Origin: Gemmatimonadota bacterium | GTDB lineage: Bacteria; Gemmatimonadota; Gemmatimonadetes; Gemmatimonadales; GWC2-71-9 | Direction: 5' to 3' | Assembly (NCBI GenBank): GCA_039586365.1 | Contig: JBDHKN010000032.1 | Location: 1 to 64,000, forward strand | Length of the DNA: 64,000 bases | Shown here: positions 1 through 64,000 of the stretch, piece after piece | Numbering within the stretch: position 1 is the stretch's first letter | How the letters are laid out: each line of letters opens with the position of its first letter | The notes under the pieces: model-generated | Seen by the model: only the letters and a program-made list of their open reading frames with translations | Told to the model about the DNA's origin: nothing | The model's database searches: none | Translations under genes and position numbers: made by a program

Positions 1-25
1 CGCCCGCCCGACGACGGGACCGCTG

Positions 26-1117
26 GTGAACACCGATGCGTTCTTTCACACTCTCACATTGCTGCTCGAACAACGCCCACTCTGTTTGATAGATGAGCCG
101 GAGATGTGTCTGCACCCACCGCAAGCTCACGCGATGGGCCGATTCATAGGAGCCCATACATCAGAGGACACCTGCACAATCGTCGCAACACATAGCAGTC
201 ACGTATTGAGAGGTATTCTGGAAACGAGGCCACGGGCATGTGTGATACGACTCACCCGCGTCGGCACGTCGTTCCAGGCGCGTAAGCTCGAACCCGAGCT
301 GCTCGATCAGGCAACGTCAAAGCCACGTGCCCGCTCTGAGGCGATCTTAGATGGGTTGTTGTCAGACGCAACGGTGCTATGTGAGGCAGAGGGAGATCGC
401 CTTGTCTATGAATCTGTATACCGTTCATTCAGTGACAGGTCATTGGATATTCGTTTTGTGCCTTCCGAGGGAACCGGAGGATTCGCTGATCCGCTGCGTC
501 TTTATGGCGCACTCAGCGTACCCACGGCAATCATTGCGGATATGGACTTTCTGGCAAAGCAGGGCGAATTGAGGAGAGTCCTGACCTACCTAGATGTTTC
601 CGAGCTGAAGGTGTCCGAGCTAGCAGACCGTGCGAGAGTTGCGGTAGCCCGCCTACGAGCGTCCACTTCGCATACCAAACCCGCCTCGATCCAAGTGAAG
701 CTCCAGAAACTTGCTGAATTCCCAGCTGACCTAACCAAAGACTGGGACGACAGACTTCGAGCGGATCTTCAGAAGCTTGTGGCCGAATTGTCCAGCCTTC
801 ACGAACTCAGGCAGAACGGAATCGCATCGGTGCCGATCCAGCATGAAGAACCCGGCAAGATGATTGCGCTGCGTGCCGACGTCGAACAGCTGGTGTCTGA
901 ACTCCGTGAAGCGGGGCTCTTCCTGGTACCAGTAGGTGAGCTCGAGTCGTGGCTACCGATCTTCATGAAGGGACACTCTCGCAGTGACAAGAGTCGATGG
1001 GCAATTCTTGCCGCAGAGAAGATCGAGGAAGTTGGCGAGCGCCCGAACGATGTCTGGCGGTTCATGCGCCAAGTGTACGAGTTTCTTGGCCGCCAACTTG
1101 TGAACACTGCCGGCTGA
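26..1117 (+). CDS. OLD-family ATP-dependent endonuclease (ABC-type ATPase C-terminal half plus TOPRIM); 5' part probably outside the window
   Basis: Walker B/D-loop LCLIDEPEMCLHP, H-loop VATHS, TOPRIM-like VLCEAEGD and IADMD; no Walker A in view. Confidence 0.75.
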   Translation: MNTDAFFHTLTLLLEQRPLCLIDEPEMCLHPPQAHAMGRFIGAHTSEDTCTIVATHSSHVLRGILETRPRACVIRLTRVGTSFQARKLEPELLDQATSKPRARSEAILDGLLSDATVLCEAEGDRLVYESVYRSFSDRSLDIRFVPSEGTGGFADPLRLYGALSVPTAIIADMDFLAKQGELRRVLTYLDVSELKVSELADRARVAVARLRASTSHTKPASIQVKLQKLAEFPADLTKDWDDRLRADLQKLVAELSSLHELRQNGIASVPIQHEEPGKMIALRADVEQLVSELREAGLFLVPVGELESWLPIFMKGHSRSDKSRWAILAAEKIEEVGERPNDVWRFMRQVYEFLGRQLVNTAG

Positions 1118-1642
1118 AGCTGCGGCGTACCAGCCAATCGCGCCGGCCTGTGGACATCTATTGGCGGACTCCGAGGGCTATGCCCATCTGGTGCCCATCC
1201 GCGAGACCACAGCGAGATACGTGAGTAGAGCGACGCGCTTGGGTTGCACCAGTACGGACTGCAGCTCCGAGCCGTCCGGGCCAAGCAGTGAAACGGCGCC
1301 GAGGGTGCGGAGTTCGATCATCTCGGCTCCAGATGATGGACAGGCGGCGTCGGGCTGATCAGTTGTCGGCCGGGGATCGTGGCAGTTGGATCGCAGGGTG
1401 ATGTGGGATGGCGGAAAGACAAGAAAGGACCCATCCCACCAGCACCGAGCCGAGATTCAGCAAACCAAGACTCGGCGAAAGCTCTCTCCGGTTGGTCCAA
1501 CAGGTAAGCCATGGCACCGGCTCCCCCGTGGTCCCGAGTCATAAGCTATGACTTGGGGCTGGAGAGGGCCAGATTGGCGTCAAGCACGACGCCCGGCGCG
1601 GGGCCGGGCGGTGGGAAACGGACCGTGAAGGCAGACTGCTTG

Positions 1643-1909
1643 CTACGTGGTCTCGGGCGATGTCTCGGCGGGTGGGAACGTCTCCGCTACGTTGACAATC
1701 TTCCACTCACCGTCGAGCAGAACGGATACACCAGTCCACGTCCCAGCAACCCCATATACCTCACCCGCGCTATCAGTACCGGAGAAGTCAAAGGTTGTGG
1801 TAACCAGAGCTACAGTCGGTGCCAGCACATCCACAGTGAGGTCTCCCCACGCGAAGGTCATTTCAGAGAAGGGAGCCGCCGGAGGCGACCAGGTGGCGCA
1901 GACGCTCAC
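1643..1909 (-). pseudogene. 5'-truncated NTF2/SnoaL-like (DUF4440-type) fragment
   Basis: VDVLAPTVALVT...TWTGVSVLLDGEWKIV is a typical NTF2-fold C-terminal half; no plausible N-terminus or signal peptide. Confidence 0.5.
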
Positions 1910-2175
1910 GGGAGTAGCCGGATTCCGCGCTGGCGGCCCGCAGGCTCAAGATCTCGCCGTTAGCTGACCTGAGGGCCGTCTCCAGCTCGGCAGCCACACG
2001 GCGCAGCAGGGCGGGTGACTTTGCGCGCCCTCATTCCCGACCCTTCGAGGTGTGCCCTTTCTGTGCCCCCGAAACGCGGCTAGACCAGGCTAAGGGACCG
2101 GATTGCAGCGGCTAGCTGGCGTCGCAACTACCTGTGATCGGCTAACCTAGCCGTTCATTGGCGTCGCATGGGCAG

Positions 2176-2219
2176 GCCTTGCACGCAGGGGGTCGTGGGT
2201 TCGAATCCCATCCGCTCCA
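2176..2219 (+). mobile_element. att site: 3' half of tRNA-Ala(UGC) from anticodon loop to discriminator
   Basis: CTTGCAC-GCAGG-GGGTC-GTGGG-TTCGAAT-CCCAT-CCGCTCCA gives anticodon TGC, an intact T-arm and an acceptor 3' strand with U70; the 5' half (GGGGCGG, D-arm) is absent. Confidence 0.8.
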
Positions 2220-2489
2220 TGTCGTAGCCCCATCACGCACCTGCACTTACTGTCGTGCGGGTGCTTTTCGGTAGGTGCCAGTTTCCGAACTTCTCCGCAA
2301 CAAATCATCACGTATGGTGCGGAATTTGCGCCAGTGCTTCTATTTGTCGTTTGCCCCGTTTGATCCCGAATCGAGAATAGCCCCGGGTGCCCATACCGTG
2401 GCGCTCGCGGTTGTGCAGCAATATGGCCCTGGTGACAGTCGATAGGTACGTCGCCAAGGCACCGTAATTCCTCGATCGCGAGGCATTCC

Positions 2490-4340
2490 ATGAAACAGCG
2501 GCTGATGACCGCCGCGCGCTTCCTTCTGACTGCCGGGCTCGCGCTCTTCGTCGTGACGTGTACCGACTCACCCGTTGCGACGCCATTCGACGTCGAGGGC
2601 CCGTTGTTCGACATCTGGGACGGCGCATCCGACGGGAACGAGGACGTGTTCTTCCTGGCCCCATTGGCCAGTAACCCCAGGCGTAAACGCGACTTCGGTG
2701 ACCGGCCAGTGAATCCCGACCTGACACCGCACGCGAGAGTCTGCACGCTCAATGCGGGCCTGTCCTGCGTGACAACGCCAGGCGACATCATCCCCAACGC
2801 CGATATCGCCAACCTGGCAATGACGTTCCAAGGGGGTGACGGGTTCTATCGCGTCAACTGGAACACGAAGGACTTCCCATTGGATGTCGACGAGCGGTAT
2901 CGGATCGGGATTTACCTGGGGGATCTGCTCCTGGCGTTCCGCGACGTCGAGCCGGGTAGGGGGGGTCGTGCAATACGGGAGACGACTTCTGCACCTTCTA
3001 GAACGGATCCACCGTGCCGATCAAAACGATCATCGAATCGGCAGCGGCGTGTATAGCTCTAGACCCGCCTTTCTTTGACGAAGACCCCGACCGTCCGTGT
3101 GCCACGGCAACCTTAGACCCCGGTGATGCGCTGACCTTACAGGACGGCGGGCCGACCATCGGTGTCGCGAGCGTGGAAACCGGCACGGCCACGATCAACA
3201 TGCAGACCTGCACGGATCTTCGAGAGCGTCCGGATGGAGAGGGCCGGGTCGACCTGAGGACGTTCGGTGACTGCGTCGTGATCGACGCGCTGGAGTTCCT
3301 TGCCGAGGTGGACGGGACGGCGACGGTGTGCAACGCGTTCCAGGCGGGGTTGGATGCCGGTTTGAGCGCAAGCCAGGTGAAGAGGGCGATCGTGCACCGC
3401 TTCAGCACCGACGCTGACCTCGAAGGAGTGTAAGCACTGCCTCACTCGCAGTTCGGTGATGCGTGCAACCCGCCCGCTCCGGTGCAGGGCAGGGTCATCG
3501 AGGCGTCCACCGGTCTGCAGCTCTTCGCGCGGTTAGCACGCAGAACGTGGTGGACCATTGCCGACCAGGTTCGTACATGGGCGGCGCCATCCCCGCTTTG
3601 GGCCAGCGCCGCCACCGTTTGTCACCGTGGCGGTTGCGCCGGCGACAGCCCCTTCCGCAGCGACTTCCAAGCTGCCGAACCGGCGGGCATAGACTACCAC
3701 GCGGATAACCCGGACAGCGACTTGGGCGTCCATTTCCTCGGCTATGTGGTTGACGACGTCAAGTTGGAGGCCTGGGACTCGGGCGAATGCGACGAGCATG
3801 ACACGGCTTGCGAACCTGGGCCTGAACACGTCAATGACGTGAGGCTGACCGTCAGACGTTCTACGACTACCGCGACGCGAGTGCCCATACTGGTCTTGAG
3901 CAGGAAGACGTCAGTATCCTCTTCGTCTACGACGACGGGTCCGTTCAAAGCCTCGTCGCTATCCACGATGATTCGGATGATGAGGTCGACGGGGGGCGCG
4001 TGATCTTCGACTTCAGCGCCTTTCCTGGCTCGGCAGACTTCGTCATTGAGGATGATCCAGGTGACGAATTCACGCGCAATGGAACGAGCCAGTACGACTG
4101 GCAGTGGACGAACTTCCACACGGACGGCACGGCCGTGGGCCCGCTACCCGCGGTGCCTTGGTCGTTGACCGTTACGCCGACGTTCAATGCTCCGCCTGCG
4201 ACTGGCCGCCCGGACACGTTCGATAGTGAGATCGATTTCTGGAAGTTCCTTTCCGGCACTACCGGAACGGACGTTACCATCCTTGATATGACAAAGCCGA
4301 TCACGATCCGCGGGGCCGGGTCTACTCAACGCTGGGATCC
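2490..4340 (+). pseudogene. Decayed large secreted/lipoprotein gene (end approximate)
   Basis: Signal peptide ending VVTC; protein-like sequence continues across a frameshift at the G-run near 2960, in-frame TAG near 3000, in-frame TAA 3431-3433, and frame switches near 3855 and 3995. Confidence 0.6.
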
Positions 4341-4495
4341 GGGGACGCCAAGCCAATCTGAGGGCGGCTCGAAACCGAGCCGCCCTCGTTGTGTTGGGCC
4401 TCTGTCAGAAATGCAGCCCCCGGGTGGCGCACGCTTTCGTGGGGCTGCTGTTCGTTCGGGGAAAGTTGGCGGTGGTCACCGCTGGTGGTTCGAAC

Positions 4496-4948
4496 CTACG
4501 CCTGCTTGGCCAAGAGCAATTTCCACTGCCCTTCTTCCCGAACCCAGACGTGGGCGAAGCTCACCGTCCTCTCCTGCCTGTCTCCGGCGGAGTCGATTCT
4601 GACGTACGTGGTCGTCCAGTTTACCGCTGCCGCGTCCGGACCCAACACCATCACCGCCATCTCACCTGGTTCGCCAACTTCGAAATCCCACCGCTCCCAA
4701 TACTGCTCGGTGTACGAGCGCAAGGCATTGAGCGATCCAAACCCCCACGGAGTTCCTGCCCAGTCCGAGTGTAGGCTCATGTATGTCTCTATGTCGCCCT
4801 GGCCGAACCAGAGATCGATGTACTCACTTGCCGCTTGCTTTACGGCTTCCTCAATCTCAGCCCTCTGTCCCTCGGTCAGCTCATTTGTCGTCGATTGACA
4901 CGCTGAGAAGAGAATCATCGTCAGTGCAGCAGCCACGAGACGGCTCAT
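4496..4948 (-). CDS. NTF2-like/DUF4440 lipoprotein
   Basis: Lipobox ILFSAC, VMVLGPDAAAV, VWVREEGQWKLL; GGAG RBS before ATG 4948. Confidence 0.7.
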   Translation of the reverse strand: MSRLVAAALTMILFSACQSTTNELTEGQRAEIEEAVKQAASEYIDLWFGQGDIETYMSLHSDWAGTPWGFGSLNALRSYTEQYWERWDFEVGEPGEMAVMVLGPDAAAVNWTTTYVRIDSAGDRQERTVSFAHVWVREEGQWKLLLAKQA

Positions 4949-5240
4949 GAATATCTCCTTGAAGGGAGTCTGAAGCGGCAATATTGAGATGTAACTTCCA
5001 CCGTAGCTGGAAATCGCAACGTAGAGAGCTAGCGCGTGACGCTTCGGCCGGGTGCCGATCCCTTGGTCGCACAGTCAGTTCGCACCGTGTTGGGCTGGCT
5101 GGATTCCGCCCGAGGCCGTGCCGTCTGGTGGGCTTTCCCCAGGTCTCGTTTGCCCCCAGTCTCTCAGACCCCAAGCATGGTGGTCACGCTCAGGCGCCAA
5201 CCAGTGTAATATAGATTAGATCACCCTTCGGAGGAGCTTC

Positions 5241-5960
5241 ATGGAACCCCCCCGCCTATCGCGAACATCCCGTTTGACCGGAACGTACACCAAGAGGTCA
5301 CTGCCGAAACGCCTGCGACGGTACGTCCTTGTGGGTCTCGTCATCGTCGCCCCCGTTGGAGTCACGGTAGCCGTACTGAGGTGGCTGTTTGTCCGGATCG
5401 ACTCGATCCTAGGCGGGCCACTACAGCAGGCATTCGGGTTTCAGGTCCCCGGGCTCGGTCTCGTGGTCCTTCTCTTCCTGTTGCTCTTGGTCGGCTGGTT
5501 GGTTCATCTGGCGGCCGGCCGGCAATTGCTCAACTGGTGGAACAAAGCGCTGTCGCAGTTCCCACTGACAGCCCGCATCTACAATGCGGTCAGCCAGATC
5601 ATCCAGACGGTGGTTGGCAGCCGGCGACGGCTGTTCCTCCGCACCGTGCTCGTCCCGTATCCCACAGAAGGCATCTGGGCGATCGCATTCGTGACCAACG
5701 ACCACTCCGTGGAGATGTCCGATATCATCGGAGAACCGGTCGTGAATGTGTTCGTGCCGACGACGCCGAACCCCACCTCGGGCTTCATGCTCATGGTGCC
5801 GAAGTCCAAGTGTCTCGAGGTGGACACAACAGTTGACGAGGCGATGAAGCTGGTGATCTCGGCGGGTGCCGTGCGGGCCCGGGTGTCCCGACCAGGTATC
5901 GATGTCGATTCGCTGCTGATGGACACCAGAGAATGGCAGCGGAAACAGACGTTGGAATAG
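5241..5960 (+). CDS. DUF502 family membrane protein
   Basis: Two hydrophobic segments and the VFVPTTPNPTSGF motif; GGAGG RBS. Confidence 0.9.
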   Translation: MEPPRLSRTSRLTGTYTKRSLPKRLRRYVLVGLVIVAPVGVTVAVLRWLFVRIDSILGGPLQQAFGFQVPGLGLVVLLFLLLLVGWLVHLAAGRQLLNWWNKALSQFPLTARIYNAVSQIIQTVVGSRRRLFLRTVLVPYPTEGIWAIAFVTNDHSVEMSDIIGEPVVNVFVPTTPNPTSGFMLMVPKSKCLEVDTTVDEAMKLVISAGAVRARVSRPGIDVDSLLMDTREWQRKQTLE

Positions 5961-6152
5961 GCTGCCACGCGGGGCGGGCGTCCGTCTACTCGGTCGTTGC
6001 TGTCCACCCCACCCCACCCCGCCCCACTGCTTGCCGCTGATCCCCCTGCGGTCGGTGGCAAGCAGCTCGAGACCCGGTACTCTTACCACCTCCTGTCCCG
6101 ACGAGTAGTTTCTACTTCCTTGGAGTCGCTGCCAAGCCTCAGGGAGGGTTCT

Positions 6153-6665
6153 ATGCGTAGCATTGCCACCGCTCTGATCTTGTCGTTCCTAATAGTCCCG
6201 TTTCCCAGCTTGACAGCCCAACAGCCACCGCCCGTCAAGCCGGGAGCGCGGGTACGTGTTACCGCTCCGGGGATGAGAACCAGCCAATTGGTCGGTACGC
6301 ACGCCGGCGTTCGGGCTGGTATTCTGGAGCTTGAACCAGACAGCGCGGCAACGACACTGGATATCCCCCTCGCTTCCGTGGTTGGACTCGAGGTCAGCCG
6401 GGGTAGGAAGTCGAACGTGGCACAGTATGCCCGCTGGTGCGGCGTGGTCGGCGCTGGCCTGGGAGCTACGGTGTTCCTGGTTGATGGTCAACCAGTCATC
6501 CGTGGTGCTTTTGTGTTGGGCTTGTCCAGTCTGCTGCTGGGCACTACCGCTGGCGTACTCACCAAGACCGAACTCTGGGAAGACGTACCGCTCGACCAAT
6601 TGCCCATGCTCTTGGTGGCGCAACAGGACAGACGTGTCAGCCTCGGACTGTCGCTCAGTTTCTGA
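6153..6665 (+). CDS. Hypothetical exported/membrane protein
   Basis: GGGAGG RBS, signal peptide, PGARVRV motif, two Gly-rich hydrophobic helices. Confidence 0.6.
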   Translation: MRSIATALILSFLIVPFPSLTAQQPPPVKPGARVRVTAPGMRTSQLVGTHAGVRAGILELEPDSAATTLDIPLASVVGLEVSRGRKSNVAQYARWCGVVGAGLGATVFLVDGQPVIRGAFVLGLSSLLLGTTAGVLTKTELWEDVPLDQLPMLLVAQQDRRVSLGLSLSF

Positions 6666-6848
6666 GTTGGTCAGCCGCTGGTAGCGCTGGGAGGTTTCAC
6701 CTGGTGGTTGGTCCTCGAGCTTGTCCTTGACGGCCGCCGCGGTCTCATCAAGAGAACGAAAGGCCGGGCGGGCCTGCCAGGGGCAGCGGCAAACCCGCCG
6801 TAGAGGACTCAGCTGCCACCCATCCCGTAGATTCCGTCGAGAAGCATC

Positions 6849-7457
6849 CTAGCCAGCGGCTCCGAACCTCCTCGCGACTTCATCCCAGTTCACCAGATTC
6901 CACCAAGCCGCGATGTAGTCGGGTCGGCGGTTCTGATAATGCAGGTAGTACGCGTGCTCCCAGACGTCGAGGCCAAGGATAGGAGTCTTGCCCTCCATTA
7001 GCGGATTGTCCTGGTTCGGGGTGCTCTCAACAGCAAGGTTGCCGTCCTGGGCAACGAGCCATGCCCAACCGCTTCCGAACCGGTTGGCTGCAGCGTCAGA
7101 GAACTGCTGCTTGAAACTCGCGAAATCGCCGAAGGCTCCCTTGATCGCCGCGGCCAGCTCTCCGCCTGGCTCCCCACCCCCGTCCGGACTCATGATCTGC
7201 CAGAACAATGAGTGGTTCGCATGGCCCCCGCCATTGTTGCGAACTGCAGTGCGGATGTTCTCGGGCACGGTGTTGATCTTGCCGACCAGCTGCTCAATCG
7301 ACTGATTCTGGAGGTTTCCGTGACCTTCGAGGGCACCGTTTAGCTTGGTTATGTAAGCGTTGTGGTGCTTGGTGTGATGGATCTCCATGGTCCGGGCGTC
7401 GATGTGGGGCTCGAGGGCGTCGTACCCATACCGAAGTGGAGGTAGTTCATGAGCCAT
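6849..7457 (-). CDS. sodA: Fe/Mn superoxide dismutase (Mn-type features)
   Basis: [31 protein letters not shown] motifs. Confidence 0.95.
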
Positions 7458-7585
7458 AGCGCTACTCCTTTTATTAGTTGTTGCGAAGAATCATAATTAG
7501 GCACGCAAGTAGGACTGGAACAAGAGAAAGGCCACCGCATTTGCGTAACCCGGTTACTCACTTTGCGGGTATCTATGGAGTACGT

Positions 7586-8063
7586 ATGAGCGATACTTCC
7601 AGCATGGCCCCTCCGAAGGCTGGTGACATGGCTTCCGGATTTCACGCTTGCCGCGACTACCGGTGAGGATGTCACGTTGTCGTCCCTCCGTGGCAAGTCC
7701 AAGGTTGTCTTGGCCTTTTTCCCCTTGGCGTTCACCGGCGTTTGCACCGCCGAATTATGCGATTTTAGCCGCGACTTCGCCGACTTCGAGTCGGTTGACG
7801 CCAAGGTGTTGGGTATCAGTGTGGATTCGGTCCCGACCCTGAAAGAGTTCCGTGCCAGGAACGGAATCGCCGTGGATCTACTGAGCGATTTCAAACGAGA
7901 GGTGAGCCGAAAGTACGGCGTTTTGGTTGAGGACGAGTTCCTTGCGAAACGGTCTTATTTCATCATCGATAGAGATGGCATCGTCAGGTGGACGCACATA
8001 GAGGCGGAGTCGGGACGCAAGCGCGACAACAAGGAGCTGTTGGATCAGCTGGCACGACTCTGA
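7586..8063 (+). CDS. Peroxiredoxin (BCP/AhpE-like) with a one-base frameshift near 7633
   Basis: [15 protein letters not shown] active site; the N-terminus [16 protein letters not shown] (GGAG RBS) is in a different frame from PDFTL. Confidence 0.85.
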
Positions 8064-8328
8064 GTAAGTGGGCCGTGGCTGGCGGCACTCATGGCCGAGG
8101 CCGACCCCTCGCTGCTGCTACCGTGTCATCACGGAGGTTGCCGCTTGAGTAGACTCAGGTAGCGGATCGAGATAGAATAAGCTAGGTGCGAGGGTTGAAT
8201 CCCGTTGGAGGTGTGCCGGTATCCTTGTCGCGGGGACATGCCGCGCATGCCGCGAACAACGCGAGATAGGGCTCCATAGATGTGCAGGCTGGAAATCAAC
8301 TTGCCGACGCTTGTCCGAGTTCAGCTCA

Positions 8329-9900
8329 ATGAGTGAATCAGTCACGATCGATCATCCGGGCATCGCAGTATTGGCAGAAGTGAGCTCGCAACTGGCCCGT
8401 GGGCTCGGATCGGAAGATCTGCTCGCGGGTGTTGTGGGAGCCTTGTGCCGTGGCTTGAAGAGTGACGACTGCAGAATCTGGGTGCGAACGCCCGATGGTG
8501 CTTCGTTCCATCCGATCTCAACTGATAGCCAACCGCGGGTTCCCCCGGAGCGCGCAGAGTTGGTCAAGGAGTGGGTGGAGGGGCCAGAGGTCGAGCAGAG
8601 CGTTGATAGCGGTTCGGTGCTCCGCATCCCGCTAGTGCACGAGGGCGAGCGGCTTGGGTTGCTGGAGGCAGCGGTTCCGGATACAGCGGAAGCCTCAATG
8701 CTGCGCTCGGTAGTACGGATTGTCGCCAATGTCCTGGCACCCCTCCTTGCTTCCATAGAACTGTCCGAGGATCTCGCAAGTGAGGTTGCGACTCGCACGC
8801 GAGAGATGGAAGCACAGCGCCGTTTCACCGCCAAGATCATTGACTCTCTCCCGGTTGGTCTCTATGTGGTGGACCGGGACTACCGGATTCAGGCGTGGAA
8901 TCGTAAACGTGAGTTGGGAACCCAGGGTGTCGAGCGAATTGAGGTGCTTGGCAGATCGGTGTTCGATGTGCTCCACCGCCAACCCCGCAGCCTCCTCAAG
9001 CGGGAATTCGACTCCGTATTCCGCACCGGTCGCATCGAACAGGTTGAGGTGCAATCGAGTGCCACCGGAGTGTCCCGGCACTATCGAATCACGAAAGTGC
9101 CGATGCGGCTCCATGACGATGAAATCTCGCACGTCATCACAATCGGTGAGGACCTCACCGACTGGAAATCCGTTCAACAGCAGGTGGCTCAGACCGACAA
9201 ACTGGCGGCGGTGGGGCAGCTCGCAGCCGGGGTCATGCACGAACTCAACAACCCACTCGCCACCATCGGGGCCTGCGTGGAAGCCCTGACACTGCGAAGC
9301 TCTGATGTGGCCGAGCCGGTGCGCCAGCAGCTGGAGGAGTACCTGCGGATAGTGGACTCGGAACTGGGCCGCTGCAAGGCGATCGTGGACGGTTTGCTCG
9401 ACTTTTCCCGCCCGAAGTCACGCATGATGAGTGCGGCTCAAGTCAACCAGATCGTCGAAGATGCACTGTTCCTGGTGAAGCACCACGACAGGTTCAAGCG
9501 GATCGAGTTGGTGCGGCGGTTGGCAGACGATCTGCCCGACATACGTGCCAACACTGAGCAGCTGATCCAGGTCTTCCTGGCACTGATGCTGAATGCGATT
9601 GACGCGATGGAGGGAACTGGGACACTCACCGTCAGCACAAGCCTCAGCGACGAGAGTGAGAACGAGGTCCTCGTCCAGTTCGCTGATACCGGAATGGGGA
9701 TTCCGCCGGACGACCTGCCCAAGATCTTTGAGCCGTTCTTCTCCACCAAACAGCCGGGGCGCGGCACGGGATTGGGTCTCTCCATCTGCTACGGCATTGT
9801 CTATCAACATCGCGGGCGACTCCAGGTCGACTCGGCGCTAGGGCGCGGATCCAAGTTTCGGGTATACCTTCCGCTATTCGGGGCCAGCGACGTACCGTGA
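8329..9900 (+). CDS. Cytoplasmic GAF-like/PAS sensor histidine kinase (NtrB-like)
   Basis: [14 protein letters not shown]-box, [28 protein letters not shown]. Confidence 0.9.
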
Positions 9901-10565
9901 GAGTACTCGTGATTGAGGACGATCGGACTGTGGGGCAGTTCGTGAAGCGAGGACTCGAGGAGCAGCGGTTCCAAGTTGACTTGGTAGAAGACGGCATGGA
10001 TGCTCTGAAGCGGGCCTCAAGCTCAACCTACGACGTTCTCGTACTGGATCTACGGCTTCCCGGTCTCTCGGGCATTGAGATGCTTCGCACCCTGCGGGAC
10101 CGGGGTGTCAACACGCCGGTTCTGGTGCTGACGGCACAGGACGCGGTGGATTCCAAGGTCCAAGCCCTGCGAACTGGAGCGGATGACTATGTCACAAAAC
10201 CGTTCGCGTTCGAAGAGCTTCTGGCCCGGGTCGAGGCGCTGGGACGGCGACCCAAGGACATCGCCCCTCCCGTGCTCACAGTGGCTGACCTCAAAGTCGA
10301 TACGGGTAAGCATGAGGTGTCGCGTGGCGCGAATGTGCTCGAGCTCACGCCGAAAGAGTACTCGGTTCTTGAGTACCTAACCCGAAACACGGGCCGTGTC
10401 ATGACTCGGACACTGATAACTGAGTACGCGTGGGGGTACAACTTCGATCCGGGAACCAACGTCGTGGACGTCGTGATCAACCGGCTACGCAAGAAGGTAG
10501 ATCAGGGCTTCAAAACCAAATTGATCCACACGGTCCGGGGCGTGGGGTACATACTGAAGGCCTAG
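9897..10565 (+). CDS. OmpR/PhoB-family response regulator (CusR/CopR-like)
   Basis: REC domain (IEDD, VLDLRLP, GADDYVTKPF) plus winged helix (TNVVDVVINRLRKK, HTVRGVGY). Confidence 0.95.
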   Translation: MRVLVIEDDRTVGQFVKRGLEEQRFQVDLVEDGMDALKRASSSTYDVLVLDLRLPGLSGIEMLRTLRDRGVNTPVLVLTAQDAVDSKVQALRTGADDYVTKPFAFEELLARVEALGRRPKDIAPPVLTVADLKVDTGKHEVSRGANVLELTPKEYSVLEYLTRNTGRVMTRTLITEYAWGYNFDPGTNVVDVVINRLRKKVDQGFKTKLIHTVRGVGYILKA

Positions 10566-12122
10566 ATGAAGACCATCCGCGGGCGTCTTGCGGTCAGCTA
10601 TGCGGTCGCAATGGCAGCCACGCTCGGCGCGTTTGCAGCTGCCATCTACCTCGTCGAAAGCCCTTCCACGCACGAGCAGCTTGACGACGCTATGCAGGCG
10701 CGTGCCGAACTCATTGCCTCAATTGTTATCCAAGCCTACGTGTCGCGGGAATCAATCGTCGAAGTCGATTCAGTCACTGGTCAGCGACAACTGGCCACCG
10801 ATGTGCAATCGCTGCTTGAGGGCGTTCCCGATTACGTGCTCGTCCTAGGCCCAGAAGGGGATCCTCTCTTCGTAACAGGCATCGCACAGGAAGTAGAACC
10901 CGTATCGGGTGACACAGCAGAAACTGTGGCGAGTGACGCGCTGGAACCAGTGGCCGACGACACTACGGAACCCGCGCCCAGCGACACTGTTCGCATCGTC
11001 GGGGCGGGCGCACAGATGGTCGAACGGTTCCTCGCGAGTGTGCGTGAGCAAGCGCCTGAGGCCGGAGTCGGCACAGTACTCCTCGGATCGCCGTTCGGCG
11101 AAGTCAGGTACTTCATCAGACGAATTGATACTGCCGGCAGTGAAGTAGCTGCGGTTGTGTCAGGTATCTCGACACGCGGCCTGGTTCTGCAGCCACGGCG
11201 CCTGGTGATGGCAATGTTGTTGGTCGCGCCCTTGGTCATTGCTGCATCGACGGCCATTGCCTACGTGCTAGCCGGTAGAACATTGCAGCCCGTCGACAAC
11301 ATCGTAGATGAGGTGGAGGCGATCACTGACGGTCGTAGCCTGCACCGACGTTTGGCTACGCCAACGACACGGTACGAGCTTTCGCGCCTCATCACAACCG
11401 TGAATGCTATGTTGGCACGCCTGGAGAGGAGCTTCGCGGCGCTGCACCGATTCACGGCGGATGCGAGTCACGAACTGAAGACTCCGCTCACCGTGCTCCG
11501 TTCCGGCATAGAAAGAGCCATCACCCATCCGAAGGCAGCCCCGGAAGTGTTGGAGGTGCTGGAAGAGACTTTGGTTGAACAGAAGCGGATGACAGAATTG
11601 GTGGATTCGCTCCTGACTCTGGCTCGAGCCGACGAGGGGCGAGCGCCACTGCACCGAGAGAGGATCGATGTGCGTGAAGTACTGAACGAGATCTCCGAGA
11701 CCGCGAACATCCTGGGGGAACAGGCAGCGATAAACGTGTCTGTGAACATCCCGGACCGGCCTCAACTGCTTTACCTCGATAGGGAACGGATCCGGCAACT
11801 GCTGATGAACCTACTAACCAATGCGATCAAGTATACGCCTGCCGGCGGTGAAGTAACCGTAGAATCGGCGCGACATGCTGGGAAAGTCGTAATCAAGGTC
11901 AGCGATACGGGCGTTGGTATCGCACCGGGTGAGCTAACCCAGGTGTTCGATCGGTTCTGGCGGGCAGATCCCGCTCGGAGCCGCAGTGGACATCGGTCCG
12001 GAGCGGGATTGGGTCTTGCCATCAGCAAGTGGATAGCCGAGGCCCACGGTGGATCGATCCAGGCAAACAGTAGACCAGGTCGCGGGACTACCATGACCGT
12101 CACACTACCCGTCGAAGCATAA
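10566..12122 (+). CDS. Membrane HAMP sensor histidine kinase
   Basis: Two TM helices, HAMP, FTADASHELKTPL, NAIKYT, DTGVGI, GLGLAI. Confidence 0.92.
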   Translation: MKTIRGRLAVSYAVAMAATLGAFAAAIYLVESPSTHEQLDDAMQARAELIASIVIQAYVSRESIVEVDSVTGQRQLATDVQSLLEGVPDYVLVLGPEGDPLFVTGIAQEVEPVSGDTAETVASDALEPVADDTTEPAPSDTVRIVGAGAQMVERFLASVREQAPEAGVGTVLLGSPFGEVRYFIRRIDTAGSEVAAVVSGISTRGLVLQPRRLVMAMLLVAPLVIAASTAIAYVLAGRTLQPVDNIVDEVEAITDGRSLHRRLATPTTRYELSRLITTVNAMLARLERSFAALHRFTADASHELKTPLTVLRSGIERAITHPKAAPEVLEVLEETLVEQKRMTELVDSLLTLARADEGRAPLHRERIDVREVLNEISETANILGEQAAINVSVNIPDRPQLLYLDRERIRQLLMNLLTNAIKYTPAGGEVTVESARHAGKVVIKVSDTGVGIAPGELTQVFDRFWRADPARSRSGHRSGAGLGLAISKWIAEAHGGSIQANSRPGRGTTMTVTLPVEA

Positions 12123-12349
12123 TACACACTTGAGCTTGCGCGGTCTGAGTACGTCACATAGCGAAGCGAACTCGTTGAATGCGTGATATCCGCGATATCA
12201 AAGTGCTCCCAAAGTATCCCAGAATTCCCGAAGCCTTGCAGATCGTCGGTTCCGAAATCCACCCCAAATGGGGTCTAGCGCTTGCATCCTTACCGCGATA
12301 AGTTTGCGCCCGCATTTTTCCGGAGGGGTACCTTCACCTCACCGAGGCA

Positions 12350-12386
12350 CGTGACGTACGTCACAGCTTTGTCATCGTTTTGTAAT
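12350..12386 (+). promoter_or_regulatory. Candidate operator: CRP/FNR-like palindrome overlapping three 11-bp-phased OmpR/PhoB-type direct repeats
   Basis: CGTGA-CGTACG-TCACA (12350-12365); GTCAC, GTCAT and GTAAT start at 12360, 12371 and 12382. Confidence 0.45.
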
Positions 12387-12466
12387 GCTTCGACAACGCA
12401 TTTGCCAGTCATGCTAGGAGTTTGCTGGGTACTATAAGTCAGACGCATTCACTTTCGGAGGCAGTC

Positions 12467-13165
12467 GTGTTTGACAACCTCATGGAATCGAATCCAGACA
12501 AGACGGGAGTGGCCGGCCAGCGCCTTTCGGGCTCGTTCGTGTCGGCGGTAGTCCACTTCGGGCTCATTTACGGTGCGGTCATGGCGACGATGGGGACGGG
12601 AGAGGTCGCAGAGGAGATCGTCGCGGACACGACCATGGTGTTCATCCAGGAGCAACCGGAGCAGGACGAGCCACCTCCACCGGAGGTTCTGGATCTACCT
12701 CCGCCAAAGGGGTTCCGGACTCTCGCAGCTCCCGTCAACATCCCGACCGGTATTCCGCCCATTGACCTCAGTCAGCAGTTCGACCCCCGTGACTTTTCCG
12801 GCATCGGGGTCGAGGAGGGAATCTTCGAAGGAGTCGAGGACGAAGGGCCGGTCGACTTGGCGCAGGTCTTCAACGAGGCAGTCGTAGACGAGCCACCTGA
12901 GCGGATATCGAGTCCGCCACTGGAGTACCCCCGCATGATGCAGCAGGCAGGGGTCGAAGGGTTGGTGGTCCTGCAGGGAGTGGTTGATACGTCGGGCCGC
13001 GTGGAGCCCAACTCGATCGAGGTGGTGAGTTCCACCAACAGAGCGTTCGAAGGACCTGCCAGGCAGTTGTTGCGCAGGAGTCTGTTCCGACCTGGTCGAG
13101 TACGCGGTCAGGCTGTCCGAGTGCTGATCCAGCTCCCGATTCAGTTCAACCTGATCGGTGGCTAG
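12467..13165 (+). CDS. tonB: Energy transducer TonB
   Basis: TM anchor SAVVH, Pro-rich linker, YP motif and TonB C-terminal domain; GGAGG RBS before GTG. Confidence 0.85.
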   Translation: MFDNLMESNPDKTGVAGQRLSGSFVSAVVHFGLIYGAVMATMGTGEVAEEIVADTTMVFIQEQPEQDEPPPPEVLDLPPPKGFRTLAAPVNIPTGIPPIDLSQQFDPRDFSGIGVEEGIFEGVEDEGPVDLAQVFNEAVVDEPPERISSPPLEYPRMMQQAGVEGLVVLQGVVDTSGRVEPNSIEVVSSTNRAFEGPARQLLRRSLFRPGRVRGQAVRVLIQLPIQFNLIGG

Positions 13166-13224
13166 CCCAGCGTTCAAATAGAGTTAGCACACGTTCCCAA
13201 CAATTGATGGAGGCCTACTAGGCG

Positions 13225-13965
13225 ATGGAACTATCACTACTTCAACTTTGGAACGACGCCGGTACGTTCGCGCGGTTCATCATCATTTTGCTGATGGTCA
13301 TGTCAGTGTTTTCGTTGGCGGTGGCTGCGGGAAAATGGTGGAGGTTCAGAAAGAGCCGTAAGGCTACGCGGCGGTTCGCGCCTGAGTTTGCGCGGTTTCT
13401 CCAGGAAGAGCAGCTGGATGAAGCCATCGAACTGGCTGAGAAAGAGAATATCTCCCACGTCGCGCGCGTGTTGGGCCAAGCTCTGGCCGAGGTCAAGCCC
13501 TTGTTGCGTGACCGAGCGACCATTACGAGTGGGGACATCAACTCGGCTGAGCGCGCGGTAGAGCGACAGAGCCTGATTTTGCTCTCCGAGCTCAAGAAGG
13601 GAATGGGAATCCTGGCAACGGTTGGTGCTACAGCTCCGTTCGTCGGTCTTCTTGGTACGACCATGGGTGTGGTCAATTCCTTCACTGGAATGGCTTTGAC
13701 AGGATCCGGCGGCTTGGCAGCGATCTCTGCGGGTATTGCTGAGGCGCTGATCACCACTGCGTTTGGACTCGCCGTGGCCATACCGGCTGTGTGGCTATTC
13801 AACTACTTCACGACGCGGATCGAGAACATCACGGTCGAGATGACCTACACCTCGAAGGAACTCATCGACTTCTTGATCAAGAGCGTCGGGAGCGAGTTCG
13901 GTCGCTCCATCTTCACCAAGGAGTTCAAGGCTCAACAGGCTGCCACGACCGAGCCGCAGACCTAG
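13225..13965 (+). CDS. exbB: MotA/TolQ/ExbB proton channel
   Basis: LATVGATAPFVGLLGT and GIAEALITTAFGLAVAIPA. Confidence 0.9.
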   Translation: MELSLLQLWNDAGTFARFIIILLMVMSVFSLAVAAGKWWRFRKSRKATRRFAPEFARFLQEEQLDEAIELAEKENISHVARVLGQALAEVKPLLRDRATITSGDINSAERAVERQSLILLSELKKGMGILATVGATAPFVGLLGTTMGVVNSFTGMALTGSGGLAAISAGIAEALITTAFGLAVAIPAVWLFNYFTTRIENITVEMTYTSKELIDFLIKSVGSEFGRSIFTKEFKAQQAATTEPQT

Positions 13966-14001
13966 GGGTCGCGTGGCCAGGCGATAAGGAGAACTGGACT
14001 C

Positions 14002-14502
14002 ATGGCCGACGATGTAAAGTTCAAAACGAGCGTCAAGAACGAGCCCAACGTCGTTCCGATGATCGACATCATGTTGGTGCTGCTCATCATCTTCATGATC
14101 GTGACTCCGATCATATCGTCAGGCATGCAGGCTACGATGCCTTGGGCGAAAGAGATCGAGTCGCGTCCCGAAGAAGAAGGTGATGTCATACTCGGGATTG
14201 ACATGAGGGGCCAGTACTATCTGGATCCGGGATCCAAGCAGATCGGAGTTGTGTGTCGGGAAGGCGATGCTTCCTGTAATCAGGAAGCGCGACTCGAGGA
14301 ACTACTCCGCAGCATCTACGATGTCCGAACCAAGGACAAGATCATCTACCTGCGTGCCCACTCCGATCTAGAGTACGGCCGCATCCAGGACGCCGTGGAA
14401 GTGTGTCGCAGTTCAGGCGTTCGTGTGATGGCCGTGATCGCCGAGGAACGCAGGGTGCTTCCCGGGCAGGCCCGCGCTTCTGCTAGAGAAGGAGGGGACT
14501 AG
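14002..14502 (+). CDS. exbD: ExbD/TolR family protein
   Basis: EPNVVPMIDIMLVLLIIFM. Confidence 0.9.
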   Translation: MADDVKFKTSVKNEPNVVPMIDIMLVLLIIFMIVTPIISSGMQATMPWAKEIESRPEEEGDVILGIDMRGQYYLDPGSKQIGVVCREGDASCNQEARLEELLRSIYDVRTKDKIIYLRAHSDLEYGRIQDAVEVCRSSGVRVMAVIAEERRVLPGQARASAREGGD

Positions 14503-14505
14503 ACT

Positions 14506-14937
14506 ATGGGAATGCAGGTCGGAGGAGATGAGGGCGGACATAAGAACGAGCCCAACGTCGTCCCAATGATCGACATTATGCTGGTACTGCTCATCATATT
14601 CATGATGCAGGTGCCCCTCCAGCGGAAGGCGATGGACACTCAGGTACCGCCGGTTGAAACGAGGGAACAGCAGGACGAAGGTGGCGAGAGCGATCAGATC
14701 GTGCTCGAGATGACGGCTGCTGGTGGTCTCGCCATCAACAACGAGCCCGTTTCGCAGGCCGGTCTCGACTCTAAGCTCCACGAGATCTTCGACAACCGTC
14801 CAGCGAAACTGATGTTCGTCAAACCGGCACGGAATCGCAAATACCAAGAACTGATTGAGATAATGGACATTGCCCGAGGTGCGGGAGTCCAGGTGATCGG
14901 GCTCACTCCGAAGGAGGCCGATCAGGTCGAGCAGTAA
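14506..14937 (+). CDS. exbD: ExbD/TolR family protein (second paralog)
   Basis: EPNVVPMIDIMLVLLIIFM. Confidence 0.9.
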   Translation: MGMQVGGDEGGHKNEPNVVPMIDIMLVLLIIFMMQVPLQRKAMDTQVPPVETREQQDEGGESDQIVLEMTAAGGLAINNEPVSQAGLDSKLHEIFDNRPAKLMFVKPARNRKYQELIEIMDIARGAGVQVIGLTPKEADQVEQ

Positions 14938-15036
14938 GCCTCGGCTGCCCAGGGCCGGTGGAATACAGTAGTCTACAACGGGTGTGAGAGCCGAAACTGG
15001 ATGGTTCTTGCACCCGTTGGTGTATAATAGAGTCAC

Positions 15037-15792
15037 ATGCCTCCTCCTCGCGTACCGGATCTGAGCCTGCCCAAGACGAGCAAGCCGTTCTTGGGGGGTA
15101 CAGCTACGTCCATCACGGTACACGCTGCGCTGTTGATCGCGATCATATGGTCTGGTGGCCGGGCGTCTGACGAGCTATTCCGTGCTGGTGGTGGGGCCGG
15201 GCCATTGGGCGGCGGGGGCGGCGGCGGTTCCCAGTTCACCTACGTGGAGCTGCCAGCTTTTATAACCTCGCCCCGGGCCGAGCCTGAACCGCCGCGCCGG
15301 GCCAGAGACGTGCCCATTCCCAAGCCCCAACTCAGAGAGATTCCCAAAGAGACTCGGCCCCTCAATCTGCGTCCACCGACTGGGCCCATTGTAGCTACGA
15401 TAAACCCTGGTCGGGGTGCCGGATCGGGCGATGGCTCGGGCATCGGGTCCGGATCCGGCAGCGGGGCGGGAACCGGGCGAGGCACCGGCGTTGGTAGTGG
15501 TCAGGGACCTGGCACGGGTGGCTCGGGAGGCGCAGGGTTCGGACCGAGACTGCAACAGGCCCTGATTCCGCCGAGCGATTGGCCTGACGAGGTCAGAGGA
15601 CAGGAATACAAGGTCCGGTTCTGGGTCGATGAGCAGGGCAGGGTGACCAGGGTGGAGGTGGAGCCTCGGATTCCGGATTCGGCCTACCGCAAGAAGTTCC
15701 TCGACAAGATGCGTGAATACGTCTTCTCACCGGCTCGCAGGAGTGACGGCACTGCGATCGCGGCGTCTGTAGAGATACAGATCTTGTTCTAG
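15037..15792 (+). CDS. TonB-like protein with Gly/Ser/Thr-rich linker
   Basis: SITVH TM anchor, long GxGxG tract, TonB-C-like VRFWVDEQGRV...FSPARR. Confidence 0.65.
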   Translation: MPPPRVPDLSLPKTSKPFLGGTATSITVHAALLIAIIWSGGRASDELFRAGGGAGPLGGGGGGGSQFTYVELPAFITSPRAEPEPPRRARDVPIPKPQLREIPKETRPLNLRPPTGPIVATINPGRGAGSGDGSGIGSGSGSGAGTGRGTGVGSGQGPGTGGSGGAGFGPRLQQALIPPSDWPDEVRGQEYKVRFWVDEQGRVTRVEVEPRIPDSAYRKKFLDKMREYVFSPARRSDGTAIAASVEIQILF

Positions 15793-16703
15793 TGGTGACC
15801 CAGCTCCGCTGCCAGCGCGACAGCTCCACGAGCTGGATCAACCTCCCCCTCAGCACAACGCACCGCAGTAATCCGCTCCCGGACGACGGCCAGCAGTTCG
15901 TGCCGGACCGGAGAGTCGCAACTCAGCAGTCTGCCGGAGAAGGCCAAGCCGGCAGGCCGGTGCTGCTCAGGAAATCGGTCCACCAAAGCTTCAATGTGTC
16001 GGGCCAGCTCGGCGGCCGCGGCCTGCACGAGCGCGTTGGCCACCGCGTCGCCCGCTCGTGCGGCTTCGCACACAGTGTGTGCAATACCGGTGACAGCGGC
16101 GCGGTCGGGCGAGCGACCCGACTGGTTCAGTGCGGCGGCAGAATCCGACCCGGCGGTCAGATCGACTGAGTCGGTCAGTACCGTGCTCGGTCCGCATCCG
16201 TTTGCCGCCTGGGTGACGGCATCCAGTGCAGCCCTTCCGAGCGCGTAGCCGCTTCCCTGATCTCCGTACTGCCAGCCCAATCCTCCGACCCGCCAGATGC
16301 GACCTGCCGGATCGCGGGCATATGCGATCGAGCCGGAGCCGGCACAGATGACGATCCCAGGGCCGTGTCCGAAGCCGTCGTGAAGCGCGATCATACCGTC
16401 CGTGGTGATCTCGAGTGCCAACTCGCGTCCGAGTTCGGCCGCCAGCAGAGCGGAGAACTCGGTCCGGATATCCTGCCTTCCGGCGCCTGCAGCACCCACG
16501 ACCACCGCATCGGGGAGGGTGGCCCCATGCCGTTGCAGCAACTGGTAGACAAGGTCGCCGACCAGCTTAGCCGAGGATCGAAGACTATCGGCTGCCAGGG
16601 CGGCTCCTGGTCCGGTCACACGCACGCAGGGCTGGAGCGATTCATCAGCGAGGGCGGCCTCCGTGTGCGACGCGCCGACATCGATTCCGATCAGGATGCT
16701 CAT
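15789..16703 (-). CDS. BadF/BadG/BcrA/BcrD-type N-acetylglucosamine/MurNAc kinase
   Basis: IGIDVGASHT, ICAGSGSI, RVGGLGWQYGDQGSGY; ATG overlaps the upstream stop. Confidence 0.85.
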   Translation of the reverse strand: MSILIGIDVGASHTEAALADESLQPCVRVTGPGAALAADSLRSSAKLVGDLVYQLLQRHGATLPDAVVVGAAGAGRQDIRTEFSALLAAELGRELALEITTDGMIALHDGFGHGPGIVICAGSGSIAYARDPAGRIWRVGGLGWQYGDQGSGYALGRAALDAVTQAANGCGPSTVLTDSVDLTAGSDSAAALNQSGRSPDRAAVTGIAHTVCEAARAGDAVANALVQAAAAELARHIEALVDRFPEQHRPAGLAFSGRLLSCDSPVRHELLAVVRERITAVRCAEGEVDPARGAVALAAELGHH

Positions 16704-18136
16704 GGTGGCCGAGGATCTTGGCGGAGCCGGCTGGAAAGAAGCCCAGTGCCGACTGCGATGGCCGTGCCGAGCGGTACGTACCAGGGCCAAGCCAGGTCTC
16801 CGAACGGACCCGGTTTGACCAGGACGACCACAAGCATGGTCACGGTAGCCACGACAACCGCAGCAATTGCGTCTGACTGCCGTACACGGTGGGACAGGCC
16901 GGCAAGGATGTATGTCCCGAGCAGGCCGCCATAGGTGATCGAGGCCACTGAGAGGGCCAGCTCCACAACTGGTTGTTCGGTAGACCTGAACGATAGTGCA
17001 CCGCAGGTCAAAACCACTGCCCATCCCAAAGTGGCCCAGCGACCTACGGCAAGCAGATGGCGAGAATCTCGCCGACCGGTGAGTGGAGCATAGAAGTCGT
17101 GGGTCGCGGCAGAGGCGAGAGAATTGAGGGATGAGCTGACGGTGCTCATTGCCGCGGCGAAGATGCCGGCAATGACCAGGCCGGAGAGGCCCGCCGGGAG
17201 TCGGTCCACTACGAAAGTCGGGAACAGTTCGTCCCCAGCGAGTGACGGATTGTCTGCACCGGCTGCCCAGATGAACGTGCCGACCAGTAGGAACACCGCA
17301 AATTGGACTATGACCAGTATCCCGGACCCAACCAGAGCGCGCCGCGCATGACTCAGCGTCTTGGTTGCGAGTAGACGCTGAACGATGAGGTGATCTGTTC
17401 CGTGGGATGCTGCAGACAACAGAGCCCCGCCGAGCAGACCTCCTGCCAATGTGTACGTGCGCGAAAAAGAGATCCGCCAGTCTATGGTTGTCAGCTTCCC
17501 GGCATTCGATGCTTGAGCAATAGCGTCACCGAGGCCGCCGGCCAGACCCACAGCCACAATGATCGCCGCCAATCCCGCAACCACATATAGTCCCATCTGC
17601 ATCACATCGACCCAAATCACCGCCTTGATCCCCCCCGCCCACGTGTATGCCACGGTGGCTACGGCGACAATGATCACGCACCAGGGAATCGATAGCCCGG
17701 TGACGATGTGCAAGGGGATTGCCGTCGCGAAGACGCGTACGCTGTCTCCCAAGGCCCGTATGGACATGAACACGCCCGAGGCGACCTTACGGGTGGGCTT
17801 CCCGAACCTCGTTTCAAGGCGAGCATAAGCCGTCTCCTGGTCGCCACTGAAGTAGCCCGGCAGCAACCATAGAGCGACGGCGATGCGGCCTATCAAGTAG
17901 CCGAAGGGGAGTTGGAGGAAACTCAGGTCGCCCCGTGCAGCGACCCCAGGTATCGAGATCACCGTGAGTGCGGAGGTCTCGGTGGCGACGATCGAGAGCA
18001 TCACGGCCCACCACGGAATCCCGTGGCGACCCAGGAAATAGTCAGCCGCGTCAAGCTGCTTGCGAGTGAAATAGAGCCCGATGGCGAAGACCACTGCGAA
18101 ATAGGCCGCCATGACCCCCATGTCTACGCCGTTCAC
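16700..18136 (-). CDS. Sodium:solute symporter (SSS) family transporter
   Basis: SIVATETSALT, GGIKAVIWVD, DHLIVQRLL, AAAMSTVSSSLNS; many TM segments. Confidence 0.92.
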   Translation of the reverse strand: MNGVDMGVMAAYFAVVFAIGLYFTRKQLDAADYFLGRHGIPWWAVMLSIVATETSALTVISIPGVAARGDLSFLQLPFGYLIGRIAVALWLLPGYFSGDQETAYARLETRFGKPTRKVASGVFMSIRALGDSVRVFATAIPLHIVTGLSIPWCVIIVAVATVAYTWAGGIKAVIWVDVMQMGLYVVAGLAAIIVAVGLAGGLGDAIAQASNAGKLTTIDWRISFSRTYTLAGGLLGGALLSAASHGTDHLIVQRLLATKTLSHARRALVGSGILVIVQFAVFLLVGTFIWAAGADNPSLAGDELFPTFVVDRLPAGLSGLVIAGIFAAAMSTVSSSLNSLASAATHDFYAPLTGRRDSRHLLAVGRWATLGWAVVLTCGALSFRSTEQPVVELALSVASITYGGLLGTYILAGLSHRVRQSDAIAAVVVATVTMLVVVLVKPGPFGDLAWPWYVPLGTAIAVGTGLLSSRLRQDPRPP

Positions 18137-18162
18137 ACTAGGCTCCCCGAGCACAACGAGAA

Positions 18163-18187
18163 ACGGCCTGCGAGAGTCGCAGGCCGT
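18163..18187 (-). terminator. Probable intrinsic terminator after the iscA-like gene
   Basis: ACGGCCTGCGA-N3-TCGCAGGCCGT stem followed by a T-rich run on the minus strand. Confidence 0.6.
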
Positions 18188-18218
18188 CCGTCAGTCAGAG
18201 ATGGCAGCAAGAAAAGCG

Positions 18219-18581
18219 TCAGGCGGAAAACGACTCGCCGCACCCGCACCCGCCTGTCGCGTTCGGGTTGGTGAACGTGAAACCGGAAGCCTGCATGGTA
18301 GAGACGTAATCGATCTCGGTTCCCTGCAGATATTGACCGCTGAATGCGTCTACGAATACCCGCAAGCCGTCTTGCTCCACGACAATGTCGTCGTCCAAAG
18401 CCCGCTCTTCGATGTTGAGCCCGTATTTGAATCCCGAGCAGCCACCAGGCATTACCGTTACCCTCAACCCGGCGGTCTCAGGCGGAACGTCCTCTTGCTC
18501 GATAAAGCTGCGCACTTGCTCGAGGGCCTTTTCCGTCAAAGTAATCCTGACTGTCGTCTCAGGCCGCTGTGTTGTACTCAT
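18219..18581 (-). CDS. HesB/IscA/ErpA A-type Fe-S carrier
   Basis: GGCSGFKY and NPNATGGCGCGESF. Confidence 0.95.
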   Translation of the reverse strand: MSTTQRPETTVRITLTEKALEQVRSFIEQEDVPPETAGLRVTVMPGGCSGFKYGLNIEERALDDDIVVEQDGLRVFVDAFSGQYLQGTEIDYVSTMQASGFTFTNPNATGGCGCGESFSA

Positions 18582-18690
18582 CCAGAAAACCTCCATTTTT
18601 GCTGCCGCAACATAGACGGGGGCGGAATTCGTGTCAACGCGCGACGAAGTAAGCTATTTCCAAACAACGATTTGGCCTGGATTGTTCCGG

Positions 18691-18783
18691 CAAGGGCGGT
18701 AACAGGCGGTCCAAGGCGGAAGAGGGTGGTAAGAAGGCTGTAGATGGCGCTAACGGGCTGTGACGGGGCCGACCTTACCGCCC
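18691..18783. repeat. Degenerate short GGCGGT-core repeats in an intergenic region
   Basis: aagggcggta, caggcggtcc, aaggcggaag, agggtggtaa, plus an inverted copy ttaccgccc. Confidence 0.4.
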
Positions 18784-18820
18784 GTGTGGTGTGGTGCTGG
18801 GTTACCGCCCTGGGGTGGAG

Positions 18821-19996
18821 TTATGGCGGTGGGGTAAGAGCTGCCACCACCGAATCCGCCAACATGCCTCGTATCTGCCTAATCGCGTTGTTGTCTCGAG
18901 TCGGGTGTACTCGGTTCGTGAGGAGGATGATGAATAACTCTCGCTGCGGATCGACCCACAGACTTGTGCCTGTGAAACCTGTGTGACCGAAACTATCGGC
19001 TGACATCGTGGTGCCCGCGGAGCTTCCTTCGCGGCTTGGCGTATCCCACCCGAGAGCCCGGGTTGAACCTTCCGGGCCGGGCTGGCGGTGCACGAACTCG
19101 CGCACGATTTCGGCCGGAATATAGAGTGGGCTGTCAGGTGTTAGGCGGCCGTGGTATGCGTCCAGCATCCATTGGGCGAATCGTGCGAGGTCCGGTGCGA
19201 TGCTGAAGAGTCCAGCGTGCGCGGACACGCCTCCAAGGCGGACTGCGTTCTCGTCGTGGACCTCTCCCCTGACTACTCGGCCTCGCCAGGGATCATCCTC
19301 TGTCGGTGCGATGCGGTCGAGCCAGTGCTGCGGCGGGAGGTAGCGCGTACGGTCCATGCCGAGTGGACCAAAAACACGCTCTTGTAGGATCACATCCAGC
19401 GACCGACCCGCTATTCGCTCCACAGCCAGGCCAAGCGTGATCGCGCCCAAATCCGAGTAGCGATATGCCTCGCCGGGTTGGTTTTCGAGCCGAGCTGCCA
19501 AGACGCTATCGACCGCCTCGTCGCGCGTAGCGGTCTCTAGGTGGAGCGGTCGCCACGCGGGCAGTCCTGAGCTGTGGGTGAGTAGATGCCTGACCAGCAC
19601 GCGGTCCTTGTCGGGGCCCCTGAACCGCGGAACGTAATCGGCCACCGGCCTATTCAGGTCGATCTTTCCCTCAGCTGCCAACAGCATCACAGCGGTGGTC
19701 AGGCCAATCACCTTGGTCAGGCTGGCAAGATCGTACACTGTGCTGTCGGTGACTGGTCGGGCATCATCGTCACCGTAGTGGCCGGCCGCCGTCGCGTAGA
19801 CAACCCGTCCCTTGAATCCGACTTCGAGTACCGCACCTGGGAACGCGTGGGAGTCAACGGCGGATTGCAGTAACCGCTGGACTCCTGCGAAACGGGTGGA
19901 GTCTGCCTGTCGCGCGGAGGCTCGCGCGACAGGGAGCGGTGAGCAGACCGTAGAGGTAGCAAGCGCCGCAACCGAAAGTAGAACCGTGAGTCTCAC
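18821..19996 (-). CDS. Serine hydrolase, beta-lactamase class C fold (AmiE-like)
   Basis: DLASLTK (SxxK), YSD, GEVHDENA, HAGLFS, FGHTGFTG; GTG overlaps the nagZ stop. Confidence 0.9.
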   Translation of the reverse strand: MRLTVLLSVAALATSTVCSPLPVARASARQADSTRFAGVQRLLQSAVDSHAFPGAVLEVGFKGRVVYATAAGHYGDDDARPVTDSTVYDLASLTKVIGLTTAVMLLAAEGKIDLNRPVADYVPRFRGPDKDRVLVRHLLTHSSGLPAWRPLHLETATRDEAVDSVLAARLENQPGEAYRYSDLGAITLGLAVERIAGRSLDVILQERVFGPLGMDRTRYLPPQHWLDRIAPTEDDPWRGRVVRGEVHDENAVRLGGVSAHAGLFSIAPDLARFAQWMLDAYHGRLTPDSPLYIPAEIVREFVHRQPGPEGSTRALGWDTPSREGSSAGTTMSADSFGHTGFTGTSLWVDPQRELFIILLTNRVHPTRDNNAIRQIRGMLADSVVAALTPPP

Positions 19997-21783
19997 CGGC
20001 GTGGCAGGTTGAGGCCGAATCCCCGGGGATATACCTCGGACAGCGTGATCGGGAGTCGGCCCGAGATCGGCGCTCCTCCCGCAAGCGCGCGAGACACCGC
20101 CAGCTCCGTGGCCAGGAAGTCGCTCCAAGCAATGAGGTACCCACCCGTGAAGCCCGCGACTTGGTTCAGGAGGTAAGGGCTGCCCAGAGAAGCCAGGATG
20201 GTCGGCTTGGTCTTATCCGTCTCGAGTATGAGTGACGCCAGTGAGTCGGGCAGCTGTATGTGTCCCCGCCCGGCGATGAATCGCACACCCATGGCAAATA
20301 CTACCCGCGGGTTCTGGTTGATCACGACGCGAGCCGAATCGTAGGAAGCCGAGCCGGATGCAGGGTAGAGCCGAAACGGGTTCACGGTGTCGCCCAAAGC
20401 GCGCAGTTCCCCGATTAGCGTGTTGCCTATCGTGAGGTTGGTTTCCTCGGCATACAGAATCACAGCGGTGCGCTGCCGTGACTGTCGCAGGTCCCGGAGT
20501 GGTCCTTCCTGGATGAGTGTCAGTGAGCGAGCTGCTATGTCATTGGCGCTCTGCTGGAACCCCATTTGGCCCACCACAACTGGAATGCTGTCCAAGCTCA
20601 CCGTTCTGCGACGGAACAGGCCTGCTTCAACCTTGAGCCGGAGGACCCGCTCAACGGACCGATCCAACCGCTCCAGGGATATGCGAGCAGAGTCCACGGC
20701 GACCACCATCGCCTCGATTGCAGCCGTGGGGTCCGCCGGGATAAGCAGCATGTCATTGCCGGCCAGGAAAGCCCGCACCACGCTCTCTGCAGCTCCGTAC
20801 TTGCCGACTATGGCTCCCATGCTGAGCGCGTCGGTAAAGACCAAACCATCGAACCCGAGTGAGTCCCTGAGCACGTCGGTCGTCACGATGCTTGAGAATG
20901 TGGCTGGAAGGGGATCTGCTCCCCCATCGATGCACGGCAAGGCCACGTGCGCTGTCATGACGGCCGTGACCCCTGCCTCAATCGCAGCTCGAAACGGGAC
21001 TAACTCGAGCGTGTCCAGGCGATCCCAACACGCGGGTACAACCGGGAGGTCGATGTGCGAATCCGATCTTGTATCACCGTGCCCGGGAAAGTGCTTGACA
21101 GTGGTAAGGAGCCCGTTGTCGCTGGCGCCGCGCACGTAGGCCGCAACTAGTCTGCTCACCGCGGCAGGGTCTTCCCCAAAAGACCTCGTGTTGATGATCG
21201 GATTCGCAGGATTGTTGTTGACATCTGCAACGGGCGAGAAGGTCATGTGTATGCCTGCAGCCCGTGCTTCTAGTGCGGTTACTCGGCCAAGTTCATATGC
21301 GTCGCTCGTGTCGCCCGTCGCGCCGATGGCCATCGCCATGGGGAACGACGTGCCTCCGACGAGGCGCATGCCCGATCCCCACTCCAGGTCGGCTGCTATG
21401 AGTAGTGGTAAGGCTGACCGCTCTTGCAGCGAGTTGAGCTTGGCCGTTGCATCGAGCGGTGAACCGATCGAGATGATGATGCCGCCGACTCCAAGCGAGT
21501 CCACCCAGTACGCGATTCGGTCGAACTCCTCTGACTTGAGCGACGTGTAGTGTCCCATGAGCCAAGGCATGACGAGTTGACCGACTTTTTCGCGGGTGGT
21601 GAGGGACTCGAGGATCGAGTCGATAGCCGCTGGCCGAGCACGCGGTGGAAGCGTGATCTCGGGGAGGTTGGCACGAGGCGTCGGGGCCACCGGCGGTAGC
21701 TCTGCAGTCTCAACCGCGGCGCGACTGCAGGATCCCACCAGGGACGCCACACACAGAGATGCCATGAGTAGACGTTGTTGCAT
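19993..21783 (-). CDS. nagZ: GH3 beta-N-acetylglucosaminidase (lipoprotein)
   Basis: KHFPGHGDTRSDSH, FTDALSM, INTRSFGED; lipobox LVGSC. Confidence 0.9.
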   Translation of the reverse strand: MQQRLLMASLCVASLVGSCSRAAVETAELPPVAPTPRANLPEITLPPRARPAAIDSILESLTTREKVGQLVMPWLMGHYTSLKSEEFDRIAYWVDSLGVGGIIISIGSPLDATAKLNSLQERSALPLLIAADLEWGSGMRLVGGTSFPMAMAIGATGDTSDAYELGRVTALEARAAGIHMTFSPVADVNNNPANPIINTRSFGEDPAAVSRLVAAYVRGASDNGLLTTVKHFPGHGDTRSDSHIDLPVVPACWDRLDTLELVPFRAAIEAGVTAVMTAHVALPCIDGGADPLPATFSSIVTTDVLRDSLGFDGLVFTDALSMGAIVGKYGAAESVVRAFLAGNDMLLIPADPTAAIEAMVVAVDSARISLERLDRSVERVLRLKVEAGLFRRRTVSLDSIPVVVGQMGFQQSANDIAARSLTLIQEGPLRDLRQSRQRTAVILYAEETNLTIGNTLIGELRALGDTVNPFRLYPASGSASYDSARVVINQNPRVVFAMGVRFIAGRGHIQLPDSLASLILETDKTKPTILASLGSPYLLNQVAGFTGGYLIAWSDFLATELAVSRALAGGAPISGRLPITLSEVYPRGFGLNLPRR

Positions 21784-21916
21784 CGATTCGGTTACGGGAA
21801 GCTCACTGGTTTCAGGTTGAGATGTCGAAGACCGCTGTGCAAGTTAGTGACATTGGTCGCGACAGGCACGTATGGTGTGTGACGGAGTCCCCCCGCGTCG
21901 CTATGCCGGAGGTACC

Positions 21917-23308
21917 ATGAGCCGACTAAGAGCTGTGATACTCGGTCTTCTTTTGGGCAACGCCGTGGCCTGCAGCGAGGATCTGCAGGGTCCCACGGAC
22001 CAAACCCCGATTCAGGACACCGTCCCTGCCGAGATAGTCAGTTGGCTTCAGGCTAACGCAGTGCCGTTCAACACTGCCCAGGCCGGCGTCGACTACACGG
22101 ACCTCATGCCGCTCAAGGGTATGGTGGGAGACGCACGCGTAGTTTCTTTGGGCGAAGCCACCCACGGGACGCGGGAGTTCTTCCTGATGAAGCACCGCGT
22201 GCTCGAGTTTCTGGTCAAGGAACTGGACTTCAACGTCTTCGCCATTGAGGCAACCTGGCCCGAGGCCAACCGGGTAGACGACTACGTGTACACCGGTCAG
22301 GGTGATCCCGAAGTGCTTCTATCGGGTCTCTACTTCTGGACATGGAACACCGAAGAAGTCCTGGAGATGATCCTGTGGATGCGAGAGCACAACCAGAATC
22401 CTGGCGATTACCCCACAGTGAGCTTCCTCGGCTTTGACATGCAGTTCCCAGGGATGGCCATATACAATGTCCAGGTGTTTCTCCAAGCTGTGGACCCGAC
22501 CGCAGCTTCATTTGCCTCAGACCGTTATGCCTGCATGGTGCCGTACGCGAATGGGCCTACGGGCTCGTCCGGCAGCCAGGAACGGTATGGGGCTCAGACC
22601 GCGACCTATCGGGATTCGTGCCGTGCAGATCTAGCGCAGGTGTACGATTCCTTGGTGCCGCATCAAGCCGAGTACGAAGCCGCATCGTCGCCGCAAGAGT
22701 TCTCCAAAGCCCTGCGGAGTGCCCGGGTGGTCCTTCAGTACGAGGACATGGAGTCTACGCGTACGCCCGGCGCCCGTGACCTCTATATGGCGGAGAACAC
22801 GATCTGGTTGCTGGATCAGGCCGGCCCTGACTCCAAGGTCGTGCTCTGGGCTCACAACGGCCACGTGGCTGACAATCCAACGTATGGCGCAGGAGCTTCC
22901 ATGGGGCACCATCTCCGCGGCGAGTACGGTGACGACATGGTGATTGTCGGGTTCGACTTCTATCAGGGTGAGTTTCGTGCGGTCACTGCGCTGCCCGGCG
23001 GGTCCTATGGGAGTCTGGCTGTGCACTCGGTTGGTGTGCCACCTAGGCTCAGCTACGAGTACTACTTTCACAGCGCCGGACTCGAGCGCCTGATTCTGGA
23101 TCTGCGCGGGGTAGACATGGCAACGACCGCTACATCGTGGCTCGCCGGTCCCCGCAAGATGCGGTCGATCGGGGCCGTGTTCGCGCCGAGTAATCCAGCG
23201 GTCTACCTGTACGACGTGAGCCTGCCGTCCCGCTATGATCTTGTCATCTACTTCGACAACACGCGGGCTGCCATCGGCTTGCCGTATCAGCCCCCCGACG
23301 TTTGGTGA
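21917..23308 (+). CDS. Erythromycin esterase (Ere) family protein with lipoprotein signal
   Basis: LGEATHGTREF, FAIEA, GFDMQ, RDLYMAEN, WAHNGH; GGAGG RBS; NAVAC lipobox. Confidence 0.88.
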   Translation: MSRLRAVILGLLLGNAVACSEDLQGPTDQTPIQDTVPAEIVSWLQANAVPFNTAQAGVDYTDLMPLKGMVGDARVVSLGEATHGTREFFLMKHRVLEFLVKELDFNVFAIEATWPEANRVDDYVYTGQGDPEVLLSGLYFWTWNTEEVLEMILWMREHNQNPGDYPTVSFLGFDMQFPGMAIYNVQVFLQAVDPTAASFASDRYACMVPYANGPTGSSGSQERYGAQTATYRDSCRADLAQVYDSLVPHQAEYEAASSPQEFSKALRSARVVLQYEDMESTRTPGARDLYMAENTIWLLDQAGPDSKVVLWAHNGHVADNPTYGAGASMGHHLRGEYGDDMVIVGFDFYQGEFRAVTALPGGSYGSLAVHSVGVPPRLSYEYYFHSAGLERLILDLRGVDMATTATSWLAGPRKMRSIGAVFAPSNPAVYLYDVSLPSRYDLVIYFDNTRAAIGLPYQPPDVW

Positions 23309-23363
23309 TCAGGGTGCCCATTGCTCAGCGGATTGCGGTGTACGGTGCGAGACAAGAAGAGGT

Positions 23364-24884
23364 TCAATCCTCAATCTTCCAGATAGTATCCAGTACTGTG
23401 CCGTCCACCCATTTGACCACCGCGACGGGCTGATCTGTCAACCTCGGTGGTTCCGGTTTGCCTCCTACGATGGTCTCGACCTCCTGCTTGATCTCGGCGA
23501 TTGATCGAATAGGCAGGTCCGATGTACGAACCCGATCCAGTAGGTCCTCGCGCCGGGGATTGATCGCGATCCCACGTTCAGTGACCACTACATCGATCAA
23601 TTCGCTCGGCCCGCTCAACGTAGCGACTTCGTCTACTATCACAGGTATCCGGTCGCGGAACGACGGTATTGCCAGGACGGAACAGCCCGCGAACAGGCAA
23701 TTCTGCCACCCACCGATCCCGTGAAGCAGCACTCCATCGGAGTGGGTGTTGACGTTGGCATTGAAGTCGAGATCTACTTCAGTGGCACCGAGGACCGAGA
23801 CGTCGACCATGGTCGCAAAGTTGCCCTTACCATGATAGTTGTAAGACGTGAACGGTGAAGTGGCAATGTGCCGCGGGTCTGAAGCGATCGAGGCTACACC
23901 AGCGAGGTCGAATGTCTGCCCGTCGAGGATGTAGTCAGTGAGTCCCTCCTTGAGCAGCTCCACGAGGTACTGAGTCGAGCCACCCCGGACAAACCTCGCC
24001 TTAACACCGGCATCCTTCATCATGCCCTTCAGGAACTGCACGAACGCGAGAGCGATTCCTCCGGCTCCTGCCTGGAATGAGAACCCCTCCCGCATTATTC
24101 CGGCCTCTCGAATGAACCGAGCGACGTACTCCGCTATCAGAAGCCTGTCCGGGCTCCGAGTAATTTGCGTCGTCCCGGACACGATCAGCGAAGGATCACC
24201 GATCGACTCGATTTCCACCACGTAGTCCACGTTGTTACCCTGGATCTGCCACGGGTCGGCGTAGATGGAATCGGCGAGAGCGAATCCGAGGGATCCACAA
24301 GCTGAAGGACCGTGTGACCCATCGGCATTGCCAAACGGATCTGCCGTCGGGGCGGCAATCACTGCGATGTCGATGTTGACATCACCATCTTGGATTGCTT
24401 GCCACCTACCACCGTGTGACCGCAGCACTCCCAGACCTCGCATCTTCCCGTGGGACGTGTATTCACCCAGCGGGCCGTTCATACTTCCTTCTATGTGATG
24501 TACGACGCCACTGTCCATCAATTCGATCACCGGCTCGTGACAAGGAAACGAGGCGCTGGGAAACCACATCAGGTCCTTGACACCCAGCTCGGCCGCGGCC
24601 TGCAACGGTGCCAGGGCAACTCTGTCACCATTTCGCAGGTGGTGATGGGTTGAAATCACCATCCCGTCGCTCAAACCGCAGCGCTCGAGTGCAGTCTTCA
24701 AGTCGGGAACCCGCTTGTCACCGTTGTCGGCATAGTGATGACTCGACTGAATCGGTGGACCGTGTTTGGTGCCCGTTGGCTCGTGGCCTCCCACTCCCTG
24801 GAACGGGATCTGTTGCTGCCCATTCACTATCCTGGGGACTCTCCTGCCAACGGCGTTTCTCGAGAAGTCCTTAGCGCCGCTCAT
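23364..24884 (-). CDS. citF: Citrate lyase alpha subunit/CoA-transferase (possible internal in-frame deletion near 24254)
   Basis: ISTHHHLRNGD, LRSHGGR, ACGSLGFA, FSFQAGAGG, EVDLDFNANV, VVTERGIAINP. Confidence 0.9.
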   Translation of the reverse strand: MSGAKDFSRNAVGRRVPRIVNGQQQIPFQGVGGHEPTGTKHGPPIQSSHHYADNGDKRVPDLKTALERCGLSDGMVISTHHHLRNGDRVALAPLQAAAELGVKDLMWFPSASFPCHEPVIELMDSGVVHHIEGSMNGPLGEYTSHGKMRGLGVLRSHGGRWQAIQDGDVNIDIAVIAAPTADPFGNADGSHGPSACGSLGFALADSIYADPWQIQGNNVDYVVEIESIGDPSLIVSGTTQITRSPDRLLIAEYVARFIREAGIMREGFSFQAGAGGIALAFVQFLKGMMKDAGVKARFVRGGSTQYLVELLKEGLTDYILDGQTFDLAGVASIASDPRHIATSPFTSYNYHGKGNFATMVDVSVLGATEVDLDFNANVNTHSDGVLLHGIGGWQNCLFAGCSVLAIPSFRDRIPVIVDEVATLSGPSELIDVVVTERGIAINPRREDLLDRVRTSDLPIRSIAEIKQEVETIVGGKPEPPRLTDQPVAVVKWVDGTVLDTIWKIED

Positions 24885-26124
24885 CGACTTCCTCCCACTG
24901 CTGTGACATCCTCGTCCTGAACCTTACCGGCGCGCCTTGCTGACTCCACGAGTCTCTGCGCCCGCAGGACCACTGGGGAATCGATCATCTTGGTGCCGAG
25001 ACTCACTACTCCTAATCCCTTCTGCTGCGCTTCGTCAAAGGCAGTAACGATCCTGCGGGCCTGTCGGATCTCTTCGTCTGAAGGTGTGAACGCTTCGTGT
25101 ATCGCTGCAATCTGACGTGGGTGAATGCAGCCCATACCCTCAAACCCGAGTGCTTGGGAGCGACTTCCCCACTCCCTGAGCCCGTCCAAATCTCCTACGT
25201 CCCCGAAGACCGAGTCGATGGCCTGTACCCCGGCTGCCTTGGCGGCATTGACCAACCGCGCGCGGGCGTAGAGGGACTCCGTACCCTCGCTAGTTTTCCG
25301 TACGCCGAGGTCAGCGGTGTAATCTTCCAGGCCGATCGTAAGGCCAACTATCGTGTTGGCCGCGGCCGCGATGGCGAAGGCGTGCTCTATTCCAAGGGCG
25401 GATTCGATAATCGGCATCAACCAGATCGGCCCCTCGATTTCCGCCTGGTTCAGGATCTGGCTGATTCTCTCCTCGACCGCGGCACCTGATCGGGCGACTC
25501 CACCTTGGGGATCAGGATCAGATCCGGCGCCTCCGGGACCACCTGGTCCAGATCCTCGTAGCCGAGTGGTAGTTGGTTGATGCGCACCATCCGCTCGGCG
25601 CCCTTGAAGTCAACGCATCTGAGAGCGTTTCTGACGACGATCCGCGCTGCGTCCTTCTCCGTAGGATGTACAGAGTCCTCGAGGTCCAGGATGATTCCGT
25701 CGGGTCCGTGGAGTCCAGCATTGACCATGAATTTTGGTTCGTTGCCGGGTAGGTAGAGGCGGGAGCGTCGCAGCCGGTCGCGTGCAGTAGGGCCCGTACG
25801 GGTGATAGTGCACTCGGGTCGCGCGTCTCCGGACAGCCCGGCTCGGGTCAGGGCAGCTTCGATCCTGGCAGCAATCGCGAACGGAAGAGCGCCCTTGTCA
25901 TCGATCTCGATACGGCCGTGCCTAAGCCCGAACGATTGCGCCAGACTCCCAGCGAGCTGCCTCAGGGAACTCCCGTAAAATGCCGCGACCTTGGAGACAA
26001 TGTGGATCTCGAGCCCTCCGAATTCCTCTACCTGTACCGCGACATGAAGGTCGGAGCGAACGTCGTCGCCCTTGCGGCCCGCTGCTCCTATTGCCCTGGC
26101 CGCCATGTGTGATTTCCTGGGCAT
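24881..26124 (-). CDS. citE: Fused citrate lyase acyl carrier (CitD) plus HpcH/CitE-type lyase; frameshift near 25482
   Basis: N-terminal VRSD...DDKGALPFAIAARIEAA (CitD); RRSRLYLPGN, LDLEDSV, VRIN, LIPKVES then a frame switch to MPIIESA, GLEDYTADLG, CIHPRQ, MIDSPV. Confidence 0.85.
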
Positions 26125-26139
26125 GCCGAAGCTCTCCCC

Positions 26140-27324
26140 TCAGCCAAGTTGCTCGATGATCGCGTCCGTCAACTGCGTCGTCGTCGCCGCTCCCTTTGCG
26201 ACCACATCTGGACCGCCGACCAGACGCATCATGTCGTATGCTCGCACCTTGCATGCGGCGACCACCGCGGCCACGGCGTCACGGACCCGCTTCGCCTTGT
26301 CCGATTCCTCTAGGTGGTCCAACAGCATCGCTGCGCTCAGGATCATCGCGATTGGATTCACGATGGGTGGATCCAAGTTCTCGTATTTGGGAGCCGAACC
26401 GTGGGTAGGTTCGAACACGGCAACATCGTCACCGATGTTGCCGGAGCAGGCGAATCCCAGCCCACCGACCAGCCCGGCAAACGCATCGGACACGATGTCG
26501 CCGAACATATTCCCCGCCACGATGACACCGTAGTCTTCGGGGTTCTTGGTGAGCCACATCATCTGGGCGTCGATGTTCGTGGACCACAGCTGAATGTCCG
26601 GGTAATCCCGCTGCACCGCGCGGGCCACTTCTTCCATCATTCCTGACGTCTCGCGCAATACGTTGGGTTTCTCGCAAACCGTGACCGACCGATAGCCGTG
26701 TTTCTTGGCGTACTTGAACGCCGCCGTCAGGATTCTCCGGCAGGCATTGCGTGTGAACAAGCGCAACGAGATCGCCACGTCCTCGTTCGGCACGGTGGCA
26801 AACGACTTGTGCTTGGGATGAGTGGCTATTGCATCGCGTACCTGCTGGGGAGGATTGGTCCACTCTATGCCGCAGTAGAGGCCTTCAGTGTTCTGACGGA
26901 AGATCACGGCATCCACCTCGGGTTCCTCGCGGCCCCCGTCGGCGGTCTGGCGGATGAAGTTGAGTGGATTGCCCTTGAATGACCGGCAGGGCCGGATGCA
27001 GATATCCAAATTGAACAGCTGCCGCATCCCCACTATTGGGCTGAAGTAGCTGTAACCCTTGTCCCGCAGTTCCGGTTTCAGTTCTGCGGCAGCCTGCTGC
27101 TTCGGTTTGGACGTGATGGCACCGAAGAGACCCAACTTGTGTTGCTTCAGCAGCGCGATAGTCCTGTCGGGCAGCGGATTGCCTTCGTTTATCCAAAAGT
27201 CCCACCCGATATCTGCATGGACATACTCAGCGCCAAAACCGACCGCCTCCAACACGCGGACCGCTTCTGGAAGTACGATCTTGCCGATGCCGTCGCCGGG
27301 CATCGAGACAATAGTGTGAGTCAT
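26140..27324 (-). CDS. Isocitrate/isopropylmalate-family dehydrogenase (homoisocitrate dehydrogenase-like)
   Basis: PGDGIG, YFSPIVGMR, RQNTEGLY, KPNVL, NMFGDIVSD, FEPTHGSAP, NPIAMILS. Confidence 0.9.
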   Translation of the reverse strand: MTHTIVSMPGDGIGKIVLPEAVRVLEAVGFGAEYVHADIGWDFWINEGNPLPDRTIALLKQHKLGLFGAITSKPKQQAAAELKPELRDKGYSYFSPIVGMRQLFNLDICIRPCRSFKGNPLNFIRQTADGGREEPEVDAVIFRQNTEGLYCGIEWTNPPQQVRDAIATHPKHKSFATVPNEDVAISLRLFTRNACRRILTAAFKYAKKHGYRSVTVCEKPNVLRETSGMMEEVARAVQRDYPDIQLWSTNIDAQMMWLTKNPEDYGVIVAGNMFGDIVSDAFAGLVGGLGFACSGNIGDDVAVFEPTHGSAPKYENLDPPIVNPIAMILSAAMLLDHLEESDKAKRVRDAVAAVVAACKVRAYDMMRLVGGPDVVAKGAATTTQLTDAIIEQLG

Positions 27325-27374
27325 GTTGTATTGATATCCTCTTGCTCTCTCGTTACGTGGCGAGTTCCCAACAC

Positions 27375-27399
27375 TCAATGGTCAATCGTCAATCGTCAA
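27375..27399. repeat. Short heptamer tandem repeat (TCAATCG)
   Basis: tcaatgg tcaatcg tcaatcg tcaa; the aconitase stop codon lies within it. Confidence 0.6.
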
Positions 27400-29271
27400 A
27401 AGCCAAACTCCTCACCGCGGTATGTTACGGTGCTCACCGCGAAGTCGATGTCTAGCTGATCTCCTGGGATGATGGTCAACTGTTTCGCTGCAACCGCATC
27501 GCCAAGCTGCCGCTTCACAGCGGCAACTAGCTCGGGGCACTCGATACAGATGAAGCCATTGTTGTAGGCATTGCGCAAGTACGTTTGGGAGAAACTCCCG
27601 GCGATCACTAAAGCGATGCCTTTGGCCTGTAGTGCGGTTACCGCCTGTTCGCGGCTGGAGCCCGTGCCGAAGTTCCAAGTGCCAACCAAGATGTCACCCT
27701 TGGTAGTCCTGCCGACAAACTCTGGGTCATAGTTTTCCATGACCACCTGGGCCATCTGCTCCCATGTCACTTCGTCGCGGGTGTAGTACTTCTTGTCGTA
27801 GATCCCATCCGTGTTCAGGTTGTCCTGTGGCAGGAAGATCAAACAAGATCAAACGGCCGTGAATGCTGTCGGGGAAGCCAGGCTGGATCTCGACAGTCTC
27901 GCCGGCCGTGCGAGCTGGCGCGTGGTCGGTTATGCGGCGCTCAGGGCGGCTGCCGTCCGAAGGCCAGGGACCTGTGATGTAGCCGGCCACAGCCGACGCT
28001 GCCACGACAGCGGGACTGGCCAGGTAAACCTGCGCGTCGCGGGATCCCATCCGTCCCTTGAAGTTGCGATTGGTGGCCGAGATTCCCACTTCACCGGCCT
28101 CGAGCAGCCCGGCACCGAGACCGATGCACGGGCCGCAGCCGGCTGGAAGCGGCTGGGCTCCAGCATCGAGCAATGCATCCCATGCTCCTGAGTGCCGTGA
28201 CGCCTCCTCAACCTCTTTACTCGCGGCTGATACATAGAGCTGCACACCAGCAGCCACTTTCTTGCCCTTGATCACGCCGGCGGCTGCCTCCAGGTCTTCC
28301 ATGCGGCTGTTGACACAGGACACGATATAAGCCTTCTGGATCGCGACCTTGTCTTGCTCGATGTCGGCGAGCGACCGCATGACTTGAACGGTGTCCGGCC
28401 CGGAGACGTGCGGACTCAATTGGCCCAGGTCCAGCACGATCTCGCTGGCGTAAGTTGCGTCGGCGTCAGGCGCCGGGGGGTTCGCGAGCCAGGAAGCGAT
28501 CTCCTGGTCTGTATATCGAACGGGACCCTGAGCCTGTAGTACTTTGTTACGGTGGCGGAGATAGTCCACCGTAACCTCATCCACCGGGAACCAACCGACC
28601 AGCGCACCCCACTCGGTCGTCATGTTCGAAATCGAAAACCGCGCATCCATACTGAGGCTGGCAATTCCCGGCCCCGTGAACTCCACGGCCGCGTTCAGCA
28701 CTTCACCCTGGTTGTAGATACCGCAGAGGGTAATGATCACGTCCTTACCGGTCACACCCTCGCGCAGCTCTCCCTCAAGAACCACTTTCACGGACCGCGG
28801 GATCTGCCACCAGAACTCCCCAGTAGCCCAGATGGCCGCCGCGTCCGTGCGAACAACCGGTGTACCGAGTGCTCCCAGAGCCCCGTACATGTTGGAGTGG
28901 GAATCAGATGCCACCACCAATGCCCCGGGCACAACGTATCCTTGGGAGACCATGATCTGGTGTCCGATTCCGGTGCCGGCGGGGTAGAAATCGATGCCGT
29001 GCGCTCTGGCGAAATCCTCGATCTTGTTGTACTTGGCAAGATTGGTCTCTGAAGTATTCTGAATCTCGTGGTCCAGTGCGAACACGGGTTGCGACGGGTC
29101 AAGAACTCTGGTCGCACCGATCGCATTGAATTTCGTTATCACTGCGGCGGTATTGTCGTGCGTCATGACGTGCCGCGGGCGCAGTGAAACCACGTCACCG
29201 GCCCGCAGGGGCCTGCTGGGGCCTTCTGTCACATGCATGTGGGCGATCTTCTCTACTATGTTCTCACCCAT
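27396..29271 (-). CDS. lysF: Fused (large plus swivel domain) homoaconitase of fungal Lys4/LysF type; frameshifted by a 10-bp duplication at 27835-27854
   Basis: MTHDN, FYPAGTGIGHQIM, ASDSHSNMYG, SCVNSR, GCGPCIG, SATNRNFKGRMG; swivel domain DNLNTDGIY, NFGTGSSRE in the next frame. Confidence 0.8.
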
Positions 29272-29290
29272 TCTAGTCTCCTAGGCCCTG

Positions 29291-30667
29291 TTACTTGTCG
29301 GCCTTGCAGAGGTCCATCAGCTCCGAGATCGAGCCGAGTTGCTCCAAGTTCCACACCGCCTGTTTGAGGCGTGCCCGAGACCGATCAGTTAGTACTGGAG
29401 CCGCCAACGCATCGAATTTCTCCTCAACCTCCTGGTCGGTCAGCGGATTGCGGGGGTCACCCTTGGGGAAGTCCAATTGCTTTGGGATCTCGCGACCGTC
29501 AGTTGTCTTGATCGTGACGATAACGCGCTGGAGCTTGGGGAACACCGCCTCGATCTCCGGATCCGCTACCACATGGACCTTGTTCAGCTGGGCTCGGATC
29601 AGTGGATCCATGATCTTTTCAGGCTCGAATTGCGCCGGGGTCACCTGGCGATCCGCAATCGCAGCCGCAATCACATAGGGGAGGCTGTGGTCGGCGGTCT
29701 CTTTGGACCGCGGGTCGTACTTGGAGGGATCCGCCAAGATATCCGCGGCCCGGGCCAGCGACCGGATGTGTACTCGCTCAATCTGTTCGGGTGCCAGGTC
29801 GTTTTCTCTCACGATGTCCAGCACGGCTGAAATCGGTGCATGTGTTAGGCCCTCGGTTGGGAATGCCTTCATACTGCAGCGTTCGATGCGCCAGGATTCA
29901 CCCAGGTCATCGACCAGCACGTTCAGGCGCCATTCGGGTCCGAAGCAGTGAGTGAGTCCTTCTTTGCCGTCTATCACGTGCTCTGGTCCGGTGTACCCTT
30001 TCTCGGCCAGCAGTGCTGCCATCACCCCACTTTGTGTGGCCAGGGGATCCACCGTGTTCTTCATCATGGTGAGTTTGCCGGCTGTAACAGCTCCCAGTGT
30101 CGCGTGGCGCGCAGCCGAGATTCCGATGGCGTGCTGCATCTTGTCCCACGATAGTCCCAGCATCCGACTGGCTACGATGGGCGAGACGAACGCGGTCAGC
30201 GTTGCGTGGTGCCAGCCGCGCTCTCTGATTCCTGGGAACGCGGCCTCACACAGCCGCATCTCGAATTCATGACCCAGGACTATTCCCAGTATGAGATCCT
30301 TACCCGTTCCGCCCGCTCGCTCACCGCAGGCGATCGCCGCGGGAATGATGTCTGAGGGGTGGGAGGGATCCTGCTGCCAATAGATGTCGTTGTAGTCCAT
30401 CACGCGGACCATCAGTGCGTTGGCCAGAGCGGCCGATACCGGGTCCGTCTTTCTGCCGCTGCCGAGGATGGTGGCCGGCCCCGACCCGCCGATCTCCTGC
30501 AATACCTCCAGGGCAATGCGGGCGTCTTCCTGACGGAATCCGCCCAGGGCGCAGCCCAGCGAGTCGAGCAAGTAACGGCGCGCTTCGTGGACCGCGCGCT
30601 CGCTGAGCTGTTCATAATTGAGTTGTGCGGCCCACCGGGCCATCACGGCCGTAATCGTCTCGGGCAT
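29291..30667 (-). CDS. prpD: MmgE/PrpD family dehydratase
   Basis: RVMDYND...SHPSD, RGWHH, GKLTMMK, ETADHSLPY, PKGDPRNP. Confidence 0.9.
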   Translation of the reverse strand: MPETITAVMARWAAQLNYEQLSERAVHEARRYLLDSLGCALGGFRQEDARIALEVLQEIGGSGPATILGSGRKTDPVSAALANALMVRVMDYNDIYWQQDPSHPSDIIPAAIACGERAGGTGKDLILGIVLGHEFEMRLCEAAFPGIRERGWHHATLTAFVSPIVASRMLGLSWDKMQHAIGISAARHATLGAVTAGKLTMMKNTVDPLATQSGVMAALLAEKGYTGPEHVIDGKEGLTHCFGPEWRLNVLVDDLGESWRIERCSMKAFPTEGLTHAPISAVLDIVRENDLAPEQIERVHIRSLARAADILADPSKYDPRSKETADHSLPYVIAAAIADRQVTPAQFEPEKIMDPLIRAQLNKVHVVADPEIEAVFPKLQRVIVTIKTTDGREIPKQLDFPKGDPRNPLTDQEVEEKFDALAAPVLTDRSRARLKQAVWNLEQLGSISELMDLCKADK

Positions 30668-30709
30668 CTAGGACTCTCCTGCGGCTTGGAGCCAGCGGCC
30701 TTGCCGCGG

Positions 30710-31252
30710 TCAAGCAGCCAAATTCTTGAATGGTAGATAGCTCATGAAATCGGCGTGGTGCACGATCGTTGCTTCAGTGCTGCGTTTCACCAGGTCGCCC
30801 TCGCCAGCATGCGCCGCGATGATGTGGCACACCTGTTCAGGAACACCACACGACATGGCGAGCGCCACACCGGTGAAGGGGTGTCTCAGGCTCTTGCCCC
30901 GCTCACTCTGCACAACTTTCCCGTCGACCTTCTCGTATTCCAACAGCTTCCCCACGTCGGCCAGTATCGCGCCGGCGATCACTACGTCTAGGTCTATCTC
31001 GAGCGACTTCCCCAAAAACTGCTGCATGGCCTGTGCTGCTGGTTTGGCAATGTGTACCACACAGCGTTTGTGCTCCATGAAGGTGGCGGGGCAATCGGGC
31101 ACCAACAGGGTGAAGGGTATCTCGTCCAGATCGCCGGGATCGAGGGGGCTCGCTGCGAACGCCTTTATCCAAGTTTGAGTGACCTGTTCCCGCAGCTCGT
31201 GGTTCTCAATCCACTCCAGTTCGGGCCACAGGCGCTCCACTGCTGCACGCAT
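30710..31252 (-). CDS. HD-domain (HDIG-like) metal-dependent phosphohydrolase
   Basis: EH, GAILADVGKLLEY (HD motif appears as AD), LRHPFTG, HIIAAH, IVHHAD. Confidence 0.85.
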   Translation of the reverse strand: MRAAVERLWPELEWIENHELREQVTQTWIKAFAASPLDPGDLDEIPFTLLVPDCPATFMEHKRCVVHIAKPAAQAMQQFLGKSLEIDLDVVIAGAILADVGKLLEYEKVDGKVVQSERGKSLRHPFTGVALAMSCGVPEQVCHIIAAHAGEGDLVKRSTEATIVHHADFMSYLPFKNLAA

Positions 31253-31386
31253 CGGAATCCTCCAGGAGGACTTAGCTATCAGAACGTGTCAAAAGAAGGC
31301 CCTTGGAGGCCTTCTTGCTGCGATACAATTAAGCACAATCGCGGTCGTTAGTTAAGTTGTTCCATTCGGTTTGATTCTTACCGGAA

Positions 31387-32634
31387 GTGGATATGCAAGT
31401 GATGATTACACGCCAACCGTTCGCGGCTGGTTTCAGACTGCTTGTGGCGTTGATCTGTCTCGTCGCATGTACTGATCGGATATCTCAAGGGCAGACGGTG
31501 CGACCTGGAATTGACGTGGTGTTGGCCGATTCAATCCATCTGGTCGCAGGAAGACGCGTTGGGCTGCTGACCAACCAGACTGGGGTGGATCGTTCCGGGG
31601 TGAGTGATGTGGATCGTCTGTTGCAGGCCGGTGTGGAACTCACTGCCTTGTTCAGCCCCGAGCATGGTTTCCGCGGGGTGCTTGATCAACCGATTGTCGA
31701 TCACGGCACCGACCCTGCCACGGGACTACCGATTTACAGCCTCTATGGCGAGCATCAGGCGCCCACTGTGGAGATGCTGGCAATGATCGACGTGTTGGTG
31801 GTCGATCTGCAGGACATAGGTGCCCGGACGTACACGTACATCTCCACGACACTGCTTGCCCTGCGTGCCGCCGCTGTGGGGGGAGTGCCGGTCGTGGTGC
31901 TCGACCGGCCCAATCCGATCGGCGGCCAGCAAATTCAGGGGCCCGGACGCGACCAAGGTTTCTCTTCTGAGGTGGGCATGCTCCCGGTCCCGCTGCGCCA
32001 CGGGATGACGATCGGCGAGCTGGTAAAGTTCGGCAACGATGTGCTGGAGATTGGAGCCGACCTCACCGTGGTTCCGGCCCACGGTTGGCGGCGGGACCTT
32101 TGGTACGACCAGACCGGTCTCCCCTGGGTGCGCCCGTCACTCAACATGCCCGACCTGGAGAGCGCCACCCACTACCCGGGGACTGTACTGTTTGAGGGCA
32201 CCAACCTCTCGGTGGGTCGCGGTACACCGATCGCATTCCAGGTTCTCGGAGCACCTTGGCTGGAGCCGAGCGACATCTTGGCGGCAGTTGGCCAGGAGCC
32301 AGGGGTGGAGCTGTCGGATACCGTAGTTGCGCCACACGCTCCCAGTGATGGCAAGTACCCCGACATTGCGCTGCCCGCGCTGCGTTTCCGGGTGATCGAC
32401 CGAGCGTCCTACGATCCGACCCGACTGGCCGTCCGGCTGCTGGGGGCGATATCACAGCTCCATCCCGACTCGTTTGAGATCAGGAACGCCCGATACTTCG
32501 ACAACCGGGCCGGCTCAGCGGCGATCCGTGACTGGCTCGGCGGCGAGCCCCCACGCGCTGAGATCTGGCGGTTGTGGGACGCGGACCTCTCCGAGTTCCG
32601 GAGAGCGCGGCAACCCCACCTCATCTACAAGTGA
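31387..32634 (+). CDS. namZ: Exo-beta-N-acetylmuramidase NamZ (DUF1343) family
   Basis: GLLTNQTG, FSPEHGFRG, DLQDIGARTYTY, LDRPNP, RHGMTIGE, NLSVGRGT. Confidence 0.92.
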   Translation: MDMQVMITRQPFAAGFRLLVALICLVACTDRISQGQTVRPGIDVVLADSIHLVAGRRVGLLTNQTGVDRSGVSDVDRLLQAGVELTALFSPEHGFRGVLDQPIVDHGTDPATGLPIYSLYGEHQAPTVEMLAMIDVLVVDLQDIGARTYTYISTTLLALRAAAVGGVPVVVLDRPNPIGGQQIQGPGRDQGFSSEVGMLPVPLRHGMTIGELVKFGNDVLEIGADLTVVPAHGWRRDLWYDQTGLPWVRPSLNMPDLESATHYPGTVLFEGTNLSVGRGTPIAFQVLGAPWLEPSDILAAVGQEPGVELSDTVVAPHAPSDGKYPDIALPALRFRVIDRASYDPTRLAVRLLGAISQLHPDSFEIRNARYFDNRAGSAAIRDWLGGEPPRAEIWRLWDADLSEFRRARQPHLIYK

Positions 32635-32799
32635 CCGCAGGCGACCGGGCTGGAGTCGCCCAGTACGCGGTCCGTTGCCATATCGGGCCGTGCAGCAGGG
32701 AATGCAACAGGGCGGCCGCAGCACACGCGCTACGGGGATCGGGTCACTGGGTTCGTCGCTGCGCGCTTCAGATCTCACCACGGTGACTGGCGCCCAGGG

Positions 32800-35475
32800 T
32801 CATTCCGTGCGGAGCGCCGCGAGGGGGTCGATCCGGACCGCCTTCAACGCTGGAAGGACGCATGCGGCGGCAGCGACGATACCCAATGTTGTGCTGACGA
32901 CGATGAAGGTCGCCAAATCGGTGGCCGCAACACCGTAGAGCAACGACTGCATGAATCGGGTGAGCGCGGTGGCAACAGCAATCCCAAGTAGTAGTCCCGC
33001 CGCCACCAAGGCAAGGCCACGGCGCAGTACCAAGCCGAGTATTCTGCTGGATTCCGCTCCGAGCGCGATACGCACTCCTATTTCGTGGCTGCGATTGTTT
33101 ACGAAGTGGGCCAGCACGCCGTAGAGGCCCAGAGTCGCCAGCAGCAGCGCTACGGTGGCAAACGCGCCGACGAGCAGCGCCGTTCTCCGCGGCTGAGCGA
33201 TCGAGTCCGAGACCACGCGTCGCATGGTGGAGATCTTTGCCACGGGCACGTTGGCGTCGAATTCAGCCACTGCTGTTCTCAGGCTGTTGGTGAACGAAGA
33301 AGGATCTGAACTCGTCCGCACCACCACGCTCATCGTTCTCTGAGGCCACTGATCGACGGAGAAGTACACGGTTGGGTACGGATCGCTGCTCAAGCTGGAT
33401 CCGTGGACTTCGCCAACCAATCCGACTATTGGAATGATCGTCTGCTGTGTGTTTCCGAGCACCAAATTCTTGCCTACGGGGTTGTCACCTGGCAGGAATC
33501 GCTCCACCCACGCCTCGTCCACAACGGCCGCGGGAGGGGCATCCGGTGTGTCCTCGGCAGTCAGAACCCGGCCCGCTAGTAAGGGAATCTGCATGGTTTG
33601 GAAGTAGCCGTTCGTGACCGTGCGAATCACGGCGGTGCGCCGCTGTGACAGGTCGGCGGGAGGATTGTCTGCGGCGTATACCGGCCAGTCGCCGCCGCCA
33701 TGCGCGATCGGCAGCCTACTGATGGCTCCGGCGGCAACTGCCCCCGGCCGAGTGGCGATCTGCGCAGCCAGTCGGCCGTAGAACTGGCTCACTTCCTGTC
33801 CTGAAGAGTAGCGTCCCTGCGGCAAGGCGACCTCGGCCGTCAGCAAGCCTCCCGCTTCAAAACCAGGGTCAACTGACTGCAGGCGCAGGAGACTGCGCAT
33901 CATCAATCCAGACACAATGAGCAGTACCAGAGACAGGGTGACTTGGGCCACGACCAACGTACCCCTCAGGCGCGTACCGCTCAGGCTGTCGGATATCCTC
34001 CGGCCGAGGTTTAGCTGTCCTGGAATGTCGGAGTTGGCGCTTCTGAGTGCCGGGACTATGCCTACCAACAACCCAGTGATGACAGACACCGTCAGCGCGA
34101 TTAGCAGGGCCGTGCCGTCCACACCAAGGTCGCGCAACCCAGGCAGGTCCGCTGGAGCGAACTGCTTGAGTAGCTGGAGCAGCCAGTGGGTCACCGACAA
34201 GCCAAGGAGGCCGCCCACCGCAGCGATGAGTACACTTTCAGTAAGCAGCTGCCTAAGGAGGTGGCCGCGCGATGCGCCGAGGGTGGACCGGATAGCCATC
34301 TCGCCTGACCGCGCGACACCACGTGCCAGCAACAGGCCCGCGACGTTGGCGCATGCCACGAGCAGTACGAAGCCAACCGCGCCCGTTAGGACCAGCAGCA
34401 TGGGCCGCGCGCGTCGTACCAGACGCTCGCGAAACACCGACAGGTGCATACCGCGCCCGTGGTTGGTCTCGGGGTACTCGTCTGCGAGGCGCTGCCCGAT
34501 CACGTCTACCTGCTCCTGGGCTTGGGTAATGGACACCCCCCTGTCTCTGAGACGGCCGACCGCGTACCAGTTCTGCGGCCCTCGTGAGCTACCCCAGGGT
34601 GTGTCTCTGCGCAGCGCGGTCCAGACTTCTGTTCCGCTCATGAAGTCGAATTGGCGGGGCATGACGCCGACTATCGTGTGCGGGCGGTCATCGATTACGA
34701 CGGTACTCCCCACAGCATTTCGTTCGCCGCCGAAGCGGCGTTGCCAGAATCCGAAGCTCAGTATCGCTACTCGACCGGCAGTCACGTCTTCCTCGTCTCT
34801 CGTGAAGTCGCGCCCTACGGCGGGGGCCACTCCCAGTGTGGAGAAGAGTCCAGTGGATATCTCGCGTTCGGTTACCCGTTCCGGGGTAGCGTTGCCAGTG
34901 ACGGTTACTGAGAGGTCGAACCCCCTTATCGCTTCGAGTGACTCAAAAACGTCGCTCTGTTCCCGGTAGTCGAAGAAATCCCAAGCTGAGAGAAATCCGT
35001 CGTTTCCAGATCCTTTGCGCCCGGTCCCAAAAACCAGCTGGCCGGGATCCCTGTAGGGCAGAGTGTCTATGAAAGCCGAGTTGATCACACTGAACATGGC
35101 GACGGTACCACCGATGCCGACGGCGAACGTAGCGATCAGGATGGCGGTGAATCCCGGTCGCTTGAGCAGGGTCCTTACCGCGAATCTGACGTCTCGCGCG
35201 AAGGTCTCCATTGGGTATCCTCCTGAGCGTCGGCTGGTTGACTTGTTTACCGCTGCTTCGCCGGGGCTTCGTGTGGGCAGGCAGTACTGCACTGACAACA
35301 GCACGGCATTGGCCCAGTACCATGCGCTGGCGATGACGCCGGTGTGTCGCATTCTTATGCCAGCGTACTCCTCTCGTAGATCGCCTAGGATGCCGTGACC
35401 GGCGGGTCCCCGCGGAATGCACCGTCGGAGCAAGGACTCGGCCAGCCGGGGTGGCAACTGCCGTCGCGGCTTCAT
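32800..35475 (-). CDS. ADOP-type duplicated ABC permease (MacB-PCD/FtsX) without a linked ATPase
   Basis: GDLREEY prefix, DVRFAVRTL, LLVACANVAGLLLAR, QLLTES, EIGVRIALGA, IDPLAALRTE. Confidence 0.92.
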   Translation of the reverse strand: MKPRRQLPPRLAESLLRRCIPRGPAGHGILGDLREEYAGIRMRHTGVIASAWYWANAVLLSVQYCLPTRSPGEAAVNKSTSRRSGGYPMETFARDVRFAVRTLLKRPGFTAILIATFAVGIGGTVAMFSVINSAFIDTLPYRDPGQLVFGTGRKGSGNDGFLSAWDFFDYREQSDVFESLEAIRGFDLSVTVTGNATPERVTEREISTGLFSTLGVAPAVGRDFTRDEEDVTAGRVAILSFGFWQRRFGGERNAVGSTVVIDDRPHTIVGVMPRQFDFMSGTEVWTALRRDTPWGSSRGPQNWYAVGRLRDRGVSITQAQEQVDVIGQRLADEYPETNHGRGMHLSVFRERLVRRARPMLLVLTGAVGFVLLVACANVAGLLLARGVARSGEMAIRSTLGASRGHLLRQLLTESVLIAAVGGLLGLSVTHWLLQLLKQFAPADLPGLRDLGVDGTALLIALTVSVITGLLVGIVPALRSANSDIPGQLNLGRRISDSLSGTRLRGTLVVAQVTLSLVLLIVSGLMMRSLLRLQSVDPGFEAGGLLTAEVALPQGRYSSGQEVSQFYGRLAAQIATRPGAVAAGAISRLPIAHGGGDWPVYAADNPPADLSQRRTAVIRTVTNGYFQTMQIPLLAGRVLTAEDTPDAPPAAVVDEAWVERFLPGDNPVGKNLVLGNTQQTIIPIVGLVGEVHGSSLSSDPYPTVYFSVDQWPQRTMSVVVRTSSDPSSFTNSLRTAVAEFDANVPVAKISTMRRVVSDSIAQPRRTALLVGAFATVALLLATLGLYGVLAHFVNNRSHEIGVRIALGAESSRILGLVLRRGLALVAAGLLLGIAVATALTRFMQSLLYGVAATDLATFIVVSTTLGIVAAAACVLPALKAVRIDPLAALRTE

Positions 35476-35804
35476 GGTCCTCGCAGCACCGTATCGAGCC
35501 CACGTGACAGCACGTGCAGGGCGGTGTGTGACGCCCTGAGCGCTGCCAAGCCTTTCTTGGTCACAGAGAAGCGTCTCCTGGAGTATCCTCCGCGCTCGGG
35601 CGTCGGCTCATCGGTCTCGACGTCGATGTAGCCCTTGGACTCCAGACGATCGAGGGTGCGGTACAGAGCCCCGCGCGTCACCTTGTGGCCGGCCTGCTCA
35701 GCCAGGTACCGCCGGATCGTGATGGCATGCGCGTGCTCACCCAGCTGCATCAAGGTTAGCATTACCATTTGCTCGAACTGCCCGAGAAAGACACTGCCAG
35801 CCAC
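35472..35804 (-). CDS. PadR-family transcriptional regulator
   Basis: LGQFEQMVML, GALYRTLDRLESKGY, PTPERGG; probable GTG start at 35804. Confidence 0.9.
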   Translation of the reverse strand: MAGSVFLGQFEQMVMLTLMQLGEHAHAITIRRYLAEQAGHKVTRGALYRTLDRLESKGYIDVETDEPTPERGGYSRRRFSVTKKGLAALRASHTALHVLSRGLDTVLRGP

Positions 35805-35933
35805 TGCTCGCCCCGACTGTATACGATGTATACGGTTACGGATGGCATTCGCATTTGGTTTCAACTTGGCAGGAGCCTCGGAACTTGGTGGGTGGAGTAG
35901 GGTGTTCGTGGCCTGTCGCTTGGCCGGTGATGC

Positions 35934-36003
35934 CCGTCAGTCGTAGGTCGTCAATCGTCAGTCGTCAATCGTCAGTCGTCAGTCGTCAGTCGTCAATCGT
36001 CGG
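35934..36003. repeat. Heptamer tandem array (TCGTCAR), about 10 units
   Basis: ccgtcag tcgtagg tcgtcaa tcgtcag tcgtcaa tcgtcag tcgtcag tcgtcag tcgtcaa tcgtcgg. Confidence 0.9.
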
Positions 36004-37116
36004 TCACCCCCCTTTTGCGTGCAGGATCTTCCGCAGCAGTTCGTGAACCCCATTCCAGTCAGACTGCCAAGTGGAGTAGTCCACCCGATGTACCACGACG
36101 AGCTGCATGTCTGTGACTACCCAGATGGTGTGCCCGGATCCGCCTGCGGCTTGCCATACCGTGTGACCGTTGAACGTGTGCGGTTTCGCGAGCCACCACA
36201 TGTAACCGTAGTCCCAGTTGCCATTGGCTTCTGAGTAAGGATAGGTGCTTCGCTCGATCCACGCTGCCGGAACGATCCGCTCGGCTCTCCAACGGCCGTC
36301 TCTCAGGTACAGGAGGCCAAACCTCGCCATGTCCCGGGCGGACATGGAGAAATGATAGGCAGGGTGCTCTGAAACGGGTTCGTATTGGTAGAACCCGTTC
36401 TCCACTGCGAACTCCTGCATCTGCAACGGATCCGCGATGCGTTGCTTGATCGCCTCGAACGTACCCACTCCGGTCAGCTGGGTGAAGATTGTGCCGAGCG
36501 CATTGAAGTCCCAGTTGTTGTAGTAGTGATAGGTTCCGGGCTCGTGACTTCCGCGTGCCGGTCGCGCGTCCTTCATTGATTGACTCTCGGCCGCCGCTTC
36601 GTGGTAGATGCCCGAACGGGCCTGTAGCAGCATCTCCACCGTGGCCTGCTTCTCGATGTCGCTGAGCGGTGGCGGGACAGAATCGTCAATGCCGAGCTGA
36701 GCCATGGTTGCGGAGAGGTCGATCAGTCCTTCGTCCTGGTAGATCCCAAACAGAGCGCTCATGAAACTCTTGCGCACTGACTGCACCACCCAATTGGCTG
36801 ACGTTGCTCCCCACTGGTCAATGAGCACGCCTCGGTCAATGATCATCACCGCCCCGGAGCCCATCTTCTCCGCGTAGTCGTGGGCTTCCGCCAGCCTTGC
36901 CGACGACCATCCCAGGTCTTCGGGGAGTGACACCGCGTCCCACGAGGCTCCTGGGTAGCCGCTTCCATCTCCGATTGCGGAGATGTCTATGAGGTCGATG
37001 CCGACAGCATCTTGGCCGCATGCAGACAAGAGCAGGAAGGCCGCCGGCATCAGACCCGATGTTGCTATGGACAGAGGCGTTCTTCGCGTTGCAGAGGTTC
37101 GATCATTCATCGGCAT
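36004..37116 (-). CDS. Serine hydrolase (beta-lactamase-related) lipoprotein
   Basis: SVRK, YNNWDFN, SARDMARFG, YGYMWW; lipobox LLSAC. Confidence 0.88.
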   Translation of the reverse strand: MPMNDRTSATRRTPLSIATSGLMPAAFLLLSACGQDAVGIDLIDISAIGDGSGYPGASWDAVSLPEDLGWSSARLAEAHDYAEKMGSGAVMIIDRGVLIDQWGATSANWVVQSVRKSFMSALFGIYQDEGLIDLSATMAQLGIDDSVPPPLSDIEKQATVEMLLQARSGIYHEAAAESQSMKDARPARGSHEPGTYHYYNNWDFNALGTIFTQLTGVGTFEAIKQRIADPLQMQEFAVENGFYQYEPVSEHPAYHFSMSARDMARFGLLYLRDGRWRAERIVPAAWIERSTYPYSEANGNWDYGYMWWLAKPHTFNGHTVWQAAGGSGHTIWVVTDMQLVVVHRVDYSTWQSDWNGVHELLRKILHAKGG

Positions 37117-37119
37117 GCT

Positions 37120-38220
37120 CTATCTGTTTTCGGGCAATGGATCGTCGCCCAACACGAAGGACTCCACGAACAACCGCGCGGGCCCCGACTCCATCACGTC
37201 TCCCAGGCCCATGTTGTAGGCCCCACTCATTCTCCTCGTATTAGCCACAGCCAGGAAGGTGAGACCGCGTTGCCGGGCTCGGAGGATCAAGGCTGATTGG
37301 GCGTTCCATTCGCCGCCATGCCACTCGAGCCTCACTCCCTCGTGGGTCTGGACGTACCACCCCAGCCCGTACGTCTTGTCAGGTCCGTCGATCTCAATGG
37401 TGGGTGACAACATCAGATCTTTAGTCACCGGACCGAGGAATTGGTCTTGGTCCAGCGCGATCGAGATCGCCGCGAGGTCCCGCACCGAAGAGACCAGTCC
37501 TGCTGAGGGGCTGAAATGGCGGGGAAAGCTCGATGGGATCACCTCTCCGTCGATCAGCTCGTATGGCATCACCATGTTGGCGATGAAATCACGCCGGTTG
37601 AGGCGGGTCACGTAGAAATCCGCCAGCAGGTTTGGATCCGGTGCCGTGTGACGGAGATCCAGAGGCTGCAGAATCCGCTCGGTCAACAACTGCGCAAAGG
37701 TCTCACCTGTCGCGACCAGCATCACGTTTCCCAGCTGGATGTAGCGGTTGCCGTTGTAGCGGTGAACGGTGCCCGGAGTACCCTCAGAAGTGTGGTTGAA
37801 GACGTGTCTTACCGTGATCACACCTCGAGCGTCGAGTTCCACACCGTAATCACTGATAGGATCGTCCAGGTCTACCAGCCCGGCTTCCACCAACTGCATG
37901 AGGACAATTGCGGCAACCGACTTGGTGACTGAGGCCACAGGGAAAGACGTCGTGTCAGTGGCGGGCCTACCTGTCTCTACGTCGGCTACGCCAAAACCGC
38001 GGGACCAGACAATCTCGTCTCCCTGGGCAATGGCGGCGGCCATTCCCGGGATCCGGAGTTCCACCCTGATGCTGTCGAGCTGTGCTTCGAATCCCTGTAG
38101 CCCTTCCAGTGGCGGTACCGCTACTGGTTCTACTGGAGTATCTCCGCATGCTGCCACTGCCATCACTGCCGTGGCGGCCATGGCTCTGTGCAGGGAAGGG
38201 TATCGCGTACTGGAGTCCAT
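37120..38220 (-). CDS. Serine hydrolase (beta-lactamase class C-like) lipoprotein
   Basis: ASVTK, YNG, GLVSSVRDL, YGLGW, HGG; lipobox AVAAC. Confidence 0.88.
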   Translation of the reverse strand: MDSSTRYPSLHRAMAATAVMAVAACGDTPVEPVAVPPLEGLQGFEAQLDSIRVELRIPGMAAAIAQGDEIVWSRGFGVADVETGRPATDTTSFPVASVTKSVAAIVLMQLVEAGLVDLDDPISDYGVELDARGVITVRHVFNHTSEGTPGTVHRYNGNRYIQLGNVMLVATGETFAQLLTERILQPLDLRHTAPDPNLLADFYVTRLNRRDFIANMVMPYELIDGEVIPSSFPRHFSPSAGLVSSVRDLAAISIALDQDQFLGPVTKDLMLSPTIEIDGPDKTYGLGWYVQTHEGVRLEWHGGEWNAQSALILRARQRGLTFLAVANTRRMSGAYNMGLGDVMESGPARLFVESFVLGDDPLPENR

Positions 38221-38221
38221 T

Positions 38222-38857
38222 TCACAATCCACCCAGTGAGATCTTGTATGTGGCGGAAGCAGTGACTGTGGCGAGTCGTATGTAACCCGGTGGCAATTCC
38301 TCACGGTCAATGTCAGTCAAGCTGATATTGCCCAGGAACTGGACATCGAGCTTGCTAGTGCCCAACCACCGACCCAGTCCCAGGCCAAACCAGAGGCCGA
38401 ACAGCAACTTCTCCCGATCCCAGCCCAGTCGCGGATCGCTACAACTCACACTCCCGACTTGTGGCACACCTATTACCGAACAATTCAGCTCGCGACTCAC
38501 TGACGGGCCGACCAGCAGGTGCGGGGAGGTCGTCCACGGAGCATTGATGCTGAGCAGCAGGGGTAGCTCCAGGTACGTCAACTTGCGGTCCCCACCGGTT
38601 TCGAGTTCGGCCCATCCCTTTTGGATGTACGACAACTCGAGTTGGAGTGAGAGAACAGAGTTCAGTTCGTGACCGACGATGCCGCTGACTTGGAGACCAC
38701 GTCTGTCGTCTATCCTGTTTCTCGAGTGCTCGTCTGCGAACAGTGCGGCGGAGTTGCTGATACCCAGCCTGCCGCCGATTGAAACCGCCTGAGCCAGCGC
38801 GGTATCGCTACCAAAGAGGCTCAATAGAGTGACCGCTGCTAGCCATGTTCTGCCCAT
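38222..38857 (-). CDS. Outer-membrane beta-barrel protein (PorT-like)
   Basis: Signal peptide, ELSYIQKG, YLELPLL, amphipathic strands. Confidence 0.7.
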   Translation of the reverse strand: MGRTWLAAVTLLSLFGSDTALAQAVSIGGRLGISNSAALFADEHSRNRIDDRRGLQVSGIVGHELNSVLSLQLELSYIQKGWAELETGGDRKLTYLELPLLLSINAPWTTSPHLLVGPSVSRELNCSVIGVPQVGSVSCSDPRLGWDREKLLFGLWFGLGLGRWLGTSKLDVQFLGNISLTDIDREELPPGYIRLATVTASATYKISLGGL

Positions 38858-39322
38858 TCTGCCACTCCTAGTGAAACAATCTCCTAACGATAGATTGTAT
38901 ACATATACATATTGTCAATATGCATTGTCAACGTGTGGCGAGGAGTTTCGCTTATCGCAATCGCTAAGCGCTTGTGGGCCTGATGCTTAGACGCGCTTAC
39001 CCTGTGGCTGGGTCGTCCCGGAATACGATGTTGCAGGTAGTGCAGGGCCCGCCGGGCAAGGCTGCCCCGTCGGGCTGCTGTAAATGGCATGGCTCCCAGC
39101 TGATGTCAGGCTGGGATGGGACCGCAGCTCATGGCGCAACACCACCCTCAGCCCCAAGACGGCGACTGGGTTCGTTAGCGGAATGCTGCGAAACTGGCTA
39201 TGTGAGGTATGCATGTAGTACGGGGCTGAAACTCGGTCCGCTCTACCCCTCGATCCCGCCGCAAGATTGCCGTAGCCCCTTGCCTCGGTTATTGTTACCA
39301 GCCTGCACCCACCGATGAAAAG

Positions 39323-40021
39323 ATGTCGCTGATACCCAAGTTCGTTGAGCGGGGCTTTGAGGCCTCTCTGGTCCCGATCATACGTTGGCTGATTGCTCGC
39401 CGGGTCCACCCCAACCTGCTCACAACTGTGGGCACGGTTGTCCTCGTCGGCTCCGCGGTCACTTTTGCCATGGGGCTGGTGCGCCTGGGTGGGTTCCTCT
39501 TGTTGCTCAGCGGTGTGTTCGACATGCTGGATGGGCGGGTCGCGCGTGGGAGTGAGCTGGCCAGCAAGTTTGGGGCGTTCTACGACTCGACCCTCGATCG
39601 GTTTGGTGAGGCTGCCCTATTCGGGGGCATCGCGATCTACTTCATGCAGGGCGGTGTCCCGTCGTCACTCGCAGTACCCGCCGTGTGTGTTGCGATGGGT
39701 GCCCTCTCGTGCTCACTTCTGGTGTCGTATGCCAGGGCGCGCGCTGAAGGCCTCGGGCTGCACTGTAAAGTCGGTATCGCTCAGCGGGCTGAGCGGATCC
39801 TGGGATTGGGGGCACCAAGCTTATTCCTCGGTGCCGGACCCAACGGTTTCCTGCTGCTGGGAATCGTGACTCTACTTGCTCTGGTGGCGTTGGTTACAGT
39901 GGTGCAACGGGTGCAACACGTCTACAGAATCACGCGCAAGGTGCGGCGCACGACTCAGATTCGTCGCGCGGCGCCTGTGCTAGCCGAATTACAGGGGAAA
40001 GGAAGTAGTGGTGACAGATAG
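39323..40021 (+). CDS. CDP-alcohol phosphatidyltransferase (phosphatidylinositol-phosphate synthase-like)
   Basis: DMLDGRVAR...GAFYDSTLD signature, VSYARARAEGLG, RAER. Confidence 0.9.
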   Translation: MSLIPKFVERGFEASLVPIIRWLIARRVHPNLLTTVGTVVLVGSAVTFAMGLVRLGGFLLLLSGVFDMLDGRVARGSELASKFGAFYDSTLDRFGEAALFGGIAIYFMQGGVPSSLAVPAVCVAMGALSCSLLVSYARARAEGLGLHCKVGIAQRAERILGLGAPSLFLGAGPNGFLLLGIVTLLALVALVTVVQRVQHVYRITRKVRRTTQIRRAAPVLAELQGKGSSGDR

Positions 40022-41342
40022 ATTCGAAGGTACGATAGCACCCCCTGAGGGCAAACTCGGTGTGCTATTGGTGGGGTTGGGTGCTGTAGCCACGACCTAT
40101 GTGGCCGGAGTTGAGAACATACGGAGGGGACGGGCAAAGCCGGTTGGGTCTCTCGTCGAGATGGGGACGATCCGACTTGGCAAGCGGACCGAGGACCGTT
40201 CGCCCAAGATAAGAGACTTGGTCCCGCTAGCCGATCCGGACAAAGTCGTCTTTGGGGCCTGGGACCCGATACCTGATGATGGGTATGAGTCAGCCAAGAA
40301 GGCTGGCGTATTGGAGTCGGAGCATATCGAACCCATCGGCGAGTTCCTGAAATCGCTCCGGCCCATGCCCGCCGTGTTCGACCAAGCGTACGTTAAGCGG
40401 CTCTCAGGTACCAACGTGAAGAGCGGGAATACCAAGAGGGAACTGGCTGAACAGCTGCGCGAGGATATCCGCGGTTTCAAGCAGAACAACGCCTGCGATC
40501 GCCTCGTCATGATCTGGTGCGCCTCTACTGAAGTGTTCATTCGCCCCGGCCCGGTACACCAGTCGCTGAAAGCCTTTGAGAAGGCGATGGATGAGAACGA
40601 CGCTGGAATTGCACCGTCGATGCTGTACGCGTGGGCCGCTATCATGGAGGGTGTGCCGTTTGCCAATGGGGCACCCAACTTGTGTGTTGATACGCCTGCC
40701 CTGCAGCAACTTGCGGAGGGGAAGGGTGTGGCGATATCCGGTAAGGATTTCAAGACCGGACAGACGATGATGAAGACGGTGATTTCTCCGATGCTGAAAG
40801 CCCGCATGCTTGGCCTGTCTGGGTGGTACTCTACCAACATCCTCGGCAACCGCGACGGAGAGGTGTTGGACGATCCGGAGTCATTCAAGACCAAGGAAGA
40901 GTCCAAGCTCGGAGTCCTCGAGTACATTCTGCAGCCCCACATTTATCCTGAGCTTTATGGGGACATTTACCATAAGGTGCGGATCAACTACTACCCACCC
41001 CGCGGTGACAACAAGGAGGGGTGGGACAACATCGACTTTTTCGGCTGGCTCGAGTACCCGATGCAGATTAAGGTCGATTTTTTGTGTCGTGACTCGATTC
41101 TCGCAGCGCCTCTGGTACATGACTTGACCCTGTTCATGGACCTGGCTCAGCGCGCGCGCATATCGGGCATTCAGGAGTGGTTGTCGTTCTACTTCAAGAG
41201 TCCCATGGCCGCCCCTGGGTTGGTTCCTGAGAACGATCTCTTTATCCAACAAACGAAGCTCAAGAACACGCTCCGCTGGTTGATGGGTGAGGAACAGATA
41301 ACCCATCTGGGGGTGGAGTACTACGAGTATCAGAAGGCGTGA
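40008..41342 (+). CDS. ino1: myo-inositol-1-phosphate synthase
   Basis: VGLGAVA, NGAPN, GKDFKTGQT, NILGNRDG, GDNKE, DSILAAP, FYFKSP. Confidence 0.95.
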   Translation: MVTDRFEGTIAPPEGKLGVLLVGLGAVATTYVAGVENIRRGRAKPVGSLVEMGTIRLGKRTEDRSPKIRDLVPLADPDKVVFGAWDPIPDDGYESAKKAGVLESEHIEPIGEFLKSLRPMPAVFDQAYVKRLSGTNVKSGNTKRELAEQLREDIRGFKQNNACDRLVMIWCASTEVFIRPGPVHQSLKAFEKAMDENDAGIAPSMLYAWAAIMEGVPFANGAPNLCVDTPALQQLAEGKGVAISGKDFKTGQTMMKTVISPMLKARMLGLSGWYSTNILGNRDGEVLDDPESFKTKEESKLGVLEYILQPHIYPELYGDIYHKVRINYYPPRGDNKEGWDNIDFFGWLEYPMQIKVDFLCRDSILAAPLVHDLTLFMDLAQRARISGIQEWLSFYFKSPMAAPGLVPENDLFIQQTKLKNTLRWLMGEEQITHLGVEYYEYQKA

Positions 41343-41767
41343 GTCTGGCCGATGTAGTCGTCGCGACGCTCGGCATCGTGCTCATCGTGGGAGAACTCTG
41401 GTTCTTCCTGGGCCCGCACAAGCCGGTGCCGTTCCGCACGCCACGCGACCACCTGCAGGAGATCAAGGTCCTCGTCAAGGGTGGCTACGATCCCGATACA
41501 ATTCCGGTCGAGGCGGGCCGCCCGGTCCGCCTGCTCTTCTACCGAGACGAGACAGAGGAGTGCTCCTCCACGGTGACGTTCGAGAGTCTCGGTATCCAAA
41601 GGGAACTGCCGGCATTTAAGACCACTGCTATCGAATTCACACCAGAGCAGCCGGGCGACTACCCGTTCCACTGCGGTCTATCGGTGCTGCACGGCCGCGT
41701 GGTAGCACAGTTGGGTCGCGAGGGCGCCCGCGCCAATCTCGGTAAGGGGCACGCCAAGCATGGGTGA
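41339..41767 (+). CDS. Membrane-anchored cupredoxin-domain protein (CupA-like)
   Basis: N-terminal [20 protein letters not shown]; directly upstream of copA. Confidence 0.8.
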
Positions 41768-44303
41768 CGCGCGTATTACGTTGCCGGTCGAAGGGATGAC
41801 GTGCGGTGCCTGTGCGGTGACCGTTCAAAAGCGCTTGCTCAAAGAACCCGGCGTGAAGGAGGCGGCCGTCAACTACGCGACCGGGAAATCGACCGTTACC
41901 CTCGATGACTCGATAACCAGTGTCGCGATGTTGGTCTCGGCGGTCCGGGATGCGGGCTACGACTGCGCCAAGACATCGATCTCGTTCGGGGTCGAGGGGC
42001 TGCACTATGCCAGTGGCACCAGTCGTCTGGAGCACGCCCTCACGGCGCTTCCTGGCGTACTGGCTGCCAGTGCAAATCAGGCTACCGAGCAGGTTCGGGT
42101 GGAATACGTGCCCGGGCTCGTTACCTCGCGGGCACTGGAACAAGCGGTTAAGCAGGTTGGCTTCATGGTAGCCGCACCGTTGGCTGAGGAAGACCCGGTT
42201 GAACGTGAACGTGTGCGCCTACGCAGAGAGGTTCGGCAACTGACCTGGAAGTTCGTTGTGGCCGCGTTCGCAGCCATCGCAACCATGGTGGGCTCGATGC
42301 CCCTCATGATGCAGAACGGTGTCAAAGGCAGCGATCTGTTTGCCCGCTTGATGCGGCCGATGGGAGGAGTGCTACGGAATCTCCTACCCATCCTCTACGA
42401 GCTTGACACCACCGCTTTGAAACTCGTCATGCTCGCGCTGACGATTCCAGTACTGGTGTGGGGTGGTCGGCAGTTCTACGCTGCGGCTTGGAGCGGTCTC
42501 AAGCATCGGTCCGCTGACATGAACACGCTCATCGCAGTTGGAACTGGTGCAGCCTTCCTGTATTCAACGGCGGCGACCGTACTGCCCGCGGTGTTCCGGT
42601 CGGCCGGACTGTCAGCAGATGTCTACTTCGAGGGAGTGAACGCGATCATAGCACTCATCCTGCTGGGGCGGCTGTTTGAGGCGAAGGCGAAGGGTAGCAC
42701 GTCGGCTGCCATCGGTCGCCTGCTGGCGATGAGGCCCAAGGCCGCAAGGGTCCAGCGTCGCGGGCAAGACTTGGATATCCCGATTGAGCGCGTCGAAGTG
42801 GGCGATCGAGTACTCGTGCGGCCAGGTGAGACGATCCCTGTAGATGGAATCGTTGTCTCGGGTGAGTCGAGCGTGTCTGAAGCGATGCTCACCGGCGAGC
42901 CGCTGCCGGTCGAAAAGAAGCCAGGCGACAAAGTTGTGGGCGGTACCACCAACGGTCGGGGCTCTTTCGTTTTCACGGCCGATGCCGTTGGAAAGGACAC
43001 GATGCTGGCCCAGATCGTCCGCTTGGTGGAAGAAGCGCAGGGAACCAAAGCGCCGGTTCAGCGGTTGGCTGATAGAGTTGCCGGTGTATTCGTGCCGATC
43101 GTCATAGCAGTTGCGATTATGGCGTTCGTAGTGTGGTTTGTGATTGGGCCGGCGCCAGAGGTCGTGTTCGCCACGGTGGCTCTGGTGACCGTCCTCGTGA
43201 TCGCCTGCCCATGCGCCCTGGGGCTCGCGACGCCAACGGCAATCATGGTTGGGACGGGCAAGGGAGCGGAGCTGGGCATCTTGATTCGAGGTGGCGAAGC
43301 GCTGGAACACGTGCAGCGCGTCGATACCATCGTATTCGACAAGACCGGCACGATCACGGCCGGGGCGCCCAGCGTGACTCATGTTCTGGGTGTGAAACGT
43401 TCCGACGGGAGTGTCGTCGGAACGACGGAGTTGCTCAAGCTCGCGGCGGCCGTCGAGGCACGCTCCGAGCATCCGTTCGCGGCAGCGATTGCATCCGCTG
43501 CCCGAGACAAGGGCATCGACATCCCGGGAGTCGAGCGGTTTGTAGCGATGGAAGGGAGAGGCGTGCGGGGGATAGTCGGCAAGTATCTGGTTGAGGTGAT
43601 CAGCATGCGGCATGCAGAGGAACGCAGCCTCGATCTGGGTGATCTAACTGGCAAAGCTGAGCGGCATGTCTTGGCGGGTCGGTCGCCCGTCGTGCTAGTG
43701 GTGAACGACACCGTGCAGGGTCTGATCATGATCGCGGATCCAATCAAGCCGCGGGCCAAGGCCACGGTGGAGCGGCTCAAGAAGATGGGCTACGATTTGT
43801 TCATCCTGAGCGGTGACAGCAAGGTGTCGACGGGGCTGGTGGCCAAGGAAGTGGGCATCGATCGGGTGATCGCTGAGGTTGCTCCGAAGGACAAGGCCGA
43901 TGAAGTGAAGCGACTGCAGCAGGATGGCAAAGTGGTGGCTATGGTGGGTGACGGGATAAACGATGCCGCCGCCCTCGCGCAAGCCGATGTCGGGTTTTCC
44001 ATCGGCACTGGGGCTGATGTGGCTGTAGAGGCTTCGGACCTTACACTGATCCGCGGGGACCTATCTGCTGTGGTGACGGCAATCGAGCTTTCGCGTCGAA
44101 CCGTTCGAGCGATCCGCGGCAATCTCTTTTTTGCATTCGTGTACAATACCGTAGGCATACCGTTAGCGGCCGGGGTATTGTACCCATTCACTGGACTGCT
44201 ACTGAGTCCCGTCTTTGCCAGCGCTGCGATGTCTCTATCCAGTCTCAGCGTGGTAGGTAACAGCTTGCGACTCAGGAGATTCGTTCCAGCAAAGGTTTCG
44301 TGA
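41760..44303 (+). CDS. copA: Cu(I)-translocating P1B-type ATPase
   Basis: GMTCGAC, TGE, CPC, DKTGT, SEHP, GDGIND, YN and MxxSS TM motifs. Confidence 0.95.
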
Positions 44304-44306
44304 CTC

Positions 44307-44597
44307 ATGCGCTACTTTCATCGCACAGCCGCATCTCTCGACGAGGTACTCCAGGAAGCTGACCGGTACTTCCCTCCCCATGCAGCGTCGCAGGACTCGG
44401 GCGAGCATCATCGGGTGTACGGCGGGACTGTAGGTCGGATCACGCTGAACGTTCATGCCGAGGGTGGTCACTACACGTTGGTTGCAGTTGAGACCGACCA
44501 GGTCGGCGAGAGTGAGGCCGACAAGATTGCAAAGCGTTTCCTGACCAAAGTCCACCAGCTCGCCGAGCCGTCACACGTGGCTCGAGGAGCCTACTGA
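44307..44597 (+). CDS. Hypothetical protein
   Basis: ORF tightly packed between copA and copZ on the same strand. Confidence 0.6.
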   Translation: MRYFHRTAASLDEVLQEADRYFPPHAASQDSGEHHRVYGGTVGRITLNVHAEGGHYTLVAVETDQVGESEADKIAKRFLTKVHQLAEPSHVARGAY

Positions 44598-44614
44598 TCT
44601 CAGAGGGACATACT

Positions 44615-44830
44615 GTGGCATCCATTCAGCTGAAAGTCTCTGGCATGACTTGCGATCACTGCCGTGGGAGGGTCGAGACCGCGTTGCAACAAGTCGCCGG
44701 CGTTTACTCGGTGTTTGTTGATCTGGGCGAGGGCTCGGCCGAGGTCGATTTCGACGCTGCCGCGGTGACACCAGAAGTGTTAGTGGGTGCGGTCAAATCA
44801 GCTGGCTACGACGCGCTACCTGCCAGCTGA
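44615..44830 (+). CDS. copZ: Copper chaperone (HMA domain)
   Basis: GMTCDHC...AGY. Confidence 0.9.
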   Translation: MASIQLKVSGMTCDHCRGRVETALQQVAGVYSVFVDLGEGSAEVDFDAAAVTPEVLVGAVKSAGYDALPAS

Positions 44831-44908
44831 TATCACCCTCACCGCCAGCTTCCACCGGGTCGCGGACTGCCCTCCGACTGCGGTGGATTTTTCCGTTTGG
44901 GAGCCGCA

Positions 44909-45889
44909 ATGGCTGAAGTGACTTATCTCGAGGCGCTGCGCCAGGGTCTGCGTGAGGAAATGAGACGTGACCCGAACGTTCTCTTGATCGGTGAGGACAT
45001 AGGCGTCTACGGTGGTGCCTTCAAGGTCACCGCTGGTTTTCTGGATGAGTTTGGCCCCGCCCGGGTCGTAGACACCCCCATCAGTGAGACGGCGATAATC
45101 GGTGCGGCTGCCGGAGCAGCGCACATGGGATTCCGCCCCGTGGTCGAGATGCAGTTCATCGACTTCATTGCATCCGCCTACGACATCATCACCAACTATG
45201 TGGCAACCGCCCGATACCGTGCCGGGCTCGCAACCCCCCTCGTCGTGCGCGGTCCCTGCGGGGGTTATGTAAGGGGTGGCCCGTTCCACTCGCAAATGCC
45301 AGAGGCCGCGTTCTTCCATACTCCGGGGCTAAAACTGGTATGTCCGGCAACCGTGCGGGACGCCAAGGGGCTGATCAGAGCTGCCATCCGCGATGATGAT
45401 CCCGTCATCTACTTCGAGCACAAGTACTTGTATCGCCGTCTCAAAGAGGATCTGCCCGAGCACGAAGACGTGTTTACTCCCATCGGCGAGGCGCGGATAG
45501 TACGAGGGGGGACGGACCTAACCATCGTCAGTTGGTCTGCGGCCTTGTGGCACGCGCTCGATGCGGCAGCGAAGATCAGCGAACAGGACGGGGCGTCGAT
45601 CGAGGTCATCGATCTCAGGACGCTGCTGCCCATGGACCACCAAGCCATTGTCTCCTCTGTGCGAAACACCAACAAGCTGTTGATAGTTCACGAGGATACG
45701 CGTACGGGTGGTATCGCCGGTGAAATCACGGCGCGGGTCCAAGAGGAAGCGTTTGCATGGCTCGATGCCCCCATCATGCGAGTCACTGCTGAAGACACGC
45801 CGTTGCCGTACTCGGCGCCGCTGGAGGATTTCGTGCTACCGCAGATTACCGACATCATCAGTGCTGCTCGTCAGCTGCTAGCTTACTAG
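44909..45889 (+). CDS. 2-oxoacid dehydrogenase E1 beta subunit
   Basis: GEDIGVYGGAF, DTPISE, EMQFIDF, HSQ, DLRTL. Confidence 0.95.
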   Translation: MAEVTYLEALRQGLREEMRRDPNVLLIGEDIGVYGGAFKVTAGFLDEFGPARVVDTPISETAIIGAAAGAAHMGFRPVVEMQFIDFIASAYDIITNYVATARYRAGLATPLVVRGPCGGYVRGGPFHSQMPEAAFFHTPGLKLVCPATVRDAKGLIRAAIRDDDPVIYFEHKYLYRRLKEDLPEHEDVFTPIGEARIVRGGTDLTIVSWSAALWHALDAAAKISEQDGASIEVIDLRTLLPMDHQAIVSSVRNTNKLLIVHEDTRTGGIAGEITARVQEEAFAWLDAPIMRVTAEDTPLPYSAPLEDFVLPQITDIISAARQLLAY

Positions 45890-46332
45890 GGCAGCGGGTG
45901 GGACCAGAGCAACGTGTCAGTGGAAAAGGGGAGCAACTTGGGGCCCTGCGATTGCTGAATGATGTGCCGCTGAACTCTGGTAACAGCTGCCGCGTTTCGC
46001 AACGCGAAGCACCACGATTTGTCACCCCAAATGGGTCGATACCAAGGGGTTGCTGACCCGGTGCTGCGGACGACAGGGGCGGCGGCCTTTTTCACCTTGC
46101 GGATCACCTCTTGTCTGCGCAGCCGCGGAGGGGTCTTGACCAACAGCCGCACTTGAGTCGGGCTGACACACACGGCATGTACGGACCAACCCGGAAACCT
46201 GCAGGAGTCTCTTATCGACCGCTCGCAGAATCTTGCGGTAGCTGGTATTTTCAACAACTCTCGGCGGCGGTACGTGGTGCAGACTACATGGTACCACTTA
46301 GCGGCGGCCGACGGGTTCGCATATGGATTCAT
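45886..46332 (-). CDS. IS200/IS605-family TnpA (Y1) homolog with degenerate catalytic residues
   Basis: YHVVCTTYRR, PTQVRLLVKTPP (HUH position), IW, RHIIQQ (YIxxQ position). Confidence 0.6.
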   Translation of the reverse strand: MNPYANPSAAAKWYHVVCTTYRRRELLKIPATARFCERSIRDSCRFPGWSVHAVCVSPTQVRLLVKTPPRLRRQEVIRKVKKAAAPVVRSTGSATPWYRPIWGDKSWCFALRNAAAVTRVQRHIIQQSQGPKLLPFSTDTLLWSHPLP

Positions 46333-46436
46333 GGCATGCAGTATGTGTGCGGTCCGCCCCGCCGGAGTACCCGAAACTGCGCAGCCGGGACCACTTCTTT
46401 TCGCTCCAGAGTTGAGCTAGCTCCGAGGAGATCTGC

Positions 46437-47780
46437 ATGGCGCGGATAGACGTCGTGATGCCGCAAATGGGAGAGTCAATCGTCGAAGGCACGGTGGCTC
46501 GATGGCTCAAGAGGGTCGGTGATGACGTCGAGCGGGATGAGGCCATCTTAGAGATTTCCACGGACAAGGTGGATGCGGAGATTCCGTCACCGGCTGCCGG
46601 TGTCATGGCGGAAATCAAGGTGGAGGAAGGACAGACGGTAGAGGTACAGTCGGTCATCGCGGTAATTGAGACCGACCAGAGTGGAGCGGCAGCCGCCGGC
46701 ACCGCAGCCGCCGTGGCGGAACCGTCTCACAGTGCTACTCAAGCAGAGGCGCCAGTGGTGAGTGCCATGGCTGTGGGGCAGCCGGAGCCGACCCCAGCTA
46801 AGCAGCCAGAGCCCGGGATTGCTGCCGCGGGGGAGGCGTCGCACGAACGCTTGAAGCGTTTCTCTACGCCGCTGGTCCGCAAGATCGCTGCCGAACATGA
46901 CGTGGACATCAGTGCTATCGCAGGGACAGGGCACGCCGGCCGAGTCACGAAGAGGGACATCCTGAATTTCATTGAGCACAGGGGAACTGGCACGGGCTCG
47001 GCAGCTGCTGCCGTCGCCCCCCCCCGGGCCCCGGGCGGACCGATCGGTGAAGGGACTGCCCATCCTACTGTGGAACCTTGGCCTGGTGACCGCGTGGAGC
47101 CGATGACTCGCATTCGGAAGCTCACGGCGGACCACATGGTGCTATCGCGTCGTGTATCAGCGCACGTGACCAGCTTCTACGAGGTTGATTTCACCCGAAT
47201 TGCTCAGATCCGTCAGGCCAAGAAGGAATACGAAGAGCACGGCGCGAAGCTCACATACTTGGTGTTTATCGCCAAAGTGATCGCCGACAGACTCCGGCAA
47301 CATCCTGTGCTCAACGCTTCGGTAAGCGGTGATAGCATCATCTATCGAAGGCAGATCAACCTGGGTATTGCCGTGGCATTGGACTGGGGTCTCATCGTGC
47401 CGGTGCTCAGAGATGCTGACGAACTATCTCTGATTGGAATCGCCAAACGCATGGCTGATCTGGGTGAACGTGCTCGTACAAAACGACTGAGCCCTGATGA
47501 GGTACAGAACGGCACTTTCACTATCACGAACCCAGGTGTCTTCGGCTCGTACATGGGAGCTCCGATTATCAACCAGCCGCAGGTCGCCATCCTGGGTGTG
47601 GGCGCAATTGGGAAACGGCCCAAAGTGGTCACCGTGGACGGCCAAGACGCACTCGTGATCCGCACCTTGGGAATGTTGTCGCTCTCCTTCGATCACCGCA
47701 TCGTGGACGGTGCAGACGCTGATCGGTTCATGGTTGACGTGACGCGGGATCTGGAAGACTTCGTGGAAGGAGTTGTTTGA
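46437..47780 (+). CDS. 2-oxoacid dehydrogenase E2 dihydrolipoamide acyltransferase
   Basis: Lipoyl domain EISTDKV, E3-binding TPLVRKIA...GRVTKRD, FDHRIVDG. Confidence 0.95.
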   Translation: MARIDVVMPQMGESIVEGTVARWLKRVGDDVERDEAILEISTDKVDAEIPSPAAGVMAEIKVEEGQTVEVQSVIAVIETDQSGAAAAGTAAAVAEPSHSATQAEAPVVSAMAVGQPEPTPAKQPEPGIAAAGEASHERLKRFSTPLVRKIAAEHDVDISAIAGTGHAGRVTKRDILNFIEHRGTGTGSAAAAVAPPRAPGGPIGEGTAHPTVEPWPGDRVEPMTRIRKLTADHMVLSRRVSAHVTSFYEVDFTRIAQIRQAKKEYEEHGAKLTYLVFIAKVIADRLRQHPVLNASVSGDSIIYRRQINLGIAVALDWGLIVPVLRDADELSLIGIAKRMADLGERARTKRLSPDEVQNGTFTITNPGVFGSYMGAPIINQPQVAILGVGAIGKRPKVVTVDGQDALVIRTLGMLSLSFDHRIVDGADADRFMVDVTRDLEDFVEGVV

Positions 47781-48055
47781 TGGCGAGACGAAGCATCGAG
47801 ATCGATGGCGAGCAGTGGGACGTCTATCCATCAGGACGAGTAACTGCTTACACGCTTGACGAGTTCGGACTCGTGTTCGAGAAAGGCACTGGACCGGAAC
47901 GAGTCCTCAGAGTCACGCGGTTTTCGCCGCTGGGTCCTCGCCGGCGGGATGCTGCCCTAGCGGAACTGTCTGATCGGCGGCTGGAGGAGCTCTATCGCCA
48001 ATCGCAGCCACCCCGCACTAGTCCGGAGTTGGACTATCGGAGGCACACCGGCTAA
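47780..48055 (+). CDS. Hypothetical protein
   Basis: Start overlaps the E2 stop; next gene starts 3 nt after its stop. Confidence 0.65.
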   Translation: MARRSIEIDGEQWDVYPSGRVTAYTLDEFGLVFEKGTGPERVLRVTRFSPLGPRRRDAALAELSDRRLEELYRQSQPPRTSPELDYRRHTG

Positions 48056-48058
48056 CCC

Positions 48059-48913
48059 GTGTCCGTCGTTGATCTTCACGTACACTCCACGGCATCAGAC
48101 GGCGAGAACACACCAGCCGAGGTGGTCCGCCGAGCCGCGGCTGTGCGCTTGTCGAGCATTGCGCTGACGGATCATGATACTTTGGGTGGCATTCCGGAGG
48201 CGTTAGCTGCGGGTGCCGAGCACGGGGTCAGAATCATCACGGGGTGTGAGTTCAGTGTGCAAGTGCAGTGGGGAGAGATGCACCTGCTGGCGTATTTCCT
48301 ACCCAATGACAATCCAGACTTGGCACGGTTCCTTTTGGGCGAACGGGACAAGCGTGTCGATCGGGCATACGCGATGGTCGAACGTCTGAACCGAGCAAAG
48401 GTCGCGACGGATCCCGATGCGGTGCTTGCGGAAGCTGCGGGAGGTGCGGTTGGGCGCCCGCACCTGGCCCGCGTCCTCGTAAGGGACGGTGTGGTCAAGA
48501 CTACTGACGAAGCCTTCCACAGGTTCCTTGGATCGGGCAAACCTGGCTACGTGCCGAAGGATCTTCCATCTGTAGAGGACGTGACGGCATTGGTTTGTGG
48601 GTTGGGGGGGGTAACTTCAGCTGCTCATCTTCGCTCTCGGGCCAGTCGGGTGACGCTGGAACAACTGCGCAAGGTGGGAGTGGATGCAGTGGAGGTGATG
48701 CACCCGGTGCACAACCGAGCGACCAGCGACAGGATCCGCGGTCTTGCAGGCGATATTGGGCTACTGGTCACTGGCGGTTCGGACTGGCACGGCGATAGTG
48801 CTCTGGGCAATGACCGCGCGCCCCTTGGCTCACTGCGGGTTCCTGAATCTTGGCTCAGCGGAATCGAGCTATTGCACCGGGAACGTGTGGCCAATACCGG
48901 GGCCGCAAGGTGA
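48059..48913 (+). CDS. PHP-domain phosphoesterase (TrpH/YciV-like)
   Basis: DLHVHSTASDG, LTDHDT, GRPH, AH, GGSDWHG. Confidence 0.92.
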   Translation: MSVVDLHVHSTASDGENTPAEVVRRAAAVRLSSIALTDHDTLGGIPEALAAGAEHGVRIITGCEFSVQVQWGEMHLLAYFLPNDNPDLARFLLGERDKRVDRAYAMVERLNRAKVATDPDAVLAEAAGGAVGRPHLARVLVRDGVVKTTDEAFHRFLGSGKPGYVPKDLPSVEDVTALVCGLGGVTSAAHLRSRASRVTLEQLRKVGVDAVEVMHPVHNRATSDRIRGLAGDIGLLVTGGSDWHGDSALGNDRAPLGSLRVPESWLSGIELLHRERVANTGAAR

Positions 48914-48964
48914 TCACAGGTATCGATAGACAATTATCAACTACGTGCAGAATTGGGGATAACG

Positions 48965-49936
48965 GTGACAAATGAGAATAAAGAGAAGCTCGACTATGAT
49001 GTCATAATCGTGGGCGCTGGTCCCGCCGGGTTGTGCGCCGGCCTGTACGCGGGGCGCGGGATGCTCAATGCGGTGATCATCGAGCGAGGCCTGCCAGGAG
49101 GGGAGTTGCTCAACACCGAACGGATAGAGGACTTCATCGGTTTTGAGAGCATCATGGGTCGGGACCTCGCACAGAAGATGGCGGACCATGCCAAGAAATT
49201 CGGTGCCCAGATCGTGACCGACACAGTATATACAATCGCGAAGCTGGACAGCGGTGATTTCGAGGTCACTACAGCGCAGGGCAAGAAATATCATGCGCCA
49301 GCGGTGATCCTCACGGCTGGGGGAACTCCCGTAAAGCTCAACGTCCCGGGGGAGCAGGAACTCGCTGGCAAAGGGGTCTCCTACTGCGCCGTATGTGACG
49401 GAGCGTTCTTCAGGGACGAGACCATTGCCGTGGTCGGAGGTGGTGACGCGGCAGCTGAAGAGGCCGACTATCTGACGAAGTATGCCGCAAAGGTGTACAT
49501 CGTGCACCGCCGCGACCAGCTGCGCGCCTCCCAGATTCTGCAGAATCGAGTGTTCAACAATCCCAAGATCGAGTTGATTTGGAACAAAGTGGTTGAGGAG
49601 ATCGAGGGTGACGGGCGAGGAGTCAGTAGACTCAGGTTGAATGACACCGTGACCGGGGAAGTTTCCACACTACCCGTTACCGGTGTATTCGTGTTTATCG
49701 GTTTCCGACCCAACAGCGATCTGATAAAGGGACACTTCGATCACGACGAGCAGGGTTATGTGAAGACAGACTGGCAGATGAGAACTTCGATCGAGGGTTT
49801 GTGGGCAGCGGGTGATCTGAGGGTGCAGTTGACTCGGCAGATTACAACAGCGGTGGGAGACGGCACCACCGCGGCAATCTCGGTCGAGAAGTTCCTTTCT
49901 GAGAGGAAGGACAAGGCAGGAACCAGTGCTACCTGA
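48965..49936 (+). CDS. trxB: Thioredoxin-disulfide reductase
   Basis: GAGPAG, GVSYCAVCDG, VGGGDAA, HRRD, AAGD. Confidence 0.95.
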   Translation: MTNENKEKLDYDVIIVGAGPAGLCAGLYAGRGMLNAVIIERGLPGGELLNTERIEDFIGFESIMGRDLAQKMADHAKKFGAQIVTDTVYTIAKLDSGDFEVTTAQGKKYHAPAVILTAGGTPVKLNVPGEQELAGKGVSYCAVCDGAFFRDETIAVVGGGDAAAEEADYLTKYAAKVYIVHRRDQLRASQILQNRVFNNPKIELIWNKVVEEIEGDGRGVSRLRLNDTVTGEVSTLPVTGVFVFIGFRPNSDLIKGHFDHDEQGYVKTDWQMRTSIEGLWAAGDLRVQLTRQITTAVGDGTTAAISVEKFLSERKDKAGTSAT

Positions 49937-50570
49937 GATCATCTGTCTCACCAATGGGATGTTTCAGGAGAATTGCTACATTATCGCCGATCCTGAGACA
50001 CAGGATGCGGTGATCGTGGATCCGGGTGAGGAAGAAGATCTCTTCCTCAACCGCATCTCCTACGAGAAGTTGACGTTGCGTGCGATCTGGCTCACGCATG
50101 CGCACCTGGACCATGTACTCGGCGTGAAGCGGATGGCCGCTGAGACCGGCGTCCCGATCCATCTCCACCCGGCTGATCGTCCACTATACGACAGAGCCCA
50201 GCAGCAGGGGGCCAACTATGGAATTCAGCTCGAGACTCTTCCACCGCCCAGCTGTGAGCTGATCCACGGAGACGAACTGTCGATCGGCCGTTGTAGCTTC
50301 GCAGTCCGTCACGTTCCCGGCCACAGTCCCGGTGGCGTCGCGTTCGTGGGTCACGGGGTGGTGATATGTGGTGATGCTCTGTTCGCAGGGTCCATTGGCC
50401 GAACCGATCTGCCGGGTGGGGATTACGCAACCCTGCTGACCAGCATACGAGAGCAGCTACTCACCCTGCCGGACGAAACGATCGTCTATTCCGGGCATGG
50501 CCCCGCGACCACGATTGGAACTGAGCGGGAGACGAATCCGTTTCTCACTGCAGCGAATCGATTTGGATAG
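49926..50570 (+). CDS. MBL-fold metallo-hydrolase (glyoxalase II-like)
   Basis: THAHLDH, PGHSPG, GDALFAGSIGRTD, GHG. Confidence 0.92.
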   Translation: MLPEIICLTNGMFQENCYIIADPETQDAVIVDPGEEEDLFLNRISYEKLTLRAIWLTHAHLDHVLGVKRMAAETGVPIHLHPADRPLYDRAQQQGANYGIQLETLPPPSCELIHGDELSIGRCSFAVRHVPGHSPGGVAFVGHGVVICGDALFAGSIGRTDLPGGDYATLLTSIREQLLTLPDETIVYSGHGPATTIGTERETNPFLTAANRFG

Positions 50571-50690
50571 GTACCAATTGACAAGTGGCCAGGAGTGCCG
50601 TGAGCGGTCACCGGCAAACAGCAGGATTGGCTCCCGCTCTCCGCTCCCCGCTCCCGCCCCACAATACACGTACAACCTGCCGGAGATCTG

Positions 50691-51251
50691 ATGACTCATC
50701 CGCGCGTCCGTCCCCGTGACCCTGAAGAGGTAGCACCGGAAGTCCGCAGCATCTTCGAGGTGTTTCTGAAAGAGCGGGGGAACGTCCCCAACATGTTCCG
50801 TACAGTGGGGGCGCTGCCAAAGCACTTGACGACCATGATCACCCACTTCCGAACGGTCATGAACGAAGGTGAAGTGCCGCCGCTACTCAAGGAGCTGATC
50901 GCGATTCGGGTCTCATCGATCAATCACTGCAAGTACTGACTGGCCTCGCATACCGCCTTGGCAAGGCGACTCGGAGCAAGGGAAGAGTGGATAGCGGCAG
51001 TCCGTCCGGAGACTCCGGAGCGTGAGGATGCGGGGTCCGGTTCTGAGGAAGGATTGGAACCGGGTTGGAGGGCAGCGCTCAGGTATGCTGAGTTGGTGAC
51101 GGATAGCGGACATGCAGTTGGAGACCGGGACTACGAGGGACTGTCGCAACATTGGGGTGATGCCCACATCCTCGAGATCACGTTGGTGGCTGGACTATTC
51201 AGCTACTTCAACCGGGTCAACGATGCGTTGCGAGTGGAGGTCACCAAATGA
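50691..51251 (+). CDS. AhpD/carboxymuconolactone decarboxylase family peroxidase, probable selenoprotein (UGA at 50937-50939)
   Basis: KELIAIRVSSINHCKY-TGA-LASH continues in frame to FNRVNDAL; hairpin CGCCTT-GGC-AAGGCG starts 15 nt after UGA. Confidence 0.85.
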
Positions 51252-52648
51252 GCGGGACTCGAATAGAGCGGGATCCTCTGGGAGATATGCCCGTTCCCAC
51301 CGTGGCGCTGTATGGAATTCAGACGCTTCGCGCCATACGGAATTTCGCCGTATCGCAGCTGAAACCGCTGCCGGCTTTCGTGGATGGAATTGTGTGGGTC
51401 AAGAAGGCTGCGGCCCTCACACACAAATCGACTGGCAGACTGGACGCCCAGCGGGCCGACGCCATAGTGGCTGCGGCAGACGAGGTGCTGGGTGGACAGC
51501 ACCGTGACCAATTCGTCGTGGACCCCTATCAGGCGGGGGCCGGCACTAGCCACAACATGAATGCCAACGAGGTGCTGGCGAACCGGGCGAACGAGATGCT
51601 GGGTGGGCAGCGCGGCAAGTACGAGCCGGTGCATCCGAACGACCATGTCAACATGGCCCAGAGCACCAACGACTCGATACCGACTGCCATCCGGCTGGCA
51701 TGTCTTGCGCAGCTCGTGAAGTTGCTGGCCAACATGCGAATCCTGGCTAACGCTTTCACCGACCGGGGTAAGGCTTTCGATGACATAGTGAAGGTTGGGC
51801 GTACTCACCTGCAGGACGCTACGCCGATCCGTCTGGGTCAGGAACTCGCTGCGTTCGGTGAATCGGTGGATCGCAGCATGCGGCGTCTCAAGACGGCATC
51901 CGATTGGCTGAGAGACCTCAACATCGGCGGCTCAGCCGTCGGGACGGGCCTCAACGTGGAGCCGGAATACCCGAGTTTGATGGTCGGGCATCTCGCAGAG
52001 ATCACGGGACTCGAGTTACGAGAAAGTGAGAATAGAATCCAGCTCATGCAATCGATGGGTGACTTCGCTGCTTTCAGCGGCGTGGTTGCGAGCTATGCAG
52101 TCGACTTGGGTAAGATAGCCAGCGACATCAGACTGCTTTCGTCGGGTCCGCGGACTGGGCTGGCCGAGCTGCGGCTGCCACCGGTGCAGCCGGGGTCCAG
52201 TATCATGCCCGGCAAGGTGAATCCCAGTATCGCCGAGATGGTCAACATGGTCTGCTACCAGGCGATCGGGAACGATCATGTAGTAGCAATGGCTGCGGAA
52301 GCGGGAGAACTTGAGCTGAACGTCATGATGCCGGTCATCGCTCATAACTTGTTGTTCACCATGGAGATACTCTCTGCCGCAAGCGTGACGCTGGCAGATC
52401 GCTGCGTGGCAGGAATGGAGGCGGACGCGGAGCAGTGTGCGTACTGGTTGGAGCGCAGCCCCGCAATAGTCACAGCTCTCGCTCCCAGGATTGGATACGC
52501 ACGTGCAGCGGAGTTGGCCAAGGAGGCGGTCGAGAGGGGGGTGACGGTGCGATCGTTGGTGGCTGAGAAAGGGCTGCTTCCACCGGAGGACATCGAGAAG
52601 GTGCTAGATCTAAGAGCGATGACGGAGATTGGGATCCCGGGACGATAG
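51248..52648 (+). CDS. aspA: Aspartate ammonia-lyase / class II fumarase
   Basis: GAGTSHNMNANE, HPNDHVN, GRTHLQDA, GSSIMPGKVNP. Confidence 0.85.
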   Translation: MSGTRIERDPLGDMPVPTVALYGIQTLRAIRNFAVSQLKPLPAFVDGIVWVKKAAALTHKSTGRLDAQRADAIVAAADEVLGGQHRDQFVVDPYQAGAGTSHNMNANEVLANRANEMLGGQRGKYEPVHPNDHVNMAQSTNDSIPTAIRLACLAQLVKLLANMRILANAFTDRGKAFDDIVKVGRTHLQDATPIRLGQELAAFGESVDRSMRRLKTASDWLRDLNIGGSAVGTGLNVEPEYPSLMVGHLAEITGLELRESENRIQLMQSMGDFAAFSGVVASYAVDLGKIASDIRLLSSGPRTGLAELRLPPVQPGSSIMPGKVNPSIAEMVNMVCYQAIGNDHVVAMAAEAGELELNVMMPVIAHNLLFTMEILSAASVTLADRCVAGMEADAEQCAYWLERSPAIVTALAPRIGYARAAELAKEAVERGVTVRSLVAEKGLLPPEDIEKVLDLRAMTEIGIPGR

Positions 52649-52683
52649 CAGCGGCCTTGCTCCGGATAGCGGAGGAACTGCCT

Positions 52684-53844
52684 GTGTCAGAAGCTTCACG
52701 AGATCAACTAGCGGATCTCACTCATCAGGAACTCAGAAGGTACGCTCGCCACCTTTCGATCCCCAATATCGGTCCTGCTGGGCAGAGCAAATTGAAGGCG
52801 GCACGTGTGCTACTGATCGGAGTTGGAGGCCTGGGCTCTCCCACATCGCTCTATCTGGCCGCGGCAGGTATAGGGACCCTCGGGTTGGTGGACTTTGATG
52901 TCGTGGATGACACTAATCTCCAGCGGCAGATCATCCACGGCACCGGTGCAGTGGGTGTGTCCAAGTTGGAGTCAGCTGAGGTGCGCCTAAACGATCTCAA
53001 TCCTCACGTCGCGATAGAGAAATTCGAGACGAGACTATCCTCGGAAAACGCACTTGAGATCTTCCGTCAGTTCGATCTGGTGGTCGACGGATCGGACAAC
53101 TTCCCCACGCGCTACTTGGTCAACGACGCTTGTGTGTTGTCGCGCAGACCGAACGTATACGGTTCCGTCTTCAGGTTTGAAGGACAGGCATCGGTATTTG
53201 CATTGCCGCAGGGACCCTGCTATCGCTGTCTGTTCCAAGAGCCTCCACCGCCAGGCTTGGTCCCGTCCTGTGCTGAAGCTGGGATCCTAGGAGTCGTTCC
53301 GGGGATTATCGGGAGTATTCAAGCACTCGAAGTGATCAAGCTTGTCTTGGGCTGCGGTGACCCGCTCGTTGGTAGGCTGCTGCTGTTCGACGCGCTGGTG
53401 CCAAGTTTCCGCGAACTGCGACTACGCAAAGATCCCGACTGCCCGGTTTGCGGCGACCGGCCGACTGTTCGCGAACTCATAGACTACGAGTTGTTCTGCA
53501 GCGCCGGTGAGGAGCAGGATCGCCAACAACTCGAGATCTCCGCAGCTGATCTGTCTGCCAGGCTCGCTCAAGCTGACCCGCCACTCCTGGTCGATGTGCG
53601 AGAGCCTTATGAGGTTCAAATATGCAGTATTGCGGGGTCACTCCACATTCCTCTGGGCTCGCTGCGTGACCGGATCGACGAACCGGACAGCAGTCGCGAG
53701 ATAGTCACGGTCTGCCACCTCGGCGTGCGATCATTCCTCGCTCTGGAGATCCTCAGGGCGGCTGGATTCCCGAGCGTCCGCAGCCTGAAGGGCGGAGTCG
53801 AGGCGTGGGCCGATCAGGTGGATCCGGCAATGGCCCGCTACTGA
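52684..53844 (+). CDS. moeB: Molybdopterin-synthase adenylyltransferase MoeB with C-terminal rhodanese domain
   Basis: RYARH, GVGGLG, NLQRQ, CYRC, CPVC, VDVRE...CHLGVRS. Confidence 0.93.
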   Translation: MSEASRDQLADLTHQELRRYARHLSIPNIGPAGQSKLKAARVLLIGVGGLGSPTSLYLAAAGIGTLGLVDFDVVDDTNLQRQIIHGTGAVGVSKLESAEVRLNDLNPHVAIEKFETRLSSENALEIFRQFDLVVDGSDNFPTRYLVNDACVLSRRPNVYGSVFRFEGQASVFALPQGPCYRCLFQEPPPPGLVPSCAEAGILGVVPGIIGSIQALEVIKLVLGCGDPLVGRLLLFDALVPSFRELRLRKDPDCPVCGDRPTVRELIDYELFCSAGEEQDRQQLEISAADLSARLAQADPPLLVDVREPYEVQICSIAGSLHIPLGSLRDRIDEPDSSREIVTVCHLGVRSFLALEILRAAGFPSVRSLKGGVEAWADQVDPAMARY

Positions 53845-53849
53845 GGGCG

Positions 53850-53961
53850 AAAGGCGGTAAAGGCAGTACATAGTGGTGAAGTCGGCAAACGCGAAGCGGC
53901 GTACCGACCGTCGTCAGTATGCCGCTTGCCAAACCGCCTTCGACCGCCCTTTACCGCCTTT
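53850..53961. repeat. Nested inverted repeat between the convergent moeB and tRNA-Leu genes
   Basis: AAAGGCGGTAAAGG (53850-53863) / CCTTTACCGCCTTT (53948-53961); inner AAGCGGCGTAC / GTATGCCGCTT. Confidence 0.65.
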
Positions 53962-53968
53962 TCACCAG

Positions 53969-54052
53969 TGCCGAAGGGGGGATTCGAACCCCCACGGGCA
54001 TATGCCCACTGCGCCCTGAACGCAGCGCGTCTACCAGTTCCACCACTTCGGC
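53969..54052 (-). tRNA. tRNA-Leu(CAG), CCA not encoded
   Basis: GCCGAAG/CTTCGGC acceptor stem, CTGCG-TTCAGGG-CGCAG anticodon arm, long variable arm, GGTTCGAATCC. Confidence 0.97.
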
Positions 54053-54154
54053 AGGAACTTACTGTACTGCCGGCGTATAATAGACGGCAGGATGAAGGCA
54101 CGTCAAGGCTTAGCTTGACCGCCCGGAAGTGGTTTTCTATCTTGGACTTAGCTT

Positions 54155-54634
54155 GTGTCGCAGAGTTCTGAAACGGAGGCTCCACTACGCCAGGTGGTAG
54201 CCTCCAATCGCAAGGCTCGTCACGACTACCACATCGAAGCGACGTGGGAAGCGGGCTTGGTGCTGACGGGGACCGAGATCAAATCGGTTCGTGCCGGGAA
54301 GGTCAGCTTGAAAGGTGCCTACGGGGTGATACGAAAGGGAGAGCTTTGGTTGGAGGGAGTCAACATAGCCGCATACGACTCAGCCGGGTACACCAATCAC
54401 GATCCCGAGCGTCCGCGCAAGCTCCTGATGCATCGCCGCGAGATCCGACGTTTGATTGGCGCTCTGGAGCAACGCGGTCTCACTCTCATTCCTCTCGAAA
54501 TGCATCTCTCGGGGGGGTGGGCCAAGGTCACGGTGGCGCTATGTCGGGGCAAGAAGCTCCACGACAAGAGGGAAGACATCAAGCGGCGTGATGCGGACAG
54601 GGAAGCGGCACGCGCGATGGGACGCCGACGGTGA
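54155..54634 (+). CDS. smpB: SsrA-binding protein
   Basis: NRKARHDY, EAGLVLTGTEIKS, RKLLMH, GKKLHDKR. Confidence 0.97.
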   Translation: MSQSSETEAPLRQVVASNRKARHDYHIEATWEAGLVLTGTEIKSVRAGKVSLKGAYGVIRKGELWLEGVNIAAYDSAGYTNHDPERPRKLLMHRREIRRLIGALEQRGLTLIPLEMHLSGGWAKVTVALCRGKKLHDKREDIKRRDADREAARAMGRRR

Positions 54635-55854
54635 GGCTGCTCTCGTTCGGACTGGTCGTTTTGTTGGGATCATGGAGTGGACGTCCCAGTTCACCCGTTC
54701 CTGCCTCCATTGTCGTTGCTACGACGCGGGGAGAGGCTACTGTGCCGGTGTCCGCAGAGCGCGGACACCCGGCTGTGGCGGTGCCGGTGCTGGGTCGCGT
54801 CCTGCCGGTCAACGGCGCCGTCGACGGAGATTGGGCCGTGGTGGCGTTCGCGGACCAGCCGTTTCGCTTTCTCTTGGACGGCGCCGTGTTCGTTTACCAG
54901 GGTCGTGTCGTTCCCCTTGTCGGCGGAGCATACGTGGCTCGCGACACGATTTTCGTGCCGCTCCAGTGGCTCACCGGTGTGATCCCGCGGATTTTCCATG
55001 AAGGCTATCGTTACGACCCCTATGCGGGCCGTTTCGAAGAGGCGCGTCTGACACCGGTCCTGGCAACTCCGGTTCCCCAACCCACAGCCCGCTACTCGGC
55101 GCCTAGACCGGGCAGTGCCGCTGCTCGCAGCGGTTTCCGGATGACACACAAGGTTGTCGTGGACCCGGGTCATGGAGGGGCGGACCCAGGCAATCCCGGG
55201 CGTTATCTGCCAAGAAACGTCAAAGAGAAGCACATCACGCTCGCAATAGCCACTCGGCTGCGGGACGCCTTGGAGCGGAAAGGAATTGAGGTCGTCCTGA
55301 CGCGCACTGCAGACGCAACCGTCAAGCTGGCGAATCGGGCCCCCATGTGCACTCACGAGTGCGACCTGTTCGTGAGCGTTCACGTAAACAGCCTGAATCC
55401 GACGCCGGGGTATGAGAATGTCAGCGGTCTCCAGACGTATTTCCTGAATGAGGCCCGTACAGCAGAGGCACAGCGGGTGGCACAGATGGAGAACGACGCG
55501 CTACGCTATGAGCCGGAGGAGGCGATTTCCGACGACGATCCACTGGCTTTCATCTACAAGGACTTGCACACCAACGAGTACCTCAGGGAATCGGCGTCGT
55601 TGGCGGACCTGGTTCAGGAAGCCGGTGCCAAGGTGCATCCAGGCAGGAATCGAGGTGTCTCGCAGGCACCGTTCACTGTTCTGAACGCCGCCCGCCGCCC
55701 GGCGATCTTGGTAGAGACCGGTTTCGCCACTAACCGCAGCGACGCGGCTTTCCTTTCGTCCGCGACCGGTCAGCAGCGGCTTGCGGAAGCGCTGGCCGCT
55801 GGGATCGAATTATACCTCCACCGCTACGAGGACAAGGTACTGGCTGGAAGATGA
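54631..55854 (+). CDS. N-acetylmuramoyl-L-alanine amidase (Amidase_3)
   Basis: VVDPGHGGADPG, EK, FVSVHVN, ILVETGF. Confidence 0.93.
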   Translation: MRLLSFGLVVLLGSWSGRPSSPVPASIVVATTRGEATVPVSAERGHPAVAVPVLGRVLPVNGAVDGDWAVVAFADQPFRFLLDGAVFVYQGRVVPLVGGAYVARDTIFVPLQWLTGVIPRIFHEGYRYDPYAGRFEEARLTPVLATPVPQPTARYSAPRPGSAAARSGFRMTHKVVVDPGHGGADPGNPGRYLPRNVKEKHITLAIATRLRDALERKGIEVVLTRTADATVKLANRAPMCTHECDLFVSVHVNSLNPTPGYENVSGLQTYFLNEARTAEAQRVAQMENDALRYEPEEAISDDDPLAFIYKDLHTNEYLRESASLADLVQEAGAKVHPGRNRGVSQAPFTVLNAARRPAILVETGFATNRSDAAFLSSATGQQRLAEALAAGIELYLHRYEDKVLAGR

Positions 55855-57224
55855 GGTGCCAGAGCGTCCTGTTGCTCGGAGCCTTCGCAGCGGGGGCGTT
55901 TGGGGGCTGTGCCTATTTCAATGGTCTCTACAACGCCAACCAGCTCGTCAAAGAGGCGCACAAAGCGGAACGCGAGGGCCGCATCGGGGAGGCGCACTCG
56001 TTGTGGTCACAGGCGGCTGTGAAGGCCGAGTCGGTCGCCACCCAGTACCCCAACAGCAGATACCGGGACGATGCACTGCTACTGCAAGGCCTGGCGCTCG
56101 CTGCCAGTGAACAGTGTGTGCGAGCGATCACACCACTGAGACAAGCCATCGAGTTCACCTCTGACTCTGTCACATTTCTCAGCGCCACGCTGCAGCTTGG
56201 GCGCTGTCACTGTGAGACTGGTGAATATGGTTCGGCAATAGAAGCACTCACTCCACTCGTGGATTATCACGACACATTGTGGGCACAGCCGGCGAGGCTT
56301 TGGCGGGGGCGAGCGCTGCTGGCGGTAGGAGCATATGAGCTCGCGCTGGCCGACTTCGGTGCAGTGAGCGGGGTAGCTGCTGCATTTGACAAGGCCGTTG
56401 CGTTCACTCGGTTGGCACGCCCAGAATCTGCTAGGTCAGCACTCGTGGCACGAATCGAGTCAGCTTACGGCGAGCATGCGTGGCTTCAGATCCTGGATAC
56501 CCTGGGCCATTCGTACCCAGATGTGGCATCATCGTTGGTTGATCTAGTCCTGCAACGGAGCGAGCTGACGCCGAGTCAGCGCGCACGGCTCCTGCTCGGC
56601 GACGGACTGCGATGGGTTGCACGCAACAGGTGGGCAGACGCCGTCAATCGATTTGAGCAGGTGCAAGCTGCCGGCTCGGATTCAACCGCGGCGCGCATTG
56701 CCAAGGTGCAGCGGATCCTGGCACGAGCGAGGATGACAGCTGATCTCGGTGAACTCGTTTGGCTGGCAGATTCGCTGGAGCAGGCGGTACTCGAGGGTGG
56801 CACTGAGACGAGTTGGGGAGAGCGTTCAGTGCTGGCTCTGCGGAGTGGCGCGGACGCTGTCGCCATGACGCGGGACGGGCAGGTCACTCAAGGTGACACA
56901 GCGACTGATCAGCGCGATCTGGAGGTGTTCTTGGTTGCAGAAGGATTACGGGACATAGTCCTAGCACCGCGCCTCGCCGCCGTTCTGTTCCGCCGGCTCC
57001 AGGTCGTATTTCCCCAGTCGGCAATCGCGCCCAAGGCGTTGATAGCCGCGGCGGTGTTGGACCCAGCCAGGTCCGATTCACTGCTGGCGGTGGCGCAAAC
57101 TGAGTATCCGACCTCACCCTACACACTGGCACTGCAGGGAATAGTGGGGGACGAGTATACGGTCTTAGAAGACTCGCTGAGAACACTGCTCGCTCGACGG
57201 CAGAGCAAACCGAGGGAACAGTGA
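55851..57224 (+). CDS. TPR-like lipoprotein
   Basis: GGCAYFNGLYNA lipobox; Ala/Leu-rich helical repeats. Confidence 0.7.
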   Translation: MRCQSVLLLGAFAAGAFGGCAYFNGLYNANQLVKEAHKAEREGRIGEAHSLWSQAAVKAESVATQYPNSRYRDDALLLQGLALAASEQCVRAITPLRQAIEFTSDSVTFLSATLQLGRCHCETGEYGSAIEALTPLVDYHDTLWAQPARLWRGRALLAVGAYELALADFGAVSGVAAAFDKAVAFTRLARPESARSALVARIESAYGEHAWLQILDTLGHSYPDVASSLVDLVLQRSELTPSQRARLLLGDGLRWVARNRWADAVNRFEQVQAAGSDSTAARIAKVQRILARARMTADLGELVWLADSLEQAVLEGGTETSWGERSVLALRSGADAVAMTRDGQVTQGDTATDQRDLEVFLVAEGLRDIVLAPRLAAVLFRRLQVVFPQSAIAPKALIAAAVLDPARSDSLLAVAQTEYPTSPYTLALQGIVGDEYTVLEDSLRTLLARRQSKPREQ

Positions 57225-58105
57225 AGCTCAGAAGCGGGCCGATATCGGTATTTGACACGACCTTCCAGAACCCAATCCTACTTGCTGCAGGAACAGCGGG
57301 ATTTGGCAGGGAGGTGGCCGGCGTCATTGACCTGGATCGGCTGGGTGGAATCGTGACCAAGGCAGTCAGCGTGGAACCGCGGCCTGGTCACGCGGCTCCG
57401 CGTCTGGCCGAATTCGCCGGCGGCATGATGAACGCGGTCGGACTAGCGAATCCAGGGATAGATTTCGTGGCAGAGACTGCGCTGCCCTGGTTGGAACAGC
57501 ATCTGACGATAGCTCGTGTGATTGTCAACGTGGTCGGTTTGAGTGTAGAGCGCTTTGCGCAGGTGGTGGCACGGCTTGATGAGCGCTCAGTGGTCACTGC
57601 TTTTGAGCTCAACGTCTCGTGCCCGAACACCGAAAGGGGGAACAAAGAATTCGCGACTGACATGGGCGTATTGACTGATCTAGTCAAACGGTGTCGCGGT
57701 TGCACCAGCAAGGCACTGATAGTCAAGTTGGCGCCCAATCAGCCTGATCTGGAGGGAACGGCTGAGGTTTGTGCGGCTGCCGGAGCGGACGGGTTTGCGC
57801 TGGTCAACACCATTCCGGGTACGCTGTTTCGGCTACCCGACCATGATGACCTGCCTGCTACCAGACTCGGCTTCGGTAGAGGCGGAATAAGCGGGCCCGC
57901 GCTGTTGCCGGTGGGAGTGCTCGCGACCTGTCGCGTCCATAAGAGAACGGGACTCCCCATCGTGGGGCTTGGAGGGGTCAGGACGATCGAGGATGTAGAT
58001 CAGTATTTGGTGGCCGGAGCGTCTTTGGTGGGCGTCGGCACGGCCGCCATGGCCGATCCCAGGGTACCGCACCGGCTGGCGGCGGCCTGGAGTGCACGTG
58101 GCTGA
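57221..58105 (+). CDS. pyrD: Dihydroorotate dehydrogenase, family 1
   Basis: NAVGLANPG, ELNVSCPN, VKLAPN, GGISGP. Confidence 0.93.
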   Translation: MKLRSGPISVFDTTFQNPILLAAGTAGFGREVAGVIDLDRLGGIVTKAVSVEPRPGHAAPRLAEFAGGMMNAVGLANPGIDFVAETALPWLEQHLTIARVIVNVVGLSVERFAQVVARLDERSVVTAFELNVSCPNTERGNKEFATDMGVLTDLVKRCRGCTSKALIVKLAPNQPDLEGTAEVCAAAGADGFALVNTIPGTLFRLPDHDDLPATRLGFGRGGISGPALLPVGVLATCRVHKRTGLPIVGLGGVRTIEDVDQYLVAGASLVGVGTAAMADPRVPHRLAAAWSARG

Positions 58106-58778
58106 GCTGATTGTCGCGCTGGATCTCGAGTCCACCACCCTGGCCTTACGGCTCGTGGATGATCTACCTGGACTCGAGTGGGCCAAGATCGGGCCGATGC
58201 TGTTCGTCCAGGATGGAACCGGATTGGTCCGGGAGCTCAAGGCGAGGGGGATCAGCGTCTTTCTTGATCTCAAGTGGCACGATATCCCCAATTCCGTGGC
58301 CGGAGCGGTCCGGTCAGCGGCTGACCTTGGGGTGGATTTGGTTACGGTGCATGCCTTGGGTGGTCCCGACATGGTAGCGGCTGCGCGAGCGGCAAGCGGG
58401 GGCGTTAGGATCGCTGCCGTCACGGTCTTGACAGCGCACTCTGCAACGGCGTACTGGGATATCTTGGGTCGGGTGGGGTCTCAGGGACTCGGTAGTGAGG
58501 TAACCCGTCTGGCAGGCATGGCCGTCGCTGCGGGGGCGCATGCCGTGGTATCTTCTCCCTGGGAGGTGGCGGCCCTGAGGGCAGTGCTGGGACCGGAGCC
58601 ATGGATTGTGGTCCCGGGAATCAGGCCGGTCGGGGCGGCTCTTGAAGACCAACAGCGAACTGCTGATCCAGCCACTGCGGTTCGGGCCGGAGCTACGCAC
58701 TTGGTGGTCGGGCGCCCGATCACTCGAGCCAAATGCCCGGCTGAGGTGTACGAGGGTATCAGGAGAGAAATGAGGTGA
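58098..58778 (+). CDS. pyrF: Orotidine-5'-phosphate decarboxylase
   Basis: FLDLKWHDIPNSV, VPGIRP, VVGRPI. Confidence 0.95.
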   Translation: MAELIVALDLESTTLALRLVDDLPGLEWAKIGPMLFVQDGTGLVRELKARGISVFLDLKWHDIPNSVAGAVRSAADLGVDLVTVHALGGPDMVAAARAASGGVRIAAVTVLTAHSATAYWDILGRVGSQGLGSEVTRLAGMAVAAGAHAVVSSPWEVAALRAVLGPEPWIVVPGIRPVGAALEDQQRTADPATAVRAGATHLVVGRPITRAKCPAEVYEGIRREMR

Positions 58779-58782
58779 GTAG

Positions 58783-59238
58783 GTGGCAGACACGTCCGTT
58801 CCGAGGCTAAACTGCACTGCCGCCCCCACGAGGGCGATCCTGATTGTGGGTTGGCTATTGTGGTCCCACGCACTGTTTGCTCAGTCTGAGCTCAGTCAGG
58901 CAGTTGCAGCGGCTCAGGACGCCTGGCTTGGCCATCGAGTAGCCGACCTGCTATCGGGTAGCGACACCGTACGGCTTCGTATTCCGGGCATCGCGCCCTC
59001 AGCCTCGCTGCGACCGAGTCAGGCAACGAAGCTTCTCGAGCAATACCTCAGAATGGCCGAGGAGCGGGACTTCTCGCTGCGCGACATCAAGGAAGTCGCC
59101 GCTGGTCACGCATATGCCGAATTACGGCGGGTTTACGTGGTTAAGGGTACCTCGGAACAGAGAGAGGAAACCGTGTTCCTGGGCTTCCGACGGATAGCTG
59201 ACACGTGGCGTCTCAGGGAGGTGCGTGTCTCGCCGTAA
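58783..59238 (+). CDS. Hypothetical exported protein
   Basis: Signal peptide-like N-terminus; co-oriented directly after pyrF. Confidence 0.6.
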   Translation: MADTSVPRLNCTAAPTRAILIVGWLLWSHALFAQSELSQAVAAAQDAWLGHRVADLLSGSDTVRLRIPGIAPSASLRPSQATKLLEQYLRMAEERDFSLRDIKEVAAGHAYAELRRVYVVKGTSEQREETVFLGFRRIADTWRLREVRVSP

Positions 59239-59309
59239 ATCCTCACTTGCGCAGCATTTACGTCCCATCTATATTCCAAGGCTGTTGAGATTCTGACCGG
59301 GGTCTGGCC

Positions 59310-59426
59310 GTGAAAGTCCGTTCTAGTGTGAAACCGATTTGCGAGCACTGCAAGGTGGTCCGCCGGAGGGGTGTGACCAGGGTCATTTGCAAGCGCAACC
59401 CAAAGCACAAACAGAGGCAGGGATAG
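59310..59426 (+). CDS. rpmJ: 50S ribosomal protein L36 (absent from the ORF track)
   Basis: [38 protein letters not shown]. Confidence 0.97.
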
Positions 59427-59429
59427 CCT

Positions 59430-59810
59430 ATGGCCCGCATTGCCGGCGTCGACCTTCCCCGCGATAAGCGCATTGAGGTGGCACTCACTTACATATACGG
59501 TGTGGGTCAGCCCACATCGAAACAGATATTGGACGTAACCGCAGTCGACGGTGACATCAGAGTCCGCGACCTCTCTGATGCCGAAGTCGCGCGGTTGCGG
59601 CAGGCGATCGAGCGTAATGTCAAGGTGGAAGGTGCTCTGCGGACCGAAATCGCCATGAACGTCAAACGGCTCATGGACATCGGGAGCTATCGCGGAACTC
59701 GCCACCGTCGCGGACTACCTGTCCGAGGTCAGCGCACTCACACCAACGCACGTACCAAGAAGGGGCCCCGACGCCCAATTGCCGGTAAGAAGAAGGCGGT
59801 CAAGAAATAG
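59430..59810 (+). CDS. rpsM: 30S ribosomal protein S13
   Basis: [19 protein letters not shown]. Confidence 0.98.
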
Positions 59811-59813
59811 CGT

Positions 59814-60206
59814 ATGGCACAAGTAAGAGGCTCGAGCACGAGAAGAACGAGGAAGGTGGTGGAGTCCGAAGGAATCGCCCACGTTACCGCCACCTTCAAC
59901 AATACGCTGGTCACTATCACCGATTCCAAGGGGAACGCCATAGTGTGGGGTTCGGCTGGCAAGTCGGGCTTCAAGGGATCGAAGAAATCAACGTCCTTCG
60001 CGGCGACAGTCGCTGCTGAGAATTGTGCGCGCGAAGCGCTGAATCTCGGAGTGCGTAGGGTGCACGTTCGGGTTCAGGGACCGGGTGCCGGTAGGGAGTC
60101 GGCGATTCAAGCTCTGGCCAGCGCGGGTCTGCAGATTGCGTCGATTAGGGACGTGACCCCGATTCCACACAATGGCTGCAGGCCGCCAAAGAAGAGGCGG
60201 GTGTAA
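59814..60206 (+). CDS. rpsK: 30S ribosomal protein S11
   Basis: [20 protein letters not shown]. Confidence 0.98.
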
Positions 60207-60207
60207 G

Positions 60208-60843
60208 ATGGCCCGCTACACAGGGCCTGCCTGCAAGTTGTGCCGCCGCGAGGGAACGAAGCTGTTTCTCAAGGGGACTCGTTGTGTGACCGAGAAATGC
60301 TCTGTCGAGCGCAGGCAATATGGGCCTGGCCAGCACGGACAGGCTGCTGCTCGCCGCCGCAAGTTCTCGGAATATGCCAAGCAGCTTCGCGAGAAGCAGA
60401 AGGTCAAACGCATATATGGTGTCTCGGAACGGCAATTCCGGAACACGTTTGAGAACGTCCGCAAGTTGCCGGGTGTAACGGGCTCAAACTTGCTGATAGC
60501 TCTCGAGACGCGGCTCGATAACGTGGTACATCGCATGGGGTTTGCCGCGAGCCGAAAGGCGGCACGCCAACTAGTGCGGCACCGTCACGTCGAGATCAAT
60601 GGGAGGACGGTGGACGTCCCGTCGTACCGAGTTCGCCCCAGCGATGAAGTGAGAGTTTCGGAGAAGAGCAGGGATTTGACGGCCGTGCGCGCATCTCTCG
60701 AGACTCTGTCTCGTGCAACGCCGGTATCGTGGATCATGGTGGACACCGACAAAGTGGTTGGCAAAGTGACGGAAATGCCGACTCGTGAGACGATCCCAAT
60801 AGCCGCCCAAGAGCAACTCATCGTAGAGCTCTACTCGAAATAA
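60208..60843 (+). CDS. rpsD: 30S ribosomal protein S4
   Basis: MARYTGPACKLCRRE, LETRLDN, LIVELYSK. Confidence 0.98.
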   Translation: MARYTGPACKLCRREGTKLFLKGTRCVTEKCSVERRQYGPGQHGQAAARRRKFSEYAKQLREKQKVKRIYGVSERQFRNTFENVRKLPGVTGSNLLIALETRLDNVVHRMGFAASRKAARQLVRHRHVEINGRTVDVPSYRVRPSDEVRVSEKSRDLTAVRASLETLSRATPVSWIMVDTDKVVGKVTEMPTRETIPIAAQEQLIVELYSK

Positions 60844-60844
60844 G

Positions 60845-61900
60845 ATGACGATCGATCTAACTGGTTTGGTTCGACCCCACGTGGTCGAGATGACGAAGCG
60901 GGAGGAAGTCCCGCATGCAGCCGAGTTCCGCTTGCAGCCGCTTGAGCGCGGCTTCGGGCATACGCTGGGCAATGCACTGAGGCGAATGCTTCTTTCCTCG
61001 TTGCGTGGTGCTGCCGTATGGGGCTTCAGGCTCGAGGGAGTAGTGCACGAACACCAAACGGTCCCCGGCGTGGTGGAGGACATCCACCAGATCATTGGAC
61101 GGCTGAAATCGCTGACACTGGTCATGGCAGAAGACGTTGACGAGGCTGTACTCCATCTCAAGGTCGACAAAGCCGGCACAGTCACAGCAGAGAATCTGGA
61201 GGTGCACGGGGCCGTCAGCATCGTTCATCCCGATCACGTCCTGTTTACGCTGCAGGAGGACCGGGAGATCACTGGCGAGTTGTACGTCAACAAGGGTCGG
61301 GGTTATGTCGAAGCTTCACAGCATCCGGATGATCGCTCTCTTCCGGTAGATCTGGTGAAGATCGACGCGATCTACAACCCCGTGCTGCGGGCCAACTTCA
61401 CGGTGGCTGAAACGCGAGTCGGGCAGCGTACTGACTTCGACAGTGTAAGCCTCTCGGTCGAAACGAATGGGGCGATCGAGCCGGAGGATGCTGTTGCCTA
61501 CGCAGCGGCTCTCCTGCAAGAACACTTGCGGTATTTCGTGGAGTTCGGCCGGGTGCCGTTGGCTAGCGACTCCGGTGAAGGACTAGCGGGGGACAGTGCG
61601 CAGTTGCGCGATTTGCTTGCCAAGCCAATCGATGATTGTGGCCTCTCCGTACGATCCATCAACTCACTGAAGAACTCCAATATCAGCACGCTTGGCGATC
61701 TGGTTCGCCACACCGAAGAAGACATGCTCAAGGTCAAGAACGTGGGTGAGAAAGCCCTGAGTGAGATTGCCGAGATGTTGCGTCGCGAGGGTTTGGCCTT
61801 CGGCATGCAGCTGGAGGAGGTGGAAGGGGAGCTGGTAGTGACGGGTTCGGTACTCGATGCGGTCGGGTCTGGCGAACCCGACGTTGGTACACAGGGGTAG
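60845..61900 (+). CDS. rpoA: RNA polymerase alpha subunit
   Basis: [34 protein letters not shown]. Confidence 0.98.
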
Positions 61901-61904
61901 GACC

Positions 61905-62261
61905 ATGCGGCACCGCAAGAAGGGACGACAGCTCAGTCGCACAGCCAGCCACCGCAGGGCGATGCTCCGGAACATGGCGACCTCGCTGTTTCAGCATGAT
62001 CGGGTTGTGACGACTGAGGCGAAGGCAAAGGAGCTGCGTCCCTATGCTGAGAGGCTCATCACTTGGGCCCGGCGAGGCGACCTACACGCCCGGCGCCAGG
62101 TGGAGCGGGTCATCAAGGATCGTGGAGTGGCTGGTCGGCTGTTCGGTGAAATAGGGCCACGATTCGAGAGTCGGCCCGGCGGTTACACGAGAATCGTGAA
62201 GCTCGGCCACCGTTCGGGTGACGGTGCTGAGATCGCACGGATTGAGCTACTGTCTGAGTGA
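61905..62261 (+). CDS. rplQ: 50S ribosomal protein L17
   Basis: [20 protein letters not shown]. Confidence 0.98.
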
Positions 62262-62291
62262 GCTTGGAAGCTGCGGATTCGACCAACAGAT

Positions 62292-62314
62292 GGGGACCCG
62301 ATGGTCCCCTTTTT
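62292..62314 (+). terminator. Intrinsic terminator of the alpha operon
   Basis: GGGGACC-CGAT-GGTCCCC followed by TTTTT. Confidence 0.8.
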
Positions 62315-62535
62315 CATAGCTGCGCGTCGGTGAGGGCAGACCCTCTGGGTGCCTTCGCCACCCGGTTTGATCGCAGGCAACTAGTGCAGACGCGAATACG
62401 CCGTGGCTTCCCGTCCACCAGCACTCGTGCTCGCTGCAGATTCGGCTGCCAGCGACGCCTGGTACGGTTGTTGGCATGACTCACGTTGTTGCCGTACGTG
62501 GGTCCTTTGCCGCATATGTCGCAAACCCGTGCCAT
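62314..62535 (-). CDS. rpmB: 50S ribosomal protein L28
   Basis: [10 protein letters not shown]...GNNVSHANN...PNLQ. Confidence 0.97.
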
Positions 62536-62612
62536 GTTGTCTCAACTTCTTTGCGAAGATTTCCTAGGAGTGCGAATGCACCATTCAGCAAGAGAAGTAA
62601 CCTAGCAACTGA

Positions 62613-64000
<1,388 letters not shown>

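Follow-up and report, generated by a model that had tools for sequence, protein, structure and literature searches.

A conserved six-gene module of predicted homocitrate-series enzymes and citrate-lyase-like subunits in uncultured bacteria

Six minus-strand genes in the window (the whole stretch of 64,000 nucleotides that was analysed) belong to a conserved module that spans several phyla of uncultured bacteria and frequently has lysine-degrading genes as companions. Judging by its gene content, the module has about an even chance of serving to break down lysine, with 2-oxoadipate being reductively carboxylated and (S)-homocitrate then cleaved. Overall, 2-oxoadipate from lysine breakdown would become 2-oxoglutarate and acetate, the upper aminoadipate pathway being reversed. 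The gene order is that given in an earlier note on this DNA (HD protein, PrpD family, aconitase, dehydrogenase, CitD-CitE, CitF), and neighbouring genes overlap or are 3-40 nt apart, with the single exception of a 72-nt gap. The genes are as follows:

30710..31252, minus strand, HD-fold protein of 180 aa (weak match to TIGR00277)
29291..30667, minus strand, MmgE/PrpD-family protein (Pfam PF03972+PF19305)
27396..29271, minus strand, fused Lys4-type homoaconitase, in two frames in the assembly (TIGR00139)
26140..27324, minus strand, beta-decarboxylating dehydrogenase (PF00180)
24881..26124, minus strand, CitD-like domain fused to a CitE-type acyl-CoA lyase, frameshifted (PF06857+PF03328)
23364..24884, minus strand, CitF-type CoA-transferase with an in-frame gap (PF04223)

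A search for conserved synteny, which the earlier note had proposed, recovered all six genes in 28 of 80 related loci, with identical order in 22/80. Clustering of the six genes is far beyond chance. The module had also been thought undescribed, and a literature search, largely outside subscription journals, found no description of the cluster and nothing bearing on it other than PMC3362086; it is not discussed in the accessible part of PMC3534657. A scan for promoters and terminators gave signals no better than chance, and an exact 30-base pattern had no match among metagenome contigs.

The window copy carries four lesions, which affect three of the six genes. Alignment to the G002 orthologue places a 10-nt duplication near 27835 that shifts the frame of the aconitase, whose C-terminus is also missing ~34 codons. 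The CitD-E gene has a frameshift near 25481 in the window assembly, and the CitF gene has, relative to its G002 orthologue, an in-frame gap of 15 codons near 24254. A comparison with near-identical DNA of other runs revealed that both frameshifts are absent there, with signs that the other two lesions are absent too: contigs of runs X1 and X2 are without the 10 extra letters of the aconitase, runs X1-X3 have one additional letter at the CitD-E break, and run X2 has loose ends at 24255 that correspond to the missing CitF stretch. These contigs have depths of 2-7 and none covers the whole operon. The split aconitase of the window is probably an assembly error. It is somewhat unlikely that this copy is instead an operon decaying in the strain. 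A total of four lesions among three of the six genes, compared with ~1/36 other genes split (counted by eye against same-genus orthologues, a count that misses in-frame gaps), would point to decay. Both frames are restored, however, by contigs that differ in 2-3 letters over 333-739 bases, and the loose ends at 24255, with a piece ending at 27398 that has 69 further letters, fit intact alleles.

The aconitase motifs quoted in the earlier note (FYPAGTGIGHQIM, WATGEFWWQIP and DNLNTDGIY) are all present, although in this assembly they do not lie in one polypeptide as it had stated. Orthologues in nine kin genomes have a single open frame of 653-738 aa. The large piece of the window aconitase alone scores 585 bits against the TIGR00139 homoaconitase model (cut-off 529.9), and the three Fe-S cysteines are found in SCVN and GCGPCIG. 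Homoaconitases interconvert homoaconitate and homoisocitrate only (PMC3556520).

The dehydrogenase contains YFSPIVGMR, as reported earlier; the fungal Lys12 stretch to which it was likened is presumably YSSPIVALR. The further claim that the SxN motif of isocitrate dehydrogenases (ICDH) is lacking held for one of its residues: in an alignment to E. coli Icd, Ser113 is retained and Asn115 is replaced by Ile. The protein also aligns to Icd R119, R129, R153, Y160, K230, D283, D307, D311, K344, Y345, Y391 and R395. It is thus without the ICDH Asn115, which we take to be the isocitrate residue (the roles of the other residues being assumed likewise), and without the E-x-x-L-L pattern of IPMDH, while the catalytic Arg/Tyr/Lys/Asp set is kept. 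Among 18 aligned orthologues SPIV and HGSAPKY are invariant. The cofactor site is of the NADP type, with HGSAPKY matching Icd K344/Y345 in addition to Y391/R395; the NAD-type D-I site of Thermus HICDH is not found. No NCBIfam cut-off was passed (best AksF2, 263.9 against 540, in a library that showed no fungal Lys12 model), and the best PDB match was a putative NAD-ICDH, ahead of HICDHs. The accessible parts of PMC4360740 and PMC1963480 do not give specificity residues. Based on its residues the protein is predicted to be an NADP-type homoisocitrate dehydrogenase/2-oxoadipate carboxylase. An NADP-type site suits a reductive role; NADP-ICDH is itself oxidative, however, so the cofactor site does not settle the direction.

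The PrpD-family protein does not bear out the PrpD identity first given to it, which is a family label only: its score was 88 bits, where 575 is the cut-off, it shares 24% identity with E. coli PrpD, and PrpD equivalog models gave 65-91 bits against cut-offs of 458-950. The DxND, HPSD, His164, FPxE and D-H motifs of E. coli PrpD are all kept, and the best PDB scores were to IDS epimerase and IRG1. It is predicted to be an (S)-homocitrate/cis-homoaconitate (de)hydratase. The proposal that this protein covers the step closed to homoaconitase was supported, given the limits on homoaconitase (PMC3556520). As in the 2-methylcitrate cycle, a PrpD-family enzyme with PrpD-like motifs is combined with an aconitase-family hydratase; the module differs in that the former is not a PrpD orthologue, PrpB is absent and a dehydrogenase is terminal. 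The tertiary alcohol of 2-methylisocitrate is not oxidisable by such a dehydrogenase. The methylcitrate cycle, already doubted in the earlier note, was ruled out by the missing PrpB (no match in a genome that is 86% complete); in the same 86% a search for PrpC matched only the Si-citrate synthase, at 26%. Leucine-type chain elongation was ruled out too, as LeuB and a LeuCD-like fusion are encoded separately, elsewhere in the genome.

All three lyase-subunit scores, taken from the damaged window copy, are below cut-off: CitF gave 434.7 bits with TIGR01584 (cut-off 501.45), and the CitD-CitE fusion fell short of TIGR01608/TIGR01588. Identity to the E. coli proteins is 37% for CitF and 36-38% for CitE. 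In the CitD-like part, nearly all orthologues have R-S-D at the position of E. coli S14-G-D. The Arg therefore aligns to Ser14, presumably the prosthetic-group attachment site of CitD, and a neighbouring invariant Ser could serve instead. Genome searches, with positive E. coli controls, returned CitG in 0/43, CitC over cut-off in 0/36 and CitX in 0/1. Compared with citrate (pro-3S)-lyase CitDEF (E. coli citCDEFXG), the module shares CitF and CitE homology and a CitD-like domain, but CitD and CitE are fused, an Arg aligns to Ser14 and CitG, CitC and CitX are unmatched. The Verrucomicrobiota and Planctomycetota versions have, in place of CitD-E and CitF, an ATP-dependent ligase and a citryl-CoA-lyase-like protein, with SCS-like and citryl-CoA-lyase domains. 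Two unrelated pro-S lyase systems are swapped in one slot of the module.

IALB_1146/1147 of Ignavibacterium album (CitF and a CitD-E fusion) have been read as an ATP-independent citrate lyase (PMC3362086, in the part available, which makes no mention of the adjoining aconitase and dehydrogenase). Citrate/isocitrate as the substrate of the module, whether for fermenting citrate or for an unconventional reverse TCA segment like that proposed for I. album, would agree with that reading and with the retained Ser113 and NADP-ICDH cofactor residues. It would also agree with G085, in which the only PF00180 gene is that of the module and monomeric IDH is absent; in that genome the role of ICDH could fall to the module dehydrogenase, unless the MAG is missing a gene. 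We consider such a substrate quite improbable, because the aconitase exceeds the homoaconitase cut-off, Asn115 is replaced, SPIV is invariant, CitG and CitC are missing and lysine genes are linked to the module. Moreover, AcnA, NADP-ICDH and Si-citrate synthase are encoded elsewhere in the genome, so the module is not an ordinary TCA branch. With a reverse TCA segment the module has in common reductive carboxylation, isomerisation and cleavage, and in the alternate version the SCS-like and citryl-CoA-lyase domains; it differs in predicted substrates one carbon longer, in the lysine-gene linkage and in the normal oxidative TCA alongside. The central claim of the earlier note, a conserved homocitrate-series module, was supported.

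Lysine-degrading genes tend to accompany the module in Gemmatimonadota and in Verrucomicrobiota/Planctomycetota. Lysine 6-aminotransferase (LAT) was found in 8/10 module-positive kin against 0/34 module-negative ones, and P6C dehydrogenase in 9/10 against 3/34; ligase-type module genomes (n=10) contain P6C dehydrogenase in 10/10 and LAT in 7/10 cases. At locus L048 the genes for LAT, P6C dehydrogenase, ligase/lyase, HD protein, homoaconitase and dehydrogenase are all on one strand, and at L045 LAT, P6C dehydrogenase and a glutaryl-CoA-dehydrogenase-like (GcdH) gene adjoin the module. Four of five genomes with both module and LAT fall in one RpoB clade of a 26-genome tree, so the co-occurrence represents about three independent events. 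Soil Acidobacteriota with the module had neither LAT nor P6C dehydrogenase (both 0/14 at the thresholds used) nor LysX (0/14), and 3-HAO was over cut-off in only 1/5 tested; these genomes speak against 2-oxoadipate from lysine as the general substrate. A GcdH-like gene occurs in 54/66 genomes, that of the window (G000) included, which means that 2-oxoadipate has a conventional way out; neither this gene nor the saccharopine dehydrogenase family (35/46 genomes) is discriminating.

Most module genomes are without LysX (35/43, or 36/46 in a larger count), and LysA is over cut-off in 35/43. Five of 61 kin are LysX-positive, and all five have the module. In five LysX genomes checked, the sole dedicated candidates for homoaconitase and homoisocitrate dehydrogenase are those of the module, other family members being LeuB-, ICDH-, TDH-, AcnA-, mitochondrial-type or LeuC-like (in G003 one fragment of each family, at a contig edge, was left unclassified). 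The earlier note had suggested looking for lysW/lysX and homocitrate synthase: lysW-X-Y-Z-J is present in G000, but nothing matched the kin homocitrate synthase in this 86% complete genome. The G000 LysX carries the F/I/T/N-S signature (PMC12998189). Separate homocitrate-synthase-like genes were found in 7/46 module genomes, all LysX-positive (7/10 LysX genomes), three of the seven being of the same genus. Genomes G081 and G086 have the module and no HMGL-like synthase match, and in G084, which has LysW genes, the only synthases are LeuA- and CimA-like.

In the lysine-degrading pathway that we propose, the dehydrogenase would convert 2-oxoadipate, CO2 and NADPH to homoisocitrate, which homoaconitase would dehydrate to cis-homoaconitate. 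The PrpD-family enzyme would add water to give (S)-homocitrate. CitF would then transfer CoA from acetyl-CoA, releasing acetate, and CitE would split homocitryl-CoA into 2-oxoglutarate and acetyl-CoA, using free CoA and no modified carrier. (S)-homocitrate is predicted on stereochemical grounds: the arm removed by CitE- and citryl-CoA-lyase-type enzymes is the pro-S one, and dehydration by PrpD is toward the same arm. Homocitrate synthase and aconitase handle (R)-homocitrate, so that (S) versus (R) is a sharp distinguishing prediction; the homocitrate of nitrogenase and of fungi is the enantiomer of the (S) form. We infer each substrate, cofactor, direction and stereochemistry from gene content, synteny, scores, residues and co-occurrence. 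Where homocitrate synthase and LysWXYZJ are also encoded, the homoaconitase and dehydrogenase of the module probably have a second role in making lysine.

The earlier note had the lyase replacing homocitrate synthase. G084, without such a synthase, agrees with this, but 7/46 module genomes keep one and most are without LysX, leaving the lyase as a stand-in for the synthase less supported. In its full form this would be a net forward C7 pathway, in which the lyase condenses acetate/acetyl-CoA with 2-oxoglutarate and the 2-oxoadipate goes either to LysW-type lysine synthesis or to a 2-oxo-acid dehydrogenase and glutaryl-CoA dehydrogenase. It would account for the LysW genes without a matched synthase in G000 and G084, for the L061 run, which also holds E1, E2, LipA and a GcdH-like gene, and for Acidobacteriota with GcdH in 13/14 and LAT in none. 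Both fates of such a pathway appear distinctly unlikely to us, however, given the LysX genomes that retain a synthase-like gene, the predominance of module genomes without LysX and the linkage to LAT and P6C dehydrogenase, irreversible 2-oxoadipate makers that are hard to explain in a forward pathway. A different or longer tricarboxylate is improbable, whether in a route from 2-oxoadipate through 2-oxopimelate to succinyl-CoA or as some unknown environmental acid. Thiolase, acyl-CoA dehydrogenase and E1/E2 genes near some copies would suit it, as would a dehydrogenase under every named cut-off and the unexplained HD protein and Acidobacteriota, but the nearby acyl-CoA dehydrogenase best matches glutaryl-CoA dehydrogenases, and genomes with LysX and a synthase require C7 activity from the module enzymes.

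The proposed lysine catabolism shares with the upper alpha-aminoadipate pathway the Lys4-type fused homoaconitase and an HICDH-like substrate site, as well as an isomerisation divided between two enzymes (PMC3556520). It differs in that the operon has an attached lyase but lacks a synthase, that a PrpD-family protein takes the place of the aconitase and that the cofactor site is NADP-type rather than D-I, and its carriers are mostly without LysX and with LysA. More tentatively, the module may represent a widespread, O2-independent and CO2-fixing lysine catabolism via (S)-homocitrate, with a new homocitrate lyase in two non-homologous forms, a CitG-independent complex using free CoA, lysine carbon passing to 2-oxoglutarate and enzymes shared with LysW-type synthesis in some lineages. 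If true, this would be a new route of lysine/2-oxoadipate turnover in abundant uncultured bacteria, free of O2, consuming CO2 and yielding a TCA intermediate beyond acetyl-CoA alone. It would bring three new activities (homocitryl-CoA lyase, (S)-homocitrate dehydratase and NADP-type homoisocitrate dehydrogenase), and would name the missing homoaconitase and dehydrogenase of LysW-type synthesis in Ignavibacteria and this Gemmatimonadota genus. The CitD-E/CitF of I. album, proposed in PMC3362086 as a possible reverse-TCA citrate lyase, would be re-read, and caution would be due before citrate lyase is scored from genes of this type.

No function for the HD protein emerged from the names of its homologues or from atlas and fold searches. 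Its predicted model (pLDDT 93) best matches the fold of YhaM (TM 0.69). H61, D99, H124, H143, H148, H165 and D168 are invariant in 38 orthologues, and the canonical H...HD...D metal motif is broken, the His of H-D being Ala, Ile or Cys in 38/38. The gene is present in 56/80 loci and occurs with either version of the lyase.

Six minus-strand genes, one of them an aconitase of the fungal homoaconitase type, had been proposed in the earlier note. Gene calls, Pfam and NCBIfam agree on the layout:

23364-31252, minus strand: HD-like protein, MmgE/PrpD-family protein, aconitase, beta-decarboxylating dehydrogenase, CitD-CitE fusion and CitF (Pfam and NCBIfam)

The aconitase, the sole member of this module over a specific cut-off, matches homoaconitase as proposed (NCBIfam TIGR00139, 585 against 529.9). 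Alignment to intact orthologues in the kin genome G002 revealed four lesions in the window copy:

near 27835, minus strand: frameshift in the aconitase
end of the aconitase, minus strand: about 34 codons missing
near 25481, minus strand: frameshift in citD-E
within citF, minus strand: 15-codon gap

Near-identical contigs from other sequencing runs restore both frames and carry extra letters at the remaining two sites, and splitting is rare in other genes (about 1/36). This leaves two options, with local mis-assembly the probable one and decay private to the strain less favoured. An aconitase loop (27760-27810) reads YDKKYYTRDEVTW against YGKDYTYRE/DDMTP in orthologues; since this stretch is also present, with only a few changes, in contigs from two runs (X1 and X2), the divergence looks real.

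With the aconitase as query, at least 597 relatives were found in the species collection, of which the best 80 were fetched. The window's gene order is kept in 22 of these 80 loci and all six genes occur in another order in 6 more, so the synteny extends to other genomes; the aconitase is alone on its strand in 15 of the 80, part of them short contigs. Among the carriers are Gemmatimonadota, Acidobacteriota, Ignavibacteria and Marinimicrobia, and the aconitase is present in 10/61 kin genomes. Ten Verrucomicrobiota/Planctomycetota loci are missing the CitD-E/CitF pair, whose place is taken by an SCS-beta-like gene, accompanied by an SCS-alpha/citryl-CoA-lyase fusion in those loci where one was called. 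The lyase domain of locus L041 exceeds two citryl-CoA lyase cut-offs.

The module dehydrogenase aligns with the complete catalytic set of E. coli Icd retained. It had been claimed to lack the SxN motif of isocitrate dehydrogenases, which holds for Asn115 (here Ile) and fails for Ser113 (retained); SPIV is invariant among orthologues. Also retained are Icd K344, Y345, Y391 and R395, which we take to be an NADP-type site, Thermus HICDH having D-I at the first two. The top PDB matches are a putative NAD-ICDH and then Thermus HICDH, so the enzyme is not nameable from sequence alone. The PrpD-family protein has 24% identity to E. coli PrpD with motifs retained. It fails membership of PrpD, and the module fails that of the methylcitrate cycle, as the earlier note had maintained, and of citrate lyase proper. 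The CitD-like domain has Arg at the position of E. coli Ser14. With CitG in 0/43 module genomes, CitC over cut-off in 0/36 and CitX in 0/1 searched, a canonical prosthetic group seems unlikely, and the lyase may act on free CoA thioesters. The HD protein has a YhaM-like fold without the His of H-D. Overall, the module combines aminoadipate-pathway, PrpD-family and citrate-lyase components and resembles a reverse-TCA segment moved to acids one carbon longer. The literature searched, whose coverage misses most subscription journals, yielded no account of the cluster. A CitF and CitD-E fusion of I. album is named as citrate lyase in PMC3362086, the available text of which mentions neither aconitase nor isocitrate.

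The window's genome (G000, 86% complete) elsewhere encodes AcnA, NADP-ICDH, Si-citrate synthase, LeuB, tartrate dehydrogenase and a LeuCD-like fusion, together with LysA, lysine 6-aminotransferase (LAT), P6C dehydrogenase and a GcdH-like gene. When it was checked for lysW/lysX and homocitrate synthase, the former were present and a matching synthase was not found:

contig C30 of G000, 11358-16355 (= L109:8359-13356): lysW-lysX-lysY-small unnamed gene-lysZ-lysJ, lysW ending EEDWGE

Its LysX bears the F/I/T/N-S signature, tied to aminoadipate in the available text of PMC12998189. An unclassified LeuA/HCS-family synthase lies among CoA-ligase and FAD-oxidase genes on a 23-kb contig (C121, L104) that could be a contaminant. 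LysX occurs in 5/61 kin, all of them with the module. In five LysX genomes checked, the sole SPIV-type dehydrogenase and the sole Lys4-type aconitase both come from the module. This is the strongest argument for homocitrate-series (C7) substrates; citrate and other acids as substrates appear about equally unlikely. A homocitrate-synthase-like gene was found in 7/46 module genomes, each LysX-positive, with 1 of 3 scored over the synthase cut-off. The lysW cluster and such a gene also occur in Ignavibacteria G080, G082 and G085. Genome G084 (L116, L151/L154) combines lysWXYZJK and the module with LeuA- and CimA-like synthases only, and is a natural test case for the lyase in the forward direction. 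Forward C7 use, favoured by LysW genes with no matching synthase found in G084 and G000, is conceivable if rather doubtful.

Lysine breakdown markers were screened in 44 of the 61 kin (10 module-positive, 34 module-negative). LAT was present in 8/10 module-positive versus 0/34 module-negative kin, and P6C dehydrogenase in 9/10 (one partial) versus 3/34. On an RpoB tree of 26 genomes, this co-occurrence shrinks to roughly three events, namely a single clade, G024 standing apart, and G032, a member of that clade in which both are lacking. In the ten ligase-type genomes P6C dehydrogenase is present in 10/10 and LAT in 7/10, one of each under cut-off, and both genes adjoin the module in loci L048 and L045. 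The remaining 26 module genomes (LAT 7/26, P6C dehydrogenase 6/26) count against the link; the soil Acidobacteriota among these 26 have 0/14 for each.

According to the available text of PMC3556520, homoaconitases perform only the homoaconitate/homoisocitrate step, aconitases dehydrate homocitrate, and a dedicated dehydratase is required for (2S,3S)-methylcitrate; synthase-made homocitrate would thus need no PrpD where AcnA is present. A role for the PrpD-family gene emerges if the opposite stereochemistry is imposed by the lyase. CitE is a pro-3S lyase by the name of its matched model, and citrate-synthase-fold lyases are also pro-S. By textbook stereochemistry, 2-oxoglutarate replacing oxaloacetate in this geometry would give (S)-homocitrate, and PrpD would dehydrate towards the arm that the pro-S lyase handles; a word search of the literature found no published counterpart of this argument. 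Three points favour the reverse direction: the module is linked to lysine-catabolic steps that are irreversible, a separate synthase is retained, and the dehydrogenase site is of NADP type. We give even chances to a reverse C7 route, from 2-oxoadipate to 2-oxoglutarate and acetate.

Two further features lie near the operon:

21872-23308, plus strand: erythromycin-esterase-family lipoprotein-like gene, between citF and a GH3 gene
44897-47780, plus strand: genes for E1-beta and E2 of a 2-oxo-acid dehydrogenase, at a distance of 14 kb from the operon

The former falls far under EreA/B/D cut-offs, and the corresponding position in kin loci L091, L093 and L095 showed no such gene. The operon's surroundings (15789-21783 and 31387-32634) are peptidoglycan-recycling-like, with NamZ, a GH3 glycosidase, a serine hydrolase, a sodium:solute symporter and a BadF-type kinase. 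Among other carriers, E1, E2 and LipA form one run with the module in L061, and histidine ammonia-lyase-like genes lie close to it in L036, L039 and L022, the last with a glutamate formimidoyltransferase-like gene after the module.
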